Source of the DNA: Alphaproteobacteria bacterium UBA3612
GTDB lineage: Bacteria > Pseudomonadota > Alphaproteobacteria > Sphingomonadales > Sphingomonadaceae
DNA length: 64,000 nt
Assembly (NCBI GenBank): GCA_002375465.1
Contig: DFLT01000002.1
Coordinates: 48,389-112,388 of the forward strand
Direction of reading: 5' to 3'
Part shown: piece after piece, positions 1 to 64,000 of the stretch
How the letters are laid out: each line of letters begins with the position of its first letter
Numbering within the stretch: the stretch's first letter is position 1
The notes under the pieces: model-generated
What the model saw: only the letters and a program-made list of their open reading frames with translations
Database searches by the model: none
What the model was told of the DNA's origin: nothing
Program-made: the position numbers and the translations under genes

Positions 1-1
1 G

Positions 2-1285
2 ATCGCGCTGCAGGAGCCGCTGCGGTCCGGCAAGCTGGAGATGGACGCGCGCAACACCCTGCTGGCCAGCATGACGGAGGCGGTCGCCGACATCGTTCTG
101 CGTGACAATTTCATGCAGACGCAGGCATTGTCCGTGGCGGCGGCCGGGGGCGCTGCGACGCTGCCCGCGCTGCAACGGGTCATTCAGATGCTGGAGGCGC
201 GGGGACAATTGAACCGTCGCGTTGAACAGTTGCCGACCGACGAGCAACTGACCCAGCGCGCAGCAACCGGGATGGGCCTGACGCGGCCCGAACTTGCCAT
301 TCTACTCGCCTACGCAAAGACCTCGCTTTACGAATCGCTGGTTGCATCCGGCGTGCCGGACGATGCTGTTCTGGCCGAGGATTTGTCCATGGCATTTCCG
401 GACGAGCTGGAGGCGCGCTTTCCAGCAGAAATCGCGAGCCACACCTTGCGCCGGGAAATCATCGCGACAAAGCTGGCCAACCAGATCGTCAATCGCGGTG
501 GCATCGCCCTGGCGTTCGAACTGGCGGAAGAACATGGAACGACGCTGGCCCATGTCGCAGCGGCATTCATTTCTGCGCGAGAATTGTTCGACCTGCGCAA
601 TTTGTGGCGTTCGATAGATGCGGCGGACATCGATGCCGCCGCGCACCTGATGCTGCACGCGCGTTCGATACAGGTGCTGCGCCTGCACATGTCGGACCTG
701 ATCCGCGTGACCGATGTCGGTGACAAGCCATCCGATACGGTAACGGCGCTGCGCCCCGGCATTGCGACGCTGGCAGAGGACATCGACACGCTGCTGCGCG
801 CAGAGCCGCGTGCCTATCTGGAGCGGCTGCGGCAGGAACTCGCGACGGGCGGCGCCCCCCACGACATCGCCGAGCGCATGATAGATCTGCAGGCGCTCGA
901 TGGCGGGGTTTCGACCTCGCGTCTGGCGTTCGACGTGGGGGTCAATGTGTGTGACGTTGCAAATGCCTATACGCTGCTGGGGCAGGAGGTTGGGCTCGAC
1001 TGGGCGAAATCGGCGGCAGCGCAAATGTCCCCGACGGACCCTTGGGAACGCCTGCTGGTGGCCGGGCTTGTCCGCGATTTCGAGGGGCTGCGCATCGGCC
1101 TGATCCGGCAGATCACGCAGCCCGGCGACGATCCGTCGGCCGCCGTTTCAGAATGGCTGGCGGCGCACGAGGACCGTGTCGGACGGTTGCGGGAGGCCAT
1201 CGAACGCGCGCGTGGTTCCGGAGCGATCACGACGGCCATGCTCGCGCATCTGGCCAGCCAGGCGCGCAGCCTGCTTGCCCGATGA
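2..1285 (+). CDS. gdhB: NAD-specific glutamate dehydrogenase (large ~1600-aa class), C-terminal part; 5' end cut by the window edge
   Basis: The frame is open from base 2 (IALQEPLRSGKLEMDARNTLLASMTEAVADIVLRDNFMQTQ...). The translation reads like the conserved C-terminal region of bacterial NAD-GDH. GC3 is strong. Confidence 0.8.
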   Translation: MALQEPLRSGKLEMDARNTLLASMTEAVADIVLRDNFMQTQALSVAAAGGAATLPALQRVIQMLEARGQLNRRVEQLPTDEQLTQRAATGMGLTRPELAILLAYAKTSLYESLVASGVPDDAVLAEDLSMAFPDELEARFPAEIASHTLRREIIATKLANQIVNRGGIALAFELAEEHGTTLAHVAAAFISARELFDLRNLWRSIDAADIDAAAHLMLHARSIQVLRLHMSDLIRVTDVGDKPSDTVTALRPGIATLAEDIDTLLRAEPRAYLERLRQELATGGAPHDIAERMIDLQALDGGVSTSRLAFDVGVNVCDVANAYTLLGQEVGLDWAKSAAAQMSPTDPWERLLVAGLVRDFEGLRIGLIRQITQPGDDPSAAVSEWLAAHEDRVGRLREAIERARGSGAITTAMLAHLASQARSLLAR

Positions 1286-1368
1286 ACCGGCGCGCGCCTG
1301 CGGGCGCGCAAAAGCGGAACCTGATACATTCATGGCCCGTTAAAGCGGCAGACAGGAAAGTTACGGAC

Positions 1369-1797
1369 ATGGACAAACGCCTTCTTCTTCTTGCCGCCGC
1401 TGGCTTCGCCCTCACCATCTGCCCGTGTGCCGCGAGTGCGCAGGAAGTTGAAGAGGCGCCGAGTTCCGGTGTCATCGTAGCCCCTCCGACGAAGCGGGTT
1501 CCGCTTGACATGTTCATGCCGCGAAAAGGGTGTGAAGACATTCCCGAAGGCGAAATCTGCGTGACCGCCGATCCCATAGACGAGCCCGAGGAATCGCCGC
1601 CCCCGCCCGATCCTGGCGACCGTCTGCTGGATGCCGGTGCCGAGCGTGAGGCGCTGGCCGACACGGGGTCACGTACACCGACGGATTGCTCTGTGGTGGG
1701 CGCAGCGGGTGCATCGGGATGCGTGGTCAACGATTTCCGCCAATGGAAAAAAGAGCGCGAGCTGCAGAAGAAGCGCGAAGAAATCCCTGTCGAATAG
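1369..1797 (+). CDS. Small secreted Cys-containing hypothetical protein
   Basis: Internal ATG at 1369 gives MDKRLLLLAAAGFALTICPCAASAQ, a signal-peptide-like N-terminus. The upstream part of the tracked ORF overlaps the gdh 3' end. The C-terminus is acidic and Pro-rich. Confidence 0.55.
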   Translation: MDKRLLLLAAAGFALTICPCAASAQEVEEAPSSGVIVAPPTKRVPLDMFMPRKGCEDIPEGEICVTADPIDEPEESPPPPDPGDRLLDAGAEREALADTGSRTPTDCSVVGAAGASGCVVNDFRQWKKERELQKKREEIPVE

Positions 1798-1829
1798 CCG
1801 GGGGCACCCTGGCCTGTTAGACTGAAGCC

Positions 1830-4556
1830 ATGGCTGATGTTTACAAGCGAGTCGATGACAGGCGTGCCATTATCGACCGACGTGCGCTGGCGAGCGAACT
1901 TGCCACCTGCGAACCCACGCGTGCGGAGGCGACGGAGATTCTGCGCGCAGCCTATGATCGCGGTGTGGTCGAATTGGACCGACGGATTGATGAGGATCCG
2001 GGCAAGGGCCTGACCCATGCGAATTCACGCGCATTTCTGACGGACCAGCTGATTCGGCTGATCTACGATTTCGCGACGCAGCGCCTCTATCCCAATAATC
2101 ATCCTTCGGCCTCAGAGCGCCTGCTGGTCTGTGCCGTCGGCGGTTACGGTCGGCGGGAAATGGCGCCCTATAGCGATGTCGACCTGCTGTTCCTGACCGG
2201 TAAGAAGCTGACCGCCTGGGGCGAACAGGTGATCGAGGCGGTGCTGTACACGCTGTGGGATCTGGGCTGGAAAGTCGGCCATGCCACCCGTTCGCTATCC
2301 GAACTCGTGCGCCTGTCGCGCGAGGATATCACCATCCGTACCGCCATGCTGGAGGCACGGTTCCTGTGGGGCGACCAGGCCTTGTACGATGAGGCGGTCG
2401 TGCGGTTCACGATGGACGTGACCCGCGGGACGGAGCGCGACTTCATCCAGCAGAAACTGGCGGAGCGCGAAGCGCGGCACGTCCGCATGGGCAATAGCCG
2501 CTATGTCGTCGAACCCAACGTCAAGGAGGGCAAGGGCGGCCTGCGCGACCTGCACGCGCTGTTCTGGATCGGCAAATATGTCTATCGCGTCGACCGGGCC
2601 GTCGAACTGGTCGACAAGGGCGTTTTCGAACCGCACGAGTACCGTCAGTTCAATCGCGCAGAAAATTTTCTCTGGTCGGTGCGCATATTGCTGCACCGCC
2701 TGTCGCGCCGCGCCGAGGAGCGCCTGACGTTCGACCTGCAACGAGAGCTTGCGAACCGCCTCGGTTATCAGGAGCGTGCCGGTGAAGCGCCGGTAGAGCG
2801 TTTCATGCGGCATTATTTCCTGATGGCGAAATCCGTCGGCGACCTGACGGGCCTGTTCCTGGCGCATCTGGAGGAGCAGCACGCTGCCACGCGCATGCGG
2901 TTGCCGTCACGCGTGCGTATGCCAAAGCGCCTGAAGGGATTCACGCTGAAGGACGAGCGGATCGGCATCCCCTCGGACGACTTCTTTCAGGAAAAGCCCC
3001 GCCGGCTGTTGCAATTATTCGCTCTCGCCGACCGGGAGGGACACGAAATTCACCCCCTCGCCATGCGTCAGGCGGGGCACGATGCCCATTTGGCCGGCGA
3101 CCTGAAAAAGGATCCAAAAGCGAACGAGCTGTTCATGTCGATCCTCGCCAGCAAGCGCGACCCTGAGCTTGTGCTGAGATGGATGAACGAGGCAGGCGTT
3201 TTTGGGCGCTTCATTCCCGATTTTGGCCGGGTCGTGGCGCGCATGCAGTATGACATGTATCATCATTACACCGTCGACGAGCATACCATCCGCGCAATCG
3301 GGCTGTTGTCGAAGATCGAGAAGGGCGAATTGCAGGACGACCACCCGCTGTCCAGCGCCCTGATCCACAAGATTTCGAGCCGAGAGGTGCTGTATACGGC
3401 GGTTCTGCTGCATGACATCGCCAAGGGACGCGGCGGCGATCACAGCGAACTGGGCGCGGAGGTGGCGGAAAAGATCTGTCCGCGATTGGGGCTGTCGCCC
3501 GCGCAGACGGAAACGATCGCATGGCTGGTCCGCTATCATCTGCTGATGTCCGCGACGGCATTCAAACGCGACCTGACCGACCCGAAGACGATCGAGGATT
3601 TCGTCGGTGAGGTGCAAAGCCCCGAACGGCTGAAGCTGCTGCTGATTTTGACGGTCGTCGATATTCGCGCCGTCGGGCCCGGCACATGGACGGCGTGGAA
3701 GTCACAGCTGCTGATCCAGCTGTTCGAGGCGGCAGAGGCGCGTCTGCGCCTGGGCCACCAGGAACATGGCCGGCCGGAGCGGATCGCGGCGAAGCGCGAT
3801 GCCGTGGCAGAAGACCTTGGCTGGGATCAGGAGCGGATGGCGGCCTATGTGAAGCGCTTTCACGACAGTTACTGGGTGGCGGAACCGCTGACCACGCTGG
3901 TGGCAAATGCCCGTCAGATCGACAGCCGTGAGGGGGAACTGAGCGTCGCGACAACCGTCGACGAAGAAACCGGCCTGACCCATGTGACGACCTATGCCAG
4001 CGATCACCCCGGCATCTTCATGCGACTGGCGGGCGCAATCAGCCTGTCCGGCGCGAACATCGTCGATGCACGCGTGCATACCTCTCGCGATGGCATGGCG
4101 CTGGACAATATCGCCATTACCGGACCCACGGGGGAGCCGTTCGTGGAGCCGGATCAGCTATCGCGCATGCGGCACAACATCATCGACACGCTGGAGGGGC
4201 GCATCCGCCTGCGCGAGCGACTGGCAAAGCGACCGCTCGCGCTGACGCGTGCCGACAGTTTTGCGATAGAGCCCCGCGTCCTGATGCAGCCGAATGCGTC
4301 CAACCGCTTCACCGTGGTAGAGGTGAATGCCGCGGACCGTCCCGGCCTGCTTTATGCGCTGGCACGAACGCTGTTCGACGCGCGCGTGACGATCCGTTCG
4401 GCGCATGTCATGACATATGGCGAGCGTGCGGTGGATACATTCTACCTGACCGACCTGATGGGTCAGCGGCTGGACAGCCCGCAGCGCCTGCGCGGTCTGG
4501 AGCGTCGCCTGCTGAATGCCGCGCAGGTTGTCGAGGAAGAGCGCAAGGCCGCGTAG
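1830..4556 (+). CDS. glnD: [Protein-PII] uridylyltransferase/uridylyl-removing enzyme
   Basis: 908 aa. It has an N-terminal nucleotidyltransferase region (GGYGRREMAPYSDVDLLFL), an HD domain (HHYTVDEHT...LLHDIAKG) and two C-terminal ACT-like repeats. Confidence 0.95.
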   Translation: MADVYKRVDDRRAIIDRRALASELATCEPTRAEATEILRAAYDRGVVELDRRIDEDPGKGLTHANSRAFLTDQLIRLIYDFATQRLYPNNHPSASERLLVCAVGGYGRREMAPYSDVDLLFLTGKKLTAWGEQVIEAVLYTLWDLGWKVGHATRSLSELVRLSREDITIRTAMLEARFLWGDQALYDEAVVRFTMDVTRGTERDFIQQKLAEREARHVRMGNSRYVVEPNVKEGKGGLRDLHALFWIGKYVYRVDRAVELVDKGVFEPHEYRQFNRAENFLWSVRILLHRLSRRAEERLTFDLQRELANRLGYQERAGEAPVERFMRHYFLMAKSVGDLTGLFLAHLEEQHAATRMRLPSRVRMPKRLKGFTLKDERIGIPSDDFFQEKPRRLLQLFALADREGHEIHPLAMRQAGHDAHLAGDLKKDPKANELFMSILASKRDPELVLRWMNEAGVFGRFIPDFGRVVARMQYDMYHHYTVDEHTIRAIGLLSKIEKGELQDDHPLSSALIHKISSREVLYTAVLLHDIAKGRGGDHSELGAEVAEKICPRLGLSPAQTETIAWLVRYHLLMSATAFKRDLTDPKTIEDFVGEVQSPERLKLLLILTVVDIRAVGPGTWTAWKSQLLIQLFEAAEARLRLGHQEHGRPERIAAKRDAVAEDLGWDQERMAAYVKRFHDSYWVAEPLTTLVANARQIDSREGELSVATTVDEETGLTHVTTYASDHPGIFMRLAGAISLSGANIVDARVHTSRDGMALDNIAITGPTGEPFVEPDQLSRMRHNIIDTLEGRIRLRERLAKRPLALTRADSFAIEPRVLMQPNASNRFTVVEVNAADRPGLLYALARTLFDARVTIRSAHVMTYGERAVDTFYLTDLMGQRLDSPQRLRGLERRLLNAAQVVEEERKAA

Positions 4557-4574
4557 GCCCGTCCTATCGGCCGC

Positions 4575-5177
4575 TTAGCGCGTCGGGCCGACGACTTCGG
4601 CCTGCTCCGTCTCGCCGCCTTCTATGATTTGCAGGATGCGCTGCGAACGACGGTCCCGGCTGGCATAATCGCGCGCCGAAAATCCGGCGACATGGTCCCC
4701 CTGATCGGGATCGGCGCCCCCTTTCATGAGCAGGCGGACCGATTCGGTGTCGCGGCGTTGCACGGCCCGGATCAGCGGCGTTTCGCCACGATTATTGGCT
4801 AGGTTCACATCGGCGCCATAGGCCAGCAGCAGTCGAATGCCGTCACCGAACCCTCTGCTCGCTGCCAGGATCAGCGGAGTGTCGCCGGCGTCATCGCGTG
4901 CATTCACATCGGCGCCGAAACCATGCAGGAAATTGATCCACGGGGCGTCGCGCCGGTCGGTGACGATGTGCAGCGCCGTGCGGCCGCCATCGCGCTGTTT
5001 CGAATTGACCACCGTTGAGGCTGGCCCCTCCACCATGCGCTTAACCTCGGCGGCATCGGCATCCTCGACCGCCTTGAAGAATTCATAGCGCTCTGAAAAT
5101 TGTGCGGAGGCAGCCGTCGAAAGCTGCGCAAAACCGAAGATCAGTGCCAGTGCGGCGATTGCCCGCTTTATAGCCAT
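4575..5177 (-). CDS. Exported ankyrin-repeat protein
   Basis: Ankyrin repeats are present (GRTALHIV..., GDTPLILAASRGFGDGIRLLLAYGADVN, GETPLIRAVQRRDTESVRLLMKGGADPD). Start chosen at MAIKRAIAALALIFGFAQLSTAASA (signal peptide); earlier ATGs at 5201 and 5210 are possible. Confidence 0.8.
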   Translation of the reverse strand: MAIKRAIAALALIFGFAQLSTAASAQFSERYEFFKAVEDADAAEVKRMVEGPASTVVNSKQRDGGRTALHIVTDRRDAPWINFLHGFGADVNARDDAGDTPLILAASRGFGDGIRLLLAYGADVNLANNRGETPLIRAVQRRDTESVRLLMKGGADPDQGDHVAGFSARDYASRDRRSQRILQIIEGGETEQAEVVGPTR

Positions 5178-5230
5178 CTTGAACCTGTCCCATCGACGCA
5201 TAGATTCCATTCAATGCTTCCTATAGGCGA

Positions 5231-5836
5231 ATGGCGATGAACTCCAGACAACCGATCCTGATCGCCGCCCTGCTGATGTTGATCTCTGCCTGTTCGTCCT
5301 CGTCGGAACGGCAGGAGGCACCGCTGGCGGGCGCGCCCATTGGTGGTGAATTCTCGCTGGTCGACGGCGATGGAAATGAGGTGAGCAACCAGAGCCTTCA
5401 GGGGCAATGGCGGCTGATGTATTTCGGCTATACCTTTTGCCCGGACGTTTGCCCCGTGGATGCGGCGCGCATGGGCCGCGCCTATGGCGAACTTGAGGAG
5501 AATGAGCCCGAGCTGGCGGAGCGCCTGACTCCAATCTTCGTTACCGTCGATCCCGAGCGCGACACGCCGGAGGTCGTAAAGGAATTCGCAGCGGCATTTC
5601 ATCCCCGGATGATCGGATTGACCGGGTCCCAGCAGGCCATTGACGACATGGTGGACACGTTCCGCGTCTATAAGGCGAAGGGCGATGTGCGAGAGGATGG
5701 CTTCTACCTGATGGACCACAGCGCACAGATTTATCTGTTCGATGCAGAGGGAAATCCGGTCAACGCCTATGCCCGCGACGTGTCACAGGCAGACATCGCC
5801 GCCGACATCGCAAATTGGATGCAGGCGGGGGAATAG
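5231..5836 (+). CDS. SCO1/SenC family copper chaperone (thioredoxin fold), probable lipoprotein
   Basis: CxxxC motif FGYTFCPDVCP and a lipobox-like LISAC near the N-terminus. 201 aa. Confidence 0.9.
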   Translation: MAMNSRQPILIAALLMLISACSSSSERQEAPLAGAPIGGEFSLVDGDGNEVSNQSLQGQWRLMYFGYTFCPDVCPVDAARMGRAYGELEENEPELAERLTPIFVTVDPERDTPEVVKEFAAAFHPRMIGLTGSQQAIDDMVDTFRVYKAKGDVREDGFYLMDHSAQIYLFDAEGNPVNAYARDVSQADIAADIANWMQAGE

Positions 5837-5840
5837 CTCC

Positions 5841-6278
5841 ATGACGGAGGCGCCCTTTTGGGAGCGGGTCCCGCTTGACCGCATGTCGAGGGATCAATGG
5901 GAATCCCTGTGCGATGGCTGTGGCAAATGCTGTCTGATGAAGCTGGAGGATGAGGATACGGGGGAGGTCGTGCCGACCAACATCGCATGCCGCCTGCTGG
6001 ATCGGGACAGCTGCCAATGTTCCAATTACCGCCACCGCAAGGCGCATGTTCCCGATTGCGTGCGGCTGACCCCGGCAAAGATCGAGACCTTTGCCTGGTT
6101 GCCGACCACCTGCGCGTATCGACTGCTGGCGGAGGGCGAGGCCCTTCCTGACTGGCACCCGCTGATAACGGGGGATCCCGACAGTGTACATCGTGCCGGT
6201 GTTTCGGTTCGGGGGTGGACCATTTCGGAAGCGGACGCAGGGCCGATCGAACATCATCTGACGGATCGTGTTCTTTAG
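5841..6278 (+). CDS. ycgN: YcgN-family cysteine-cluster protein (UPF0260)
   Basis: Internal ATG at 5841 gives MTEAPFWERVPLDRMSRDQWESLCDGCGKCCLMKLEDEDTGE, the typical UPF0260 N-terminus. The longer tracked ORF overlaps the SCO gene. Confidence 0.85.
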   Translation: MTEAPFWERVPLDRMSRDQWESLCDGCGKCCLMKLEDEDTGEVVPTNIACRLLDRDSCQCSNYRHRKAHVPDCVRLTPAKIETFAWLPTTCAYRLLAEGEALPDWHPLITGDPDSVHRAGVSVRGWTISEADAGPIEHHLTDRVL

Positions 6279-7017
6279 CGGCGGTGGCCGCAGCAAGGAC
6301 GCGGCGGACACCCTGGAGATTGCCGGGCGGGTCGTGGCCGTCGCCTTTCTGAAATCACCTCGCGCGCGACGCATCACCTTGCGCGCGGACCCCGCCAGGG
6401 GCCGCGTAACCGTCAGCTATCCCCGTTACGGTTCTTTGCGACGGGCGCAGCGCTTTCTGCAGGAAAAGCGCGATTGGCTGGAAAGCCGCATTGCGCGCTG
6501 GCCCGACAGCAAACCCTTGGTCGATGGCGTGACATTTCCGTTAGAGGGGCGCGACGTCGTCATACAGCATGTCGCTCATGCGCCGCGTACGCCCGAACTC
6601 ATCCACACCGGAGCGTTGCCGCAACTGCGCGTCGGCGGACCCGCTGACATGCTTTCCGCCCGCCTCGAAGGTTGGCTGCGCTCACGCGCGCGTCGGATGC
6701 TGACGGCAGAAACCCGCCAAGTGGCGAGCCAGAACGGCCTTGCCGAGCGCGTGACCCGGATCAGCGTGCGCGACACCACCAGCCGCTGGGGAAGCTGTAA
6801 CCCCCATCTGGGTACGTTCAATTATAGCTGGCGGCTGATTTGCGCACCACCGCTGGTCCGGCAGGCGATCGTGGCGCATGAGGTCGCGCATCTGGTGCAC
6901 CGTGGCCATGGCCCGGAATTTCACGCGCTGGCCGATCTGTTCGCCGGTGGCACCCAGGCGCAGGCGGACGCATGGTTACGCGCCCACGGTGCTGGCCTGC
7001 ACCTAATCGGCCGGTAA
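6268..7017 (+). CDS. M48/DUF45 (YgjP-like) metal-dependent hydrolase
   Basis: HEXXH in AHEVAHLVHRGHGPEF preceded by SRWGSC, as in DUF45 proteins. The GTG start overlaps the ycgN stop. Confidence 0.8.
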   Translation: MFFSGGGRSKDAADTLEIAGRVVAVAFLKSPRARRITLRADPARGRVTVSYPRYGSLRRAQRFLQEKRDWLESRIARWPDSKPLVDGVTFPLEGRDVVIQHVAHAPRTPELIHTGALPQLRVGGPADMLSARLEGWLRSRARRMLTAETRQVASQNGLAERVTRISVRDTTSRWGSCNPHLGTFNYSWRLICAPPLVRQAIVAHEVAHLVHRGHGPEFHALADLFAGGTQAQADAWLRAHGAGLHLIGR

Positions 7018-9210
7018 CAGGTTTTCCGGGCGACCCTGCGCCTGGCCGCGCGGCGTCTGGGTTGGTGCGGGGCGTTGCGGCGCGGCAGCAGGCGCGTCGA
7101 GCCAGCTGTCGTCGGCAGAGCCGGGGGGCGTCTCTGGCCGCGGACGAGTGGGGACGTCCGCCGCGCTGAGGCCCTGCGAGGTCGCGCGGCGGGACTGCTG
7201 CGCCGGCGGGGAATTGCCGTATTCCACCCCAATTTCACCCCCGGCGACGGGGGCCGGATCAGCATAGGGCTCCGCCTCCATCCGATCCGTGCCTTCCCCA
7301 TCGGCGAAATCATATTCGTCGACATAGGGGTCGGTCGCCGGGTCATAATCGTCGGCCCATGTCCCCTCCAGCCCATATACTTCCGCATCGGGCTCCGCGA
7401 AGGCGTCGTCGATACGAATGTCGCTGTTGAGCGGCTGTACCGGCATGCCCTTCGTCGCCGCCTTCATATAGGCGGCAAACGCGCGCGCGGGCGCCGCGCC
7501 GCCGGTCAGGCCCGGTACGGGCGCATTGTCGTCGCGGCCCATCCAGACACCGGTGGTCAAATCGCCGGTAAAGCCGACGAAATAGCCGTCCCGATAGTCG
7601 CTGGTCGTGCCTGTCTTGCCTGCGACGGGTCGGTCGATGCGAGCCGCGCCGCCGGTTCCGGATTCGACCGCCGTTTCCAGCAAATGCGTCATGTTGGTGG
7701 CCACCCAGGGGGCAACGAGCACGCGTGGACTGCGAATATCGCGTTCGTACAGCAGCCGGCCCTCGGCCGTTTCGATGCGGGTGATGCCATAGGGTTCGAC
7801 GGCAACGCCGCCCCGTGCAACGGCGGCATAGGCTGCGGTCATCTCGATCAGCCGTACGCTGGATGTGCCAAGCGCCATGGCCGGTTGCCGGGAAATGTCG
7901 GTATCGATTCCGAACCGGGCGGCCATATCCGCGACATTGTCGAAGCCATTACGCTGGGCCAGCTGCGCCGCGACGCTGTTGGAGGAGCGGGCGAACGCCT
8001 CTCGCAAGGTGATTTCGCCGCGATAGGATCGACCGTAATTGCGCGGCGTCCAGCCCTCGATCGAAACGGGGGAATCGTTGACATAATCGTCGGGCAACTG
8101 GCCGCCCTCGATCGCGGCCAGATAGACGAACAGTTTCCATGCCGATCCCGGTTGCCGTTCCGCGATGGTCGCGCGGTTGTAATTCGAATCGACATAGTCG
8201 CGGCCGCCCATCATCGCCCTGATGGCGCCGTCATGGCTCATGGAAACCAGCGCGCCCTGCACCCCGTCCGGCGTCTGTTGCTTTACGGCGTCCTGCGCGG
8301 CGACCTGCATGGAGGATAGCAGCGTCGTGGTGACGACCAGCGGTTCGACGGTTTCGTCCGTCAGGCGCTCTACCTGGCTCAGGACCCAGTCGGTAAAGTA
8401 GCGCACATCGTTCGCGCGCGGCTGCGGCGCGAATTCCAGCTCGGCAATTTCCCGCTGCACGGCGGCGCGGTCGTCGATAACGCCCTGCTCTTCCATCAGT
8501 TTTGCGACGACATTCGCGCGGACACGCGCACGTTCCGGATCGGCGCTGGGTGCGAAACGAGAGGGCGCCTTGACCAGTCCGGCAATAATGGCTGCTTCGG
8601 CCGGCGTCATCTGCGTTGCGGAATGGCCATAGAAACGCCGGCTGGCTGCATCGATCCCATAGGCACCGCCGCCGAAATAGACGCGGTTCAGGTACAGCTC
8701 GACGATCTGCTGTTTTGTAAATTTGCGTTCCAGAGCAAGGGCAAGCAGCACCTCCCTGATCTTGCGTTCATAGCTTCGCTCGTTGGAAAGGAAGATGTTG
8801 CGTGCCAGCTGTTGCGTAATGGTCGATGCGCCCTGCCGACGGGAATCGGACGTGAAGTTTATCCAGGCCGCGCGCGCCATGCCCTTTGGATCGACACCCG
8901 GATGGTTCATGAAGCGCCTGTCCTCGACCGACAGCATCGCCGCGACCATGACGGGGGGAATTTCATCGTAGCTCAGCCAGCCGCCATAGCTTGGTCCCTG
9001 GTTGACCAACACGGCGCCATCGGCGCTTTTCACGCGCACGGCCTGTCCCACCGCCGCCGTTCGCAGTTCCACATAGCCGGGGATCGACGCCATGGTGATG
9101 CCAACCGTGACGACCAACAAGATGGTGCCCAGCACCGCCACGCCAAGCGCGGATTTCCACAGCACGCCCCAGGCGCGGCCAGCGTGCGATCGGGATTTCT
9201 TTTTTGCCAT
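7003..9210 (-). CDS. Penicillin-binding protein 1A family (bifunctional glycosyltransferase/transpeptidase)
   Basis: Start set at MAKKKSRSHAGRAWGVLWKSALGVAVLGTILLV (ATG at 9210) followed by a TM anchor. It has a GT51 motif (SVEDRRFMNHPGVDP...GASTITQQLARN) and transpeptidase motifs (SAWK, KTGTT). The C-terminal tail is acidic and Pro-rich. The remainder of the 1176-aa tracked ORF is antisense read-through. Confidence 0.9.
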   Translation of the reverse strand: MAKKKSRSHAGRAWGVLWKSALGVAVLGTILLVVTVGITMASIPGYVELRTAAVGQAVRVKSADGAVLVNQGPSYGGWLSYDEIPPVMVAAMLSVEDRRFMNHPGVDPKGMARAAWINFTSDSRRQGASTITQQLARNIFLSNERSYERKIREVLLALALERKFTKQQIVELYLNRVYFGGGAYGIDAASRRFYGHSATQMTPAEAAIIAGLVKAPSRFAPSADPERARVRANVVAKLMEEQGVIDDRAAVQREIAELEFAPQPRANDVRYFTDWVLSQVERLTDETVEPLVVTTTLLSSMQVAAQDAVKQQTPDGVQGALVSMSHDGAIRAMMGGRDYVDSNYNRATIAERQPGSAWKLFVYLAAIEGGQLPDDYVNDSPVSIEGWTPRNYGRSYRGEITLREAFARSSNSVAAQLAQRNGFDNVADMAARFGIDTDISRQPAMALGTSSVRLIEMTAAYAAVARGGVAVEPYGITRIETAEGRLLYERDIRSPRVLVAPWVATNMTHLLETAVESGTGGAARIDRPVAGKTGTTSDYRDGYFVGFTGDLTTGVWMGRDDNAPVPGLTGGAAPARAFAAYMKAATKGMPVQPLNSDIRIDDAFAEPDAEVYGLEGTWADDYDPATDPYVDEYDFADGEGTDRMEAEPYADPAPVAGGEIGVEYGNSPPAQQSRRATSQGLSAADVPTRPRPETPPGSADDSWLDAPAAAPQRPAPTQTPRGQAQGRPENLLPAD

Positions 9211-9351
9211 ATCTATCCAGCTTAGGGGCAGGTGGTGCCGGCGGGAAGTTCGGATATGCCGCCCGGGACATGAAGCGGCGATGAAATCGATCGCCTCACC
9301 CCATACGCGTTTCATTTGCCCCGCCACCCGTAGGGCGGCATAGTCCGCCGG

Positions 9352-10887
9352 GTGAGCCCGCCAGATCTTTCGTCCGACCCGAGGTCTGCGCGTGGCGCGG
9401 ACACAGCCGCGCTCGCGAAGGGCGGTCGCACGAATTTCTTTGGATTTTTCCTGCGCCTGCTGGCGCGCATCCCCTTCCTGGTCATCGCGGGCCAGCTTTA
9501 CGGTGCCGAGGCGCTGGGCCGATTCGCCTATGCGACGATGGTCGTCGAAATGATGGCGGTGGTCGCGACGCTGGGGCTGCGGCGGGGAATCGCGGCGGAA
9601 TTGGCGAAGGAAAGCCGCCCGCCCGCCCATGTCATCGGCGATGCGCTGCTGCTGGCGGTCGTCCTCGCGTCGGTCGGCGCGTCCATCATGATCGCGATTC
9701 CAGAGATTGTCTTTCCCGCCTCGAAGATCAGCGGACTGGACCGGCTGTTTCCCCTGTCGGCACTGTTCTTTGTCGGGTCTGAGGTAACGCTGGCGGCCCT
9801 TGCCTATCGCCACAATGTGCAGGCGACGGTGAATGCCAGGGCCATTATCGAGCCGTGGACGATTACGATCTTCGCGGCGCTTCTGGCGTTCATTCCCGCG
9901 TGGAAGCCGGACGCGCTGATCATCGCCTATGCGGTGTCGATGTTCGCGGCCTTCGTCGCGTCGGTGATACCCTGCATCCGCATGTACGGCCTGCCGCGTC
10001 ATTGGCGCCCGCAACCGGCACAACTGTTCCTGATGATGAAGGAAAACTGGCCGCTGGCGGGGGCGGACACGGTCGACTGGGCGATGCGCAGGGTCGACAT
10101 CATCATCCTGGGGCAGTTCGCGACGCCCACCGTTCTCGGCATCTATTATGTTGCGCAGCAATTTGCGTCCTTGCCGCAAAAGCTGAAGGTGACATTCGAT
10201 CCGATTCTCGCCCCCGTGATTGCGCATGGCGTGAAGGAGAAGAACTATGGAAATATTGCGCAGCAATTGCGGCAGGTAGGGTTCTGGATCATCTCCGCGC
10301 AGCTGGGTATTGCGCTGTGCTTGGGCTTCGTGGGCGAGGTCAGCATGGAGGTGGTTGGCGAAGGGTTTGGCGCGGGCGCAGGCGTATTGTTCCTGCTGCT
10401 GGCCGCGGAGGTTTTTTACGTCACCGCTGCGATCAGCGAGAGCGCGCTGGTCTATATGGCGCGGCACCGCAATCTGATCGCGTCCCTGATCGCGCTCGGT
10501 GCGCAGATCGTCATGACGCTGGGCTTCATTCAACTATTCGACGTGGTTTTTCCGGACGTGGCGGAAAATCGGCCGGTACAGGGGATCGGTGCCGCCCTGG
10601 CGCTGGCGCTTGCTGCCCTGCTGGCCAGCATATTGAAGGTGGTCTTGCTGCACCATCTGATCCCTGAACGCGTCAGCGGGCTGCGCTGGGTCTATCTGCC
10701 CGTGACGGCGGTAACGGCGGCGGCAGGCTTTGCCTCCATGCACTTTCTGCCAGCTTTCTGGCAGATAGCGGTTGGGTTACCCTTGCTGATCGCCATCTAT
10801 GGCGGACTGATGTGGACGTTCGGTTTCAAGGGAGCCGACCGCCTGCTGTTTTCCCGCCTGTCGCAAGCAAAGGAATCCGAAACATGA
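9352..10887 (+). CDS. Polysaccharide/oligosaccharide flippase-like membrane protein (MOP/Wzx-type)
   Basis: 511 aa and multi-TM throughout, resembling polysaccharide biosynthesis protein families. GTG start. Divergent from the PBP gene. Confidence 0.65.
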   Translation: MSPPDLSSDPRSARGADTAALAKGGRTNFFGFFLRLLARIPFLVIAGQLYGAEALGRFAYATMVVEMMAVVATLGLRRGIAAELAKESRPPAHVIGDALLLAVVLASVGASIMIAIPEIVFPASKISGLDRLFPLSALFFVGSEVTLAALAYRHNVQATVNARAIIEPWTITIFAALLAFIPAWKPDALIIAYAVSMFAAFVASVIPCIRMYGLPRHWRPQPAQLFLMMKENWPLAGADTVDWAMRRVDIIILGQFATPTVLGIYYVAQQFASLPQKLKVTFDPILAPVIAHGVKEKNYGNIAQQLRQVGFWIISAQLGIALCLGFVGEVSMEVVGEGFGAGAGVLFLLLAAEVFYVTAAISESALVYMARHRNLIASLIALGAQIVMTLGFIQLFDVVFPDVAENRPVQGIGAALALALAALLASILKVVLLHHLIPERVSGLRWVYLPVTAVTAAAGFASMHFLPAFWQIAVGLPLLIAIYGGLMWTFGFKGADRLLFSRLSQAKESET

Positions 10888-11882
10888 CCAGAACCAGCGT
10901 CCATCTCGTCAACCGCCCCAGCGGCATGGTCGAGCCTTCAGATTTCGAAGTTCGCGAAGGCGATATACCGTCCCCTGCAGAGGGCGAAGTGCTGGTGAAG
11001 GTCAGCCATATTTCGCTGGATCCGGCCATGCGCGGCTGGATGAACGAGGGCAAGAGCTACATTGCGCCCGTGGGCCTGGGCGACGTGATGCGCGCCGGCG
11101 CCGTGGGCGAGGTTCTGGAATCGGGGGCCGCCGGTTTTCAGAAGGGCGACTGGGTCCAGGGCACGCTGGGTGTGCAGACCCATGCGCTGGTAAAGGGCAA
11201 TGAATTGACGAAGGTCGACACCTCTTCCGTGCCGCCGGAGCGCTATCTTTCCGCGTTGGGCATGCCGGGGCTGACTGCCTATTTCGGTCTTCTGGAAGTC
11301 GGCGCCCTGAAAGAGGGTGAGACGGTCGTCGTTTCCGCCGCTTCGGGCGCGGTAGGCGCGATCGTTTGCCAGATCGCCAAGCTGAAGGGTGCGCGTGTCG
11401 TCGGCCTGGCCGGCAGCGAAGAGAAATGCGCCTATCTGACCGATACGCTCGGCATCGATGCGGCGATCAACTACAAGACGGAGAATGTGACCAAGGCAAT
11501 GGCCGCCGCCTGTCCAAAGGGCGTCGATGTCTACTTCGACAATGTCGGCGGCGAAATCCTGGAAGCGGCGATGAGCCTGCTTGCCCGCCACGGCCGCATC
11601 GTCATTTGCGGTGCCATTTCGGGCTATAATGATTTCGGCGCCATTCGCGGTCCGCGCAATTACATGAACCTTCTGGTGCAGCATGGCCGTATGGAAGGGT
11701 TCGTCGTCTTCGATTATCACGATCGTTATGGCGAAGGCGTGGCCCAACTGGCGAAATGGCTGTCAGAGGGGAAGATCGAGGCAAAGGAGGACGTGCGCGA
11801 GGGCGGCGTCCGGCGCTACGTCGACACCCTCAACCTTCTGTTCAGCGGCGAGAACTTTGGGAAGCTGGTGCTGAAGGCCTGA
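10884..11882 (+). CDS. NADP-dependent oxidoreductase, medium-chain dehydrogenase/reductase family (YncB/CurA-like)
   Basis: ATG at 10884 overlaps the upstream stop (ATGA). Nucleotide-binding motif AASGAVGAIVCQIAKLKGARVVGLAGSEEK. Confidence 0.85.
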   Translation: MTRTSVHLVNRPSGMVEPSDFEVREGDIPSPAEGEVLVKVSHISLDPAMRGWMNEGKSYIAPVGLGDVMRAGAVGEVLESGAAGFQKGDWVQGTLGVQTHALVKGNELTKVDTSSVPPERYLSALGMPGLTAYFGLLEVGALKEGETVVVSAASGAVGAIVCQIAKLKGARVVGLAGSEEKCAYLTDTLGIDAAINYKTENVTKAMAAACPKGVDVYFDNVGGEILEAAMSLLARHGRIVICGAISGYNDFGAIRGPRNYMNLLVQHGRMEGFVVFDYHDRYGEGVAQLAKWLSEGKIEAKEDVREGGVRRYVDTLNLLFSGENFGKLVLKA

Positions 11883-12060
11883 CGCCGCCGCAGTTGGCAT
11901 ACACCGGACGTTCGCAGGTCATGTCGAACTGGCGGATTATCGGATCCGCCAGTTCGCTTTGCGTGACGTGCAGCGTTGCACGAGATGGAATGTCGCGCCA
12001 TTTGCGTTCTGCGTCATACCCCATATTGAGTATTGGCGACTTTTTCTTTTCGGAGCCAAT

Positions 12061-13800
12061 ATGACCGAGCGCCCGTCGAGCACTGTGAGTTCCCACAGCG
12101 ACCGCGATCTCGATCTCGACATCCTCGCCTCGACCTATCGAACGGTTAGCGATTCCAGTGCGTTCGAACATATGGTGGCCGCATGGGGCCGAAAGCTGGA
12201 GGCCGCCGCCTCGCCCGACGGCGATCTGGAGGTCGATCCCGCGCTGCGTCACCAGATTGATGGGGTTCGCGGTCTGTTCGCCAGTGCGCTGCCGCCCGAT
12301 CCCGAAGATCCGCTGGATAGGGCGGTCAATCTGGTATCCGCGCCCGCCATGGTGTTGTCGCCTCGCGGAGTTCTCGTGCTGCAAAATGAAGCGGCGCGCG
12401 GCGCCTTTGGCTTGAAACAGGGCCGCGGCAGCGGGCGCGAATGGCTCGATCCTTCGTCTGTTGCCGATTATGATTCGGTTTGCCGCAGCGTCTTGATAGG
12501 CGGCAATCGCCAGCATGCCATTATTCGGACTGTCGACCGAAACGACCGCCGGGGGATGGCGGAACTTTACGTGCAGATGCACGATGAGGGGCGCCAGGCT
12601 TATCTGGTGGTCCGCTCCCTCGACTTGGAATGGTCGGACGCCGTCGCGACGGTCCTCAGCCAGGCGTTCGACCTGACCCGTGCCGAAATCGAAATCACGC
12701 AATTGCTGTTTGCGACACGCGATACCGCGCAGATTGCCGAACGCAGGGGGGCATCCGTTCACACCGTACGGACGCAGCTGAAGACGATCTTTCACAAGAC
12801 CGACACGGCCAGCCAGGTCGATCTGGTGCGGTTGGTGGCGATGCTGTGTGCACGTGCCGATCTGGGAAAACGCGGTACGAAGAGCGCCTGGCGGGATGCG
12901 CTGGGCCATGAAGTCATCCTGACCCGCGCCGATGGACGCCGCCTTGCCTATAGTTGGATGGGCGCGGAGGGGGGCAGGCCAGCGCTGATCGTGCATGGCA
13001 TGACGGTCGGCTATCTGCTGGCGGAAACGGTCATGCAGCGGCTCGCCGAAGAGAATATACAGCTGTTCGCCATACAGCGGCCCGGATCCGGCAATAGCGA
13101 TTCCGATCCGGACTCCGACCCGCAGGAGGAACAATGCGAGGCGATCCGGTTCCTGATCGAGGAATTGGGCATTCGCGGCGCAACCGGCATCGGCTTGACG
13201 GGCAGCGGTGCGACCCTGATCGAACTGGCGACGCGCGATGCCGGCCTGTTCGGCAGTATCCTGACGGCAGGCTATATCCTGCCCATGACGCCCGAGCGCG
13301 TATCACGCATGGCCCTGATCCAGCGCACAATGCTGGCCAGCGCGCGGCGCGCGCCCTGGATCACCCAGATCATCGCGCAGGCGGGCATTCGCAGCATAGA
13401 GCGGCACGGCGTCGACTGGTATCTGGAGCGGGCCTATGCGGAATCGCCCGTGGACCTGGAGGTGTTCCGCAATCCTGAGCTGACACCGTTGCTGCGAAAT
13501 GCCTGCGCCCTAACGACGACTCAAGGGCATCAAAGCTTCGTTCGGGATCTGCAACGGACCTGGAACGACGTGGCCGATCACGTCCATCTGCTGACGACGC
13601 CGACCCATTGTCTTTTCGGATCGAAGGACCGATCCTTTTCACAGCAGGAAATCGACGGCTTCGTTGCGAAAAGCCCTGCCATGACGGCAGAGATCGTTCC
13701 CGGTGCTGGCGAGCTTCTGATCTATCAGCAGCCCGACCTTCTGGCGCAGAGGATCGTGGAAGCGGCGGAGCGGGCGACGTCCGAACCGGCGGCGGTTTAG
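12061..13800 (+). CDS. LuxR-type HTH regulator fused to a C-terminal alpha/beta-hydrolase-fold domain
   Basis: ATG at 12061 (MTERPSS). The LuxR HTH is [55 protein letters not shown]. The C-terminal ~290 aa have alpha/beta-hydrolase-like spacing ([10 protein letters not shown]..., GLTGSGA). Confidence 0.7.
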
Positions 13801-15077
13801 TCGCCGCTGACGCGCTCTATATCGGCACCCACTGCGCTCAGCTTTTCCTCCAGCCTCTCATAGCCGCGGTCGAGGTGGTGGACGCGCAGCACCTGCGTCT
13901 CGCCCTTTGCCGCCAGACCGGCGATGACGAGGCTCATGGAGGCGCGCAGATCGGTCGCCATCACGGGCGCACCGGTCAGTTCCTTTACGCCGCGCACGGT
14001 GGCGGTACGTCCCGCCACCTGAATATTGGCGCCCATGCGCTCCAGCTCCCCGACGTGCATGTAGCGGTTCTCGAAGATGGTTTCGGTCAGCACGCTGGAC
14101 CCGTTCGCCAGCGACAGCATTGCCATCATCTGCGCCTGCATGTCGGTGGGGAAGTCCGGAAAAGGCTGCGTTTCGATGTCGACCGGACTGATGCGGCCCG
14201 TTGACGACACGCGAATGCCGTTTTCCGTCGTTTCTATGGCGACGCCTGCTGCCTCCAGCTTTTCGATCACGGCGCCGAAGGTTTCCGGCAGCGCGCCGAC
14301 CAGTTCGACATCACCGCCGGTTATGGCCGCGGCGCAGGCATAGCTGCCCGCTTCGATACGGTCCGACATCACCGAATAGGTGTCGCCGTGCAGGCGGGTG
14401 ACGCCCTTGATGATGAGGGTGGAGGTGCCAACCCCTGAAATCTTCGCGCCCATGCCAATCAGGCACTGGGCAAGATCGGTGATTTCCGGTTCTTGCGCGG
14501 CATTCTCGATGATCGTTTCGCCATCGGCCAATGTCGCCGCCATCAGCGCGTTTTCCGTGGCGCCCACCGACACGATCGGAAAGACGATATGACCGCCCTT
14601 CAATCCTGATTTCGTGGTCGCGGTCACGAACCGCTGACCGATATTGATCTCCGCGCCCAGCGCCTCCATTGCCTTCAGGTGCAGGTCGATGGGACGCGCG
14701 CCGATCTCGCAACCGCCGGGCAGCGGCACCCGCGCCTCGCCGCAACGCGCGAGCAGCGGACCCAGGACCAGGACGGATGCCCGCATCTTGCGATTGATGT
14801 CGGCGGGGGCCTCTGTCGAGGTGATGCGGCCCGCCTTCAGCGTCATGACGCGACCGAAAACTTCGGGCCGCTTCCCCTCGATCTCCGTGGAAACGCCCAG
14901 CTGATTGACGAGGTGGCCGAACGTATCGACATCCGCCAGCCGTGGAAGATTGCGCAGTGTCAGCGGTTCTTCCGTCAGCAGCGCGGCGGGGATCAGGGTC
15001 AGTGCGGCGTTCTTCGCGCCTGAAATCTGGATCTTTCCGGAAAGGGGATTGCCCCCCTTGATGATGATCTTGTCCAT
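13797..15077 (-). CDS. murA: UDP-N-acetylglucosamine 1-carboxyvinyltransferase
   Basis: 426 aa. [34 protein letters not shown]... is the canonical MurA N-terminus and the similarity appears to run full length. Confidence 0.95.
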
Positions 15078-15099
15078 TTATCTTCCGTACCGGCTTCGT

Positions 15100-16017
15100 T
15101 CACCCGGCCTTAGCGAGCCGCTGCCGTCGGCGAAACCCGCCGATGGAGAAGACCAGCAATCCCAGCCAGATCAGCGCGAACGCACCCAAGCGGCTGGCGC
15201 TAAGCGGCTCGTCATAAACGAACGCGCCGAGCAGAAAGACTGTCGAGGGTGCGATATATTGCATGAACCCCAGCGTCGTCAGCGTCACGCGCCGCGCGGC
15301 ATGGCCGAACAATGCCAGCGGGATGGAGGTGGCGATCCCCGATCCGATCAGGAGCAAGGTCATCGTCGGCGCTTGCGAAAATATGCCGCCGCCGTGAATT
15401 TCCAGCCACCAGAGCGCGACAGGGGCCAGAAAGGCGGTTTCAATGAAAAGCCCGGTCAGCGCATCGACGTCCGCCCTGTTCCTGGCATAGCTGTAAAGGG
15501 CAAAGGCCAGCGCAAGACCCAATGAAATCAGTGGCAGGCCACCATTGGCGACGGTCATCAACGCGATTCCGGCCAGTGCGAGGATCGTCGAGGCGATGCG
15601 CCATTTGCCCATTGTCTCGCCCAGCAAGATGACGCCGAGCGCGGTGTTGAGGATAGGCTGGATGAAATAGCCGAGGCTGGTGTCGAGCACGCGCTCATTA
15701 AGCACGGCCCAGGTGTATAGATACCAGTTCAGGCCGATCATCGTGGCGGAAAACAGCAGCCACAAAAGCAGTTTGACGTTCTTTAGCGCGCGCAGCAAAG
15801 CGGGCGTTTTCCGCAGGATGAGGGTTACGGCTGCCAGCAGGATGGCCGACCAGAATACCCGGTGCGCCAGGACGGCGGCGGCACCGATCCCTTCGAACAG
15901 TTTCAGATAGACCGGCATCAGGCCCCACAGCAGATAGGCGCCCAGACCGGCATAAAGGCCGGACATGTCCCTTGCCGGGGCGGCATCGGAGGCAGGGGTG
16001 ACCGGCTGTTCGCGCAT
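15100..16017 (-). CDS. rarD: EamA/RarD family transporter
   Basis: 305 aa with about 10 TM segments. RarD-like N-terminus GLYAGLGAYLLWGLMPVYLKL. Confidence 0.8.
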   Translation of the reverse strand: MREQPVTPASDAAPARDMSGLYAGLGAYLLWGLMPVYLKLFEGIGAAAVLAHRVFWSAILLAAVTLILRKTPALLRALKNVKLLLWLLFSATMIGLNWYLYTWAVLNERVLDTSLGYFIQPILNTALGVILLGETMGKWRIASTILALAGIALMTVANGGLPLISLGLALAFALYSYARNRADVDALTGLFIETAFLAPVALWWLEIHGGGIFSQAPTMTLLLIGSGIATSIPLALFGHAARRVTLTTLGFMQYIAPSTVFLLGAFVYDEPLSASRLGAFALIWLGLLVFSIGGFRRRQRLAKAG

Positions 16018-16079
16018 CGCGCCCGCCTAAGCCCGGTTCAACCTCTCGTCGATGGCGTATCGTGCGCGCAAAAAAGCTG

Positions 16080-16361
16080 TCACACGGTGGGGCGCTTGGT
16101 AAAGCCTTCCCCCTCGGGAATGTCGGCGTCGCTGACGGCAATATCGGTCACGTTCGCCCGCTCAGGACCCGATTTCATTTTCTCGATCATCTGGGCAAGT
16201 GTGCCGGGCTCGCCGCACAGCAGCGCCTCGACCGTGCCATCCTTTCGATTGCGGACCCAACCCGAAACGCCCAGCGCATTGGCGGTTTCAACGGTCCAAT
16301 TGCGAAAGAACACCCCCTGTACGCGTCCGCTGACCACCGCTCTTTTGCAGCTATCGCTCAT
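16080..16361 (-). CDS. acyP: Acylphosphatase
   Basis: 93 aa. VSGRVQGVFFRNWT...GWVRNRKDGTVE signature. Confidence 0.9.
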   Translation of the reverse strand: MSDSCKRAVVSGRVQGVFFRNWTVETANALGVSGWVRNRKDGTVEALLCGEPGTLAQMIEKMKSGPERANVTDIAVSDADIPEGEGFTKRPTV

Positions 16362-16369
16362 CTTTTACC

Positions 16370-17605
16370 TCAAACATCGTCGTCGGATTCATATTCCTCG
16401 ACGTCGATTTCGCCCATCATGTGCCCGACCGCAACCGCCACGGCGGCGTCGCCGGTGATGTTCGTCATGGTGCGCATCATGTCCATGATACGGTCGATGC
16501 CCGCCACCAGCGCAATGGTTTCCATGGGAATGCCCGCCACGCCGAACACCAGCCCCATCATGATCAGGCCAGACCCCGGAACACCCGCCGCGCCGACCGC
16601 GCCAATGGTGCCAGTGATGGCGATCAGCAGATATTCGGTGACGCCCAGTTCTACGCCGAAAACCTGCGCGCCGAACAGGCTGGCCAGCCCCATATACATG
16701 GCCGTACCGTTCATGTTGATGGTGGCGCCCAGCGACAGGACGAAGCTGGAGACGGAGCGCGAAACGCCCAGGTTCCGCTGCGTACAGCGCATGCTGACCG
16801 GCAGGGTCGCGTTGGAACTGGCGGTCGAATAGGCGACCGCCTGCGCATCCAGAATGCCGCGAAAGAAATCCAGGATCGGCAATTTGGTAAACAGCTTTAT
16901 GATCGCCGGGTAGACCAGCACGATGATCAGCGCGCAGCCAAAATAGTTCAGACCCACGACCTTCGCCAGCGGCAGCAGGGCATCGGTGCCGAATGTGCCC
17001 GCGACCCAGGCCATCAGGGCAAAGACGCCGAAGGGCGTCAATTCCATCACGATCAGGGTCATCTTCTGCATGATGATCGCGCCTGAATCCATCGCCTTCA
17101 CCATGGGCAGGCCCGCCTCGCCGGCCAGGAGAATGCCGATCCCGAACAATATCGCAAAGGTGATCAGGGGCAGGACGTCACCCGTCGCCATGACGTCGAT
17201 GACGTTCTCTGGCACGAAGCGCAGGATCATGTCCGTGGGATCGAATGTTTCCGTCGACGGGGTGAAACTGTCAGGCAGCGGTATGGACAGACCTGCGCCG
17301 GGTTGCAGAACGGTACCGAGCCCCAGTCCAAGCCCAACGCTGATTGCGCCGGTGACCATGAACAGCAGCAGCGACCTGCCGCCGACAGCCCCCAGCTTTC
17401 TCAGGTCGCCAATGGCGCAGACGCCCGCCACCAGGCTGAAGAAAATCAGCGGCACGACCAGCATCTTGATCGCCTTGATGAACAGGTCGCCGATCCATTT
17501 GATGGATTCCGCCTCCGGCCCCCAGGCCAGGCCCGTGATAACGCCTAGCAGCAAGGCCGCGACGACGCGCTGCCACAAGGGTATGGCGAACCAGATTTTC
17601 GTCAT
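16370..17605 (-). CDS. Dicarboxylate/amino acid:cation symporter (DAACS family)
   Basis: 411 aa. Motifs of the GltP/DctA family are present (SSNATLPV, NMNGTAMY, DRIMDMMRTMTNITGD). Confidence 0.9.
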   Translation of the reverse strand: MTKIWFAIPLWQRVVAALLLGVITGLAWGPEAESIKWIGDLFIKAIKMLVVPLIFFSLVAGVCAIGDLRKLGAVGGRSLLLFMVTGAISVGLGLGLGTVLQPGAGLSIPLPDSFTPSTETFDPTDMILRFVPENVIDVMATGDVLPLITFAILFGIGILLAGEAGLPMVKAMDSGAIIMQKMTLIVMELTPFGVFALMAWVAGTFGTDALLPLAKVVGLNYFGCALIIVLVYPAIIKLFTKLPILDFFRGILDAQAVAYSTASSNATLPVSMRCTQRNLGVSRSVSSFVLSLGATINMNGTAMYMGLASLFGAQVFGVELGVTEYLLIAITGTIGAVGAAGVPGSGLIMMGLVFGVAGIPMETIALVAGIDRIMDMMRTMTNITGDAAVAVAVGHMMGEIDVEEYESDDDV

Positions 17606-17686
17606 TTTAGATGCCCATCCCCCGAACTCCTGCGTGGCCCTTCTTCATAGTCCTCTGGCGCGATGGCAAGACCGGGTTTCGGATGG

Positions 17687-19747
17687 TCAGCCGCCCGGCA
17701 TGTTGCGGTCCAGCTCTTGCAGGAAAGCCGCCGCCGTCCCGTCCGAAGGCGCACGCCAGTCCCCGCGCGGGCTGAGGCTGCCGCCGCCCGACACTTTCGG
17801 ACCATTGGGCAGGGCGGAGCGTTTGAATTGCGCGAAGCCGAAATAGCGCTTCAGGAACTCCCTCAGCCATTTCTCGATCGTGTCCAGATCATATTCGTGG
17901 CGGTCGCTTTCCGAATGGCCGATCGGCCACACTCCGGAATCCCGATCCCGCCAGGCATGCCACGCCAGAAACGCCACCTTCGAAGGGGCGAGGCCGTAGC
18001 GCAGGATCCAGAACAGGAAGAAATCGTGCAGCGCATAGGGGCCGATGCGATCCTCCGTCGACTGCATCGCGCCGGTATCCTTGTCGGCGGGAACCAGCTC
18101 CGGACTGATTTCGGTCGCCAGAATCCGTTCCAGCACCTCGTCGATTTCCTTGTCGAACTGGTCCGTGCGTTCGCACCAGCGAATCAGATATTTGATCAGC
18201 GTCTTCGGAACACCGGAATTGACGGCATAGTGGCTCATATGGTCGCCGACGCCATAGGTGCACCAGCCGAGCGCAAGCTCCGACATGTCGCCGGTGCCAA
18301 GGACGAACCCCCCATGTTCGCCCGCCAGGCGGAACAGATAATCCGTCCGAAGACCGGCCTGCACATTCTCGAAATTCGTGTCGTAGACTTCCTCTCCATC
18401 GGCGAAGGGATGGCCGATATCGGCAAGCATCTGTTTCGCCGCCGGGCGAATATCGATTTCCTCGGCCGTGCACCCGATTGCCTTCATCAGCGCCCAGGCG
18501 TTTCCCTTCGTGGTCTCGCCCGTTGCAAAGCCGGGCATCGTATAGCCGCGAATATCCGTTCGCGGACGACCGAGCCGGTCCATTGCCTTTGCCGCCACGA
18601 TCAGCGCATGCGTCGAATCGAGGCCGCCCGATATGCCGATGACGATCGATTTGGCGCCGGTCGAGCGGATGCGCTTCGCCAGCCCCTCGACCTGGATGTT
18701 GAATGCCTCGTAGCAATCCTCGTCCAGCAATGCCGGCGTGTTCGGCACATAGGGATAGCGCCAGACGCGGCGTACCAGACCGCGATCCTCGTTCAGATCG
18801 CCATGGGCGAAATGCACCCGGCGGAACCGGTTTTCGGGATCCTGGCTGGCGACGGAGGCGTCGTTGAACGTCGGGGTGCGCATCCGCTCCTGCCGCAGAC
18901 GCGCGACGTCGACATCCGCGAAAACGGTTTCGGCATCCCACTGGAAGCGGGTCGACTCGGCCAGTTCCTTGCCAAGCTCGTAGATCAGACCCTGGCCGTC
19001 CCAGGCCAGATCGGTCGTCGATTCGCCCGGTCCTGCGGCGGAATAGACATAGGCGGCCATGTTGCGCATTGCCGACGCCGCGCACAGCAGCTTTCGGTCG
19101 CGGGATTTGCCAATGACGATGTCCGAGGCGCTGAGATTGCACAGGATCAGCGCGCCCGCCAATGCGCCCTCCGTCGAGGGTTGCACGGGCGACCAATAGT
19201 CCTCGCAAATTTCCAGATGGAAGATGAAATCCGCATAATCCGATGCGGCAAAGATCAGGTCGGTGCCAAACGGAACCTGTTGGCCGCAAAGTTCGATTTC
19301 ATGGCCGGTCACGCCTACACCCATGGCGAACCAGCGCTTTTCATAGAATTCGCGATAATTCGGCAGGAAGCTTTTTGGTACCGCGCCCAGAATGCGGCCG
19401 CGATGTATGGCGAGCGCGCAATTGTAGAGCCGACCGTTGCGCCTGAGCGCCGCGCCGACGCACAGGACCGGGCGCAGATTGACGCTGGCGGCGGTGACGC
19501 TGGCGATCGTCTCCTCCACGGCATCCAGATAGCCATCCTGCAGGTGCAGATCGTCAATGGCGTAGCTGGTCAGGTTGAGTTCCGGATAGACCAGCAGGTC
19601 GATCCTCTTGTCGTGGGCATCCTCTGCGTTTTTTATTGCCTCCGCGGCGTTGGCGGCGGGGTCGCCGGACGTGGCAAGCGGTGTGCAGGCGCCGACCCGG
19701 ACGAGACCGTGCTGGCGAAGCGAGTAAAAGGGGTGGGTTTCGCTCAT
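17687..19747 (-). CDS. nadE: Glutamine-dependent NAD+ synthetase (long form, nitrilase + synthetase domains)
   Basis: 686 aa. The N-terminal CN-hydrolase domain is followed by the ATP pyrophosphatase motif GISGGLDST. Confidence 0.93.
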   Translation of the reverse strand: MSETHPFYSLRQHGLVRVGACTPLATSGDPAANAAEAIKNAEDAHDKRIDLLVYPELNLTSYAIDDLHLQDGYLDAVEETIASVTAASVNLRPVLCVGAALRRNGRLYNCALAIHRGRILGAVPKSFLPNYREFYEKRWFAMGVGVTGHEIELCGQQVPFGTDLIFAASDYADFIFHLEICEDYWSPVQPSTEGALAGALILCNLSASDIVIGKSRDRKLLCAASAMRNMAAYVYSAAGPGESTTDLAWDGQGLIYELGKELAESTRFQWDAETVFADVDVARLRQERMRTPTFNDASVASQDPENRFRRVHFAHGDLNEDRGLVRRVWRYPYVPNTPALLDEDCYEAFNIQVEGLAKRIRSTGAKSIVIGISGGLDSTHALIVAAKAMDRLGRPRTDIRGYTMPGFATGETTKGNAWALMKAIGCTAEEIDIRPAAKQMLADIGHPFADGEEVYDTNFENVQAGLRTDYLFRLAGEHGGFVLGTGDMSELALGWCTYGVGDHMSHYAVNSGVPKTLIKYLIRWCERTDQFDKEIDEVLERILATEISPELVPADKDTGAMQSTEDRIGPYALHDFFLFWILRYGLAPSKVAFLAWHAWRDRDSGVWPIGHSESDRHEYDLDTIEKWLREFLKRYFGFAQFKRSALPNGPKVSGGGSLSPRGDWRAPSDGTAAAFLQELDRNMPGG

Positions 19748-19824
19748 GTGCCGCTCTTTGCCCTGCAGGGATTGAACGGTCCAGTGCGGCGGCGTAGGGT
19801 TGTGCGCGAAAAGGAGGCCCCGCC

Positions 19825-21081
19825 ATTCACGCAGAGCTAGATAATTTCGATGTCGCTATCGTCGGTTCCGGTCATGCCGGGGCGCAGGCGGCGATCGCGC
19901 TACGCCAGAACGGTTTTGAGGGCCGCATCGGCCTGATCGGCGACGAGCCGGACCTGCCCTATGAGCGCCCGCCCTTGTCAAAGGACTATCTGGCCGGGGA
20001 AAAGCCGTTCGAGCGCATCCTCCTCAGGAAAGAGGATTTTTGGGAGGCGCGGGAAATACGGCGCCTGCCCTCCACACGCATCGAGAGCGTCGACCCGAAG
20101 ACCCGCGAACTTGTCGATGCCGATGGAGAGACGATCCGCTACGGCACCCTGATCTGGGCGACGGGCGGCGACCCCCGGCGCATGCCGTGCGGCAGCGATG
20201 TCGGCCTGGCGGGCGTCCATGCCATTCGCACGCACTCCGATGTGCAATTGCTGAAATCGGAACTGGACGATGTAGAACGTATCGTCGTGGTCGGCGGCGG
20301 CTATATCGGGCTGGAGGCAGCCGCGGTTCTGGTGAAGATGGGGAAGCACGTCACCGTCATCGAGGCGGCGGACCGTGTGCTGGCGCGGGTCGCGGGCGAA
20401 CCGCTGTCACGCTTTTACGAAGAGCGTCATCGCGCCGCCGGCGTCAATTTCCTTCTTGCCACGATGACGGACTGCCTGGAGGGGCGGGACCACAGGGTAT
20501 CCGGCGTCCGTCTCGACAGCGGTGAAAGCCTGCCCGCTGACATGGTGATTGTCGGTATCGGCATTGTCCCGGCTGTGGAGCCCCTGCTCGCCTGCGGCAT
20601 CAAGGGGACGAACGGTGTAAAGGTCGATGCGCAGTGCCGGACCAGCGACGAACATATCTTTGCCATTGGCGACTGCGCTCTGCATGAAAACGCCTATGCC
20701 GACGGTGCTGAAATCAGGCTCGAATCGGTGCAGAACGCCAATGACATGGCGAATGTGGCGGCCAAGACGATCTGCGGCCAGGACGTCGCCTATGATGCGC
20801 TGCCCTGGTTCTGGTCGAACCAATATGATCTGAAGCTGCAGACGGCCGGGCTGTCCATCGGATATGACCAGACGGTGCTGCGCGGCGATCCCGCGTCGGG
20901 AAAATTTTCGCTATTGTATCTAAAGGGCGGGCGATTGATTGCGCTCGACGCTGTCAACCGACCGGCCGATTTCATCCAGGCGCAGAAACTGATAAGGCAT
21001 GTCCGCGAAACCGGCGACATGCTCGATCCCGCTGATCTCGCCGATACGGAGACGCCCTTGAAAACGCTGATCCCCACATGA
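19825..21081 (+). CDS. Ferredoxin/rubredoxin-reductase-type FAD-dependent pyridine nucleotide-disulfide oxidoreductase; start codon uncertain (ATT at 19825 proposed)
   Basis: The tracked ORF (TTG at 19975) lacks the FAD GxGxxG motif, which is encoded in frame upstream (DVAIVGSGHAG, 19849-19881). A second Rossmann motif VVVGGGYIGLE is present. See the finding on the start codon. Confidence 0.75.
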   Translation: MHAELDNFDVAIVGSGHAGAQAAIALRQNGFEGRIGLIGDEPDLPYERPPLSKDYLAGEKPFERILLRKEDFWEAREIRRLPSTRIESVDPKTRELVDADGETIRYGTLIWATGGDPRRMPCGSDVGLAGVHAIRTHSDVQLLKSELDDVERIVVVGGGYIGLEAAAVLVKMGKHVTVIEAADRVLARVAGEPLSRFYEERHRAAGVNFLLATMTDCLEGRDHRVSGVRLDSGESLPADMVIVGIGIVPAVEPLLACGIKGTNGVKVDAQCRTSDEHIFAIGDCALHENAYADGAEIRLESVQNANDMANVAAKTICGQDVAYDALPWFWSNQYDLKLQTAGLSIGYDQTVLRGDPASGKFSLLYLKGGRLIALDAVNRPADFIQAQKLIRHVRETGDMLDPADLADTETPLKTLIPT

Positions 21082-22685
21082 GTGGCACCCGCTTTCTGCT
21101 CGCGCTGGTGTCGGTCGGCATGTTCCTGGCGCTGGCGGCCGGTGCGGTCCTTCTTAAGAAGAAGCCGGACATGGTGGCCGATCTTGGTGCGCCGGTGGCG
21201 ACCGCCTATGCGGCGGCCTCCTCCGCCGCTTCATCCGCCGCATCCGCATCCGCAGCGGTGCCAGCGAGCACGCAAGCGACCACAATGGCCGCGGAATTGC
21301 CGACAGGCGCCACCGTGTCGCTCGATACGCTGGACGCCGCCGGCGCGGGCGAGTGGGTGGAAAGCCAGGTAACGCACAGATATTGGAACAGGGCACAGAA
21401 ACTTTCCTGGCAGCAAAAGCCGATCGATTATGTCGACGCCGACGGCACGCCGCAGGGTCCACGGCCCTTTGCCGAAGGCAGTTTCTCCACCTCCGGTCCG
21501 GTTCGCCTGAAACTTCCCGAGGGGCTGCGCGACATTTATGTCGTCACGTCGAAAGGCAGGATCACCGTAAAGACACGCGAAACCGGCGAAGGGCCGGTTC
21601 TGGTGCTTGCCGATGGCAGACGGCTCGATGCGTTGGCCGACGCCGACATCAACTTCACGACCGTGAAGCGCCTGGGTGACCGGGATTCGATGAAGGCCGA
21701 AGGGGATTCCGGGTTTCTCATTCGCTTTCCGACCCATAGCGGTCCCGCGACATTGGAGCTGCAGCGGGTGGAGGGCTCCAACAAGTCAGGAACCCTGAAA
21801 GTCTATCAGGCAAGTCCCCGCGCCCCCAAGATGGCGTTTCCCAGCGAACTGCCGGCGGCGCGCGCACAAATATTGCGGGTCGCTGCAGCCGATGTTCGTC
21901 GTAGCGTACCCGAACGTCAGCAGTTGCAAGGCGAATGGCTGGCCACATGGCTGGACCGTGAATCGGCTCCGCAGAAACGCTGCAACGAAACGGATATCGG
22001 CTGCTCTGGCCTCGTCCTGATGCAGGACCGGCAAGCGCTGCCGCAATCGCTAGATCGCGCCGCCATGGTAACCTATTTCCGAATCGGCGGCGTCTGGTCG
22101 GATACTGGCGGCAAGATGCCGGGTCTCGGCAATAGCGGCGACACGACCAAGGGGCCGAGAACCTGCATCGGCGATTCATGCTATGGCGATGCAGGCTGGG
22201 GCGGCCGGAAGGCGAACGGCCTGCGCTGGCACGCGCGCGGTCTGTTCACCGGTTCCGGCGGCACCGGCTCCCTTGGCTGGGGAACCTATCTTTATTCGTT
22301 GAATGTGAATGCTGGGCCGTATGGCAAGCATCTCGCCGCCGCAGAGCCGCTGCCGCCGGGCGAGGTTGTCGCCACGGTGCAGTATATCGACGTCAATGAT
22401 GTGGGCAGCGATAATGGCATTCTGGGGCAATGGCTGTGCCGCGCATCCGGCTGTACGCCGATGATCTGGCGGGATGATATCCGTTACCGTAATGTGGACG
22501 CGCCAGAGGCGCTGGTGAACGAAATGGACCTCGTCATCTATTGCGGCGGCATGCAGTGCAACATGCGTTCCGGTCAGCGGTTCGAATATGATTTCCATTC
22601 CGCAGCGGTCTTTGACGGCATGCCTGACCTCAGAAAGGTCGCCGACCGCGTCTCGCGGCTGGCAAGCACGGTGCCATCCCGCTAG
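21078..22685 (+). CDS. Membrane-anchored hypothetical protein with a C-terminal polysaccharide-lyase-like (jelly-roll, PF14099-like) region
   Basis: N-terminal TM (FLLALVSVGMFLALAAGAVLL) and a Ser/Ala repeat. The C-terminal pattern KMPGLGNSG...GWGGRKANGLRWHARGLF...GTYLYSL...GILGQWL resembles PL14-type lyase domains. The ATGA overlap links it to the upstream gene. Confidence 0.5.
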   Translation: MSGTRFLLALVSVGMFLALAAGAVLLKKKPDMVADLGAPVATAYAAASSAASSAASASAAVPASTQATTMAAELPTGATVSLDTLDAAGAGEWVESQVTHRYWNRAQKLSWQQKPIDYVDADGTPQGPRPFAEGSFSTSGPVRLKLPEGLRDIYVVTSKGRITVKTRETGEGPVLVLADGRRLDALADADINFTTVKRLGDRDSMKAEGDSGFLIRFPTHSGPATLELQRVEGSNKSGTLKVYQASPRAPKMAFPSELPAARAQILRVAAADVRRSVPERQQLQGEWLATWLDRESAPQKRCNETDIGCSGLVLMQDRQALPQSLDRAAMVTYFRIGGVWSDTGGKMPGLGNSGDTTKGPRTCIGDSCYGDAGWGGRKANGLRWHARGLFTGSGGTGSLGWGTYLYSLNVNAGPYGKHLAAAEPLPPGEVVATVQYIDVNDVGSDNGILGQWLCRASGCTPMIWRDDIRYRNVDAPEALVNEMDLVIYCGGMQCNMRSGQRFEYDFHSAAVFDGMPDLRKVADRVSRLASTVPSR

Positions 22686-22737
22686 ACAGCGACTCCTCGT
22701 TCGATGCGCATTCACCAGAGATCCAGGGCCATCATCC

Positions 22738-23040
22738 ATGCCAGCTACCCTTGTCGCCATTCTCGATATTTTCGTAATGTTGTGCCAGCTCGTCATCTGG
22801 GTGATCATCGCGCAGGTCATTCTGTCGTGGCTGATCGCATTCAACGTCATCAACACGTCGAATAATTTCGTGCGTTCGCTCGTTTTCGGCATTGAGCGGC
22901 TGACGGCGCCGCTCTACCGCCCCATCCGCCGGTTCCTGCCGGATCTGGGCGGTATCGACCTGTCGCCCATGATCCTGATCCTGGCGATCATTCTGGTGCA
23001 GCGGCTGGTACCCGCGCTCGTGATCGATCTGTTCACCTGA
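22738..23040 (+). CDS. yggT: YggT family membrane protein
   Basis: ATG at 22738. [39 protein letters not shown]... is typical of YggT. 100 aa. Confidence 0.85.
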
Positions 23041-23936
23041 TGGCGGATCGTATCGACGGAAAGGCGTTCGCAGCGGCGCTGCGAGCCCGCACGGCGGATC
23101 ATGCCGCCCGTTTTCACGAGCAGGCCGGGCGTAAGGCTGGGTTGGCCGTAATCCTTGTCGGTGATGACCCGGCGAGCGACGTGTACGTCACGTCCAAACA
23201 CCGGGCGACGCGCGAAGCCGGCATGGAAAGTTTCGAGCACCGCCTGTCTGCGGAGACTACGCAGGACCAGCTTCTGGACCTTGTGCACAAGCTGAATGGA
23301 GATCCGAATGTCGATGGCATTCTGTGCCAGCTGCCGCTGCCGGGCCATCTGGATGCGGATGCGGTGGTGCAGGCGATCGATCCGGACAAGGATGTCGACG
23401 GCCTGACGGTCACCAATGCCGGGCGTCTGCTGAGCGGGCTGCCCGGCATCGTGCCCTGCACACCGCTTGGCTGTGACATGATGATTGCCGATCGCCTGGG
23501 CAGTGATCTGTCGGGCAAGACGGCGCTGGTGATCGGCCGCTCCAATTTGTTCGGCAAGCCAATGGGGCAGCTGTTGCTGCAGCGCAATGCAACCGTGACC
23601 CAGGCGCATTCTCGTACGTCGGACCTGCCGGCAGAGGCGCGCCGCGCCGACATTCTGGTGGTTGCCGTCGGCCGGCCAGAGATGGTTCGCGGCGACTGGG
23701 TAAAACCGGGCGCGCTGGTCATCGACGTCGGCATTAATCGGATCGAGGCGCCGGAGCGCGGCGAAGGAAAAACGCGGCTTGTCGGCGATGTCGCCTTTGC
23801 CGAGGCAGAACAGGTCGCATCGGCCATAACGCCGGTCCCGGGTGGTGTCGGTCCCATGACGATCGCCTGTCTGTTGAGGAATACGGTGACGGCCGCCTAT
23901 CGCCGTCAGCGGCTGGCGGTACCGGAGGATTTGTGA
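23040..23936 (+). CDS. folD: Bifunctional methylenetetrahydrofolate dehydrogenase/methenyl-THF cyclohydrolase
   Basis: 298 aa. Motifs [23 protein letters not shown] and [13 protein letters not shown]. Confidence 0.95.
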
Positions 23937-24565
23937 ATCCGGCTCTCGTCGATCTATTCGTAACGGCATTCGCCACCCTGTTCGTCGTCATCGACCCGCC
24001 GGGCTGTGCGCCGATCTATTCCAGCCTGACCGCCGGAGCCAGCGCGCGGCAGCGTAACGGCATGGCCGTGCGGTCCATCCTGATTGCGGGCGGCGTACTG
24101 ATCGTCTTTGCCTTTTTCGGCAGGCCATTGCTGGAGGCGCTCGGCATATCGCTGGATGCCTTCCGTGTGGCAGGCGGCATCATGTTGTTCATGATCGCGC
24201 TGGAAATGGTGTTCGAGAAGCGCACTGAACGGCGAGAAACGCGTGTTCAGGAAATGAACGAATCGGACGTTGACGATGTCAGTGTCTTTCCCATGGGCAT
24301 CCCCATGATCGCCGGACCCGGCTCAATCGCGGCGCTGATGCTGTTGATGAGCCAGACCACGAGTTTTGTGGAGCGAAGCGTTGTTTTCGGCGCCCTTTTC
24401 CTCGTCCTTCTGCTGACGTTGGCGGCGCTGTTGCTGGCGGGCCCCATGCTGGGCTTCATTGGGCAGAAGATGGAGGCGATGCTGACACGATTGCTGGGCG
24501 TGATCCTGGCCGCGCTGGCGGCGCAGTTCGTTCTCGACGGGCTTCGCGCCAGCTTCCTCGCCTAG
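23933..24565 (+). CDS. MarC family (UPF0056) membrane protein
   Basis: 210 aa with 6 TM segments. The N-terminus [17 protein letters not shown] is typical. Overlaps the folD stop. Confidence 0.88.
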
Positions 24566-26376
24566 GGGGCGACGCGGTACAGCCGTACGCCGGCTTTTCC
24601 GGGTCCGGTAATAACGGGGTGCATCCAGGTCGGAATCTCGCCGTCGTTGAGGGCGGCGGCAAACCCGTTCGGAGCCTGTCGGGCGTAGAATCGCATCTCC
24701 CGCGCGCCGGCACACCAGGCGATATGCGACAGCCCCTTTTCACGAACGAAGGTTCGGGCGTCTGCGGGCGATCCGCGGAAAACCTCAATCACCTCCTTCA
24801 TCGCGGCTTCGTTGCGATGATGCCCGCTTGCCAGCATTCGGTGCGGCGTTCCCGCCAGAATGGCAGGCGTCGGGTCCAGCGGCGTCAGCATGGTCGTGGG
24901 CGGCATATCGGCCACCTGCGTCCACGCCCCCTTTTTGAAACAGGCGGCTTCCGCTCCGCCGCTCTGCTGCGTAATTTCGTCCTCGGCTTTGCTGCTCCAG
25001 CTTTCCCACAAGTCCATGGCGAACAGCGGGGTTGCTGGCAGCAGGAGCAGCAAAAGGCCGATGGTCCCGACAAGGCGCGGCAATAGGGGCTGCAAACGCG
25101 CGCGACGCAGCAATTCCGAAAATGCGAAGATCAGCGCAGGGAGGGACAATAATTGAGCCAGTGCGATCGACCGCAATACGAAAATGCCTGACAGGGCTGC
25201 CGCCACGAACAGAAACGCCAGGTCAAGCCGTACGCGCCGTTGCCAGCCGCCATCCGCCAGCATGAACAGGGTCGCGCCGACACCGATCAGCATGGCAAAT
25301 CCGCTGGCGACGCTGACCGCATCGAGAATCTGCCACAGGGGCATCCCTTCCCGCACATTCACATACCAGTTCGTTTTCACGACAGGGTCGAGCGCGCTGA
25401 ACGGCCCGGCGAGGCATGCGGGGTTGATGAGAGAGAGGCAGCCTATGCCCATGACGGTGGAGACGGCCAATATGCCCAGGCGGCGTGCCCGTCCGTTGGC
25501 TGCGGGTAGCATCAGCAGGGAAAGCCCCGCCGTCGCCCCCGCAAGCGCGGCAAGATAGGCTGGCATGATCGCGTCGCACCAGTGGGCGCTCCACATGGCC
25601 GCCGGCTGGGTCGCGGCGAAAAAGGCAAGGCTGGCGATCGTCAGGGAAATCATGAAGCTGAGCAGCCTGCCTGTTTCCGCCGGAACGAACAGGGCGCGCA
25701 AGGCCAGCAGGGCGCCGGCTGCAACGGCAAGCGGCAGTCCCTCCAGCGAAATGTGCAGCATCAGCGCCAGTGCAACGCCGCCCAACATGGCTGCTCTCGT
25801 CGTGCGTGTACCTGCAATGGCGGCCACCGCCGCCAGCCCCAGAACAATTTGCCAGCCATGATGGTCGATGCGCATGGGACTCAACTGCAATGCCGGGAAC
25901 ATCATGCCGGGGACCAGCAGTGCGCCGATCAACGCCAGGCGCCAGTCGGCAACCCGCCGTATCAGAACGGCGATCAGCATGGTCGTCAGGAACAGCGAGA
26001 GGCACGGCACGATGATCGCGGCTGCCGTTTCCGCGCCCGCCGCGCCGACCAAAGGTCGAAATGCAACCATTACGAGCGCCAGCGGCAGGTCGACCAGTCG
26101 CGACCAGTGCATCGGCGCGCCATCAGGGGGATTCAGGCGATATTGCGTGACGTCGCGCCAGTTCTGCCCGGCCAGGAAGTCACGAACTTCCTGCAGTCGC
26201 AGATAATCATCCGGTCCATGCAATTCACCGGAAAGGATGGCGTCCTTTTTCAGGAGCGCCAGCAACAGCGTGGAGACTATCCAGACGATCAGAATGCCAA
26301 GGCGGAATTTACGCGCGTCGGCGTCGGCGCGTTCCGTATCGGCCACGGCACCGGCCGCCCCGAAGGCGATCGTCAT
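24562..26376 (-). CDS. Large polytopic membrane protein, candidate GT-C-type glycosyltransferase
   Basis: ATG at 26376 overlaps the GtrA stop (ATGA). About 604 aa with many TM helices. An acidic first-loop motif (GPDDYLRLQEVRD) resembles GT-C enzymes. The C-terminal domain is soluble. Confidence 0.55.
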   Translation of the reverse strand: MTIAFGAAGAVADTERADADARKFRLGILIVWIVSTLLLALLKKDAILSGELHGPDDYLRLQEVRDFLAGQNWRDVTQYRLNPPDGAPMHWSRLVDLPLALVMVAFRPLVGAAGAETAAAIIVPCLSLFLTTMLIAVLIRRVADWRLALIGALLVPGMMFPALQLSPMRIDHHGWQIVLGLAAVAAIAGTRTTRAAMLGGVALALMLHISLEGLPLAVAAGALLALRALFVPAETGRLLSFMISLTIASLAFFAATQPAAMWSAHWCDAIMPAYLAALAGATAGLSLLMLPAANGRARRLGILAVSTVMGIGCLSLINPACLAGPFSALDPVVKTNWYVNVREGMPLWQILDAVSVASGFAMLIGVGATLFMLADGGWQRRVRLDLAFLFVAAALSGIFVLRSIALAQLLSLPALIFAFSELLRRARLQPLLPRLVGTIGLLLLLLPATPLFAMDLWESWSSKAEDEITQQSGGAEAACFKKGAWTQVADMPPTTMLTPLDPTPAILAGTPHRMLASGHHRNEAAMKEVIEVFRGSPADARTFVREKGLSHIAWCAGAREMRFYARQAPNGFAAALNDGEIPTWMHPVITGPGKAGVRLYRVAP

Positions 26377-26768
26377 GACGCAAAGACATAAAGGCGGCGA
26401 ACGAGCCAGATCGCCTGAAAGCTGACGATGACAGCGATTGCCTTTGCAGCCGAGGGGTCCAGACCGAGGCCGGTGCCCGCCCCCACGATGCACATGGTAA
26501 GCCCCAGTCCCAATAGGGCTGAGCCTGCGAACAGCAATTTCTGCTGACGCCGCTGGTCGCTGCCGCGCACATGTGTCTGCCGGGCGAACACCACGCGGCT
26601 GGAAATCAGCCAGTGCACGCCGATTCCGAAGCCATATCCTGCGCCGGAAGCGAGGCTGGCCATCATGCCCGCCGACATCAGCGCGGTGAACATGGCGACG
26701 TCAGCGGCCAATGCACACACGCTGGCCAAACCATAGCGCAGATATGTCATATCGATCAGCCGGGCCAT
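26373..26768 (-). CDS. GtrA family membrane protein
   Basis: 131 aa with 4 TM segments and GtrA-like layout (YGLASVCALAADVAMF...HWLISSRVVF). Confidence 0.8.
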   Translation of the reverse strand: MARLIDMTYLRYGLASVCALAADVAMFTALMSAGMMASLASGAGYGFGIGVHWLISSRVVFARQTHVRGSDQRRQQKLLFAGSALLGLGLTMCIVGAGTGLGLDPSAAKAIAVIVSFQAIWLVRRLYVFAS

Positions 26769-26806
26769 GGGCCTCTTCCCGTCGCGGACGTGAAATATGC
26801 GGATTG

Positions 26807-28318
<1,512 letters not shown>

Positions 28319-28449
28319 ACGCTGCCTGCCCCTGAACGCTGAATTGGTTTCAGGAACTGCATTGCAGCAAAAGGTTTAAAAGACTGGTTAAGAAAGGCCT
28401 GTCGCATCGACGGGGGCAGAAAATCGCATCTCAGGCCGTGGGTTTGTGG

Positions 28450-28881
28450 CTACCAGCCCGCTGTTGCCCAGGCCGCGACTTCCTCCGTGGCGTCGACGGC
28501 GACGATGGCCCACACATTGTCTTCTGCCGCCAGCGTATAAAGCGTTTCGAAGCGCAGCCTCTCTTCGCCATTTTCCCCCGTCAGGCGCCAGCCTACGCGC
28601 GCGGCGGCGGCCTGTTCACCGGGCAATTCGCGCGCTTCCAGCAAGGTCGGCGTCACGATCTCTACGCCGTTTTCCTCATATTTCCACAGGATCGCGTCCA
28701 TATTCTCGCGCACTTCCTCGGTCGTTTCCAGGAAGATGGTTTCCTGTCCACGACGAATCCCGTGCGGTGTCGCCAGGAACGACAGGATGACATCCTCGTC
28801 ATTCGCATTGATCGCGGCGGCGTAATTGTCGAAAAATTCCGACAATACGCCGGCCAGCGACGGGGCGATGGGATCAGCCAC
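28450..28881 (-). CDS. Hypothetical acidic 143-aa protein (possibly NTF2-like)
   Basis: Good GC3. It overlaps the argG stop by 8 nt, which suggests co-transcription. No recognisable catalytic motif. Confidence 0.55.
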
Positions 28882-30100
28882 CGCGCTTCCTTTGCCCCAG
28901 CAGGCGCAGGCGCAGGGCGTTCAGGCGAATGAACCCCTCCGCATCGCGCTGATTATAGCGGCCCTTGTCATCCTCGAACGTGACCACGTCCTGGCTGTAG
29001 AGGTTAAAGCTGACATCCGCCTTGCGGCCGACGGTCTGAACGCTGCCCTTGTACAGTTTCAGCCGTACCGTGCCGGTGACGTCCTTCTGGCTGTGATCGA
29101 TGGCCGCCTGCAGCATTTCCCGCTCCGGGCTGAACCACAGGCCATTGTAGATCAGTTCCGCATAGCGCGGCATCAGCTCGTCCTTCAGGTGGGTCGCGCC
29201 GCGGTCCAGCGTCAGCTGCTCGATGCCGCGATGCGCCTCCAGATAGATGGTGCCGCCCGGCGTTTCGTACATGCCGCGGGACTTCATGCCGACGAAGCGG
29301 TTCTCGACCATATCAAGGCGACCGATGCCATGGCGGCGGCCATATTCGTTCAACGCCTCCAGAAGGGTGGCCGGGCTCATCGCTTCGCCGTTCAGCGCGA
29401 CGCCGTCGCCATGTTCGAAGTCGACCTCGACATATTCCGGCTTGTCGGGCGCATCCTCCGGATTGACCGTGCGGGAATAGACATAGTCCGGCACCTCGTC
29501 CCACGGGTCTTCCAGCACCTTTCCTTCGGAGGAGGTGTGCAGCATGTTCGCGTCCGTCGAAAAGGGTGCCTCGCCGCGCTTGTCCTTGGCGACCTCGATG
29601 CCGTGCTCCTCGGCAAAGGCGATCAGGCGCGTACGGCTGGTCAGATCCCATTCCCGCCAGGGCGCGATGACGCGGATGTCCGGGTCCAGCGCATAATAGC
29701 CGAGTTCAAAGCGGACCTGATCATTGCCCTTGCCGGTGGCACCATGGCTGACCGCGTCGGCGCCGACCTGGTGCGCGATTTCTATCTGGCGCTTGGAAAT
29801 CAGCGGCCGTGCGATGGACGTGCCCAGCAGATACAGCCCCTCATAAAGCGCATTGGCGCGCATCATCGGAAAGACATAGTCGCGCACGAATTCTTCGCGC
29901 AGGTCGTCGATGAAAATATGTTCGGGCTTCACACCGGCGGCCAGCGCCTTCTTGCGTGCAGGTTCCAGCTCCTCGCCCTGGCCCAGATCGGCGGTGAACG
30001 TCACCACCTCGCACTGATATTCGGTTTGCAGCCATTTCAGGATGACACTGGTGTCGAGGCCACCGGAATAGGCGAGGACGACACGTTTGATCTCGGGCAT
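28874..30100 (-). CDS. argG: Argininosuccinate synthase
   Basis: ATG at 30100 gives [25 protein letters not shown]..., the canonical ArgG start. 408 aa. The upstream part of the tracked 558-aa ORF is not coding. Confidence 0.95.
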
Positions 30101-30217
30101 GTTTTGAAGCCTTGGAAAGAGGGACGTGCGGGCTTTCGCAAAGATGAAGGGGACGTTCAAGGGATATGCACCGACGGCCCCGTATTCCTCTACGACAGTC
30201 AATGAGGAGTGTCGAAA

Positions 30218-30745
30218 ATGAAGAACGAATTTCTGATCGCGGCCAGCATGGCCACCCTGTTCGCCGCGGGCGCACATGCCGCACCGGGCGATGGCGGGCC
30301 AAAGCGCGGCGCCGATATGGACCGCGCCGATGTCGAGGCACGCGTGACCGAGCATTTCCAGAAAATGGACGCCGATTCCGATGGCACGGTGACTGAGGCC
30401 GAAGCGAAGGCCGCGCGTGAAACAATGATGGCGGAGCGTAGCGGCGAAATGTTCGCCAAGGCCGATACCGACGGCAGTGGCGCTATCAGCGAGGCGGAAT
30501 GGAACGCCATGGCCGAAAAGCGCGGCGGCAAGCGTGCCGGCGCGCGGCATAAGGGCGGCAATATGATGATGCGCGCCGATGCAGATGGCGATGGCCGTAT
30601 CACCCTCGCCGAGGCGAAGGCGCCCGCCCTCGATCGTTTCGATCGCGCGGACACCGACAAGGACGGCACCGTGACCGCCGCCGAACGCCGCGCGCAGTGG
30701 CAGACAATGCGGGCGGAACGCGGGAAGGGGCGAACTGCCGAATAG
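30218..30745 (+). CDS. Exported EF-hand calcium-binding protein
   Basis: GAGGAG lies 8 nt before ATG 30218, followed by a signal peptide. Four DxDxDG loops are present ([48 protein letters not shown]). Confidence 0.85.
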
Positions 30746-30941
30746 AGTTTACCGAATACGCGCCTTTCCCCCCATTTGGGCGCGTGACATGGGGGCGGAC
30801 GACCGGCGATCCGGTTTTCCCCCTTTGACGGCCCGCCGCCGCCCCCGTGCGTAGCGAAGGATCGGCACCCTCCCTCCCTTGGGTGTCGGTCCTTTTCTCT
30901 TTTTGTGATCCTTTTAAGGCGGCAATTGGTAAGAGCGGGGC

Positions 30942-32138
30942 ATGAACAGCTTTCCTTCCCTTGCCGTTCGGGCATTTCTTCTCTGCCTCTTTGCCGCGCC
31001 CTCCCTGGCGACGGAAATTATCATCGGTTCCGTTCAGCCGGGCGTCGAACCCGGTACGCCAGAGATTGGACTGGTGTTCCTGAACGACAGCGCCCAACCG
31101 CTCGCCCTGCCTCAGCGGCTCGATGCTGCCATCGTGAAGGATGGGCAGTCGACGCCCGTGGTCCTCGACCTGCTGGGCAGTCCGCAGACGATCGCGCCCG
31201 GGGCCTTTGCGAAGCCCGTGTACCGGTTTGCGTTGCCCGACAGATTATCTACAGGCGGGCCGGTGCGCATTGAACTGGTCGGTGACATGCCGGCATCGGC
31301 GGCGGTCATCCTGCCTACCCCCATGGTGCCAGAGGCTCCGCCGGTCGAACTGGCGGCGGTTCCGCCCGACAGCCGCCCGGAACCCGACGCGCTGCAGGAT
31401 TCACCGCAGGCCGACGGCGCTCTTAATTTTTCCACCTATCGTCTGATGTATGCGCTGCTGGGTACATCGCCGCTGAACGCAAAGCTGCAGTTCAGCTTCA
31501 AATATGCGCTGGTCGATCCCGATTCGGGAACAGCATCCCGCCTGTCCTTCCTGCGCGGCATCTATTTCGGATATACACAGACGATGTTCTGGGATTTGGG
31601 CGTCGAAAGTTCGCCCTTCCGCTCTATAGATTTCCAGCCAGAGCTGTTTTATCGATATCGCAGCGATCTTGCCCTTGCCTCCCTGCAGGGATCGGACGTG
31701 AATGTTCAGGCGGGCGTCAAACATTATTCCAATGGCCGCGAAGAGCCATTCAGCCGCAGTTTCAACACCGTCTATCTGGAACCGTCCGTCAGCGTGCCGA
31801 TTGGCGATTCCTTTCGCCTGACCGCCGCGCCCCGTGCGTTCATATATTTCGGCGATCTGGAGGATAATCCCGATATCGACGAATTTCGCGGCCATTCGGG
31901 CCTGCGCCTGACGCTGGTGCGTGACGACGGCGCGCGGCTGGAGACGGCGGCCCTCGGCTTCATCGGGACGGGCCGGGGCAGCGTACAGACCGACCTCAGC
32001 TATCCGATCAAGGGCGGCTTTCTGGGCGACCTGAACCTTCGCCTGCATGGCCAATTATTTGCCGGATACGGCGACAATCTGTTCGAATATGATCGCAAAT
32101 CGACCCGGCTGCGGTTTGGAATCAGTCTGGTTCCGTGA
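30942..32138 (+). CDS. pldA: Outer-membrane phospholipase A1 (OMPLA family) with a ~150-aa N-terminal extension
   Basis: Signal peptide present. OMPLA motifs are KLQFSFKY, IYFGYTQTMFWDL, SSPFRSIDFQPELFYRY and the catalytic HYSNGREEPFSRSFN (HxSNG). Confidence 0.75.
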   Translation: MNSFPSLAVRAFLLCLFAAPSLATEIIIGSVQPGVEPGTPEIGLVFLNDSAQPLALPQRLDAAIVKDGQSTPVVLDLLGSPQTIAPGAFAKPVYRFALPDRLSTGGPVRIELVGDMPASAAVILPTPMVPEAPPVELAAVPPDSRPEPDALQDSPQADGALNFSTYRLMYALLGTSPLNAKLQFSFKYALVDPDSGTASRLSFLRGIYFGYTQTMFWDLGVESSPFRSIDFQPELFYRYRSDLALASLQGSDVNVQAGVKHYSNGREEPFSRSFNTVYLEPSVSVPIGDSFRLTAAPRAFIYFGDLEDNPDIDEFRGHSGLRLTLVRDDGARLETAALGFIGTGRGSVQTDLSYPIKGGFLGDLNLRLHGQLFAGYGDNLFEYDRKSTRLRFGISLVP

Positions 32139-32974
32139 CGAGGCTGCGACCCCTGGGGACTGCGGCAGCGGTCGCGGCCGGGGCTTTCGCGCTGGTCGCC
32201 TTACTGAGGCGGGAGGATCGTAAACCGCTGCGTATGCCGCGACAGCCGCGCGCCCGCCGCCAGTTGGACAATATCGTCCTGGGTGCCGGCAGCCTTCTTG
32301 TCGCTGGCGCCGTGCAAAATTACGCGCTCGCCCCGCTTTTGGCGCGCGATGCCGGCCGCTTTGGCGCCGTGCGCTTCCTCGCTCCCTGCCTCCGTCCGCT
32401 CGCGGGGTTTCTGACGCTCGACTGGGCGATGTACTGGTGGCACCGCTGGACGCATGTTTATGCGCCTTTGTGGCGATTCCACCGGGTCCACCATGTCGAT
32501 CTGGACCTCGACATGTCGACGGCCATCCGATTTCACGCGGTGGACCAGGCGATATCGGCGCCGATGCGCATGGCGATGATCGTCTTGCTGGGCCCGGATG
32601 CGCGGACCCACGACGTTTGGAACCGGTTCTTTTTCCTCAGCGTGCTGTTTCATCACGCCAATATTCGCCTGCCGTGCAGGTGGGAGCGGCGGCTGGCGCT
32701 GTTCCTGACCACACCGCGCATGCACGGGATCCATCACATGGCACGTCGCGATGCCACCGATTCCAACTGGTCGAGCGGCATCAGCCTGTGGGACCGGTTG
32801 CATGGCAGCTTTCGCCTGGACATGCGGGCGGATGCCGTCCGCATGGGCGTCGCCGCCTATGCGCACCGTCTAAATGTCCGGCAGTCGCTTTATTTGCCCA
32901 TGGCCGACACGCGCGGCGACTGGGACGTGGGCGATTCCGCGCTTCGCAGCAGCGCCTCCGTTTCCGCGAGATAG
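32135..32974 (+). CDS. Fatty acid hydroxylase / sterol desaturase family membrane protein
   Basis: Histidine boxes HRWTH, HRVHH and HGIHH. Overlaps the pldA-like stop. Confidence 0.85.
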   Translation: MTRLRPLGTAAAVAAGAFALVALLRREDRKPLRMPRQPRARRQLDNIVLGAGSLLVAGAVQNYALAPLLARDAGRFGAVRFLAPCLRPLAGFLTLDWAMYWWHRWTHVYAPLWRFHRVHHVDLDLDMSTAIRFHAVDQAISAPMRMAMIVLLGPDARTHDVWNRFFFLSVLFHHANIRLPCRWERRLALFLTTPRMHGIHHMARRDATDSNWSSGISLWDRLHGSFRLDMRADAVRMGVAAYAHRLNVRQSLYLPMADTRGDWDVGDSALRSSASVSAR

Positions 32975-34161
32975 TCCCGCGTCAGGGGCAGTGCATAGCG
33001 GTCGCGGACATATTGAACCTGATAATTGCACATCCCGCCGGTTAGGAACGACATCTCCGCGCCCGCCAGGTAAAGCGTCCACATGCGGTAGAAACGTTCG
33101 TCGTACAGCGCGACGATGCTGTCCCTTGCCGCCTTTGTGCGATCATACCAGATTTTCAGCGTCTTGGCATAATGCAGGCGCAAGGTTTCGGTATCGGTCA
33201 TGATCAGCTTCTCGCGCTCGCTCGCCGAGACGATCTCTGACAAGGCAGGGATGTAACCGCCGGGGAAAATATATTTTGACGTAAAGCTATCGGTGACGCC
33301 GGGTCCGCCCATGCGCCCGATGGTATGAATCAGCATCACGCCATCCTGTGCCAGCAGGTTGCGGCACTTTCGAAAGAATTTCGCATAATGCGGCGGCCCG
33401 ACATGTTCGAACATGCCGACGGACACGATGCGGTCGAAGCTGCCCTCCACATCCCGATAATCGATCAGTTCGAACGTAACGCGATCCGCCAGTCCTTCTT
33501 CCTCCGCCCGCCGGCGCGCGACCTTCAATTGTTCTCGCGACAGCGTGATCCCCTTCACGCGCACGTCGAAGGTCCGCGCCAGGTACAGCGCCATGCCGCC
33601 CCAGCCGCAGCCGATATCGAGAACCGTGTGTCCCGGCTCCAGGGCCAGCTTTGCGGCGATGTGCCGTTTCTTTGCCAGCTGCGCGGTGTCCAGATCGGTG
33701 ACCCCGTCCTCGAAATAGGCGCAGCTATATTGCCAGTCCTCGTCCAGGAACAATTTATATAGGTCGTCCGACAGATCGTAATGATGGGCGACGTTGCGTT
33801 CTGAACGCTGCTTCCAGTTGAAGCGATCCAGGCGCGCGCGCATTCGCGTCAGCCGGCGTTTCAGCCCCTGCCCCTCTATGGTGCGGCCCGTGCCGAAGCT
33901 GTTATTGCGTTTGATCAGATACAGGAAATCGCGAATATCGCCGCCTTCTATCGACAGGCGGCCGTCCATGAACGCCTCTGTAAATCCCAGGCCGATATTG
34001 CTGACGATCGCGCGCGCTACTCCGGAATCATGCAGCCGCAGCGTCAAATGGCCGTAATCGGGGTCCGGTGCGCCGAATGTCCGGCGCTTGCCATTCGCGC
34101 CCACCACCGTCAGCTCGCCCCGCCGGATGAGACGATCAAGAATATGGTTCAATAGCCACAT
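32890..34161 (-). CDS. cfa: Cyclopropane-fatty-acyl-phospholipid synthase
   Basis: ATG at 34161 (MWLLNHILDRLIRRGELTVV). SAM motif VLDIGCGWGGMALYLA. 423 aa. The upstream tracked extension is non-coding. Confidence 0.9.
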   Translation of the reverse strand: MWLLNHILDRLIRRGELTVVGANGKRRTFGAPDPDYGHLTLRLHDSGVARAIVSNIGLGFTEAFMDGRLSIEGGDIRDFLYLIKRNNSFGTGRTIEGQGLKRRLTRMRARLDRFNWKQRSERNVAHHYDLSDDLYKLFLDEDWQYSCAYFEDGVTDLDTAQLAKKRHIAAKLALEPGHTVLDIGCGWGGMALYLARTFDVRVKGITLSREQLKVARRRAEEEGLADRVTFELIDYRDVEGSFDRIVSVGMFEHVGPPHYAKFFRKCRNLLAQDGVMLIHTIGRMGGPGVTDSFTSKYIFPGGYIPALSEIVSASEREKLIMTDTETLRLHYAKTLKIWYDRTKAARDSIVALYDERFYRMWTLYLAGAEMSFLTGGMCNYQVQYVRDRYALPLTRDYLAETEALLRSAESPTSQSPRVSAMGK

Positions 34162-34493
34162 ATTCCGGTCCCCTTTCTTCTCTGCCAAAAGGTAAGGATC
34201 GATTAATTCGCTCTCCGCCAGAGTAAAGAGGCGGGATCGGCGGCTTTCGCGCGATTCGCCCGCGCTTGCGTCGACCGGAATTCCTCGATCGAGTCTGCGG
34301 CCAGTTGTGCTTGAACCGCGCCCGGATGGTACGCGGCGGGCTGGTGCATGGCCTGTGGCAGCTGGTAATCCAATATCGACTGGCCGTGTGGGTGATTTGA
34401 GGCCAGCACAAAATTCAACGCTTCGTCGTTCCGACGTCGGGGGCGTTCCGGGGTGATGCCGGAACAAGAAATATCCTTATCCGTTCATAGGTT

Positions 34494-35135
34494 ATGGGCA
34501 TATTGATGACGAAAGAAGCCATGCTTCCCGGTCGACGCGCCCGGCTGAAGGCATTTCTGAAATTAAAGACCGAGCACCGCCTGGCGCGAATGGCTGTGGG
34601 TATCAGTGCCGTGGCGATCGCCGGCGCGGGCTTGGCAGACGCGCACCTCTACACGGCGCCGCCCGCCGATGTCCTGCTTGAGGGGCAGGAAGCCGGCGAC
34701 GGCGCTCTCTCCGACGCAATCGTGCCGGAGCCGGGATTTGCGAGCGAAATACCGATCATTCTGCCGGAATCGCGCGCCGATTCCGCCACGGACCCACTGG
34801 TAGAGGCTGCTGCCGAGGCTGTTGAAGCTGCGGCAGAGGAAATTGGCCTGGGCGAGGCGAGCTATTATGGCGACCGTTTCGCTGGACGTTCCACCGCCAG
34901 TGGGGAAGCCTTTGATCCCGCCCTGTTGACTGCCGCGCACCGCACCCTGCCGCTGGGCAGCACTGTTCGGGTAACCCATATGGATTCGGGAGAAAGCGTC
35001 GTCGTGAAAATCAACGACCGTGGCCCGTTCCACGGCCAGCGCATTATCGATCTGTCAAAGGCGGCTGCCCGCAAGATCGGCATGCTGGGCGCCGGCAAGG
35101 CGCGGGTGAAGCTGGAACTGCTGCGCCGCAGCTAA
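34494..35135 (+). CDS. rlpA: Septal ring lytic transglycosylase RlpA family protein (DPBB domain)
   Basis: [58 protein letters not shown] is the RlpA double-psi beta-barrel signature. The exact start is uncertain. Confidence 0.85.
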
Positions 35136-35199
35136 CGGGCGGCACGCCTGATAGCCCGCGCGCGGTAGGTGCGCGGTTTGGGGTGGCCCTCAGCAGTTA

Positions 35200-35238
35200 G
35201 GGAGGCGAGCCAGATTCCCCGCCTCCCCAAAATTTCTT
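35200..35238 (+). terminator. Hairpin (GGGAGGCG/CGCCTCCC) followed by a T-containing tract between convergent rlpA and the dipeptidase gene
   Basis: 8-bp perfect stem at 35200-35207 and 35220-35227, followed by CAAAATTTCTT. Confidence 0.4.
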
Positions 35239-35271
35239 CCACGAGCCTGACGACCCGACGGAGCGCTGATT

Positions 35272-36534
35272 CTATTCGCTTTCCGTGAACAGTACTTCGC
35301 TGGGCCCGCGTTCGGTCTGCAAGCGGGCGGCAACCGCTTCGGCCTGTTCCAGTGCCCGCAGGATATTGCCGCTGGAGATCTTCTTCAGCTCTTCTTCGGA
35401 ATAGCCCCGCCGCAGCAGTTCGGCGAAAAGGTCGGGATACGCCGCGACCGTCTCCATCCCGATGGCATAGCTGGGTACGCCGTCAAAATCGCCGCCCAGG
35501 CCGATAGCGTCGATTCCGGCAACCTGCTCGATATGGTCAATATGATCGGCAACATCGGAAATGGTCGCCTTTGGCGCTGGATTGGCGTTGCGCCATGCCT
35601 GCATGCCCTGATCCACCAGTTCGGGCTGATCCGGATGCAGGAATTCCAGCCGCGCCTTTTCCGCGGCTTCCTGCGCCCACCACTGGTTGAACGCGTCCTT
35701 CACAAAGCCTTCGACGAAGGTGACCATGATAACGCCGCCATTTTCAGGCAGACGCTGCAGAACCTCGTCCGGCACATTGCGAACATGGTCGGTGACCGCC
35801 CGCGCGGAGGAGTGTGAAAAGATGACCGGTGCCTGGCTCTCGTCCAGGGCGGCGTTCATCGCGGCTGCACTGACGTGGCTGAGGTCCACCAGCATGCCCA
35901 GCCGGTTCATCTCACGCACGACTTCCCGGCCGAACTCGCTCAGCCCGTTGGATTTCGGCAGGTCGGTCGCACTGTCCGCCCACGCGAGACTCTCGCCATG
36001 CGTTAACGTCATGTAACGTGCGCCAAGGTCGTAGAACTGGCGCAGAACCGCCAGCGAATTGGCAATCGAATGGCCGCCCTCTACTCCGTACATGCTGGCA
36101 ACCCGGCCAGAGGCCATGATGCGACGCACGTCCTCAGCGGTCAGGGCCTTTGCCATGCTGTCGGGATTGGCCGCGATCAGCCTGTCGGTAAGGTCGATCT
36201 GTTCCAGCGTCTGCACGACCGCCTCTGGCTCTGGCAGGCTGGCGGGCACATATACCGACCAGAATTGCGCGCCGACATGGCCTGCCTTCATCATTTCCGC
36301 ATCGGTCGCAACGTCGGCTTTGAAACGTTCCGTCAGGCGCGCATAGGGAAAATCGGACACGCGCTGGTTGTTCAGCTCGCGGATCTTGCCCGGCAGGTCG
36401 TTGTGACCGTCAAACACGGGCTGTTCGCTCAGGATCGCGTCTATGCGAGCGTCCTCGTCCTGCGCGGTGGCAGGTGCGGCCATCGCGGCCATCCCCAGAA
36501 CAAGTGAAAGCGAGGCGGCGACTGGACGAAACAT
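35272..36534 (-). CDS. Membrane dipeptidase (peptidase family M19), exported
   Basis: ATG at 36534 gives MFRPVAASLSLVLGMAAMAAPATAQ, a signal peptide. FDGHNDLP is the M19 motif. 420 aa. Confidence 0.9.
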   Translation of the reverse strand: MFRPVAASLSLVLGMAAMAAPATAQDEDARIDAILSEQPVFDGHNDLPGKIRELNNQRVSDFPYARLTERFKADVATDAEMMKAGHVGAQFWSVYVPASLPEPEAVVQTLEQIDLTDRLIAANPDSMAKALTAEDVRRIMASGRVASMYGVEGGHSIANSLAVLRQFYDLGARYMTLTHGESLAWADSATDLPKSNGLSEFGREVVREMNRLGMLVDLSHVSAAAMNAALDESQAPVIFSHSSARAVTDHVRNVPDEVLQRLPENGGVIMVTFVEGFVKDAFNQWWAQEAAEKARLEFLHPDQPELVDQGMQAWRNANPAPKATISDVADHIDHIEQVAGIDAIGLGGDFDGVPSYAIGMETVAAYPDLFAELLRRGYSEEELKKISSGNILRALEQAEAVAARLQTERGPSEVLFTESE

Positions 36535-36646
36535 TGGGAAACTCCCCCATATATGCAGATCAGGGCCGGACGACAGGAATGGCGCCAGCCTGCGGTAACC
36601 CGTCGGAGTGTCATCGCCCCTCGGATCCTGGACCGCCTTGGCGCGG

Positions 36647-36784
36647 TCAGAAATCGACCGCAATGCCTTTTTTCTCCCAGTCGCCGTAGCGCGTGGGCTC
36701 GGGCCCCTTGCGGCCACCGACTTCCTTCTGGTCGGTTTTTACGGGTTCCGGTTCGGGCGGTGGCGGCGTATCGGTCTTGCTCAT
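36647..36784 (-). CDS. DUF1674 (SDHAF4-like) small protein, 45 aa; absent from the supplied ORF track
   Basis: Manual translation gives MSKTDTPPPPEPEPVKTDQKEVGGRKGPEPTRYGDWEKKGIAVDF. The C-terminal GPEPTRYGDWExKG..DF is the DUF1674 hallmark. Confidence 0.8.
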   Translation of the reverse strand: MSKTDTPPPPEPEPVKTDQKEVGGRKGPEPTRYGDWEKKGIAVDF

Positions 36785-36860
36785 ATTTCGCACTGTAACG
36801 GCTTTCCGCCTTTGACGCTAAGAGCGAATTGAACTTCTTGCGCGGAAAGGGGCGACGGAC

Positions 36861-37721
36861 ATGTTATCGTTGAACGGTCGAACGATCGCGCTGACGGGCG
36901 CCGGCAGCGGCATTGGCCGCGCGCTTGCCGTCGCCATGGCGCGCAAGGGGGCGACCGTTGCCCTGGCCGACCGGGATGCAGAGGGGTTGGCGTACACCAG
37001 CCGCATGCTGGGGGATTATCCGCATTCGACGCGCCTGTTCGATGTCACGGACCACGGCGTTCTGGAGGCGTGGATAGACGAGGTCGCGGCGGAGTTCGGC
37101 GCGCTGCACGGGATCATCAACAATGCAGGCCTCAGCGTGATTGCGCCGTTCGAACATATGCCGGCGGCAGACTTCGACTGCGTCATGGACGTGAATTTCA
37201 ATGCCGTGGTCCGGGGATGCCGGGCCGCCCTGCCGCATGTGAAGGCAACCGACGGCGGCTGGATCGTGAATATTTCCAGTGTGTTCGGCCTGATGGGCTA
37301 TCCAACGCAGAGCGCCTACAACGCCTCCAAGTTCGCCGTGCGCGGCCTCAGCGAGGCAATGCATCTGGAACTGGGGATGACGGCCCCGCACGTTCGCGTG
37401 GTACGTGTCCATCCCGGGGGCATAAAGACCCGCGTTGCGCACAATGCCAAATTCATCCGCGGGATAGAGGGGGCCGGGGATCAATCCGCGCCTGGGGGCA
37501 TGCATGACCCGGACGGCTTTGTCGCCGCCAGTCCCACATCGCCCGAAGCGGCGGCAGACGCGATCATCCGAGGGATGGAGACCGGCGCACACCGCATCCT
37601 TATCGGCCGGGATGCCCGCATGGTGGACTGGCTGACGCGGCTGATGCCAGTAAACTATTGGCGCCGCATCGGCCCATTCCTTGGCGCGAAGGCCGCATCG
37701 AATAGGAAGGTTACATCCTGA
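36861..37721 (+). CDS. Short-chain dehydrogenase/reductase (SDR)
   Basis: TGAGSGIGRALA cofactor motif and the YNASK catalytic motif. 286 aa. Confidence 0.9.
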   Translation: MLSLNGRTIALTGAGSGIGRALAVAMARKGATVALADRDAEGLAYTSRMLGDYPHSTRLFDVTDHGVLEAWIDEVAAEFGALHGIINNAGLSVIAPFEHMPAADFDCVMDVNFNAVVRGCRAALPHVKATDGGWIVNISSVFGLMGYPTQSAYNASKFAVRGLSEAMHLELGMTAPHVRVVRVHPGGIKTRVAHNAKFIRGIEGAGDQSAPGGMHDPDGFVAASPTSPEAAADAIIRGMETGAHRILIGRDARMVDWLTRLMPVNYWRRIGPFLGAKAASNRKVTS

Positions 37722-37768
37722 CCCAGCATCCCGCAGGCCTCCCCGCCCGCCGCGCCGCCCTGACCCTG

Positions 37769-38983
37769 TTGCAGGCCGTTCTGTGGCGCAAACAGGCGCT
37801 GGAGGCGGCACTGCCGCGCGCGCTGAGAAAGATCGAGGCCCCAGCCGATCGCGGGCTGGCCCGATCCATCGCCAGCCTGACATTACGTTGGCTGCCTGAC
37901 CTAGACGATCTGATCGATGGCGCGACGGAGCGCACATTATCACCAGAGGCACCTGCACGCATGGTGCTAAGGATCGCGCTGACCCAGGCATTGGTGTTGA
38001 AAACGCCGGATCATGCCGTCGTGTCGACGGCGCTGCCTCTCGTCGAGGGCGCGCCCCGGCGTCTGGTGCATGGCGTGCTGGCCCGCCTGCTGCGCGAAAG
38101 TGCTGAACTGCCCGAACATCCGACGTTGCCCGACCCCTGGGCGACGCGGTGGACACTCAGCTGGGGGGAAGAGGTGGTTGCCGCGGCGGGAAGAAGCCTG
38201 GCCCAGCCCGCGCCGGTCGACCTGCAATTCGGCCGCGACTTTCCCGCGCCCGAGGGGGGCATCAGCCTGCTGCCAAATCATGTGCGGCTGCCCGCCGGCG
38301 GGCGCATCGAAGACATTCCCGGCTTTCAGGAGGGTGCATGGTGGGTGCAGGATATTGCCGCCAGCCTGCCCGCCCGCATATTGGCGCCGACGCCGGGGGA
38401 ACGCGTGCTCGACATGGCGGCGGCGCCCGGCGGCAAGACGATGCAGCTTGCCGCCGCAGGCGCGCAGGTTACCGCGCTCGATCCCAGCAATGTCAGGATC
38501 GAGCGCCTGCGCGAAAATCTGGCGCGTACCGGCCTGTCGGCAGAAATCGTCGAGACCGATGCCCTGGCCTATACGATGGATAGCCCGTTCGACGCGGTTT
38601 TGCTGGATGCGCCCTGTTCCGGCACGGGAATTTTTCGGCGGCATCCCGATGTTCTTCATCTGCGTCAGCCCAACCGCATGGGGGAGATCGTGGCGCTGCA
38701 GGCGCGCCTGCTGGATCATGCGGCATCGCTGACCCGTCCCGGTGGCCGTCTGGTCTATTCGGTATGTTCCCTCGAACAGCGAGAGGGGGAGGAGCAGATC
38801 GCCGCCTTTCTGAAACGCATGCCGGGCTGGAACACAGCGCCCGACCCCACTGATCGATTGCCCAAAGGTGTCGAGCTGACAGCGGCAGGCTGGGTACGGA
38901 CATTACCGGGAATGCTCGAATCCGTAGGCGGCCTGGACGGTTTTTTCATCGCCGAGCTGACGGCGCCGGAACGACCGGCCTGA
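37769..38983 (+). CDS. RsmB/NOP-family SAM-dependent RNA (cytosine-C5) methyltransferase
   Basis: Motifs DMAAAPGGKT, DAPCSGTG and YSVCSL. TTG start. The frame is open from 37706 but has no ATG or GTG upstream. Confidence 0.85.
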   Translation: MQAVLWRKQALEAALPRALRKIEAPADRGLARSIASLTLRWLPDLDDLIDGATERTLSPEAPARMVLRIALTQALVLKTPDHAVVSTALPLVEGAPRRLVHGVLARLLRESAELPEHPTLPDPWATRWTLSWGEEVVAAAGRSLAQPAPVDLQFGRDFPAPEGGISLLPNHVRLPAGGRIEDIPGFQEGAWWVQDIAASLPARILAPTPGERVLDMAAAPGGKTMQLAAAGAQVTALDPSNVRIERLRENLARTGLSAEIVETDALAYTMDSPFDAVLLDAPCSGTGIFRRHPDVLHLRQPNRMGEIVALQARLLDHAASLTRPGGRLVYSVCSLEQREGEEQIAAFLKRMPGWNTAPDPTDRLPKGVELTAAGWVRTLPGMLESVGGLDGFFIAELTAPERPA

Positions 38984-39070
38984 TATTCCGCCCCGAAAAT
39001 GGGACGGCCCGCCATATTTTTCGGAACGCCCCGCTTTCAACCCTGTCCGCACCGCCCCTATATGGAGAGC

Positions 39071-39727
39071 ATGAACGACATTCGCATCGCACCGTCCATC
39101 CTTTCCGCTGACTTTGCAAATTTGGGAGAGGAGGTGCGCGCCATCGACGCTGCAGGCGCGGATTATATCCATGTGGACGTGATGGACGGGCATTTCGTGC
39201 CGAACATCACCATCGGGCCGGCGGTCGTGAAGGCGTTGCGCCCGCACACGCAAAAGCCGTTCGACGTTCATTTGATGATTGCGCCGGTGGACACCTATCT
39301 GGAAGCCTTTGCGGAGGCTGGTGCCGACATATTGAGCGTGCATCCCGAATCGGGCCCGCACCTTCATCGAACCATCCAGACCATCGCGTCCCTGGGAAAG
39401 CGCGCCGGGCTCGTCCTGAACCCCGCAACGCCGCTCGACATACTCGACCATGTGATAGACGATCTCGACCTGATTTTGGTGATGAGCGTCAATCCGGGCT
39501 TCGGCGGCCAAAGCTTCATCCATTCGCAGCTTAACAAGATCGAGGCGATCCGTAAGCGTATCGACGCGACGGGGAAGTCCATCGACCTGGAGGTGGATGG
39601 CGGCATTGATGCGGAAACTTCGCGTCTGGCGCGCTCTGCGGGCGCTGATGTCCTCGTCGCCGGCACGGCGACCTTCCGGGGTGGGCCGGACCGTTATGCG
39701 GCCAATATCGCAGCTTTGCGCGGGTGA
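39071..39727 (+). CDS. rpe: Ribulose-phosphate 3-epimerase
   Basis: MNDIRIAPSILSADFANLGEEVRAIDAAGADYIHVDVMDGHFVPN is the canonical Rpe N-terminus. An alternative ATG lies at 39062. Confidence 0.93.
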   Translation: MNDIRIAPSILSADFANLGEEVRAIDAAGADYIHVDVMDGHFVPNITIGPAVVKALRPHTQKPFDVHLMIAPVDTYLEAFAEAGADILSVHPESGPHLHRTIQTIASLGKRAGLVLNPATPLDILDHVIDDLDLILVMSVNPGFGGQSFIHSQLNKIEAIRKRIDATGKSIDLEVDGGIDAETSRLARSAGADVLVAGTATFRGGPDRYAANIAALRG

Positions 39728-41307
39728 GCCTCGCGGAACTATTGGGCTTTCGCCGCCGGGTTCCGGTACGCTTCCGCACGACCGTTGCGGATCCGATAGA
39801 GGGCGACCGGGCGCGTGGGCGGGCATTGACGCGTGGCGAGATTACGCTCGCTGGGGAAACGCTTTACCTGCGCGGCGCCGACTGGACGATGGCGGGCGCC
39901 TCGGACCGATTCCGCACCCATGTGCATGGATTCTACTGGCTGCGCGACATGGCGGGGGTTCTGCCGCCGGACCGCGGTGGGGAATTCGTGCGACCGATAA
40001 TTTCCGGCTGGCTGGCTGCGCATGGTGACCCTGACGCCGACGCCTGGCGCGCCGACCGCATCGGCGCGCGGCTGGCCTTCTGGGCACTTTACGCACCCTA
40101 TATTCTCGGCACGAACGACACCGACTATCGGTCTGCGGTTCTCAGTCATTACGTCCGCGCGGCAACCCATGCGGAGCGCAACATGGCAAAGGCGCCGCCC
40201 GGCCTGCCGCGCATCGTGGCGGCCAGCGGTCTCGTCATTGCCGGCCTGCTGTTGGAACGTAATGAAAAGCGTCTCGCCCAGGCGGAGACCCTGCTGGACG
40301 GGGCCCTTGGATCCGTCGTCCTGCAACATGGTTTGCCGTCCAGCCGCGCGCCCGCCGATCTGATGGCGGTGATGGAGTGGCTGCATGTCCTGCGCACGGC
40401 CTACGAAGCACGCGGCGAGGAGTGGCCGGAGGCGCAGCAGGGTGCCGACAGCCGCGCTCGGGCGGGGCTGCGCGCGGCACGACTGGGCGACGGCCGGCTA
40501 AGCGCCATGCACGGCGGGGACAATTATGCGCCTGCCCTGATCGACCATTATCTTGCCTGGCCGGGCAGGGCGGCGCGGGGTCTTGGCGCAGGTGCAGAAT
40601 CCGGTCTCCAGCGCCTGGAAAGTGGGCGCACGGTCGTGACCGTGGATGCGGCGCCACCGCCCGATTCCGATATTAACGACCACGGCCATGCCGGCGCGCT
40701 CGCCTTTGAATTTTCCGATGGTGAGGAGCGGATCGTCACGAATGTCGGCGGCGCTCCGCGCGATTCGCGTCTGACGCAGGCTGTGCGGACGACGGCGGCG
40801 CATTCGACACTGACCGTGGATGACATCAACCAGAGCGAGTTGCGCGACGGCGAACCCCTTGGTTCCGGCGTCGACACGGTGGAGGTGTCACGACGCGAAA
40901 GCGAAGAGGGCCAGTGGCTTGACATGACGCACGACGGCTATCGTAAGCGTCTCGGTCTGATGCACGGACGCCGCCTGTTCCTGGCGGCGGGGGGGACGGA
41001 CCTACGCGGGGAGGATCGGCTGGAGCCTGTTCAGCGCAAGGGGCGGCAGGAATATCCCTTCGCGCTACGGTTCCACTTGGTTCCCGGAACGGATGTTGCC
41101 CCTACCGCCGACGGTCGCGGCGCCGTTGTGAAAACGGCACAGGGCAAGATGTGGCAATTGAAGGTGTCTGCCGGTAATCTGACGGTAGACGCCAGCCTGT
41201 GGATCGACGAGGAGGGCCGCGCAAAGCCGTCGCGGCAACTGGTCGTGACCGGCGAAACCTCCGCCGACGGGGCGACTCTCCGCTGGCGCTTCAACAAGGT
41301 GAGATAG
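39724..41307 (+). CDS. Heparinase II/III family protein
   Basis: 527 aa. The GTG start overlaps the rpe stop. The C-terminal [19 protein letters not shown]... is typical of the heparinase II/III-like domain. Its position directly upstream of purH is common in alphaproteobacteria. Confidence 0.75.
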
Positions 41308-41308
41308 A

Positions 41309-42895
41309 ATGATCGATCAGCTGCCCGTGCGGCGTGCACTCCTTTCCGTATCGGACAAGGATGGCCTTGCCGCGTTTGGCCGCAAACTCGTCGCTGCTGG
41401 CGTCGAGCTGATTTCGACGGGCGGCACGGCCAAGGCTTTGCGCGATGCGGGACTGAAGGTCGCCGATGTCAGCGACGTCACCGGTTTCCCCGAAATGATG
41501 GATGGACGCGTAAAGACGCTGCATCCGCTCGTGCATGGCGGCCTGTTGGGTGTGCGCGGCAATAGTGAGCATGAAGCATCGATGGCCGAACATGGCATTG
41601 CGCCGATCGACCTCGTTGTCGTCAATCTCTACCCTTTTGCAGAAACCGTGGCGCGGGGCGCGCATCGGGACGAAATCATAGAGAATATCGATATTGGCGG
41701 CCCGTCGATGGTGCGCTCGGCGGCAAAGAACCACGCTGCGGTTGCCATCGTAACCGATCCTGCGGACTATGATGCGATTGCAGCGGAAATCGAGGGCGGC
41801 GGTACCCGCCTCGCCACGCGCAAGAAACTGGCGGCAAAGGCTTTTGCCGCCACCGCCAGCTATGACAGCGCGATCGCATCCTGGTTCGCCTTCTCCGATC
41901 AGGGCGAGCAGTTCCCCGACATGCTGACCCTTTCCTTGAAACGCGGAGCGACGGAACTGCGCTATGGCGAAAACCCGCATCAGGCGGCAGCCATCTACAT
42001 GCCCATGGGCCCGCACGGAAACGGCGTTGGGCAGGCGGAGCAGGTTCAGGGCAAGGCGCTCAGCTATAATAATCTGAACGATGCCGAGGGCGCGCTGGAA
42101 TTGATCAGCGAATTTGTCGGGTCGCAGCCCACGATCGCCATCATAAAGCACGCCAATCCCTGCGGTGTTGCCGGGGCGGAGGACCTTGCCGCCGCCTATG
42201 CGGCGGCGCTTGCGTGCGATCCGGTGTCTGCGTTCGGCGGTATCATCGCCGCGAACCGCCCCCTCGACGAGGCGGCTGCCCGCGCCATCACCAACATCTT
42301 TACAGAGGTGGTGATCGCCCCCGATGCGGATGAGGCGGCGCGCGCCATTTTCGCGGGAAAGAAGAATTTGCGGCTGCTCCTGACCGGCGAGCTGCCTAAC
42401 CCCACCCGTGGCGGGCTGACATTAAAGAGCATCAATGGCGGTTATCTCGTCCAGTCGCGCGACGATGGTCAATTGGCAGAAGAGATGCAGGTGGTGTCAA
42501 AACGCGCGCCGACGCTCGCAGAGATGGCAGACATGGCCTTTGCCTGGCGGGTTGCGAAACACGTCAAATCGAACGCCATCGTCTATGCGAAGGACGGCGC
42601 CACGGCGGGCATCGGTGCAGGTCAGATGAGCCGCCTTGATTCGGCCCGCATCGCCGCATGGAAGGCGCGCGACGCGGCGGAGGCTGCTGGCTGGGCGGAA
42701 CCCAGAACGATTGGCAGCGCGGTTGCCTCCGACGCCTTCTTGCCCTTCGCCGATGGCCTGATCGCAGCGGCAGAGGCCGGAGCGACGGCAATTATCCAGC
42801 CGGGGGGATCGATCCGCGACGAGGAAGTAATCGCCGCCGCCGATGAGCGCGATCTCGCCATGGCGTTCACCGGGATGCGTCATTTCCGGCATTAA
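41309..42895 (+). CDS. purH: Bifunctional AICAR transformylase / IMP cyclohydrolase
   Basis: 528 aa. [13 protein letters not shown]...[10 protein letters not shown]...GRVKTLHP is the canonical PurH pattern. Confidence 0.96.
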
Positions 42896-42903
42896 CAGAA
42901 AAT

Positions 42904-42936
42904 CAGTGGCGCCCACCCTCGGGATGGGCGCCACTG
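42904..42936. terminator. 12-bp perfect hairpin between convergent purH and the 83-aa gene; the T-tract is on the minus-strand side
   Basis: CAGTGGCGCCCA (42904-42915) and TGGGCGCCACTG (42925-42936). On the minus strand the stem is followed by ATTTTCTGTT. Confidence 0.5.
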
Positions 42937-42958
42937 GCGCGTGGTCGCCGCAAACGGC

Positions 42959-43210
42959 TTAGTATCGGACGCCCTTCGCGGCGAGACGTTCATGAAGCCT
43001 TGGATCGACGGCGTCCTCATGCGCCCGCCGCAACTGGATCAATGACGCTTCGGGCGACTCGGCATAATGAATGGCGCGCCATTCCCCCGCCTTTTGGCGT
43101 AGCACGAAGTGCACTGGAGCAGTTACGTCGGCGCGCAACTCGCCGAAGAAATGGCGGAGGCAGGGTTCGCGCCCGACGTCGTCGTAGAGCATGATCTGGC
43201 CGCGATCCAT
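42959..43210 (-). CDS. Hypothetical 83-aa protein
   Basis: An ORF with reasonable GC3, followed by the hairpin terminator. No recognisable motif. Confidence 0.45.
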   Translation of the reverse strand: MDRGQIMLYDDVGREPCLRHFFGELRADVTAPVHFVLRQKAGEWRAIHYAESPEASLIQLRRAHEDAVDPRLHERLAAKGVRY

Positions 43211-43251
43211 GGGGCAGTACGGTGGTACGCGATCAGCGGCAGGAAAGCTGC

Positions 43252-43584
43252 ATGACCAGCGCGACCCCGGACGCGATTTCTGAACTGCTGGCGAGTGCGC
43301 GGGGGCACCGGCCGAAGAGCCTTGCCTGTGGAGAGGCGGAGGACGCGTTGAATGTCGCGCTGGCCCTGACGGTGGAACTTGCCGTGGCGAACGACAGGAT
43401 CGACAGGCTGGAACGCATGGTTGCCGATCTTCGCGGCGAACCCGTGTCGACGTTGCGCGACGTGGCTTATGAGGGTGATGTGGCTGCCGAACGGCGCGAC
43501 GCGATGGAAGCGCTGCTTATGCGTACAATGCGGATCTTCCTTGACCCTCGACGGCAGTCTGCTGATCATAACGGCAACAGATAG
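43252..43584 (+). CDS. Hypothetical 110-aa coiled-coil protein
   Basis: ATG at 43252 is preceded by AGGAAAG. A predicted helical segment is NDRIDRLERMVADLRGE. No family recognised. Confidence 0.45.
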   Translation: MTSATPDAISELLASARGHRPKSLACGEAEDALNVALALTVELAVANDRIDRLERMVADLRGEPVSTLRDVAYEGDVAAERRDAMEALLMRTMRIFLDPRRQSADHNGNR

Positions 43585-43633
43585 CGACCACGTGGTGTTC
43601 GCTGGTTGCGGCATTCAGCGATGGAGTCGTTCG

Positions 43634-44620
43634 GTGAAACAGGCGCTTGTGATTGCCGCGTCTTTGTTGCTGGGATTTCAGGCCGGCAATTCGTCCGTTC
43701 TGGCCCAGCCCATGGTGGTGCACCAGGCACCGGTCGTCTGCCTTGCCGCTCCAGGCGTGGAAAGCGACCGGCCGCTCGTATCTCGCATTGGCCGGCCAGA
43801 CCCGGCCGTGATGGACATTTTCTCTGGCGCGGGTGCGTCGGCCTTCTCGGTGCACGATCTTACCGAGGATGAGCTTATTCTCGTCGAAAAGGCCCTGGGA
43901 AAGCTGCCCCGCCTGCACCGCGACGTCCTGCGCCGCCACCTGCGGCGATTGAGCTTTCTCGACCTGCAGCCAGGCGCGGGAAGTGCGTTGACGAGCCGGG
44001 CCGGGCTTGATGACGCCAGCATGCAGTTCGATATCACGCTGCGAGCAAGCCTGCTCGACGAAAGCTTGGCCAAGTTCCTGAACGACAAGGAGAGCCGTCT
44101 GTTTGCCGATGATGATTCGGGCTTCAGCGTTGAATTCGACGCCGGGCAAAGCGATGCGCTGACCTATATCCTGCTGCATGAGGCTAATCATATCGTCGAT
44201 CAGGTCATCGCCTTGACCGCCGATACGGCAGGGCCGTTCCGGTCGAAAGTCTGGAAGGACCTTCGGGCCATTGCGCCCCCTCACGATGCCAGCCTTGCAG
44301 CGAAAAATCCGTTTCGGCGGGCACGGCCCATTCCGCTGCGCTATGCCCCGGCATATTACGAATCGCTGGCGAACAGTCCGTTCGTTTCGTTCTACGCCAC
44401 GGCGGCAGCGACCGAGGATGTTGCGGAACTGTTTGCGTGGCAACAATTGGCGTCGCGCTTTGACCAATCGCTGACGATCACGATCCGCGACAATCAGCGT
44501 CTGATCCTGCATCGCTACGAGCCTCTTGAAACGCCTTTCGCACTTTTGCGCTTTGGGGATGTGCAGGCCGTATTCGAGAAATATGAGCAGGCCTGCCGCA
44601 GGGTTGGAGGATCTGCCTAG
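43634..44620 (+). CDS. Secreted hypothetical protein with an HEXXH zinc-metallopeptidase-like motif
   Basis: GTG at 43634 gives VKQALVIAASLLLGFQAGNSSVLAQP, a signal peptide. The motif is ILLHEANHIVD. The upstream tracked part overlaps the previous gene. Confidence 0.55.
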   Translation: MKQALVIAASLLLGFQAGNSSVLAQPMVVHQAPVVCLAAPGVESDRPLVSRIGRPDPAVMDIFSGAGASAFSVHDLTEDELILVEKALGKLPRLHRDVLRRHLRRLSFLDLQPGAGSALTSRAGLDDASMQFDITLRASLLDESLAKFLNDKESRLFADDDSGFSVEFDAGQSDALTYILLHEANHIVDQVIALTADTAGPFRSKVWKDLRAIAPPHDASLAAKNPFRRARPIPLRYAPAYYESLANSPFVSFYATAAATEDVAELFAWQQLASRFDQSLTITIRDNQRLILHRYEPLETPFALLRFGDVQAVFEKYEQACRRVGGSA

Positions 44621-45030
44621 ACGGCTTGGGGATGTTGAGGAGCAGAAGTCTGACCAGACCGCAGCACAGTTGACGCAGGCCCAGCAACCTCGACACCGGC
44701 CGAATTTGACAGCGTAGGGATTGACGATGGGTGCCGCATGCGAATCGCTCGCACGTCGTCACGGATGGGCGAGGCCGCCGCACATCGTCCAGCCATATTC
44801 GGGTACGCCAAAAGCGCCGCTGCGTTCGCTTGGAACCGGAATGCTACCCAACATAGCGGCAGGCGGGTCGCTGCCAGCGCGCGTCGTGACTTCCAACATA
44901 ACGGCGGATCGCTCTAGCTATCGCGACAGGCGAGCAGTCGACGATACTTCCGGATGAACAAGAAGGCGGAGCGATCCCTCGGATTTCTCTGAGGCCCATA
45001 AGGCGTATAGGGAAGCGAGAGAAGAACAAA

Positions 45031-45052
45031 TGGTGCCAGAAGAGGACTCGAA
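45031..45052 (-). repeat. Isolated tRNA 3'-end fragment (T-loop, acceptor strand and ACCA); candidate att core at the island boundary
   Basis: The minus strand reads TTCGAGTCCTCTTCTGGCACCA. No D-arm or anticodon arm lies upstream of it; the flanking sequence is AT-rich. Confidence 0.6.
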
Positions 45053-45574
45053 TATACTTGATAACAATTTGTATTTATTTTCAAAGGGAAATTCGATTTA
45101 CAAATATGGCACAACCACTGGCACTAAATACTTTTTAGGTAGCGGTTCGCTTCCCGACTTCTATTCATACCATACGGTTTCATTACATTCCGATCCGTTG
45201 CCAGGCAAGCCATTCCATCCTGATTTACGTGGCAAGGCGGCCCTTGGAATAGAAAATCTTTCACCAACCGCCTCGCGCAGCACCTGCTAAGCAAAAATAG
45301 CGGAGCATCGTTTGTCATGCCTAGCACGCGCTGCCGGTTGCCAACGCCACCTTGGCGCCCCGAACGAGCGACTCGGGCTTCGCGATACTGGAGTTAGTTC
45401 AAGCTGGCAGCTTGTGGGCCGGTTACGGGATGATCCGGCTCAGGCCACCAGACACAGGAAAGCGAACATTCGGGCGAAGCGATGGCGGGCCCGCAGTCGC
45501 TCACTTTGCCGCCGTTCCCGGCCTCAGCTTAGCTCGACGGCATCTGGCCTCCATTCATATCGCCGGCGCAGCGG

Positions 45575-45844
45575 CTAGCCAACGCATTCAGGTAAGGACA
45601 ACAAGTTGTCATTCCATTTGCCGTCTGCGTAGGTGCGGAGATATTTACCGCTTGAGCCATTGACCACGCCGATGTTGCCGCGATTGCCTGCAACATAGGT
45701 GTAAAACGTATTAGTCTGGGCTTCGATGGAGTCGATGACTTGCTTGCGCGTCCAGTGCCAGCCGGAACCGCCCAAATGGGTGATGCCTTCATGGGTGCTG
45801 TCACGGGGCTGCTTGTTGATGCAGGTAACTTGAACGTCGGCCAT
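45575..45844 (-). CDS. DUF3892 domain protein (89 aa)
   Basis: ITHLGG..W.W....VI..IE...N.FYT......IGVV......YLRTYADGKWNDNLLSLPEC fits the DUF3892 pattern. Confidence 0.75.
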   Translation of the reverse strand: MADVQVTCINKQPRDSTHEGITHLGGSGWHWTRKQVIDSIEAQTNTFYTYVAGNRGNIGVVNGSSGKYLRTYADGKWNDNLLSLPECVG

Positions 45845-45867
45845 TGGAGAGGGTGTCCTTCTTTCAG

Positions 45868-46056
45868 TTAGGAATTGGGGCCATCACGGCCATCGGGTTC
45901 TTTGGCGACGCCTTTGAACGGCGATGCGCCATTCTTGACGCTCATGAACTCGCCGGTGCGTTCGTTGCGCTTCTGAAAGTTGCCATCATTGCGCTGGAAC
46001 TGGGTGCGGGCAGTGACTGCGCCGCGACGAAAATTGCTTCCGGTATTCTTGGCCAT
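45868..46056 (-). CDS. Small basic hypothetical protein (62 aa)
   Basis: MAKNTGSNFRRGAVTARTQFQRNDGNFQKRNERTGEFMSVKNGASPFKGV.... It is tightly packed between two co-oriented small genes (16- and 23-nt gaps). Confidence 0.5.
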   Translation of the reverse strand: MAKNTGSNFRRGAVTARTQFQRNDGNFQKRNERTGEFMSVKNGASPFKGVAKEPDGRDGPNS

Positions 46057-46072
46057 AAAATCTCCTGTGAAC

Positions 46073-46333
46073 TTAGTTGAACGTGTAACGCTTCCACGGG
46101 ATGCGGTTCATCGACACCCGCGAAAGAAAATTGGCGAGGTCGCGACGACCAAAATATGTCGGCGTTCCGCGCGAGTCCTGAGACATCAAGACAATCGGCA
46201 TCCCGGGAAAACACCGGCTAAAGTTCTGCGAGGCTTTCGCCGCTTCATGCCGGTTGTCCGTGATATGGCGCTTAACAACCACGACCGCGAAGGTCTGGCC
46301 CTGTTCTTTGATAACAGCACCTTCGAGATGCAT
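46073..46333 (-). CDS. Small hypothetical protein (86 aa), first gene of the three-gene minus-strand operon
   Basis: ATG at 46333 (MHLEGAVIKEQGQTFAVVVVKRH...). The longer tracked 182-aa form would run antisense through the XRE gene. Confidence 0.5.
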   Translation of the reverse strand: MHLEGAVIKEQGQTFAVVVVKRHITDNRHEAAKASQNFSRCFPGMPIVLMSQDSRGTPTYFGRRDLANFLSRVSMNRIPWKRYTFN

Positions 46334-46438
46334 GGCAGTTCCCTTTTTGCTTGGACTGGGGCGGGATGCCCTTGTCACGATTCGACATATGGCCCGATAC
46401 CGAAATGCCGTCAATACAAACATCAGGATGTGCTTGTC

Positions 46439-46468
46439 GCAAACATTTGTTTGCGTAATTGACATTAC
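46439..46468. promoter_or_regulatory. Two adjacent palindromes in the divergent promoter region; candidate XRE operators
   Basis: GCAAACATTTGTTTGC is a perfect 16-bp palindrome (46439-46454). It is followed by GTAATTGACATTAC (46455-46468), which contains TTGACA. Confidence 0.4.
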
Positions 46469-46496
46469 CCATGCATGAGTGCAGTTGCGCGCTTCG

Positions 46497-46853
46497 ATGG
46501 AAAAGCATTCAATATATGCCGAACTAGGCCGCGCTGTTGCTACTCGCCGTAAAATGGTGGGGCTTACACAGGCCGAAGTTGCCAAAGCCGTTGGCATTTC
46601 AAGAGCGTCAATCGCCAACATCGAATCTGGCCGCCAGAAGGTTCTGCTTCACCAAGTCTATGGGCTAGTCGAGGCGCTTGGACTCAAGGCCATTACCGAG
46701 CTTGTGCCTGCGACTCCTCCACGCGCTTTGGTAGCGGAAGCTGGGGAAAGGCTTTCAACATGGGGTGCAGCTGTGTCCGACGATCAGATGTCAGGGGTTG
46801 AACAACTGCTCAAAAGTGCGCTCGGACAACAGCGAAACGGTTCCGCTCGATGA
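46497..46853 (+). CDS. XRE-family HTH transcriptional regulator
   Basis: LTQAEVAKAVGISRASIANIESGRQ is an HTH_3 motif. A GTG at 46479 is an alternative start. Confidence 0.85.
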   Translation: MEKHSIYAELGRAVATRRKMVGLTQAEVAKAVGISRASIANIESGRQKVLLHQVYGLVEALGLKAITELVPATPPRALVAEAGERLSTWGAAVSDDQMSGVEQLLKSALGQQRNGSAR

Positions 46854-47371
46854 GCATCATTCAAGACAATGCACGAGAACTGGCCCGTGACGTCTTGGCC
46901 AAATACGGGACAGTCAACGCTCCTGTACCAGTCGAGAAGATCATCAAGCGGCTCGACATTCGCATCCAGTTCTCGCCGCTCGATCAAGAACTCTCTGGCA
47001 TGGCGCTAGTCAAAGATGGCGTTGCGGTAATCGGCATCAATGCGTTGCATCACCCCAACCGGCAACGCTTCACAATGGCACACGAACTTGGGCATCACAC
47101 TATGCATCGGACGCATATCGAAAATGCGGTGCATGTCGATAAAGGGTTCGCAATCCTGCGGCGTGATACCCTTGCCGCCCAGGGCACCGACAAGATGGAA
47201 ATTGAGGCCAATGCTTTTGCCTCGGAGCTTTTGATTCCTAGAGACTTACTGGAACCCGTAATCGGCACCGGCGACATAGACTTGGATGATGTGGATCGCT
47301 TGCAGTCCATTGCCAAAAAGTTCAAGGTCAGCCTGTCGGCGCTGCAATACAGATTGCTGGCGTTTACTTGA
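46850..47371 (+). CDS. ImmA/IrrE family zinc metallopeptidase
   Basis: FTMAHELGHHTMH (HEXXH). The ATGA overlap with the XRE gene is the classic XRE-ImmA pairing. Confidence 0.9.
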   Translation: MSIIQDNARELARDVLAKYGTVNAPVPVEKIIKRLDIRIQFSPLDQELSGMALVKDGVAVIGINALHHPNRQRFTMAHELGHHTMHRTHIENAVHVDKGFAILRRDTLAAQGTDKMEIEANAFASELLIPRDLLEPVIGTGDIDLDDVDRLQSIAKKFKVSLSALQYRLLAFT

Positions 47372-47446
47372 GGCTTGCGGGGGCGTGGCATGGGGTTCGT
47401 ATTCTATGCCACTAAAACGTCGGGCGCAGTAACGAACGGGGGCGGT

Positions 47447-48847
47447 ATGAGTTTTGTGTTCTACGATACCGAAACTACCGGTATCAATACGTCCTTTGAC
47501 CAAATCCTTCAGTTCGCAGCGATCAAGACCGATGCTGATCTAAATATCATTGAGCGGTTTGAAATCCGCTCTCGGCTCTTACCATTCGTGGTTCCCGCTC
47601 CCGGTGCGCTTCGGGTGACCAAAATGACGATTGAGCGGCTGCACGATCCTGCGACGCCCTCGCACTACGATATGATGCGGGCAATCCGAGCCAAGCTCTT
47701 GGAATGGTCACCAGCGATCTTCCTTGGGTATAACAGTTTGAGGTTTGATGAGGAGCTAATACGCCAAGCGCTGTATCAAACGCTGCATCGGCCATATCTG
47801 ACCAACACTGATGGCAACTGCCGGGGCGACGTTCTGGCCCTTGTTCAATCTGTTTCGGAGTTTGAGCCGGATTGCCTCTCGGTGCCGATCGGCAACAAAG
47901 GTACTGCCGTCTTTAAGCTTGATCAGCTTGCTCCGGCCAATGGTTTTGCTCACGAAAACGCGCATGACGCCTTGGCCGATGTCGAGGCCACTATTCACCT
48001 TTGCCGCCTGATTCAAGACGGAGCCGGCGAACAATGGAGTCGGTTTTTGCGGTTCACGCAAAAGGCAGCAGCAGTCGAGTTTTTGGATGAAGGCGACCCG
48101 TTCCTACTTACTGAGTTTTACTTCAACAGGCCAAAGCACATGCCGGTGTTACGCATCGGGCAAGAAGTTGGTCAACCCAACGTCTCGATCTGTTTTGATC
48201 TGGCGCGTGATCTAGACTCGTTCCGCAATTTGACTGATGCCCAGCTTCAACGTCTGATCGAGAGCTCTCCGAAACCGCTCCGAAAAGTCAAAGCCAATGC
48301 CGCGCCTACAATGAGCGCGCTTGATGATGTGCCAGTGCATTTGCTGAGCGGACTTTCCCATGATGATATTGCCGCTCGTGCGGCTGACCTTCAAAGTGAT
48401 GAGGCATTGATTGCGCGGCTCTTGGCTGCCTATGAAGCCACAAAAGCCGAGTATGAACCGTCCCCACATATCGAACAGCAAATCTATGGCGGGGAATTTC
48501 CGATGCCCGCAGATTACCAATTGATGGATCGATTTCACGAAACGCCGTGGGCGCAGCGTCACGCGCTGACGGGGCAGTTTCTTGACCCCAAGTTTGGGTT
48601 TATTGCCAAGCGCCTGATTTTTGCCAATGACCCCAACCACCTTCCCGCAGCTGAAAGGGCGGAAATGGCTAGCCATGTTTCATCGCGGCTGATTGTGCCA
48701 GACGATGCCGAAGTCAAATGGACGACGCTGATCAAAGCCAAAGCCGAATGCGCCAAAATGCTTCCTTCTGCTGACCCCGAAGATCTGCCGATCTTACAGG
48801 GCTATGCTCAGTATCTCGATGCTCGAATCGCTGCGGTAAATGGCTAG
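47447..48847 (+). CDS. sbcB: Exodeoxyribonuclease I (SbcB-like DEDDh 3'-5' exonuclease)
   Basis: FVFYDTETTG (Exo I), GYNSLRFDEE (Exo II) and NAHDALADVEAT (Exo III). The C-terminal region is of ExoI length, giving 466 aa from ATG 47447. Alternative upstream starts are at 47390 and 47375. Confidence 0.85.
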   Translation: MSFVFYDTETTGINTSFDQILQFAAIKTDADLNIIERFEIRSRLLPFVVPAPGALRVTKMTIERLHDPATPSHYDMMRAIRAKLLEWSPAIFLGYNSLRFDEELIRQALYQTLHRPYLTNTDGNCRGDVLALVQSVSEFEPDCLSVPIGNKGTAVFKLDQLAPANGFAHENAHDALADVEATIHLCRLIQDGAGEQWSRFLRFTQKAAAVEFLDEGDPFLLTEFYFNRPKHMPVLRIGQEVGQPNVSICFDLARDLDSFRNLTDAQLQRLIESSPKPLRKVKANAAPTMSALDDVPVHLLSGLSHDDIAARAADLQSDEALIARLLAAYEATKAEYEPSPHIEQQIYGGEFPMPADYQLMDRFHETPWAQRHALTGQFLDPKFGFIAKRLIFANDPNHLPAAERAEMASHVSSRLIVPDDAEVKWTTLIKAKAECAKMLPSADPEDLPILQGYAQYLDARIAAVNG

Positions 48848-49131
48848 CCGATGCTCATTTTTCCGGCCGACGCGAAGGTGGAATTTGGAGATGCTTAGCT
48901 TCTACCATTAATGTCGCAAATGACTCGATTACGGTATTAGCCTTGTTGTAAATGGACGTCCGCTTTCGCCGAATTCTGAGTAAGAGCGGACTGTCGGCAC
49001 CATCCAACATTGCTGCCGCTCAGCGGTGATCATTCCGTCGTCCGCTTTCGAGAACATGCGCGGAGTCGTCGAATGACCGAAATGAGGGCGCATTCCTGAC
49101 CGCCTGCTTTCCCGATCATCAGCACATGCCC

Positions 49132-52026
49132 TCAAATCGCAATCCCCCGCCCTCGCCCGAGATCAAGGCCATGATGAAACACGAGCTCGCCGCTAAGCGA
49201 GCGACCGCTGCCGGTGCTGATACCCAGCTCGACTTTGCGATTGGCGAGGAGCGATTCAAGCTGGGGGTCGCGCTGAAGGCTCTTAGCCATACTCGCCATC
49301 TCAGACCGAGTTGAGCGGTAGCTGCTCATCTCCCCGTGCGCGTAATTGTACTGGCTCTTTCGCTCAAGCTTTTGCCAGCGGGCAACAAACTGGTCGGCTC
49401 GCTCCTGCCCAGTTTCCCGAATTTTCTGCTCGGCCTTCATGGCAAGGATGGCACGACGCACCCGTCCACTTGCGGCTTCGTGCGCGAGCGGTTGATCTGC
49501 GAGGTAGGCACGCTCGATATCGCGTGAATAGTTTGCGCCAAACGCGTCCAACTTCTTGCGCGCTGCTGCCAGCTCTTGCATCTCAGGCGCCAAGCGGCCC
49601 TGCTCGACGCAATGATCGAGTGTCTTGCCATTTTCTTGCGCCAGGAACACATTTCTGACAGCCTGGGCGTGACGTCGGACAGCCGCCTGTGCCCTGACCT
49701 GGCGATCTGGCTTGGGCGATTGCGAGACCCGCTGCCCGTCAAACATACCGCGCACCTTATCGGGAACCTTGCGGACGATCTTGGCAACCCGTTCGCGGAC
49801 GCCGATGCCGCGCCGCTCGGCATATCGCTTCTCGATGCCTTCGTTCCGACCATAATCGGAAACCATGTCCTTGGCGCGTTCGCGGGACAGAGTGCGGGCG
49901 AGCTTATCGACGTCTGCGAAGTCATCCCTGCCGTAATGCAGCGAGAGGGACTCGCGATGTCGCGACAGCGCAACGTAGCTGCTATGCTGGTCCATTCCCG
50001 GCGTGGAGAGAACGTGGGTGCGATCCACGGTCACACCCTGCGATTTGTGAACGGTCGCGGCGTAACCGTGGTCGATATGGGCATAGTCCTTCGTGTCGAA
50101 CGCGACGTTTCGACCATCATCGAGCAACACGGCCATGCGTTGCGCGCTGACCGATTGCACCGTGCTGAGGCTCCCGTTCTTGACGCCAAGCTCGCGGTCG
50201 TTGCGCAGGAACATCAACCGGTCGCCGGTCGCGAACTGTCTCGTGCCGCGCTCGGCATTGATCGAAACGTCTTCGCCCAGCGCGCCGTCCTCGCGCAGCC
50301 TGCCGCGCGCCAGCTCATTGAGCGCGCGAACCTCATCGTTGGTGTGCGTGAGAATGATGCGTGACTGAGCGGGTTGTGCGGCGCGTTCGCGATTCCAGCC
50401 CTCGATCAGTTCCTCGCGCGCAGCGTCGCGCGTCTCGGCAACATGCACCATGCCGTTTGCCGAATATGCGTCCAATGCCTCGGCGGTGCGGCCCGTTGCC
50501 AGATGGCGCGTGGCATCTCGCTGCCAGTCCTCGCGCTGCCGCCGCACCTCGGTGATCTCGACTCCCCCATGGCGCTCGTGAATGGCACGAAACGCCGCGC
50601 CCGCTTCGATCGCCTGCAGCTGCTGCGGATCGCCGACCAGAACGATCTTGGCTGCGGCATCATTTGCAACAGACAGAACCCGCTGCATCTGGCGCGTACC
50701 GACCATGCCAGCCTCGTCGATGACCAGCACATCACGCGAGGTAAGCAACTCGCGTCCCTCGCTCCACTGGTGCTCAAGGCTGGCAATGGTGCGTGAGGCA
50801 ATACCCGAGCCGTTCTCGAGACTTTCGGCAGCGATACCCGAGAGCGCCGCGCCGCGAACATTGTAGCCCGCGCTCTCCCAGGCGTCGCGCGCCACACCCA
50901 GCATCGCACTCTTGCCGGTCCCGGCGTAGCCAACGACAACGCCCAGATCCTTGCCAGCCGTAGCATGCTCAAAGGCCACTCGCTGCTCGCCTGAAAGAAC
51001 CAGACCTCGCTGCTCGGCGGCGGCAAGCGCGCGGTCGCGGAAACGTTCGTGAACGCGGTGTCGATCGCGTTCGGCGATCGACGCGGTAGCGCGTTCCAAT
51101 CTCGCTTCCACCTCGATCATGTCGCGCGATGTGAAGCGTTCGTTGCCGCGACCATCCTTGCCCAGCGCAACCAGATCAGGCGAGGACTGCACCGCACTCA
51201 ACGCGCGATCAAACTGGTCCTTTCCATCCGAGTGACGGTGCACGAACCTCGCAAGGTCGCGGCGGGTAAAGGTCGCCTGGCCCTTTGTGATCGCGTCGAG
51301 GGCAATGTCGGGGTTGGCGATGATCCGCTCGCCATTCTCGCGGGCGATGGCGTGATTCTCGATCAGCCGGTCGGCCTCGGGGCCCATGCGCAGTGAGGGC
51401 GCACCGATCTTGGTCTGCGGCTCCAGCTCAATCCCCTGCGCCTCCAGACTGCGATGATCGATCCGCGCATCGATATCGAGCTCAGCCAGCCGCTCGTTGA
51501 CATGGTCGGCCCAGCGCTCGCGCCATGTCTCGATCAGCTCGGTGCGGTTCCAGTCGCGCACCTTCTTGCCGAACCCGTCTTCGCCCACCTCGCGCATGGA
51601 GAGCATGACATGGGCATGCGGCTTGGCGAGGCCGTCCGCGCCGATATCCCAGTGCACATTGAGGTCGGCGATCATCCCGCGTTCCACAAACTCGGATCGC
51701 ACAAAGTCCCGGGCGAGCTCTATGCCCTGCTGCTGGTCCAGTTCTCGCGGAATGGCGAACTCAATCTCGCGCGAGAGCTGCGCGTCCTTGCGCAGTTCGG
51801 TCGCCTCGACTTCGTTCCACAGGGTCGAGCGGTCGCCCAGCCGTTCGGGCGCACCCTCGGCCAGCAACACTTCGGAATGGACGACGCCGGCCTTGTTGGT
51901 GAAGTCATGCGAACGATCGAGGCGGTCATCGTGGAGCCGTCCTGCTGAACGGTAGGCGGCAGAGGCCACCGCGCTCGATCCGGCGCTGCGGGAAATGACT
52001 TTTGCCGAGAAATGGTAGATCGCCAT
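49132..52026 (-). CDS. traA: Ti-type conjugative relaxase TraA (MobA/MobL relaxase + RecD-like helicase)
   Basis: ATG at 52026 gives MAIYHFSAKVISRSAGSSAVASAAYRS, the MOBQ relaxase N-terminus. The HxDxxxPHxH-type motif is NVHWDIGADGLAKPHAHVM. The Walker A motif is GYAGTGKS. Confidence 0.93.
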   Translation of the reverse strand: MAIYHFSAKVISRSAGSSAVASAAYRSAGRLHDDRLDRSHDFTNKAGVVHSEVLLAEGAPERLGDRSTLWNEVEATELRKDAQLSREIEFAIPRELDQQQGIELARDFVRSEFVERGMIADLNVHWDIGADGLAKPHAHVMLSMREVGEDGFGKKVRDWNRTELIETWRERWADHVNERLAELDIDARIDHRSLEAQGIELEPQTKIGAPSLRMGPEADRLIENHAIARENGERIIANPDIALDAITKGQATFTRRDLARFVHRHSDGKDQFDRALSAVQSSPDLVALGKDGRGNERFTSRDMIEVEARLERATASIAERDRHRVHERFRDRALAAAEQRGLVLSGEQRVAFEHATAGKDLGVVVGYAGTGKSAMLGVARDAWESAGYNVRGAALSGIAAESLENGSGIASRTIASLEHQWSEGRELLTSRDVLVIDEAGMVGTRQMQRVLSVANDAAAKIVLVGDPQQLQAIEAGAAFRAIHERHGGVEITEVRRQREDWQRDATRHLATGRTAEALDAYSANGMVHVAETRDAAREELIEGWNRERAAQPAQSRIILTHTNDEVRALNELARGRLREDGALGEDVSINAERGTRQFATGDRLMFLRNDRELGVKNGSLSTVQSVSAQRMAVLLDDGRNVAFDTKDYAHIDHGYAATVHKSQGVTVDRTHVLSTPGMDQHSSYVALSRHRESLSLHYGRDDFADVDKLARTLSRERAKDMVSDYGRNEGIEKRYAERRGIGVRERVAKIVRKVPDKVRGMFDGQRVSQSPKPDRQVRAQAAVRRHAQAVRNVFLAQENGKTLDHCVEQGRLAPEMQELAAARKKLDAFGANYSRDIERAYLADQPLAHEAASGRVRRAILAMKAEQKIRETGQERADQFVARWQKLERKSQYNYAHGEMSSYRSTRSEMASMAKSLQRDPQLESLLANRKVELGISTGSGRSLSGELVFHHGLDLGRGRGIAI

Positions 52027-52052
52027 GGCGGCAATCCAGTTACGGCAAACAA

Positions 52053-52085
52053 GCGACGTCGGCACGACGTATAAGCGCGCCCTCA
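52053..52085 (+). other. oriT (MOBQ/RSF1010-type: inverted repeat followed by a nick-region consensus)
   Basis: The hairpin ACGTCG-GCA-CGACGT (52056-52070) is directly followed by ATAAGCGCGCCCTCA, which compares with RSF1010 TAAGTGCGCCCT. It lies in the traA/traC-like divergent intergenic region. Confidence 0.7.
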
Positions 52086-52197
52086 CATGATAAAATCCTG
52101 TTCGGGACCGGGCCGTGCCAGCCCGTCTCGGCAACATTGCAGCAATCGGAGGCGGGCCGCTTTAGGATGATCTCATCACAAAATGATGGAGAAAATC

Positions 52198-52503
52198 ATG
52201 CGCAAACCCAGAGATTTCGATGCCGAGCTCAAGGCCCTCAATGAGAAGGCAGCACAGCTCAAGACCCGCAAGGTCAAGCAATTTGGCGAACTGGTGATTG
52301 CGACTGGTGCAGACACGCTCAGTATCGAGGAACTGACGGGCGCACTCGTAACCATCGTGGCCACCAATGACCCTCAAAAGCGGGAGGCTTGGGCGACGAA
52401 GGGCCTGGCATTCTTTCAGGGGAAGACGCGGACTACGCGCAACCAACCTAAGGGCGACAATCAAGGCAGCGCGAAAGGTCCAGACAGCAATACTGCGGCT
52501 TGA
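52198..52503 (+). CDS. TraC-like relaxosome accessory protein (often annotated TraD/TraC)
   Basis: GGAGAA lies 5 nt before ATG 52198. MRKPRDFDAELKALNEKAAQLKTRKVKQFGELVIATGADTLSIEEL resembles small Ti-type Dtr proteins. It is divergent from traA across oriT. Confidence 0.65.
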   Translation: MRKPRDFDAELKALNEKAAQLKTRKVKQFGELVIATGADTLSIEELTGALVTIVATNDPQKREAWATKGLAFFQGKTRTTRNQPKGDNQGSAKGPDSNTAA

Positions 52504-52540
52504 AGCGCGACAGCGCCGCACCGAGAAGAAGGACTGGGCC

Positions 52541-52744
52541 ATGAAACGACGCGAACGGACGCGCCATCTGATCGAACTCGGGGGGCTGGTCCAAAAGGCA
52601 GGGCTGATCGAACTGACCGATGATGACCGGGCAGTCCTGCTCGGTGCGTTTCTCGCTGTCGCCGCCAAGCTGCAAGGCGAAGAACGCGAACGGGCGCTGA
52701 CCTTGTGGCGGCGACGCGGTGGCCGCGAATTCAGCCCAAAATGA
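52541..52744 (+). CDS. traD: Conjugal transfer protein TraD-like (small)
   Basis: RRERTRHLIELGGLVQKAGL...DDDRAVLLGAFL fits the Ti-type TraD pattern. The start is uncertain; an ATG at 52367 would overlap the previous gene by 137 nt. Confidence 0.65.
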   Translation: MKRRERTRHLIELGGLVQKAGLIELTDDDRAVLLGAFLAVAAKLQGEERERALTLWRRRGGREFSPK

Positions 52745-52792
52745 CGCGATTACGGGGTGCAGGTCGACAACGGCTTTGCTAGGCTCAAACAA

Positions 52793-53734
52793 ATGCGCAC
52801 CGACCTCGAACATCTTCCCCCGCAAAAGCAGCGCGAGATCGAGCGCGTGGTGCAGCTGATCTTCGAAGAGTTCAACGACGCCTTCGCGCTGGCCAAGCAC
52901 GATTGGAAAAAAGCCGGGCGCATTCTCAAAGTCATTCTCTACGGTAGCTATGCGCGCGGGACCTGGATCGATGAACCGCATACGGCCAAAGGGTACCAAT
53001 CGGACTATGATCTGCTCATAGTCGTCAACGCCAAGCGGCTGACTGATAGAGTCAAGTACTGGGCCAAGCTCGATGACCGGTTGATGCGCGAGTACGGTGT
53101 GACTGGTACGCTCAAGACGCCGGTCAATTTTATCGTCCACACGCTGCAGGAAGTGAACGACGGGCTCGCTCATGGGCGCTACTTCTTCATGGACGTGAAG
53201 GATGACGGCGTCGCGCTCTACCAGTTCGATGACACCGAGCTGCACACGCCCAAGCCCAAGACGGCGCCGCAGGCGCTGGCGATGGCACGGGAATACTTTG
53301 AAGACTGGATGCCCAGCGCGTCAGATTTCTTTGATGGGTATGTCGACGCCAAAGCGCGCGGGAAATTCAAGAAGGCCGTCTTTGATTTGCACCAATCTGC
53401 AGAGCGAATGTACCATACCGCGCTTCTCGTCTGCACATTCTACACGCCACACGTGCACAATCTTGGCTTCCTGCGCACCCAAGCCGAGCGCATCGATGCG
53501 CGCCTGACATACGTATGGCCGCGAGACACCAAGCGTGACCGCGCGCGCTTCGAGAAGCTCAAGGACGCCTATGTCAAAGCGCGCTACTCAAAGCACTACC
53601 GTATTACCAAGGACGAGCTCGAATGGCTCGGAACTCAAGTCGAGGAGCTCGGCCGCGTTGTGCACGAAGTCTGCTCCGAACGGATCGATAAGCTCAATGC
53701 TGACGCGAAGGCCAAGCCTGACAAGGTTCGGTGA
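52793..53734 (+). CDS. Fused nucleotidyltransferase (MNT-like) + HEPN domain protein
   Basis: NTase motif YGSYARG...SDYDLLIV in the N-terminal half. The helical C-terminal half reads as HEPN-like (DLHQSAERMYHTALL...KARYSKHY). Confidence 0.75.
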   Translation: MRTDLEHLPPQKQREIERVVQLIFEEFNDAFALAKHDWKKAGRILKVILYGSYARGTWIDEPHTAKGYQSDYDLLIVVNAKRLTDRVKYWAKLDDRLMREYGVTGTLKTPVNFIVHTLQEVNDGLAHGRYFFMDVKDDGVALYQFDDTELHTPKPKTAPQALAMAREYFEDWMPSASDFFDGYVDAKARGKFKKAVFDLHQSAERMYHTALLVCTFYTPHVHNLGFLRTQAERIDARLTYVWPRDTKRDRARFEKLKDAYVKARYSKHYRITKDELEWLGTQVEELGRVVHEVCSERIDKLNADAKAKPDKVR

Positions 53735-53923
53735 ATCGATCGGGTAAAGATCCCGCTGCCTGCTCAGGCTGCCTCCCACACGCGGTTGAGAATCAGAGCA
53801 GCTAGCGCCGCGTTGTTCTGCGGCAGAAACCGCCCGAATTCTTGGCGACGGTATCGAATGTGTCCTGGATCGCCTAGCGCGCTCGATCCATGATTAGCAA
53901 AAAGAGTGAGCCATCAAATCAGC

Positions 53924-54613
53924 TTAGAAGTTCTCCATTCTCACGTTCAACAGATCATTCGCGAAAGATCGCACGATCAGCGCTTCAAGCTTTCCGATCA
54001 GCGAGGACGGGACCGAATACGCGCTGACATAGCGCGCGATATCCCATAGAGGCACTTCTTCGCGAACAATTTTGCGCTGAATTTCGGCCGCTGTACGAAA
54101 CTGGGCTTTGGTACCCGGGTGCGTCACTCTCTTGATCGACTGAACCTCTTTGCGATCCCGGTTGAATGCATTGTTCAACTCTTTCCAGAGCGAAAGGCGA
54201 TGAGCCTTTCCAGCATAGATGGCCCGGCCTCTGCTGTCGTGAAAGATGTAGACACCATGGGTGGCCTCCAGCTCTTTTCGGAGTCCAGTCCAATAGGGAT
54301 GACTATCTCCGTCTTCGGTCTTAGTGGAGAAAATCTGCCAGCTTTTTCCCTGTGCCGTCTCACAAGGCTCAAGCTCGAGGAACTCAACCACCGGAACAAT
54401 CGAGCTTTCAGCCAAGTCGTCTGCGGCCTTTTTGCTCACCTTGTCGAGTAAGTTTGCCACCTGCTTGGCAGTGAGTTCTTTCCCACGATAGCCTTGCAAT
54501 GCGGGCTGGGTGACGCCCAACTCACGAGCAAGAACACTGTCGGTGACAGACTTCGTGCCTTTCCTGCTCTTGATGCGTCGCGCAACCTCTTCCAGTAATT
54601 CATCCCCGTTCAT
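53924..54613 (-). CDS. HTH domain + GIY-YIG-like (T5orf172-like) domain protein
   Basis: N-terminal SVLARELGVTQPALQGYRG (HTH). The core is HGVYIFHDSRGRAIYAGKAHRL (GIY...YxG-K pattern), with later E and N residues (KLEALIVRSFANDLLN). Its own SD, GAGGAA, lies 5 nt before the ATG. Confidence 0.55.
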   Translation of the reverse strand: MNGDELLEEVARRIKSRKGTKSVTDSVLARELGVTQPALQGYRGKELTAKQVANLLDKVSKKAADDLAESSIVPVVEFLELEPCETAQGKSWQIFSTKTEDGDSHPYWTGLRKELEATHGVYIFHDSRGRAIYAGKAHRLSLWKELNNAFNRDRKEVQSIKRVTHPGTKAQFRTAAEIQRKIVREEVPLWDIARYVSAYSVPSSLIGKLEALIVRSFANDLLNVRMENF

Positions 54614-54669
54614 GCTGATTCCTCGTTGTCTGTGTTCTGCACGCTGAATTGGCTATCAACTAACCGCTT

Positions 54670-55722
54670 CTACTTTTCAGCATTCAACCACTCTTCGAGT
54701 GCTGTGATGTCCGCCAAAAGCTCGGCGAATGTTGGCGGCTCCCGCATGAACATTACGGCCATTGCGTCGTAGTCCCGCTTGAGGTCATCGGCGATTGCAT
54801 CTGGGGGAGATAGCCGCAGTGAGCCGAGAAGCGCCGTTTCATAGGAGGCCGACTTGTCTGCAAACATCAGGCTTTTGTTCCGCACGACATTGGCCAGCAG
54901 CTCCGGCTGTCTCATCGCCTCTCGGTCGATGCCAGCACGCGTGAGCATCAAGGTGTCGTAGTAATGTCGCGACATACCATCGCGAAGCTTGCCGCTGTGG
55001 TACAGCATGTGAAGGATCGTCACCTTTTCCCAGAAAGTACGGGTCGCCGCCAAGGTCGGAATTTCGGCGATCGCGTCCGGCAACTCGTCAGGAAATTCGG
55101 CGGCCAGATAGGGTGTGATTGTCTTTAGTTCTGACGGCTCTGTGTCGCCGCGCGCGCCGAATTCGAGCTTGATGCGTGGCTTGATGTAGCCTCCGTCGGC
55201 ACCGCCACCATAGTCGTTGCCGTAGTTCAGGCCGTAGCCGGATGTTTGCGGGTAATTGAACAGCAGCGTCTGACGATCATTGTCGTCAGGGTCGAGTTCG
55301 AGGCTCCAACCATCGGGAGTCCCCAGCGCGGCTTCGATTTCCCTGGCGAGCACTGGCATGATGTCCTTGGCAACATAGCCTTGCGCCGCTTCCTTGAGCG
55401 CCTTGGTCCTACGTTGTCGCTCTTTGCCGCTTATCCCGTCCTCCATCGGCGAGTTCACCTCACTAACGCGCGGCGCGCCTTTGCTGATGGTAAGATCGAT
55501 GTCTTCCGAGAAGCGGTGAATGATGTCGTAAGCCTTGGAGAGCGAAGTCCCGCCTTTAAACATCAGATGACCGTTTAGCTCTTCGCAAGTCATGAGCCGT
55601 CGCAGCGTCCAACACACCCAGAAGTCTTTCTCGATGATCGTTGGCGTCAGGTCGCGCCTGCTGGCAGCTTCCTCAATGAAGGCGCGGCGGTCTGCGACGT
55701 CCCTGCGGGCGAACTCATCCAT
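54670..55722 (-). CDS. abiEii: AbiEii/AbiGii-family nucleotidyltransferase toxin (type IV TA / abortive infection)
   Basis: EKDFWVCWTLRRL...FKGGTSLSKAYDIIHRFSEDIDLT is the DUF1814/AbiEii signature. 350 aa. Confidence 0.9.
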   Translation of the reverse strand: MDEFARRDVADRRAFIEEAASRRDLTPTIIEKDFWVCWTLRRLMTCEELNGHLMFKGGTSLSKAYDIIHRFSEDIDLTISKGAPRVSEVNSPMEDGISGKERQRRTKALKEAAQGYVAKDIMPVLAREIEAALGTPDGWSLELDPDDNDRQTLLFNYPQTSGYGLNYGNDYGGGADGGYIKPRIKLEFGARGDTEPSELKTITPYLAAEFPDELPDAIAEIPTLAATRTFWEKVTILHMLYHSGKLRDGMSRHYYDTLMLTRAGIDREAMRQPELLANVVRNKSLMFADKSASYETALLGSLRLSPPDAIADDLKRDYDAMAVMFMREPPTFAELLADITALEEWLNAEK

Positions 55723-56323
55723 GACGGGCCTCCGCGATCCGCAGCACGACGTCGCCCATCCATCCGGTCATCTGTGGACGCGCATTAATCAGGGCCTTCA
55801 TATCGGCGTCGCCCAACCTGTCCGCAAACTGATGGATAATGTCGCTGTCCATACCGTCCTTCCCGATATGCGCCATGGCCTGAAGCACTGTGTTGGCTTG
55901 GTTGGATGCTTTATCGAGTAGGGGCGCGCGCGCATGCTTGAGCGCCACAGTACGCCCCGCCACCTGTTTCGTACGCGTTGCGCCATCGGTGGCGTAGGAA
56001 GACTTCGCCGGAACCTGTGTGGAGAGGCCAAGGCGGTTTGCGGCCGCTGCCCCTGCGGGTCCGATCCTGTCGCCGCTCTTGCTTGCAAGAGCGCGGGCAA
56101 GACTGTCTGGGTCAGGGCTGAGCGCTCCCAGCTTGTCATGCAGTCTGGGGTAATCGTAAATGCCGCGTCCGACACGACGAATCTGGCCAGATTTGGCGAG
56201 ACGCGATAGAGCCATGTCGACCGAACCGCGCGTGCCGAAGTCGATGAAGTCTTTGGGCGTAAAGGCCCAGCCACGGCCCTTGCCGCGCACACGCTTCATG
56301 ATTCTGTCGATCATAGCAGCCAT
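55715..56323 (-). CDS. abiEi: AbiEi-family antitoxin/transcriptional regulator
   Basis: F.PKDFIDFGTRGSVDMALSRLAKSGQIRRVGRGIYDYP is a winged-helix AbiEi N-terminus. It has an 8-nt overlap with abiEii. Confidence 0.85.
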   Translation of the reverse strand: MAAMIDRIMKRVRGKGRGWAFTPKDFIDFGTRGSVDMALSRLAKSGQIRRVGRGIYDYPRLHDKLGALSPDPDSLARALASKSGDRIGPAGAAAANRLGLSTQVPAKSSYATDGATRTKQVAGRTVALKHARAPLLDKASNQANTVLQAMAHIGKDGMDSDIIHQFADRLGDADMKALINARPQMTGWMGDVVLRIAEARHG

Positions 56324-56338
56324 TCCGAGCCTCCTTTC

Positions 56339-56368
56339 TGTTAGAAATTAGCATAGATATTTCTAACA
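56339..56368. promoter_or_regulatory. 10-bp perfect inverted repeat upstream of abiEi; candidate autoregulatory operator
   Basis: TGTTAGAAAT (56339-56348) and ATTTCTAACA (56359-56368) are separated by 10 bp and lie 16 nt upstream of the abiEi start codon. Confidence 0.5.
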
Positions 56369-56493
56369 AGCAATTAGCTCAAAACGGGAGAAATGCCGGT
56401 GACTAAATGCGCCTGTACAAGGATTACAACAGAGCCCGCCACGCCTCACAAAGCTGCGCACCAGGCGGGTATTCTATGCCCGAAGGCCGGGCG

Positions 56494-56718
56494 CTAAGCG
56501 CCCGGTTCCTTCTTCTCGTCCTCCAGCGGCGCGCGCAAGACGATCCGGCCATTGATCGGGACCACCTCCAGTTGAAGCGAGAGGCCCTTGCGGTCGCGGT
56601 GGAACCACGCGGCTCCGATGCGGGTCCAGAAGCCCTTGTCGCCCTTGTTGGCGACATGCCAGGCGAGAAAGTCCGGCGGATTGGTTTCCTGCGCGGAGGT
56701 GGTGTTGCTGCGTGCCAT
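56494..56718 (-). CDS. Small conserved ICE/plasmid protein (DUF736-like), 74 aa
   Basis: ATG at 56718. FWTRIGAAWFHRDRKGLSLQLEVVPINGRIVLR resembles DUF736-type proteins common on alphaproteobacterial ICEs. The upstream tracked extension is unlikely to be coding. Confidence 0.55.
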   Translation of the reverse strand: MARSNTTSAQETNPPDFLAWHVANKGDKGFWTRIGAAWFHRDRKGLSLQLEVVPINGRIVLRAPLEDEKKEPGA

Positions 56719-56967
56719 GATGGGTTCCTTTCGTGTCTGGTGGCTCGTTGCACCAAACGGGAAGGCCGCACGGTCAAGGGCAGGATGCATGTCCAACACG
56801 GGTGACCTCGGCGGAGCCCGGGGAACCGGCGCGGGCCGGGCATTGAAGGCTGACCGCGTGCGGCCAGTAAGGGTGCTCACAAACGAAGCCGCCTGATCGA
56901 AAGGCACGCAGACGCATGGCAAACCGACACTCTTGCGCCATGGATCACTCTCGCCCAAACCCTTGCC

Positions 56968-57783
56968 ATGGCAATAGCGGGCACTTCACGGAAGCGCTGG
57001 AGCGAAGAGGAAACGGTGCTTGCGCTGTATCTCTATTTCCAGCTGCCGTTCGGAAAGCTGCACTCGGGCAATCCGGAGATCCAGGAACTCGCCGCTGCGC
57101 TCGGGCGCACGAACAGTTCGGTCGCGATGAAGCTGTGCAACTTCGCCAGCCTCGATCCCAAGATCACCGACAGCGGGCGCAAAGGTCTGGACGGTGCCTC
57201 GAAGCTGGATCGCGCAACCTATGCGGAGTTTGGCCAAGACTGGACCGATCTCGTATCGCGAGCGGAAGGCCTATGGACCACGCAGTTAGGCCAGTTCGAA
57301 CCGCCACCCTCCCCGACGGGCCTAAATGAGAAATATAGCGAATTCCGGTTCGAGCCCTATCAAGGCGAGTCTACCACGCAGGCCCTCGTCAACCAGCGCA
57401 TCGGCCAGGACTTCTTTCGCCGCGCCGTGCTCGCCAATTACGAAGAGACCTGCTGCATCACCGGTATCGCCGATCCGCGCTTACTCACCGCGAGCCACAT
57501 CAAGCCATGGGGCAAAGACAGTGAGAACCGGCACAACCCCGCCAATGGCCTCCTACTGTCAGCGACACTCGACCGCGCCTTTGATCGCGGGCTTATCACG
57601 GTCGACCGCCAACGGAATATTCGCGTCTCGCGGCAACTGCGCGAAAGCCAGAGCCGCGAGACGCGCGACTATTTTGAGCAATTCGAGACGGCGACTTTGC
57701 GTTCAGCGATCCGGTTCGATCCCGAACCGGCGTTTCTCGACTGGCACAACGAACACTGCTTCGTGGATCAACGCGCCGCCTGA
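56968..57783 (+). CDS. HNH endonuclease (HNH_2/PF13391-type putative restriction endonuclease)
   Basis: CCITGIADPRLLTASHIKPW...NPANGLLLSATLDRAFDRGLITVD is the HNH_2 core. The N-terminal region is RWSEEETVLALYLYFQLPFGK. Confidence 0.85.
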   Translation: MAIAGTSRKRWSEEETVLALYLYFQLPFGKLHSGNPEIQELAAALGRTNSSVAMKLCNFASLDPKITDSGRKGLDGASKLDRATYAEFGQDWTDLVSRAEGLWTTQLGQFEPPPSPTGLNEKYSEFRFEPYQGESTTQALVNQRIGQDFFRRAVLANYEETCCITGIADPRLLTASHIKPWGKDSENRHNPANGLLLSATLDRAFDRGLITVDRQRNIRVSRQLRESQSRETRDYFEQFETATLRSAIRFDPEPAFLDWHNEHCFVDQRAA

Positions 57784-57824
57784 CGTGTCAGGCGGCACGC
57801 GGATTGCCAAGCTGCCGCCATTCT

Positions 57825-58208
57825 TCAATATTCGCTGGATAGCATGATGGTCAGCACCCGCCGTGTCACAGCGGGATTGGCCGGGTCCTCGCTGCCGAAC
57901 CGCAAATCGCAGTCGTAAGCATCGATCTTCCAGAACACGGTTTCGGCAGGCCGCGCCGGTCGCGTGGTCGTCCAACGGCCATCGCCATCTTGATAGATCG
58001 CCCCGAAATCGCGCTCACCATAAGCATCATTGTCCGGCGTGAAGGCGTCGAATGTCTCGACCAGTTCGCGCACCCGCGACTGATCCGCTTCGGGCAAGGT
58101 CCGGAAACCCTCGGTCATCACCGCAACGCAAGCCAGGCCCATCGCCTGTCGCGCCCGATCGTTAAGCCGAGCAATCCGTTCGCTGCGGGAAAGTGAAACG
58201 GTAGTCAT
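57825..58208 (-). CDS. DUF3768 domain protein
   Basis: ATG at 58208. RIARLNDRARQAMG...FTPDNDAYGERDFGAI......VFWKIDAYD fits the DUF3768 pattern. Confidence 0.8.
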   Translation of the reverse strand: MTTVSLSRSERIARLNDRARQAMGLACVAVMTEGFRTLPEADQSRVRELVETFDAFTPDNDAYGERDFGAIYQDGDGRWTTTRPARPAETVFWKIDAYDCDLRFGSEDPANPAVTRRVLTIMLSSEY

Positions 58209-58393
58209 TGCACCGCCCTCCCGCCGCTTTCGCACAAATGGACCAGTTTGCCGAAATCCTGCTTCGCGCCCAGTTTCTCCGCCAGACGCTGCACTGCCCC
58301 GAACGGCAACCCGTTCTCATTTGCCAGCATCCGCCACCAGTCCTCGCGGCACTCGGCCCCGCAGGCGTGGTAGTTCAACATCAAATCACCCAT
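58205..58393 (-). CDS. Small hypothetical protein (62 aa) translationally coupled to the DUF3768 gene
   Basis: ATG at 58393 is preceded by GGAGGAGAG. Its stop overlaps the DUF3768 start (ATGA). No family recognised. Confidence 0.45.
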   Translation of the reverse strand: MGDLMLNYHACGAECREDWWRMLANENGLPFGAVQRLAEKLGAKQDFGKLVHLCESGGRAVQ

Positions 58394-58982
58394 CTTCTGC
58401 TCTCCTCCGGCTGAAAGCCGCACTGCCTGCGGCATGCGGCTCTGCCTTCCGGCGAGGATGGGAGGGGGAGGGAAAACCGGAACCGATGCCTTGGCGCGGG
58501 CCAGCGGGCGAAGCCCGCCACACGGGGGTATCTGTTCCGGTTTGGGAACGAGAGGGCAAAGCCCCTGGCGTTCCCTCCAAAGAAGTGCTGCGCCGGCAGG
58601 CGCCACCCCAAGCCGCGTCAGCGGCTCACAGAAACGGTGCCCTCGCACGGCGCGACGCAGACGGGCGATGTGTCGGCAAGCCGAGGGCGCGGCAAGGCTG
58701 TTGCATCGCAGATGCAGCGCCGCTGACGCAAGCGAGCACGCAGCCGGCGCGCGCCCGGCAAGAAGAGAGGCGAGAGCCCCAGCGGGTCAGATACAAAACG
58801 CCGCGCCCGCAGGAGTGCAAAGCGCGGGACCGAGCGCGTCCTCAACTACGCCCGCTCAACATCCCTCCTGCTCCCGATCGTCACCCGGATGGGCCGGGAC
58901 TACAGGCCCGGTCCGCGCCAGCGGATAGAGCGGGTCGCCCGCAGGGCAGCACCCAATCTTTCGCCTGAACTCAATGTTGGCC

Positions 58983-60734
58983 TCAACCCTTCTCCACGTC
59001 CAACACCGCCTTGATACGCACTCTGAGGCGCTCGCGCCGATCGGCATGGAACATCTCAAATCCCTCAATAGTTTCGGGAATGTCGCCAAGATCATGCATC
59101 GCACAATAATGCGTCCTGTCTCCAGCGTTGGGATAGTGCGTCGCAAGCCACTTAGCAGGCAGAGCATCACGCTTTTCCGTGTTTGCGGTCCCTTCAAGCA
59201 ACTGCAAATTGGGCAGCTCATTTGCCATTCGGGCAAGCTCTTCAATTTTGTCTTCGGTGACCCCCGCTTTCCGCAGCTTGGCGGTGGTGAAGCGGGAAAT
59301 CGGGAACACATGGTCCATATGGAACTGGTTGCGAAGATTGACGAAGGGGAACAACATCGACAGCAGGGCGAACATCCGCTTGTCGCCATATTGAAGGGAA
59401 AGCATATCTTCGACTTCTGCCGGTGAGAACGTGAGTGACTTTCCGCGGGCATCCATAACTTGTTCGAGTTCTCGCGCAGGGAAGGACTCATTGCCCTTCT
59501 GCTGGATCACCTCGCGCAGGGCAGTCAGCAGAGTATCAAGCCCGCTGCCCCAAATGCCCGACGCCTTGAGCAACGACCGGATCAGCCAAGAATGGATAGT
59601 CTCCCTGTCAGCGGCGAACTGGTTGCTGACACTGTAATTCGCGGGCGCTTTGCGGTGATAAAGGTAATATGCGATCGGCAGCAGCGCGCTGTCCGCGCGC
59701 AGAGTTTGTCCATTCAGGCCGAAGCTTGCGGCCAGTTCTACAGTCCGGACCAAGGCAGCGCGGATTTGCGGCCAGTTGGATTCCAGCTTTTCCATGTTGG
59801 CCTGGGTGAAGTTCTCGACCTTAAACCCGACGCTCGCGATGTCGGAGAGCATGAGGCCAGCCTTCAAAACGAAATCTTGGCTGAGAGTAAACCCGGTCCC
59901 AATCCGGTTGATCTCATCAACCAAACTATGGATCTCCGAACGAGCATCCACCTTTTTCCACTGCGCGACAGCGATGCTCAGCAGCAGGTCAGAGTAAGAG
60001 AGAATTGTGCCTCCGGAATTGAGGCGAATGAAGATGTTGAGCACCCGCTCTACATCCTGCGCCTCCTCTTCATAGTAGTACATCAGCTGGTTAGTCTTCA
60101 CGACGTGGTAGAGCTTGGTCAGCATCCGGAATGCCGATTTGAACTGCTCGCCAGAAAGTCCGGCATCGACCAGCCAGTCGTTGAGGTCGGTCACATCGTT
60201 GACGGCCATTATGTCTGGAACATTATACCAGAACGCTTCCTCGCTGCGCTCGACCTGAGCATCGTCGAGAAACCGGAAATCATACACGATCCCGTCCTCA
60301 TCGGGCTCCAGTGATGCAAGTAGGTTGAGCCTAAGCGTCCTCTTGGGAAAGGCGTCGGGGTTGGTCCACCACTTGCTCGGCAGTTTCATTGCCATGGAGC
60401 CGCGCAGCCCAATGTTAAGCGCCGTAAGTCGCTGCTGACCATCGAGAACGGCGGTGACGGTCTGGTCGTGCAATGTCGGTAGTTCAGGGCAATGAGCGGC
60501 GTCGCGCTGATGGTAGTGCAGCACGAAATCGTAGAACTTGAAGTTCCCGCTGGTCTCCGGCTTCACCGTCCAGAACAAGAAAGTTCCAAAGGGATAGCCC
60601 TGCATTAGACTGTCGAACAGCCGTTCGATCTGCTCAGGCTTCCATACGAATTCGCGCTGGATTGCAGGAAGCACGTATGACTTGCGCTGGATCTTCTCTA
60701 GCGCGGCGGCGATCGTGCCCCCTGGTTTATACAC
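58983..60734 (-). CDS. GmrSD-like DUF262 (ParB-like NTPase) + DUF1524 (His-Me finger nuclease) protein; candidate type IV restriction enzyme
   Basis: N-terminal IQREFVWKPEQIERLFDSLMQGYPFGTF and VLDGQQRLTAL (DUF262). C-terminal HMDHVFPIS...NLQLLEGTANTEK (DUF1524). GTG start with AGGAG 9 nt upstream. Confidence 0.88.
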   Translation of the reverse strand: MYKPGGTIAAALEKIQRKSYVLPAIQREFVWKPEQIERLFDSLMQGYPFGTFLFWTVKPETSGNFKFYDFVLHYHQRDAAHCPELPTLHDQTVTAVLDGQQRLTALNIGLRGSMAMKLPSKWWTNPDAFPKRTLRLNLLASLEPDEDGIVYDFRFLDDAQVERSEEAFWYNVPDIMAVNDVTDLNDWLVDAGLSGEQFKSAFRMLTKLYHVVKTNQLMYYYEEEAQDVERVLNIFIRLNSGGTILSYSDLLLSIAVAQWKKVDARSEIHSLVDEINRIGTGFTLSQDFVLKAGLMLSDIASVGFKVENFTQANMEKLESNWPQIRAALVRTVELAASFGLNGQTLRADSALLPIAYYLYHRKAPANYSVSNQFAADRETIHSWLIRSLLKASGIWGSGLDTLLTALREVIQQKGNESFPARELEQVMDARGKSLTFSPAEVEDMLSLQYGDKRMFALLSMLFPFVNLRNQFHMDHVFPISRFTTAKLRKAGVTEDKIEELARMANELPNLQLLEGTANTEKRDALPAKWLATHYPNAGDRTHYCAMHDLGDIPETIEGFEMFHADRRERLRVRIKAVLDVEKG

Positions 60735-60876
60735 CTGTATTTTCTCCTGCTACTCGGTCGTCCAAGCCAACTGGACTGTCCAGCAGCACCAGTAGTGATA
60801 AGCACAATTCGTTAAAGGCATCGACCAATTATGATGTGAAACCAGTAGCTCGCGATTGCTCTCAATCGCGCTAAAA

Positions 60877-62673
60877 TCACCTTGCGCCCTTAGCGGCGGG
60901 AAAAAGGCTTTCCATCTCCACCATCGCATTTTGAATAGCAGGCTCTGTGAGACCGAGCTTAGCAATCTTCGGATGCCATTCCGGGTCTTGGTCGATGTAA
61001 CTCAGAACCGCCTGCGAAGTGGGGTTTGTACCCTGGTGACTGAGCGCTAGCATTGCGTAATCGATTGTCGCCAGCAGCTCCCAGATGTCGTTCTGCTTGA
61101 ACTTGAATTTATCGCAAACCCATGCAGCGGCTTGGGCTAAGTCGTATTTGTCAATCCAGCTTTGCGCTTCGCCAATGGCTGCACCGGGAGAGTGCCCAGG
61201 CCCATACTTCCCGGACGCTGGAGTGATCCAGTTCTTGTCCAGCGCAACTTTCATGCCACCGGAATAGCGCATGGTTGGATTATACGGACCTGCCGCTTTG
61301 CGAAGATACTCGCCCTCCAGCGCGGTTTCGCCCAAGAACCTTCGCGCGAAATAGACGGCCTTCTGCAACCGGAAGTTTCCAAGCGGCTGTCCGCCCTCCT
61401 CATGAAGGGCCTTGATAATCGCAGCGACAAGCACGGCCTCCTTGAACGGAGTATCCACCGCACTAGAACTAGATCGAGCCTGGAGCGATACGACATTGTC
61501 GGTTTGCTGAACGGGTGCTGCCGAGGCGGAAGATTGTTTCTCGAAAATCTGATGCAACATGGCGGGAAGCAATGCGTCGGCTTCCTTTGCCGTTTCTGTT
61601 CGAATCGAGCGGATTTCTGCTGCGAGTTCGCAAAGCTTGTCAAAGCCAAGTTGTGCGTCAAGAGAGGGGACTGGAACAGTGATGGCCATCAATGGCTTTT
61701 GGCCTAATGTCCTATTCCGGTCAGCGCTGCCGGGCGACGCTTGATTGATCTTCCTTAGACCAATTCGCGACTGGAGGTAAAACCACAAAAAGTTCGCTGT
61801 TGCGGCATCGCGATGCGGCACACAGGTGAGGTAGCGGTGTGATCCCACTCGAAGATGATCTTTCGCGGTCGCCACTCCGAACGCGCCTTCCCACGCCTTA
61901 ATATTGCTGAAAACAAGATCACCAGCGTGGACCCAGAACAGCTTTTGCCATGTAATTTCTGAGCCGAACAATACCGGTTTATGGAAAAGTCCACGCCCAA
62001 ATGAACGAGCACCAAGCTCGGGATATTCTCCGTCAAGCTCGATCTCAACGGGTCGACGCACCAAGGGCGCGACTTCACCCAGTGGGCGGTAGTCTGCACC
62101 TTCCACGATCTTGCGGAACGCGTTTTGCAACATGGCCTCGATGTCGCACTCAATCGCCTCAAGTTCCTTCGCCCGCTCCTGTAACTGCGCCTCCACATCA
62201 TTTAGCCGCTGCGCGATCACGCGCTGTTCGTCTAGCGGGGGAAGCGGGATTTCGAGTTCAAGAAAGCGCCCCTCTTTGAGCCTTACTCGGTTGGTGCTGC
62301 CAGCGCTGGATTGCTTACACAACGCAACAAAGGCTTCAGTCTTCGTATACCATTTCAAATAGCTGGGTGCCAACGCCTCCTCATCGATCTTGAAACAAGG
62401 GAAATCATTGCTGACCAAAGCGTCGTTTAGCTCGGCAGGCACCAAACCGAACGCTCCATGCCGGGCGTCAATCTTCGAAATAACAAAATCGCCGGTCTGC
62501 GCAGCGATCTGACGAGTTGCTGAGATTTCAGCGCCATCGCAAACACCTCGCAAAATAAGGCCTTTGCCCCAGAGCCGAACCGTAATTTGCTTGTACGATT
62601 GCCCCGGCTCTATCTGCTTATGATTGGAAGATTGGACCAAGACATCTCCCAATGGAACTGACTTCCAAGTCAC
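60877..62673 (-). CDS. hsdS: Type I restriction-modification specificity subunit HsdS with an extra ~200-aa C-terminal domain
   Basis: Two target-recognition domains are separated by conserved helices (LPPLDEQRVIAQRLNDVEAQL... and VPSLDAQLGFDKLCELAAEI...LLPAMLHQIF). These are followed by a Ser/Ala linker and a further domain. The GTGA overlap links it to hsdM. Confidence 0.9.
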   Translation of the reverse strand: MTWKSVPLGDVLVQSSNHKQIEPGQSYKQITVRLWGKGLILRGVCDGAEISATRQIAAQTGDFVISKIDARHGAFGLVPAELNDALVSNDFPCFKIDEEALAPSYLKWYTKTEAFVALCKQSSAGSTNRVRLKEGRFLELEIPLPPLDEQRVIAQRLNDVEAQLQERAKELEAIECDIEAMLQNAFRKIVEGADYRPLGEVAPLVRRPVEIELDGEYPELGARSFGRGLFHKPVLFGSEITWQKLFWVHAGDLVFSNIKAWEGAFGVATAKDHLRVGSHRYLTCVPHRDAATANFLWFYLQSRIGLRKINQASPGSADRNRTLGQKPLMAITVPVPSLDAQLGFDKLCELAAEIRSIRTETAKEADALLPAMLHQIFEKQSSASAAPVQQTDNVVSLQARSSSSAVDTPFKEAVLVAAIIKALHEEGGQPLGNFRLQKAVYFARRFLGETALEGEYLRKAAGPYNPTMRYSGGMKVALDKNWITPASGKYGPGHSPGAAIGEAQSWIDKYDLAQAAAWVCDKFKFKQNDIWELLATIDYAMLALSHQGTNPTSQAVLSYIDQDPEWHPKIAKLGLTEPAIQNAMVEMESLFPAAKGAR

Positions 62674-64000
62674 CGCGCGAGCTCCGTCAGCGTGCGCTTG
62701 ATGTCGCTCACGATCCCTGAAATCCGCTCTTCTTTTTCTGAAATGCTCTCCACGATCTGCAATGGTGTGCGATGATCAATCACACCGCCCGCATTGGGAT
62801 TTTTCTGATCTAGATTGCAGGCAATGACACGGCCTGCCTCATCGGTTTCGATCAGATCAGTGCCCTTGATCTTCCACGCCTGCTCATTGGTGGCTCTGGC
62901 AGTCCACCAACCCAGACACGGCTGCAATTCCGCTGAAGTCAGCGGGGCAGTCTTGGAATACTTCTTCCGGCCTTCAGGCTTCGGCTGTTCGTAATACCAG
63001 ATATCGTTCGTGGCTTTGGCGGTATCGAAGAAGATCACATTGGTTGGAATATCCGTATACGGCGCGAACACACCTTCAGGCAGGCGCAGCACGGTGTGCA
63101 GATTGAATTCGCGGATCAAGTCCGCCTTGATCCGGGCGGCAATGCCGGTGCCAAACAGCACACCATGCGGAACAACAACGGCGGCCTTGCCTTTCCCGCG
63201 CCGTTTCAGCCGGCGCATGATCATTTGCAAGAACAGTAGCGCGGTTTCAGCTGTCCGGCGATCTTCGGGAAAGTTGTTAAGGATCCCGGTTTCCTCCTCG
63301 CCGCCAAAGGGCGGGTTAGACAGAATCACTTCAAAGCGGTCAGCCTCTCCAATTTCTGCCAGACGCGTACTGAGCGAATTGCCCGGATCGATCTGCGGCG
63401 CATCCAGCCCGTGCAGGAGCAAATTCATCTGCGCTAACAGGAAGGGAAGCGATTTGGCTTCCCCGCCGAAAATGCTGCTTTCCTGTAAGGTCTTGCGCTT
63501 CTCCACCGTATTGGCCTGATCGGCCATATGGGTGAAGGCTTCGGTCAGAAATCCGCCAGTACCACATGCCGGATCGAGAACTTTCTCACCAATCTTCGGA
63601 TCGGTAACTTGGACCATGAAACGAACGATCGGACGCGGAGTGTAGAATTCTCCGCTGTCACCCGCTGCATCACGCATTTCGCGCAGTAAGGTTTCGTAGA
63701 GGCGCCCGAGTGTGTGGACTTCCTCAGATGAATCAAAATGAATGCCGTGAACGAGGTTGATAACGTCGCGTAGCAAATATCCGCTTTCCATGCGATTGGT
63801 GAGCCCACGAAACACGGTTGCGACAACATCCTTCCTGTCGCGTTTGCCGTTATCTCCGCGCAGGCCTTTGAGGTAGGCGAATAGGCCCGGCCCCGTGGAA
63901 TCGTCCGGAAGTTCTGTTTCCTCGGCCGTCAGAAAGTGAAGCAGATCTGGACCCGTTATGCCCGCTTCGTCCGCTGCCCAATCCCTCCAGCGATAAGGCG
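62670..64000 (-). CDS. hsdM: Type I restriction-modification DNA methyltransferase HsdM (N6-adenine); 5' end beyond the window
   Basis: DPACGTGGFL (SAM motif I) and NPPFGG (motif IV). The frame stays open upstream of the tracked GTG to base 64000. Confidence 0.93.
   Translation of the reverse strand, partial: PYRWRDWAADEAGITGPDLLHFLTAEETELPDDSTGPGLFAYLKGLRGDNGKRDRKDVVATVFRGLTNRMESGYLLRDVINLVHGIHFDSSEEVHTLGRLYETLLREMRDAAGDSGEFYTPRPIVRFMVQVTDPKIGEKVLDPACGTGGFLTEAFTHMADQANTVEKRKTLQESSIFGGEAKSLPFLLAQMNLLLHGLDAPQIDPGNSLSTRLAEIGEADRFEVILSNPPFGGEEETGILNNFPEDRRTAETALLFLQMIMRRLKRRGKGKAAVVVPHGVLFGTGIAARIKADLIREFNLHTVLRLPEGVFAPYTDIPTNVIFFDTAKATNDIWYYEQPKPEGRKKYSKTAPLTSAELQPCLGWWTARATNEQAWKIKGTDLIETDEAGRVIACNLDQKNPNAGGVIDHRTPLQIVESISEKEERISGIVSDIKRTLTELAR

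Follow-up and report, generated by a model that had tools for sequence, protein, structure and literature searches.

The window analysed here, a stretch of 64,000 nucleotides from Alphaproteobacteria bacterium UBA3612, carries three consecutive genes coding for a repressor, a metallopeptidase and an exonuclease. The first gene (46497..46853, plus strand) encodes XRE, a CapH-like repressor of 118 aa (HTH_3, 2e-11; PADLOC capH, 3e-9), whose reading frame opens at a GTG codon (46479), the usable start being the ATG at 46497, and ends at 46853. The second (46850..47371, plus strand) encodes ImmA, a short ImmA/IrrE-type Zn-metallopeptidase of 173 aa bearing a HELGH motif (Peptidase_M78, 5e-28; PADLOC capP, 4e-36, over positions 4-153 of the 242 of the model). 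As reported in the earlier note on this DNA, the TGA codon of XRE and the ATG codon of ImmA overlap (ATGA, 46850-46853). This order, an HTH repressor first and an adjacent M78/IrrE-type Zn-peptidase next, is that of CapH/CapP. The pair had been likened to CapH/CapP and ImmR/ImmA; that it is of this kind, to which DdrO/IrrE also belongs, is supported by the PADLOC matches and by structural matches to CapP and IrrE/PprI. No RNA-seq runs holding this sequence were found.

The third gene (47447..48847, plus strand) encodes ExoI, an SbcB-like 3'-5' exonuclease of 466 aa with all three domains (RNase_T, 3e-13; Exonuc_X-T_C, 1e-16). Its candidate start codons lie 3, 18 and 75 nt after the ImmA stop (TTG 47375, ATG 47390 and ATG 47447, respectively). 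In the intervening segment (47372..47446, plus strand), the ribosome-binding site of ExoI and its first 12 codons are present a second time as a decayed tandem copy (ATG 47390, MGFVFYATKTSG), the two copies being linked by a local alignment; one sub-clade of homologues has the same extension. The DEDDh motifs FYDTETTG, NSLRFDEE and HDALADVEAT are all intact, residues D7, E9, D101, H173 and D178 are invariant in an alignment of 11 sequences, and the protein aligns to residues 10-430 of E. coli ExoI (1fxx). The description of a full-length ExoI with intact motifs I, II and III, placed 3-75 nt after ImmA, is therefore borne out, and the protein combines these motifs with the ExoI-specific C-terminal domains typical of SbcB. 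Since its score on the NCBIfam ExoI model (NF008746), 198 bits, falls under the equivalog cut-off of 260, it represents a divergent subfamily. Its clade is separate from the one holding the housekeeping-type ExoI genes of Pelagibacter, SAR116 and Rhodobacterales, from which it branches off. A comparison of the SSB-tail pocket with that of E. coli ExoI was dropped because the alignment was too distant. ExoI also matches the PADLOC RTasSbcB model (7e-110, 366 bits), which denotes an ExoI-like protein adjoining a UG/Abi reverse transcriptase. It falls outside that definition, as no reverse transcriptase was found among the window neighbours or among the 25 commonest families in a set of 129 neighbouring proteins.

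Upstream of XRE lies a promoter region whose operator-plus--35 layout, some 30 nt ahead of the XRE ATG, is common to all 45 related loci. Operator O1 (46438..46455) is a perfect 8+2+8 palindrome, CGCAAACATTTGTTTGCG, whose core CAAACAT-ATGTTTG is conserved across the 45 aligned loci and sits directly 5' of the -35 box. The -35 hexamer of the XRE-ImmA-ExoI promoter, TTGACA (46459..46464, plus strand), is conserved in relatives as TTGAC[A/G]. It is separated from the XRE start by approximately 36 nt (35-39) in 43 of the 45 loci and by 65 nt in the near-identical L038 and L039; given this short and fixed spacing, a very short leader or none is predicted. A generic sigma-70 and terminator scan provided nothing useful (no promoter call, no -10 match), and the XRE promoter was inferred instead from cross-locus conservation. 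O1 is the sole match at ≤1 mismatch within the window. Palindromes of its type number 6 in the window against 4 on average in shuffles, and its significance hence derives from its conservation, not from palindrome count. At the sequence level, it corresponds to the palindromic operator of CapH/CapP and constitutes a putative repressor site. Of the two promoter palindromes previously pointed out, O1 is the first; the second (GTAAT-TGAC-ATTAC, 46455-46468) has arms of only 5 nt, contains the conserved -35 TTGACA and is not palindromic in relatives.

On the other side of O1, an inverted -35-like box, CGTCAA (TTGACG on the minus strand), is accompanied by an imperfect operator, O2 (CAAACATCAGGATGTGCT, approximately 46417-46434), the two together occupying 46409..46437. 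Most of the 45 aligned loci display at this position a TGTCAA(T) box and then a CAAACAT-type half-site, and the segment is presumed to be the promoter and operator of a divergent operon of small genes. In sequence, the palindromic operator set against the -35 box is mirrored by a second, putative -35/operator pair facing the divergent genes.

The divergent operon of the window comprises three genes on the minus strand and codes for no recognisable known effector. The first (46073..46333) encodes s86, an 86-aa protein belonging to a family of 294 members of 85-87 aa, with no Pfam match; a PDB structural search with its AlphaFold2 model (pLDDT 95) returned no significant match. Relatives of s86 are also found after BrxR/WYL or other HTH-M78 regulators. 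The second gene (45868..46056) encodes s62, a 62-aa protein matching the PADLOC defence candidate PDC-S38 (E 2e-18) and 82-97% identical in L005, L007, L008 and L044. The third (45575..45844) encodes a small DUF3892 protein of 89 aa (Pfam DUF3892, E 4e-16) and occupies the same position in L007, L008, L044, L085 and L090. Further out, a gene coding for a MobA/MobL relaxase-helicase (49132-52137) lies 285 nt downstream of ExoI and precedes a run of defence genes, and the G+C content falls from ~63% to 53% at 45-49 kb. The relaxase and the G+C drop render plausible the view that the locus belongs to a mobile element. The part of the window that was examined revealed neither integrase nor tRNA nor type IV secretion genes. 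A tRNA scan for an integration site and an Rfam scan of 43-53 kb gave no matches, and no near-identical DNA was found in plasmids.

Comparison with related loci shows XRE-ImmA-ExoI to be a conserved three-gene control cassette, the members of which are co-oriented, tightly packed and, judging from their sequences, travel and diverge together. XRE and ImmA are located directly upstream and on the same strand in 40 of 44 loci of the ExoI clade, and every triad locus retains XRE ahead of ImmA, usually with a 4-nt overlap. The gap between ImmA and ExoI ranges from -3 to 34 nt, the two genes overlapping in L001 and L037, except in L008, where an IS splits ExoI (1720 nt). In metagenome loci, ExoI was found downstream of ImmA homologues in 11/13 cases at ≥49% identity and in 0/54 below 49%, and 5/5 independently sampled ImmA homologues carry the trio. 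Distance matrices are correlated among the three proteins (r = 0.91-0.93, Mantel p = 0.001), although closely linked genes of any kind would be expected to diverge in step. A lack of co-conservation between ExoI and XRE-ImmA had been chosen beforehand as a result that would refute the original proposal; the outcome of this test is strongly positive. Nevertheless, ExoI is not indispensable, since none of the 54 short XRE-ImmA pairs below 49% has it and since it is interrupted or truncated in the otherwise intact cassettes of L008, L044 and L086-89. A general third-gene slot behind ImmA was considered and rejected, as the next gene in ExoI-less pairs is either absent or varied (DprA-like, UvrD and PIN once each, Beta protein twice). 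Literature searches for CapP/CapH with an exonuclease, ImmA with SbcB, RTasSbcB and COG2856 with an exonuclease retrieved no description of the trio. Rather than being cargo, ExoI seems to belong to the switch as a component not described before.

The breadth of this conservation bears directly on the more parsimonious proposal that the locus governs the induction of an integrative element, as ImmR/ImmA does in ICEBs1, and that the nuclease is unrelated cargo. ImmA proteins of ICEs and phages, such as that of ICEBs1, are short and lack a GAF domain, as does ImmA of the window, and the nearby relaxase gene and island-like G+C content would also suit such an element. However, ExoI stays with XRE-ImmA on plasmids, in islands and in chromosomes from many families, and one and the same six-gene module resides in the window, L085 and L090, three elements unrelated to each other. 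Moreover, ImmR/ImmA adjoins int/xis or transfer genes and governs excision, transfer or lytic functions of the element that carries it, whereas the trio diverges from defence operons or small genes and in no case from int/xis or transfer genes. The ImmA subfamily of the trio was absent from 2.9 million viral contigs searched, and the operator occurs just once in the window. Because the cassette recurs in such unrelated contexts, divergent from defence operons, an induction switch with a cargo nuclease is contradicted and must be regarded as highly improbable.

The divergent neighbours of the cassette are, on sequence grounds, interchangeable defence or stress operons. In relatives they include CBASS of types I, II and III, SLATT-CBASS, TIR/Thoeris-like systems (ThsB-like TIR), SIR2-HerA, Bub and Bil, with their own effectors (patatin, TIR, SLATT, SAVED, SIR2), whereas the window cassette flanks s86, s62 and DUF3892. 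Examples with a known effector are L016, with a patatin/E1-E2 CBASS, and L044, with a TIR locus. Whatever the type of the neighbouring system, ExoI invariably comes third in the regulator operon, after the protease. The earlier note had offered two roles for ExoI, that of an effector and that of a feedback element removing the signal. As an effector, ExoI would, once derepressed, degrade incoming ssDNA, for instance the T-strands of conjugation or the intermediates through which phages replicate and recombine. This role would account for the cassettes without any other recognisable effector (the window, L085 and L090); likewise, solo members of the ExoI family sit in restriction-modification and defence islands, and PADLOC models this clade as a defence accessory through RTasSbcB. 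It is nonetheless unlikely: in most loci the divergent operon is a complete system, ExoI belongs to the regulator operon for every system type, and a processive ssDNA exonuclease has a housekeeping-type activity with little target selectivity. The effector half of the proposal is thereby weakened, and feedback or signal removal fits better as a candidate role.

Signal removal could also be directed at a molecule other than DNA. In CBASS, the Exo/Cap18 nuclease destroys a signalling intermediate and so sets a threshold (10.1101/2025.03.04.641389), and ExoI, itself a DEDDh nuclease often located beside CBASS or TIR systems, whose signals are nucleotides, might degrade a nucleotide second-messenger intermediate in the same manner. 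This we find barely credible, as Cap18 is a small RNase T-like dimer encoded in the CBASS effector operon, whereas ExoI is a three-domain protein of 466 aa encoded in the regulator operon and equally linked to non-CBASS systems, namely Bub and Bil ubiquitin-like operons and small-gene operons without a recognisable nucleotide-cyclase gene.

The architecture of the protease bears on how it might be triggered. In CapP and IrrE, ssDNA binds the groove between peptidase and GAF domain (PMC13228613), and CapP with CapH was reported as an ssDNA-activated regulator of adjacent CBASS, Bub and other operons (PMC13228613, PMC11601596, 10.1101/2022.04.27.489752). The top Foldseek matches of ImmA are CapP and IrrE/PprI (TM 0.6-0.67 on query, 0.43-0.5 on target), the best being Thauera CapP. 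However, the alignment with CapP 7t5t covers residues 84-182 of 291, where ImmA ends, exactly at the point where the GAF domain would begin. Both the CapP alignment and the structure comparison indicate that the 173-aa ImmA of the window lacks the GAF domain and the cysteine-switch loop; it contains no cysteine, nor do 35 of 41 relatives. It consequently departs from the CapP architecture of peptidase, HTH, GAF and cysteine-switch loop, and ssDNA as the signal of the window switch is an analogy, not a finding. The subfamily is widespread, homologues of ImmA forming ~1,200 peptidase clusters at E ≤ 1e-5, mostly from Alphaproteobacteria. The best 120 and the best 150 of them are all short; the 150 representatives span 110-290 aa, and two carry an N-terminal extension of ~120 residues, the size expected for an XRE-ImmA fusion.

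A protease ending where the GAF domain would start invites the idea that ExoI is the missing sensor, binding ssDNA 3' ends or stalling on protected ends and thereby licensing ImmA to cleave XRE, and that it would replace in trans the GAF domain of CapP/IrrE. This idea is tentative, and we give it a distinctly minor chance. The consistent shortness of the closest ImmA homologues, the linkage of ExoI to one ImmA subfamily with a sharp boundary, and genes placed almost end to end, even overlapping in L001 and L037, argue for this idea. Conversely, the invariant catalytic residues would be needless for a pure sensor, no ImmA-ExoI fusion was found among the best 150 representative peptidases, most short ImmA peptidases do without ExoI, and cassettes with a broken ExoI persist.

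We rather propose that XRE-ImmA-ExoI forms a single autoregulated operon, a CapH/CapP-type switch in which ExoI sets the threshold of, and exerts negative feedback on, an ssDNA signal, a model to which we give about an even chance of being right. In this model, an XRE dimer bound at the operators would repress both promoters. Upon DNA damage or infection, ssDNA would lead ImmA to cleave XRE, the protease most likely cutting this repressor. Both operons would then be derepressed: one direction would yield s86, s62 and DUF3892, which are most likely also under the control of the switch, and the opposite direction additional XRE, ImmA and ExoI. As an active 3'-5' ssDNA exonuclease, ExoI would clear 3'-ended ssDNA, keeping the switch off without stress and resetting the off state afterwards; acting before and after stress, it would therefore serve both as threshold setter and as negative feedback. 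Two nucleases known to damp a defence signal serve as precedents: host SbcB, which restrains the ssDNA-producing DRT10 system (10.64898/2026.04.29.721553), and the threshold-setting Exo/Cap18 of CBASS.

Pairs of the ImmA/IrrE/CapP kind decide the switching-on of prophages, ICEs, DNA-repair regulons and many anti-phage systems. For the long forms the trigger is ssDNA bound to the GAF domain. The trio offers a direct way to probe threshold setting, reset after induction and ssDNA sensing in such switches, and with ExoI the annotation of CBASS, Thoeris-like, Bub and Bil operons would gain a third component. A bolder reading, which we consider doubtful, is that a repressor-protease immune switch has taken in a housekeeping-type ssDNA exonuclease as an integral subunit that processes its signal; in the strongest version, ExoI would be the ssDNA sensor or co-activator licensing the GAF-less ImmA. 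If true, this would explain by what route the short proteases of the ImmA family perceive infection or damage to DNA.

Among known systems, CapH+CapP (Lau et al. 2022; Calloji et al. 2026) shares with the trio an HTH repressor gene followed by an M78/IrrE-type Zn-peptidase gene and, in relatives, divergence from a defence operon across a shared promoter region, with CBASS I-III and Bub as neighbours. Unlike CapP, the window peptidase has 173 aa and neither the GAF domain nor the cysteine-switch loop; unlike usual CapH/CapP pairs, it faces an operon of three small genes and is followed by a conserved third gene, ExoI, whereas the portions of the CapH/CapP literature available name a sigma factor and CapH-CapP fusions, and no exonuclease. 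With ImmR/ImmA of ICEBs1 and phage-type pairs, the trio has in common a peptidase of ~170 aa without GAF, overlapping and predicted to be cotranscribed with XRE, and a promoter that, likewise by prediction, is autoregulated and gives a short leader or none. It differs in carrying ExoI, in not lying beside integrase, excisionase or transfer genes, and in not being found in viral contigs. ExoI resembles E. coli SbcB in its DEDDh domain, C-terminal domains, full set of catalytic motifs and alignment over residues 10-430, but is only ~25% identical, forms a separate clade and is encoded within a regulator operon on putatively mobile DNA. Finally, unlike host SbcB acting with DRT10/UG17, it has no reverse transcriptase found beside it, and unlike the small RNase T-like Cap18 of effector operons, it is a full ExoI within a regulator operon; like both, it is a DEDDh 3'-5' nuclease that may keep an immune signal, whether ssDNA or a nucleotide intermediate, below threshold.

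Three genes lying in the same orientation within 46.4-48.9 kb of the window very probably constitute an autoregulated cassette of the CapH/CapP type governing an adjacent defense or stress operon, a reading that, like all functional statements on this trio, rests on sequence, comparison and analogy. First, XRE (ATG 46497-46853, + strand, 118 aa) is an HTH_3 protein recognized by the PADLOC capH model (3e-9). Second, ImmA (46850-47371, +, 173 aa) is an M78/IrrE-type peptidase bearing a HELGH motif (PADLOC capP, 4e-36), and its ATG shares the sequence ATGA with the XRE stop codon at 46850, as the earlier note had described. Finally, the exonuclease I homolog ExoI (47447-48847, +, 466 aa) had been claimed to be full-length with intact motifs, which is borne out by its three Exo motifs and its RNase_T and ExoI C-terminal domains; it aligns with E. 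coli ExoI over residues 10-430 and retains every catalytic residue. ExoI scores 366 bits on the PADLOC 'RTasSbcB' model, far above its score on the NCBIfam equivalog model (198 bits, under the cut-off of 260). A 57-bp tandem duplication at 47372-47446 (+) repeats the first 12 codons of ExoI together with their ribosome-binding site. Its upstream copy, MGFVFYATKTSG (ATG 47390), has decayed and no longer has the catalytic D and E. Since the decayed duplicate is common to a whole sub-clade of homologs of about 484 aa, it may encode an N-terminal extension of the protein or have a part in translational coupling.

ExoI is co-conserved with XRE-ImmA, a point that the earlier note had left to database comparison. 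A protein search of plasmids recovered the order HTH-ImmA-exonuclease, at about 40% ExoI identity, on four alphaproteobacterial plasmids (Rhizobium, Pseudosulfitobacter, Mesorhizobium and Methylocystis), each cassette being divergent from a different operon. HMMs built on the window and plasmid proteins were then applied to 80 loci obtained by scanning a single genome for each species, with genes called by a simple longest-ORF rule; XRE-ImmA lies directly 5' of ExoI in 40 of them, such 80-locus samples being biased toward closer relatives. XRE and ImmA typically overlap by 4 nt in trio loci, and ImmA and ExoI overlap by up to 4 nt or stand at most 34 nt apart, except in the related locus L008, where ExoI is split by an IS. 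In a neighbor-joining tree, trio ExoI proteins form one clade with just four solo members within it, while Pelagibacter, SAR116 and Rhodobacterales ExoI genes branch outside; those examined in Pelagibacter and SAR116 look like housekeeping copies because they adjoin trxA and folC. Reciprocally, starting from the peptidase, ExoI was found downstream of ImmA homologs of at least 49% identity in 11 of 13 informative metagenome loci, versus 0 of 54 at 32-48% identity, where the XRE partner is still kept. The trio also occurred in 5/5 further peptidase homologs sampled with gene context, and ExoI was absent from the 80 best peptidase loci of viral contigs, where peptidase identity is at most 38%. 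Pairwise distances of XRE, ImmA and ExoI correlate (r = 0.91-0.93, Mantel p = 0.001), which is evidence of joint inheritance, not of physical interaction. These comparative data contradict what had been put forward as the parsimonious alternative, namely an ICE induction switch carrying a cargo nuclease.

The cassette is mosaic. Relative to the window, ExoI of L005 is 73% identical and its ImmA only 58%, whereas L044 has an ImmA 87% identical and an ExoI at ~48-65%, which suggests recombination between ImmA and ExoI. ExoI is broken in otherwise intact cassettes by an IS insertion in L008 (~8280-10000) and a frameshift in L044 (10001-11382), and an exonuclease-domain-only ExoI of 300 aa recurs next to a Bil operon in many soil contigs (L086-L089, 8562-9464). 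In distant ExoI-less XRE-ImmA loci (L121, L128 or L164, others), the gene after ImmA occasionally encodes another ssDNA-handling protein, once DprA-like and once a UvrD-type helicase, single cases that may be due to chance.

Alignment of the XRE upstream region across 45 loci revealed one layout. Of the 45, 43 have a TTGAC[A/G] box roughly 36 nt (range 35-39) ahead of the XRE start; the distance is 65 nt in the near-identical L038 and L039. Given this proximity, the leader is very short or absent. Immediately 5' of the box lies a CAAACAT-ATGTTTG palindrome (variant half-site AGCACAT), and further 5' an inverted TGTCAA(T) box and another half-site are oriented toward the divergent genes. The nearest relatives have boxes and half-sites merged into a perfect 36-38-bp palindrome containing both -35 boxes. 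The window has a predicted operator O1, CGCAAACATTTGTTTGCG, at 46438-46455, the -35 box of the XRE promoter at 46459-46464, a second predicted operator O2 at ~46417-46434 and the inverted box at 46409-46414, with no other copy of the 14-mer operator at up to one mismatch elsewhere in the window. Such an arrangement is consistent with a local repressor acting on its own promoter as well as on the one that faces the opposite way.

The operon divergent from the cassette varies between loci, and includes CBASS type II (patatin, cyclase, E1-E2), CBASS type III (TRIP13, HORMA, cyclase, SAVED), SLATT or Tle1-like CBASS, ThsB-like TIR proteins, SIR2-HerA, Bub (multiubiquitin with ThiF) and Bil. The commonest families among 129 neighbor proteins are ThiF (22), TIR (9), SMODS, patatin and Prok-E2_B (8 each) and Multi_ubiq (6). 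In sphingomonad relatives, two small proteins, s86 and s62, lead the operon ahead of variable partners, SLATT and a cyclase in L005, or a DUF3892 protein and a TIR protein in L008 and L044. In the window, s86 (46073-46333, -) is followed by s62 (45868-46056, -; PADLOC candidate PDC-S38) and the DUF3892 protein (45575-45844, -), where the operon stops, as it does in L085 and L090. This same six-gene module sits in three unrelated elements: in the window it is part of a relaxase island, in L085 of a type IV secretion element, and in L090 of an island that has a serine recombinase and adjoins a split Mg-chelatase-family (ChlI/Mg_chelatase) gene. Relatives of s86 also occur directly behind other damage-type regulators, after BrxR/WYL and before Wadjet in L093, and after an HTH protein and a 206-aa M78 peptidase, with DUF2188, in L091. 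The family (294 proteins, 85-87 aa; a confident alpha/beta model with no known fold match) looks like a recurrent first gene of regulator-linked operons.

Downstream, a MobA/MobL relaxase-helicase (49132-52137) is convergent with ExoI, and to its right a defense island extends over 52757-63815, with a SMODS/HEPN-type nucleotidyltransferase (52757-53734), AbiEii (54670-55722), AbiEi (55715-56323), an HNH protein (56968-57783), GmrSD (58983-60734) and type I R-M HsdS (60877-62673) and HsdM (62670-63815). The purH gene at 41.3-42.9 kb belongs to the ordinary chromosome, and G+C drops from ~63% to 53% over 45-49 kb. On the left, the island probably ends within the 43379-45570 region, in which neither a tRNA nor a repeat could be identified as its boundary. 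That region holds an ORF of 413 aa (43379-44620) with a HEANH-like motif and no Pfam match, then about 900 bp ahead of the G+C drop with no clear gene (44650-45570).

For ExoI itself, we tentatively favor, at close to even chances, signal damping and negative feedback, because the protein keeps its catalytic residues, would share the regulator promoter, and has two precedents in DEDDh nucleases that keep an immune signal under threshold, host SbcB with DRT10 and Exo/Cap18 with CBASS. ExoI would be cotranscribed with repressor and protease from a promoter itself derepressed on induction. Feedback was among the roles first proposed. The other, a defense effector, is quite improbable and fits poorly, as ExoI keeps to the regulator operon even where the neighboring system is complete and brings its own effectors.

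CapP comprises a peptidase domain (1-141), an HTH domain (142-182) and a GAF domain (182-288), and ssDNA in the peptidase-GAF groove leads to release of a cysteine-switch loop (PMC13228613). The window ImmA aligns to residues 84-182 of CapP (7t5t) and then ends; structurally, its whole length matches CapP and IrrE/PprI (model pLDDT 85), only about half of each target being covered. Nearly all of the best 120 and best 150 homologs are likewise short (110-237 aa), and two of 288-289 aa among the best 150 have an N-terminal extension ahead of the peptidase region. Unlike CapP with its cysteine switch, ImmA has no cysteine, nor do 35 of 41 relatives. ImmA therefore appears CapP-like in kind, yet without one defining feature of that family. 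The most interesting alternative, although an unlikely one, is that ExoI acts as a co-sensor standing in for the missing GAF domain; its conserved catalytic residues, the absence of fusions among the best 150 peptidase homologs, and the commonness of short XRE-ImmA pairs without ExoI argue against it. ICE and phage ImmA proteins are nearer in size to the window ImmA than CapP is.

CapH/CapP, ImmR/ImmA and ExoI are each already known, and from the PADLOC RTasSbcB model it is clear that the ExoI clade in question had already been noticed near defense reverse transcriptases. The accessible literature on CapH/CapP, Bub and CapK/CapS describes sigma factors and fusions, with no mention of an exonuclease, and targeted literature searches found no description of the trio.

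Follow-up and report, generated by a model that had tools for sequence, protein, structure and literature searches.

The specificity subunit (HsdS) of the type I restriction-modification (RM) system found in the window (the whole 64,000-nucleotide stretch analysed here) carries at its C-terminus a domain of the DarG-CTD/Panacea superfamily. This fusion is old, widespread, and under selection, and it is apparently undescribed. Judged by comparison of related loci, the tail is shown to be independent of the cargo gene, that is, the defence gene encoded downstream of it. We tentatively take the tail to be an accessory module that regulates the type I enzyme carrying it, or senses for it, probably by way of HsdR.

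The fusion is encoded by an uninterrupted ORF (60877..62673, minus strand; 598 aa plus stop), and the same protein is found in public assemblies. Its start codon is GTG, with a 4-nt overlap with the hsdM stop. The first 380 residues (61534..62673, minus strand) form the HsdS core in the order TRD1-CR1-TRD2-CR2, with the C-terminal end ...LLPAMLHQIFEKQ (last residues LHQIFEKQ, ending at aa 380). PADLOC and Pfam agree on this core: aa 2-378 align with positions 3-379 of 382 in the PADLOC Specificity_I profile (PDLC03141, E 8.5e-110), and PF01420 is matched with an E value of 6.7e-11. As in canonical HsdS proteins (EcoKI, EcoR124I, and M. jannaschii S), there are two TRDs and two helical regions, translational coupling with hsdM, and swapping of TRDs between close relatives. 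hsdM, encoding the type I N6-adenine methyltransferase (62670..64000, minus strand; Pfam N6_Mtase E 1.4e-62, PADLOC MTase_I E 1.2e-139), is found directly upstream. It is incomplete, with a reading frame that is open up to 63998 and runs off the window edge. hsdR would lie beyond the window, as the closest relative (locus L001) and related loci suggest. On sequence grounds, the N-terminal part of the ORF is a genuine full-length type I specificity subunit.

While canonical HsdS ends at the CR2 helix, the frame in the window runs on for 218 residues past the HsdS core. It continues through a Ser/Ala-rich low-complexity linker of about 26 residues, SSASAAPVQQTDNVVSLQARSSSSAV (aa 381-406; 61456..61533, minus strand), into a tail domain of about 190 aa (aa 407-598; 60880..61455, minus strand), which is assigned to the DarG-CTD/Panacea superfamily by AlphaFold2 (AF2), Foldseek, and profiles. 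Two motifs are found in the tail. The central-helix motif GNFRLQKAVYFARR (aa 432-445; 61339..61380, minus strand) is the counterpart of the Panacea KLQKLLYFAQR helix, and KAAGPYNP (aa 459-466; 61276..61299, minus strand) is the counterpart of the Panacea W.HGPV.P motif. The original prediction had described this layout, a complete HsdS with two TRDs and two helical regions followed in the same frame by a Ser/Ala-rich linker and a tail of about 200 residues with both motifs, and all of this stands. It had placed the end of HsdS near aa 392, which is actually at aa 380, and the tail boundary at 61497, which lies inside the linker, 12 residues off (a harmless numbering slip).

Tail-bearing HsdS is found in 612 clusters (50% identity) at E<=1e-3 and in at least 194 species genomes, spanning many phyla and two different type I families. 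Nearly all of the best 150 of the 612 clusters have the tail at the C-terminal extreme. Among species-level genome loci, 73 of 80 encode proteins of 438 aa or more with the tail at the C-terminal extreme, and PF01420 lies upstream of the tail in all 73 fused loci. Two independent Logan contigs carry the identical hsdS-tail protein, whose 90% cluster includes WP_348336559.1 from Roseibium. The dN/dS of the tail is 0.07-0.11, a sign of purifying selection. The two Logan contigs, the 73 of 80 loci, and this low dN/dS indicate that the fusion is neither a sequencing artefact nor a chance frame; the single frame seen in the window is thus real, as had been proposed, and the same tail was found on HsdS homologues when searched for. 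The original prediction was also unaware of any described HsdS-Panacea fusion, and we likewise found no description of HsdS fused to a DarG/Panacea-like domain in the literature searched.

The linkers of homologues are 25-60 aa long with biased composition and little conservation. In the tail itself, R435, K438, and R445 are invariant among 102 homologues, and so is AAGPY of KAAGPYNP. Polar and aromatic residues (R435, K438, R445, AAGPY, T/D, W, and K) are invariant across phyla at an overall identity of about 30%, which argues for a single conserved ligand rather than many. The chance that the tail is a functionless relic, e.g., a DarG fragment downstream of hsdS that was fused through deletion, is very slight. 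Occasional in-frame stops do uncouple the tail, as would be expected of a relic. Against this stand the dN/dS of about 0.1, motifs invariant across phyla, and the hundreds of diverged clusters, in all of which the domain is intact, full-length, and in the same position. The relic reading is largely refuted by these selection data.

No diverged tail paralogues or stand-alone Panacea genes were found in any of the fetched loci (HMM search with --max, and regular expressions). Homologues of 205-290 aa that looked like a stand-alone tail family proved to be fragments starting within the HsdS CR2 helix, and such a family was ruled out. No match to the tail came up by tblastn in 72,556 plasmids and 50,697 phage records, nor did megablast with the locus as query match any plasmid.

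Membership of the tail in the DarG-CTD/Panacea superfamily is shown by DarG profiles, Foldseek, and hhalign, together with the published homology of DUF4065 to the DarG CTD (PMC13621843). The AF2 model of the tail has a pLDDT of 91 and a pTM of 0.88. Its sole meaningful match in the PDB by Foldseek is 7yk3_B, the DarG CTD (prob 1.00, TM 0.55; 16% identity in the structural alignment). The model of a genuine Panacea protein (P0252) likewise has 7yk3_B as its top PDB match (prob 0.82, TM 0.35), the two models being compared through this common match. The tail also matches the PADLOC DarG profile PDLC02990 (positions 166-305 of 329, E 1.4e-5) and the NCBIfam DarG profile NF048014 (positions 170-317 of 338, E 0.0044); the latter match has 16 bits against an equivalog cut-off of 250 bits and denotes domain homology only. 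These DarG matches span about 150 tail residues.

For hhalign, the tail profile was compared with a DUF4065 profile of 47 PF13274 proteins (Panacea seed, Listeria phage B025 gp27). RLQKAVYFARR...KAAGPYNP is paired with KLQKLLYFAQR...WKHGPVVP over 43-45 columns, with a score of 32.2 (P about 3e-4), compared with a mean of 13.4 (sd 2.6, maximum 22.4) for 150 column shuffles. The HH probability is just 36-39%, and the C-terminal halves are unaligned. It is reported that GPV is functionally important in PanA (PMC8832971).

PF13274/DUF4065 was not matched by the tail in Pfam at E<=1 or by any of the 102 tail homologues at E<=0.1, nor does it occur in the precomputed Pfam labels of the homologues. 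Pfam as a whole had no match for the tail, NCBIfam none besides NF048014, and a PHROGs scan of the tail returned only phrog_1281 (weak and partial, E 0.022). Searching PDB sequences with the tail alone or with a tail-only profile gave no match, and a profile from the full homologue alignment, which contains HsdS columns, matched HsdS structures only. Among viral models, Foldseek found one unnamed match of 145 aa (prob 0.97), which is uninterpretable. The tail had originally been called DUF4065/Panacea-like. This call is borne out at the superfamily level by the DarG profiles, Foldseek, and the hhalign pairing of the very motifs on which it was based, but not by Pfam; of the checks suggested with it, the PF13274 search gave no match, an outcome that had been named beforehand as counting against the call, and AlphaFold with Foldseek returned 7yk3_B. 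The nearest relative of the tail is the DarG CTD, and "Panacea-like" is valid at the superfamily level. The tail shares with Panacea (PanA, SocA) the central-helix motif [KR]LQK..Y[FL]A.R and a GP-containing motif. It differs in its length (about 190 aa vs about 120-165 aa), in that just about 45 columns can be aligned and the Pfam model failed, and in lying outside any conserved two-gene toxin-antitoxin module: besides hsdM and hsdR, no conserved neighbour of the kind expected in such a module was found among the tail loci.

In DarTG, as here, the conflict system targets DNA, and the domain is fused to the C-terminal end of its protective component. The N-terminal partner in the window, however, is HsdS and not a macrodomain. 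No Macro domain was found in the N-terminal 380 aa by Pfam or PADLOC, this region being HsdS. DarT was not found in the window either (no Pfam match to DarT/DUF4433 in the ORFs of its 43-64 kb part), nor was it among the annotated recurrent neighbour clusters of 80 loci, where singleton neighbours were covered in part. While the DarG CTD is described as an acidic mimic of ssDNA, HsdS tails have pI values between 5.0 and 10.0 (median 8.9; 6.5, slightly acidic, for the window's own tail). A uniformly acidic DNA-mimic tail is ruled out by this range.

From the predicted fold, the tail could also be taken as a winged-helix-like nucleic-acid-binding domain that would provide an extra DNA contact or operon autoregulation. 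The topology of its N-terminal half (H-β-H-H...H-β-β), weak partial Foldseek matches to wHTH proteins (F-93, RTP, MarR family, and ScpB), invariant residues that are chiefly basic or aromatic, and the basic median pI would all fit. We consider this quite improbable: the wHTH matches lack significance (E about 1 or worse), the pI is variable and below 7 in the window's tail, and the characterized relatives bind proteins.

The next gene downstream of the fusion (58983..60734, minus strand) encodes a GmrSD-family type IV restriction enzyme, a homologue of BrxU/HEC-05. A GmrSD-like nuclease had been predicted at this place, and the prediction is correct (Pfam GmrSD_N E 2.4e-30; full-length match to PADLOC HEC-05, PDLC04151, E 2.5e-227). 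It had further been proposed that this nuclease is masked by the tail, acting as a tethered antitoxin, in parallel with the masking of PrrC by EcoprrI. For PrrC, masking falls to the usual RM proteins, and HsdS is not known to contribute an antitoxin-type domain. The window resembles PrrC-EcoprrI and other defence genes that lie inside type I loci (HEC systems, Payne et al. 2024) in having a second defence gene, here BrxU/HEC-05-like, in a type I operon-like unit. It differs from PrrC-EcoprrI in that, by comparative data, the cargo slot of the window type is independent of the tail.

Masking of the neighbour would agree with the gene layout, since the nuclease gene follows the fusion gene on the same strand after a gap of 142 nt, with no terminator-like site between them, and with the origin of the tail in a toxin-binding superfamily. 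HEC-05 is BrxU, however, which is reported as a stand-alone defence enzyme, active without an antitoxin. In L001, moreover, the window segment 59038-60864 with the BrxU-like gene is absent, yet the tail is 96% identical to that of the window. Among 80 other tail-bearing loci, GmrSD-type neighbours occur in few and are of a different subfamily, so the co-occurrence that the partnership had led one to expect is not seen. In 15 loci hsdR directly follows the tail with nothing between, i.e., there is no cargo at all. The slot is also equally filled behind HsdS without a tail. Masking of the GmrSD-like nuclease is therefore very unlikely. One point in its favour is that loss of BrxU in the L001 lineage coincides with a stop that uncouples the tail.

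Locus L001 is informative in other respects. Its hsdM is complete (519 aa, 92% DNA identity to that of the window) and is preceded by hsdR. Between flanks that share 90-92% identity with L001, the TRD2 segment (61560..62210, minus strand) has no homology to it by blastn and protein comparison, a pattern indicative of a TRD swap by recombination. An in-frame TAG separates HsdS from the tail in the L001 lineage, which is abundant in metagenomes with R, M, and S intact, a point that weighs against the tail acting as a regulator of the enzyme. There are three such split cases, and their junction stops are TAG, TAA, and TAG. Programmed readthrough at the L001 stop, as a general idea, is ruled out by these differing stops.

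Complete systems found as downstream cargo of tail loci include BrxU, HEC-08, HNH+DUF4145, SIR2, SoFic, McrBC, Shedu, and a retron-like RT. Tails that are 88-96% identical are followed by differing cargo or none. This variety might suggest that the tail is a promiscuous adaptor of Panacea type, which would neutralize or license whichever effector sits downstream (HEPN, HNH, SIR2, Fic, GmrSD, and others). Through such an adaptor, effectors that act abortively or as a second line of defence would respond to the state of the RM complex. Translational coupling is frequent among the downstream genes (gaps of -14 to 0 nt), the cargo is effector-like and hypervariable, mirroring the partner swapping of PanA, and some tail subclades follow one cargo (an Abi_C-like/PDC-S68 clade and a SIR2 pair). 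Panacea domains swap toxin partners with few mutations (PMC8832971); cargo turnover therefore does not strictly exclude cargo binding. HsdS proteins of the same RM family that lack the tail have a coupled hypervariable slot behind them just as often, however: the downstream gene is coupled in 29 of 39 of their loci (74%) compared with 18 of 26 (69%) for tail-bearing HsdS (Fisher p 0.78). Many of the cargos are multi-gene and self-sufficient (McrBC, Shedu, and retron-like elements), the 15 loci mentioned above have hsdR in the slot, and motifs invariant over all cargo types point to one common ligand. A general cargo adaptor is thus unlikely. As far as these comparisons go, the tail is not a dedicated antitoxin for the GmrSD/BrxU-like neighbour, which is one of many interchangeable defence genes. 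This corrects a tempting but unsupported inference of guilt by adjacency.

The only consistent companions of the tail are hsdM and hsdR. Of 82 loci, 64 have hsdM at position -1 of the tail-bearing gene and 71 have hsdR within five genes of the tail. Control loci of the same RM family have HsdS without the tail in 39 of 41 cases, implying that the tail is not required for basic function. The tail also matches the PADLOC MTase_I profile PDLC03039 (E 2e-10), and one locus has a triple fusion of M, S, and tail. Together these imply that the domain is addressed to the methyltransferase core and that its target is presumably outside this core.

Domains of the DarG-CTD/Panacea superfamily bind proteins and are known from antitoxins that make direct contact with their toxin. 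For example, DarT is bound and occluded by the DarG CTD according to PMC11481870, which cites Deep 2023. In our tentative reading of the tail as a module of the type I enzyme, the folded tail would be tethered to the M2S methyltransferase core by the flexible linker, and its most likely target would be HsdR, the dangerous subunit of the same system, or else a cue by which HsdR is controlled. Enzymatic protection (methylation) would then be paired with a brake or switch that acts on restriction directly, at the protein level, as DarG pairs its macrodomain with its CTD. We infer both HsdR as the partner and the effect on restriction. A stronger version, a dual-mode system of DarTG type, is possible but rather doubtful. 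Here the domain, tethered to HsdS (or, in other lineages, to HsdM), would directly bind and gate HsdR, or sense a phage cue that releases HsdR.

Another example of such a domain near hsdS is found in the EPEC RptR-RMS-DarTG-M48 island. It shares with non-alphaproteobacterial tail loci the layout hsdM-hsdS-[insert]-hsdR-metallopeptidase, and in both a domain of DarG-CTD type is encoded right behind hsdS. DarTG2 sits between hsdS and hsdR in loci of this layout (PMC12255303). While in the EPEC island the domain exists on a separate DarG with its own DarT, in the window it is covalently part of HsdS, without DarT or a macrodomain.

The tail might alternatively detect a phage-derived cue (e.g., an anti-restriction protein or a different infection signal) or recruit a host factor such as a protease adaptor, thereby switching restriction or its alleviation. 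Ernits et al. proposed that Panacea in multidomain antitoxins is often, and primarily, a sensor rather than a neutralizer (PMC10440598), and SocA is a proteolytic adaptor (PMC8832971). Conserved surface-type residues and a flexible tether would suit the recruitment of a trans-acting factor. A YgjP/M48-type peptidase follows hsdR in 26 loci, but the window's clade lacks it, and type I loci at large often have it (e.g., the EPEC island). As the case is purely one of analogy, we regard a sensor or decoy of this kind as unlikely.

Type I restriction enzymes endanger their own host, and how they are restrained is understood for few families, e.g., through degradation of EcoKI HsdR by ClpXP. If the tail does act on HsdR, it would be a built-in protein-level switch for alleviation or activation of restriction, with no known counterpart among type I enzymes. 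With the fusion, the DarG-CTD/Panacea superfamily reaches past classical two-gene toxin-antitoxin modules and into restriction-modification. The fused tails also represent a sizeable domain family that is missing from Pfam and whose members are publicly annotated merely as "restriction endonuclease subunit S". As a conserved tethered domain in hundreds of lineages, the tail is a concrete candidate for a new layer of type I control.

The hsdS-tail ORF (598 aa, window 60877-62673, minus strand) runs without interruption and begins at a GTG, in a 4-nt overlap with the stop of the preceding hsdM. This hsdM continues past the window end, and the hsdR of the locus lies outside the window. Residues 2-378 form a full-length match to the type I specificity subunit (PADLOC PDLC03141, profile positions 3-379 of 382, E = 8.5e-110), and Pfam PF01420 is also matched by the HsdS part; by profile membership the ORF is an HsdS. 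Its core ends at aa 380 (...LLPAMLHQIFEKQ) and is followed by a Ser/Ala-rich linker (aa 381-406) and a tail of ~190 residues (aa 407-598, window 60880-61455), which contains the motifs GNFRLQKAVYFARR (aa 432-445) and KAAGPYNP (aa 459-466). The ORF and the profile matches confirm the original prediction of a complete HsdS continuing in frame through a Ser/Ala-rich linker to a tail of about 200 residues, and both motifs that it quoted are present. It was right that the core gives way to a linker but placed the end of HsdS at aa 392. The same protein (100% identical) is found on two independent public contigs, and its 90% cluster includes WP_348336559.1, annotated just as "restriction endonuclease subunit S [Roseibium sp.]". 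The observation therefore holds, and public records carry no annotation for the tail.

The tail had been called Panacea-like (DUF4065). It has no Pfam match at E ≤ 1, PF13274 included, and PF13274 is found at E ≤ 0.1 in none of 102 tail homologues; membership of Pfam DUF4065 thus fails. A sequence-level search of the PDB with the tail gave no match. The tail does match the PADLOC profile of DarG (PDLC02990, positions 166-305 of 329, E = 1.4e-5) in the C-terminal, DarT-binding part, and the corresponding region of the NCBIfam DarG equivalog is matched at E = 0.0044, far under its cut-off. Another match is to the PADLOC type I methyltransferase profile PDLC03039 (positions 514-669 of 708, E = 2e-10), which suggests that HsdM-tail fusions may also exist. 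The AlphaFold2 model of the tail, from the 102-sequence alignment, is confident (pLDDT 91, pTM 0.88). Searched with Foldseek against 350,542 PDB chains, it has one meaningful match, 7yk3_B (prob 1.00, TM 0.55), which is the DarG C-terminal domain (CTD) in the DarT-DarG complex; the rest is noise. A Panacea profile was made from 47 homologues, each labelled PF13274, of a genuine DUF4065 protein, gp27 of Listeria phage B025 (containing ...EMKLQKLIYLAQRQ...GWKHGPVVPELRYF...). With hhalign, 43-45 columns of the two profiles are aligned (P ~3e-4, score 32.2), pairing RLQKAVYFARR...KAAGPYNP of the tail with KLQKLLYFAQR...WKHGPVVP of Panacea. Scores of 150 column shuffles average 13.4 (sd 2.6, max 22.4), and the reversed profile scores 11.9. 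The top PDB match of the modeled Panacea protein (pLDDT 90.5) is likewise 7yk3_B, more weakly (prob 0.82, TM 0.35), and homology of DUF4065 proteins to the DarG CTD has been stated independently (PMC13621843). On the motif pairing, the common structural match, and this statement, the Panacea-like call holds at the level of the superfamily and not as Pfam DUF4065 membership. The tail is a member of the DarG-CTD/Panacea superfamily, in which the DarG CTD is a nearer relative of it than Pfam's DUF4065, and it is a family of its own outside Pfam coverage. It is similar to both domains by function class; unlike DarG, the HsdS-tail protein has no macrodomain, and no DarT is encoded in the window. 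The only viral predicted structure similar to the tail is BFVD A0A5P9U4S0 (145 aa, Foldseek prob 0.97, TMt 0.59), whose size fits a phage Panacea-type protein.

Among 1.84 billion cluster representatives, the tail profile finds 612 proteins at E ≤ 1e-3, 383 at ≤ 1e-10, and 135 at ≤ 1e-30. Most of the best 150 of the 612 are 500-830 aa long with the tail at the extreme C-terminus. PF01420 is above cut-off in seven of the eight scanned proteins longer than 500 aa, and below it in the eighth (P0123). In a motif-seeded scan that took a single genome for each species, the tail is found in at least 194 species, a lower bound because exact motif patterns were used, including Alphaproteobacteria, Planctomycetota, Bacillota, Nitrospirota, Bacteroidota, Acidobacteriota, one archaeon, and others. 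The same tail on HsdS homologues, as the original prediction had asked, is thus found widely: it terminates a protein of 438 aa or more in 73 of 80 fetched loci, with PF01420 upstream in all 73. One of these also has HsdM_N and N6_Mtase, an HsdM-HsdS-tail triple fusion, presumably the 1018-aa ORF of locus L026 ending at ~10549. Short "stand-alone" homologues are fragments, as the database entries begin within the second conserved helical region (CR2) of HsdS. In three loci (L052, L058, and L075) tail ORFs of 288-323 aa hold only an HsdS C-terminal fragment and the tail, and adjoining opposite-strand genes of ~375 aa and ~490-540 aa are conserved among all three; such loci may represent an hsdS cassette that is invertible or silent. 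Full-text literature searches returned no description of HsdS fused to a Panacea or DarG-CTD domain, in agreement with the earlier impression of novelty.

The gene downstream of hsdS (58983-60734, same minus strand) lies 142 nt from the hsdS-tail ORF, an interval in which no terminator-like site was found. Its entire length is covered by a match to PADLOC HEC-05 (E = 2.5e-227), and Pfam GmrSD_N is matched as well. Payne et al. identify HEC-05 with BrxU, a type IV enzyme of the GmrSD family reported to provide defence by itself. The original prediction proposed this nuclease as a possible partner of the tail, masked on the type I complex as PrrC is by EcoprrI. Neighbors were called with a simple longest-ORF caller, and recurrent clusters and a sample of singletons were annotated. 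At 82 non-redundant tail loci, the consistent companions are only hsdM (at -1 in 64) and hsdR (no more than five genes away in 71), and no toxin-like neighbor co-occurs consistently with the tail. Two layouts are found. In the alphaproteobacterial clade of the window, hsdR-hsdM-hsdS-tail is followed by a variable same-strand gene or genes, among them HEC-08 (HEPN), HNH with DUF4145/DUF5655, Abi_C-like with PDC-S68 helicase, SIR2, a retron-like pair (PRTase/RT), and BrxU (window). In other phyla the order is hsdM-hsdS-tail-[0-4 genes]-hsdR-YgjP peptidase, with inserts such as SoFic, a Schlafen/HATPase_c_4 protein, GmrSD pairs, HNH+McrBC, Shedu, and a NucS-like nuclease. hsdR directly follows the tail in 15 loci. 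The gene after hsdR encodes a YgjP-like/SprT-like metallopeptidase (PF01863, E = 8e-64; ~235 aa) in L038 and 25 other tail-bearing loci, none of them in the clade of the window. The enteropathogenic E. coli (EPEC) RptR-RMS-DarTG-M48 island, with DarTG2 between hsdS and hsdR and a metallopeptidase after hsdR (PMC12255303), shares its layout with many loci that bear the tail. This may hint at how a DarG-CTD-type domain met hsdS, the sequences being too diverged to claim a recent event.

For control, 80 metagenomic loci with HsdM 59-81% identical to the window type were taken, 41 of them evaluable; just two carry the tail. A same-strand gene lies within 150 nt of hsdS in 29 of the 39 tail-less loci (74%), and these genes are hypervariable and defence-like (GIY-YIG/RAMA, Mrr_cat, TIR, DUF4062, DEAD helicases). 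The tail-bearing clade has a downstream same-strand gene in 18/26 (69%; Fisher's p 0.78). The cargo slot therefore goes with the RM family rather than with the tail. Tails 88% identical are followed by HNH at one locus and HEC-08 at another, tails 94% identical by an Abi_C-like gene or no cargo, and tails 96% identical by BrxU in the window or no cargo in its closest relative, L001. The equal occupancy, the 15 loci with hsdR next to the tail, and near-identical tails with different or no cargo all speak against the BrxU partnership. That the tail serves as a general hub for such cargo is also unlikely.

L001 belongs to a lineage (L001-L008) represented by at least 24 contigs, which come from several studies, with the order integrase-alpA-higBA-hsdR-hsdM-hsdS-tail. 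Window and L001 are 92% identical across hsdM and the first half of hsdS and 90% over the CR2 end, linker, and tail. The second target-recognition domain (TRD2; 61560-62210, minus strand) is unrelated between 90-92% identical flanks. The difference is a clean swap of this domain, with breakpoints in the first conserved helical region and at the CR2 end and the tail unaffected. Window 59038-60864, almost the entire BrxU gene, is missing from L001 and the flanks are joined directly; the final ~55 nt of the gene (58983-59037) fall in sequence common to both, which suggests a deletion in L001 rather than an insertion in the window. In L001 (7899-7901; also L002-L008), a single in-frame CAG to TAG change ends HsdS at ...HQIFEQ*, and linker and tail go on in the same frame, the tail protein being 96% identical to the window's. 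Junction stops with an intact tail frame also occur in L041 (TAA, 9965-9967) and L069 (TAG, 9905-9907), in the last of which the preceding ORF is unlike HsdS CR2. Programmed readthrough is disfavored by the mixed stop codons (TAG, TAA, TAG). The comparison shows that the tail is a piece of constant scaffold outlasting TRD swapping, that BrxU is gained or lost with the tail unchanged, and that the covalent link of the tail to HsdS can disappear in a successful lineage. The loss of BrxU coincides with uncoupling of the tail in L001; this is the sole observation readable in favor of BrxU masking, and it is a single event. Against it stand the conserved tail of L001 without BrxU and the self-sufficiency of BrxU as a defence enzyme, and specific masking of BrxU is very improbable.

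The RM locus lies in a mobilisable defence island, as seen from the nearby ORFs for a MobA/MobL relaxase-helicase (1001 aa, 49132-52137, minus strand), a nucleotidyltransferase-HEPN fusion (SMODS/Polbeta + HEPN, 52757-53734, plus), an HNH_2 endonuclease (56968-57783, plus), and a DUF3768 protein (57825-58235, minus). L001 relatives have integrase, AlpA, and HigBA in place of these genes. Some kilobases beyond the RM locus in the downstream direction (54670-56323, minus strand) lies a type IV TA pair of overlapping genes, which encode an AbiEi-like antitoxin (DUF6088/AbiEi_4, 202 aa) and, as the toxin, an AbiEii nucleotidyltransferase (350 aa). Window 58184-59037 (L001:8564-9408, 90% identity) is 68% G+C with long overlapping ORFs on both strands, and contains a small conserved ORF (58205-58648, minus strand, ending ...MLANENGLPFGAVQRLAEKLG...).

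The tail is under strong purifying selection (dN/dS 0.07-0.11), and that it is a functionless relic is hardly credible. Twelve columns are invariant among tails ~30% identical (R435, K438, R445, A460-Y464, a T.D pair, W566, and K569 in window numbering), a pattern as would be expected for a single ligand. Linkers in homologues are 25-60 aa, of biased composition and little conservation. The tail is a protein-binding-type domain on a flexible tether at the HsdS C-terminus, and on or with HsdM in some lineages. Its pI spans 5.0-10.0, which argues against a uniform DNA-mimic role. Binding of nucleic acid by the tail is quite unlikely. In DarTG, the DNA site of DarT is occluded when the DarG CTD binds the toxin, and the macrodomain reverses the damage (PMC11481870). 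SocA is a proteolytic adaptor (PMC8832971). Stand-alone Panacea can neutralize toxins directly, and in multidomain antitoxins Panacea is a proposed sensor (PMC10440598). That the tail senses a phage or host factor acting in trans is rather doubtful. The tail is genetically tied to hsdM and hsdR alone, and our tentative preference is that it is intrinsic to the RM system and acts on HsdR or its control. Its target would be the type I enzyme itself, most plausibly HsdR because this is the only toxic component always present, and the tail may work as a brake, an assembly/licensing device, or a cue-responsive switch. The HsdS tail thus adds to a classical enzyme an accessory domain that is real, widely distributed, and lacking in annotation.
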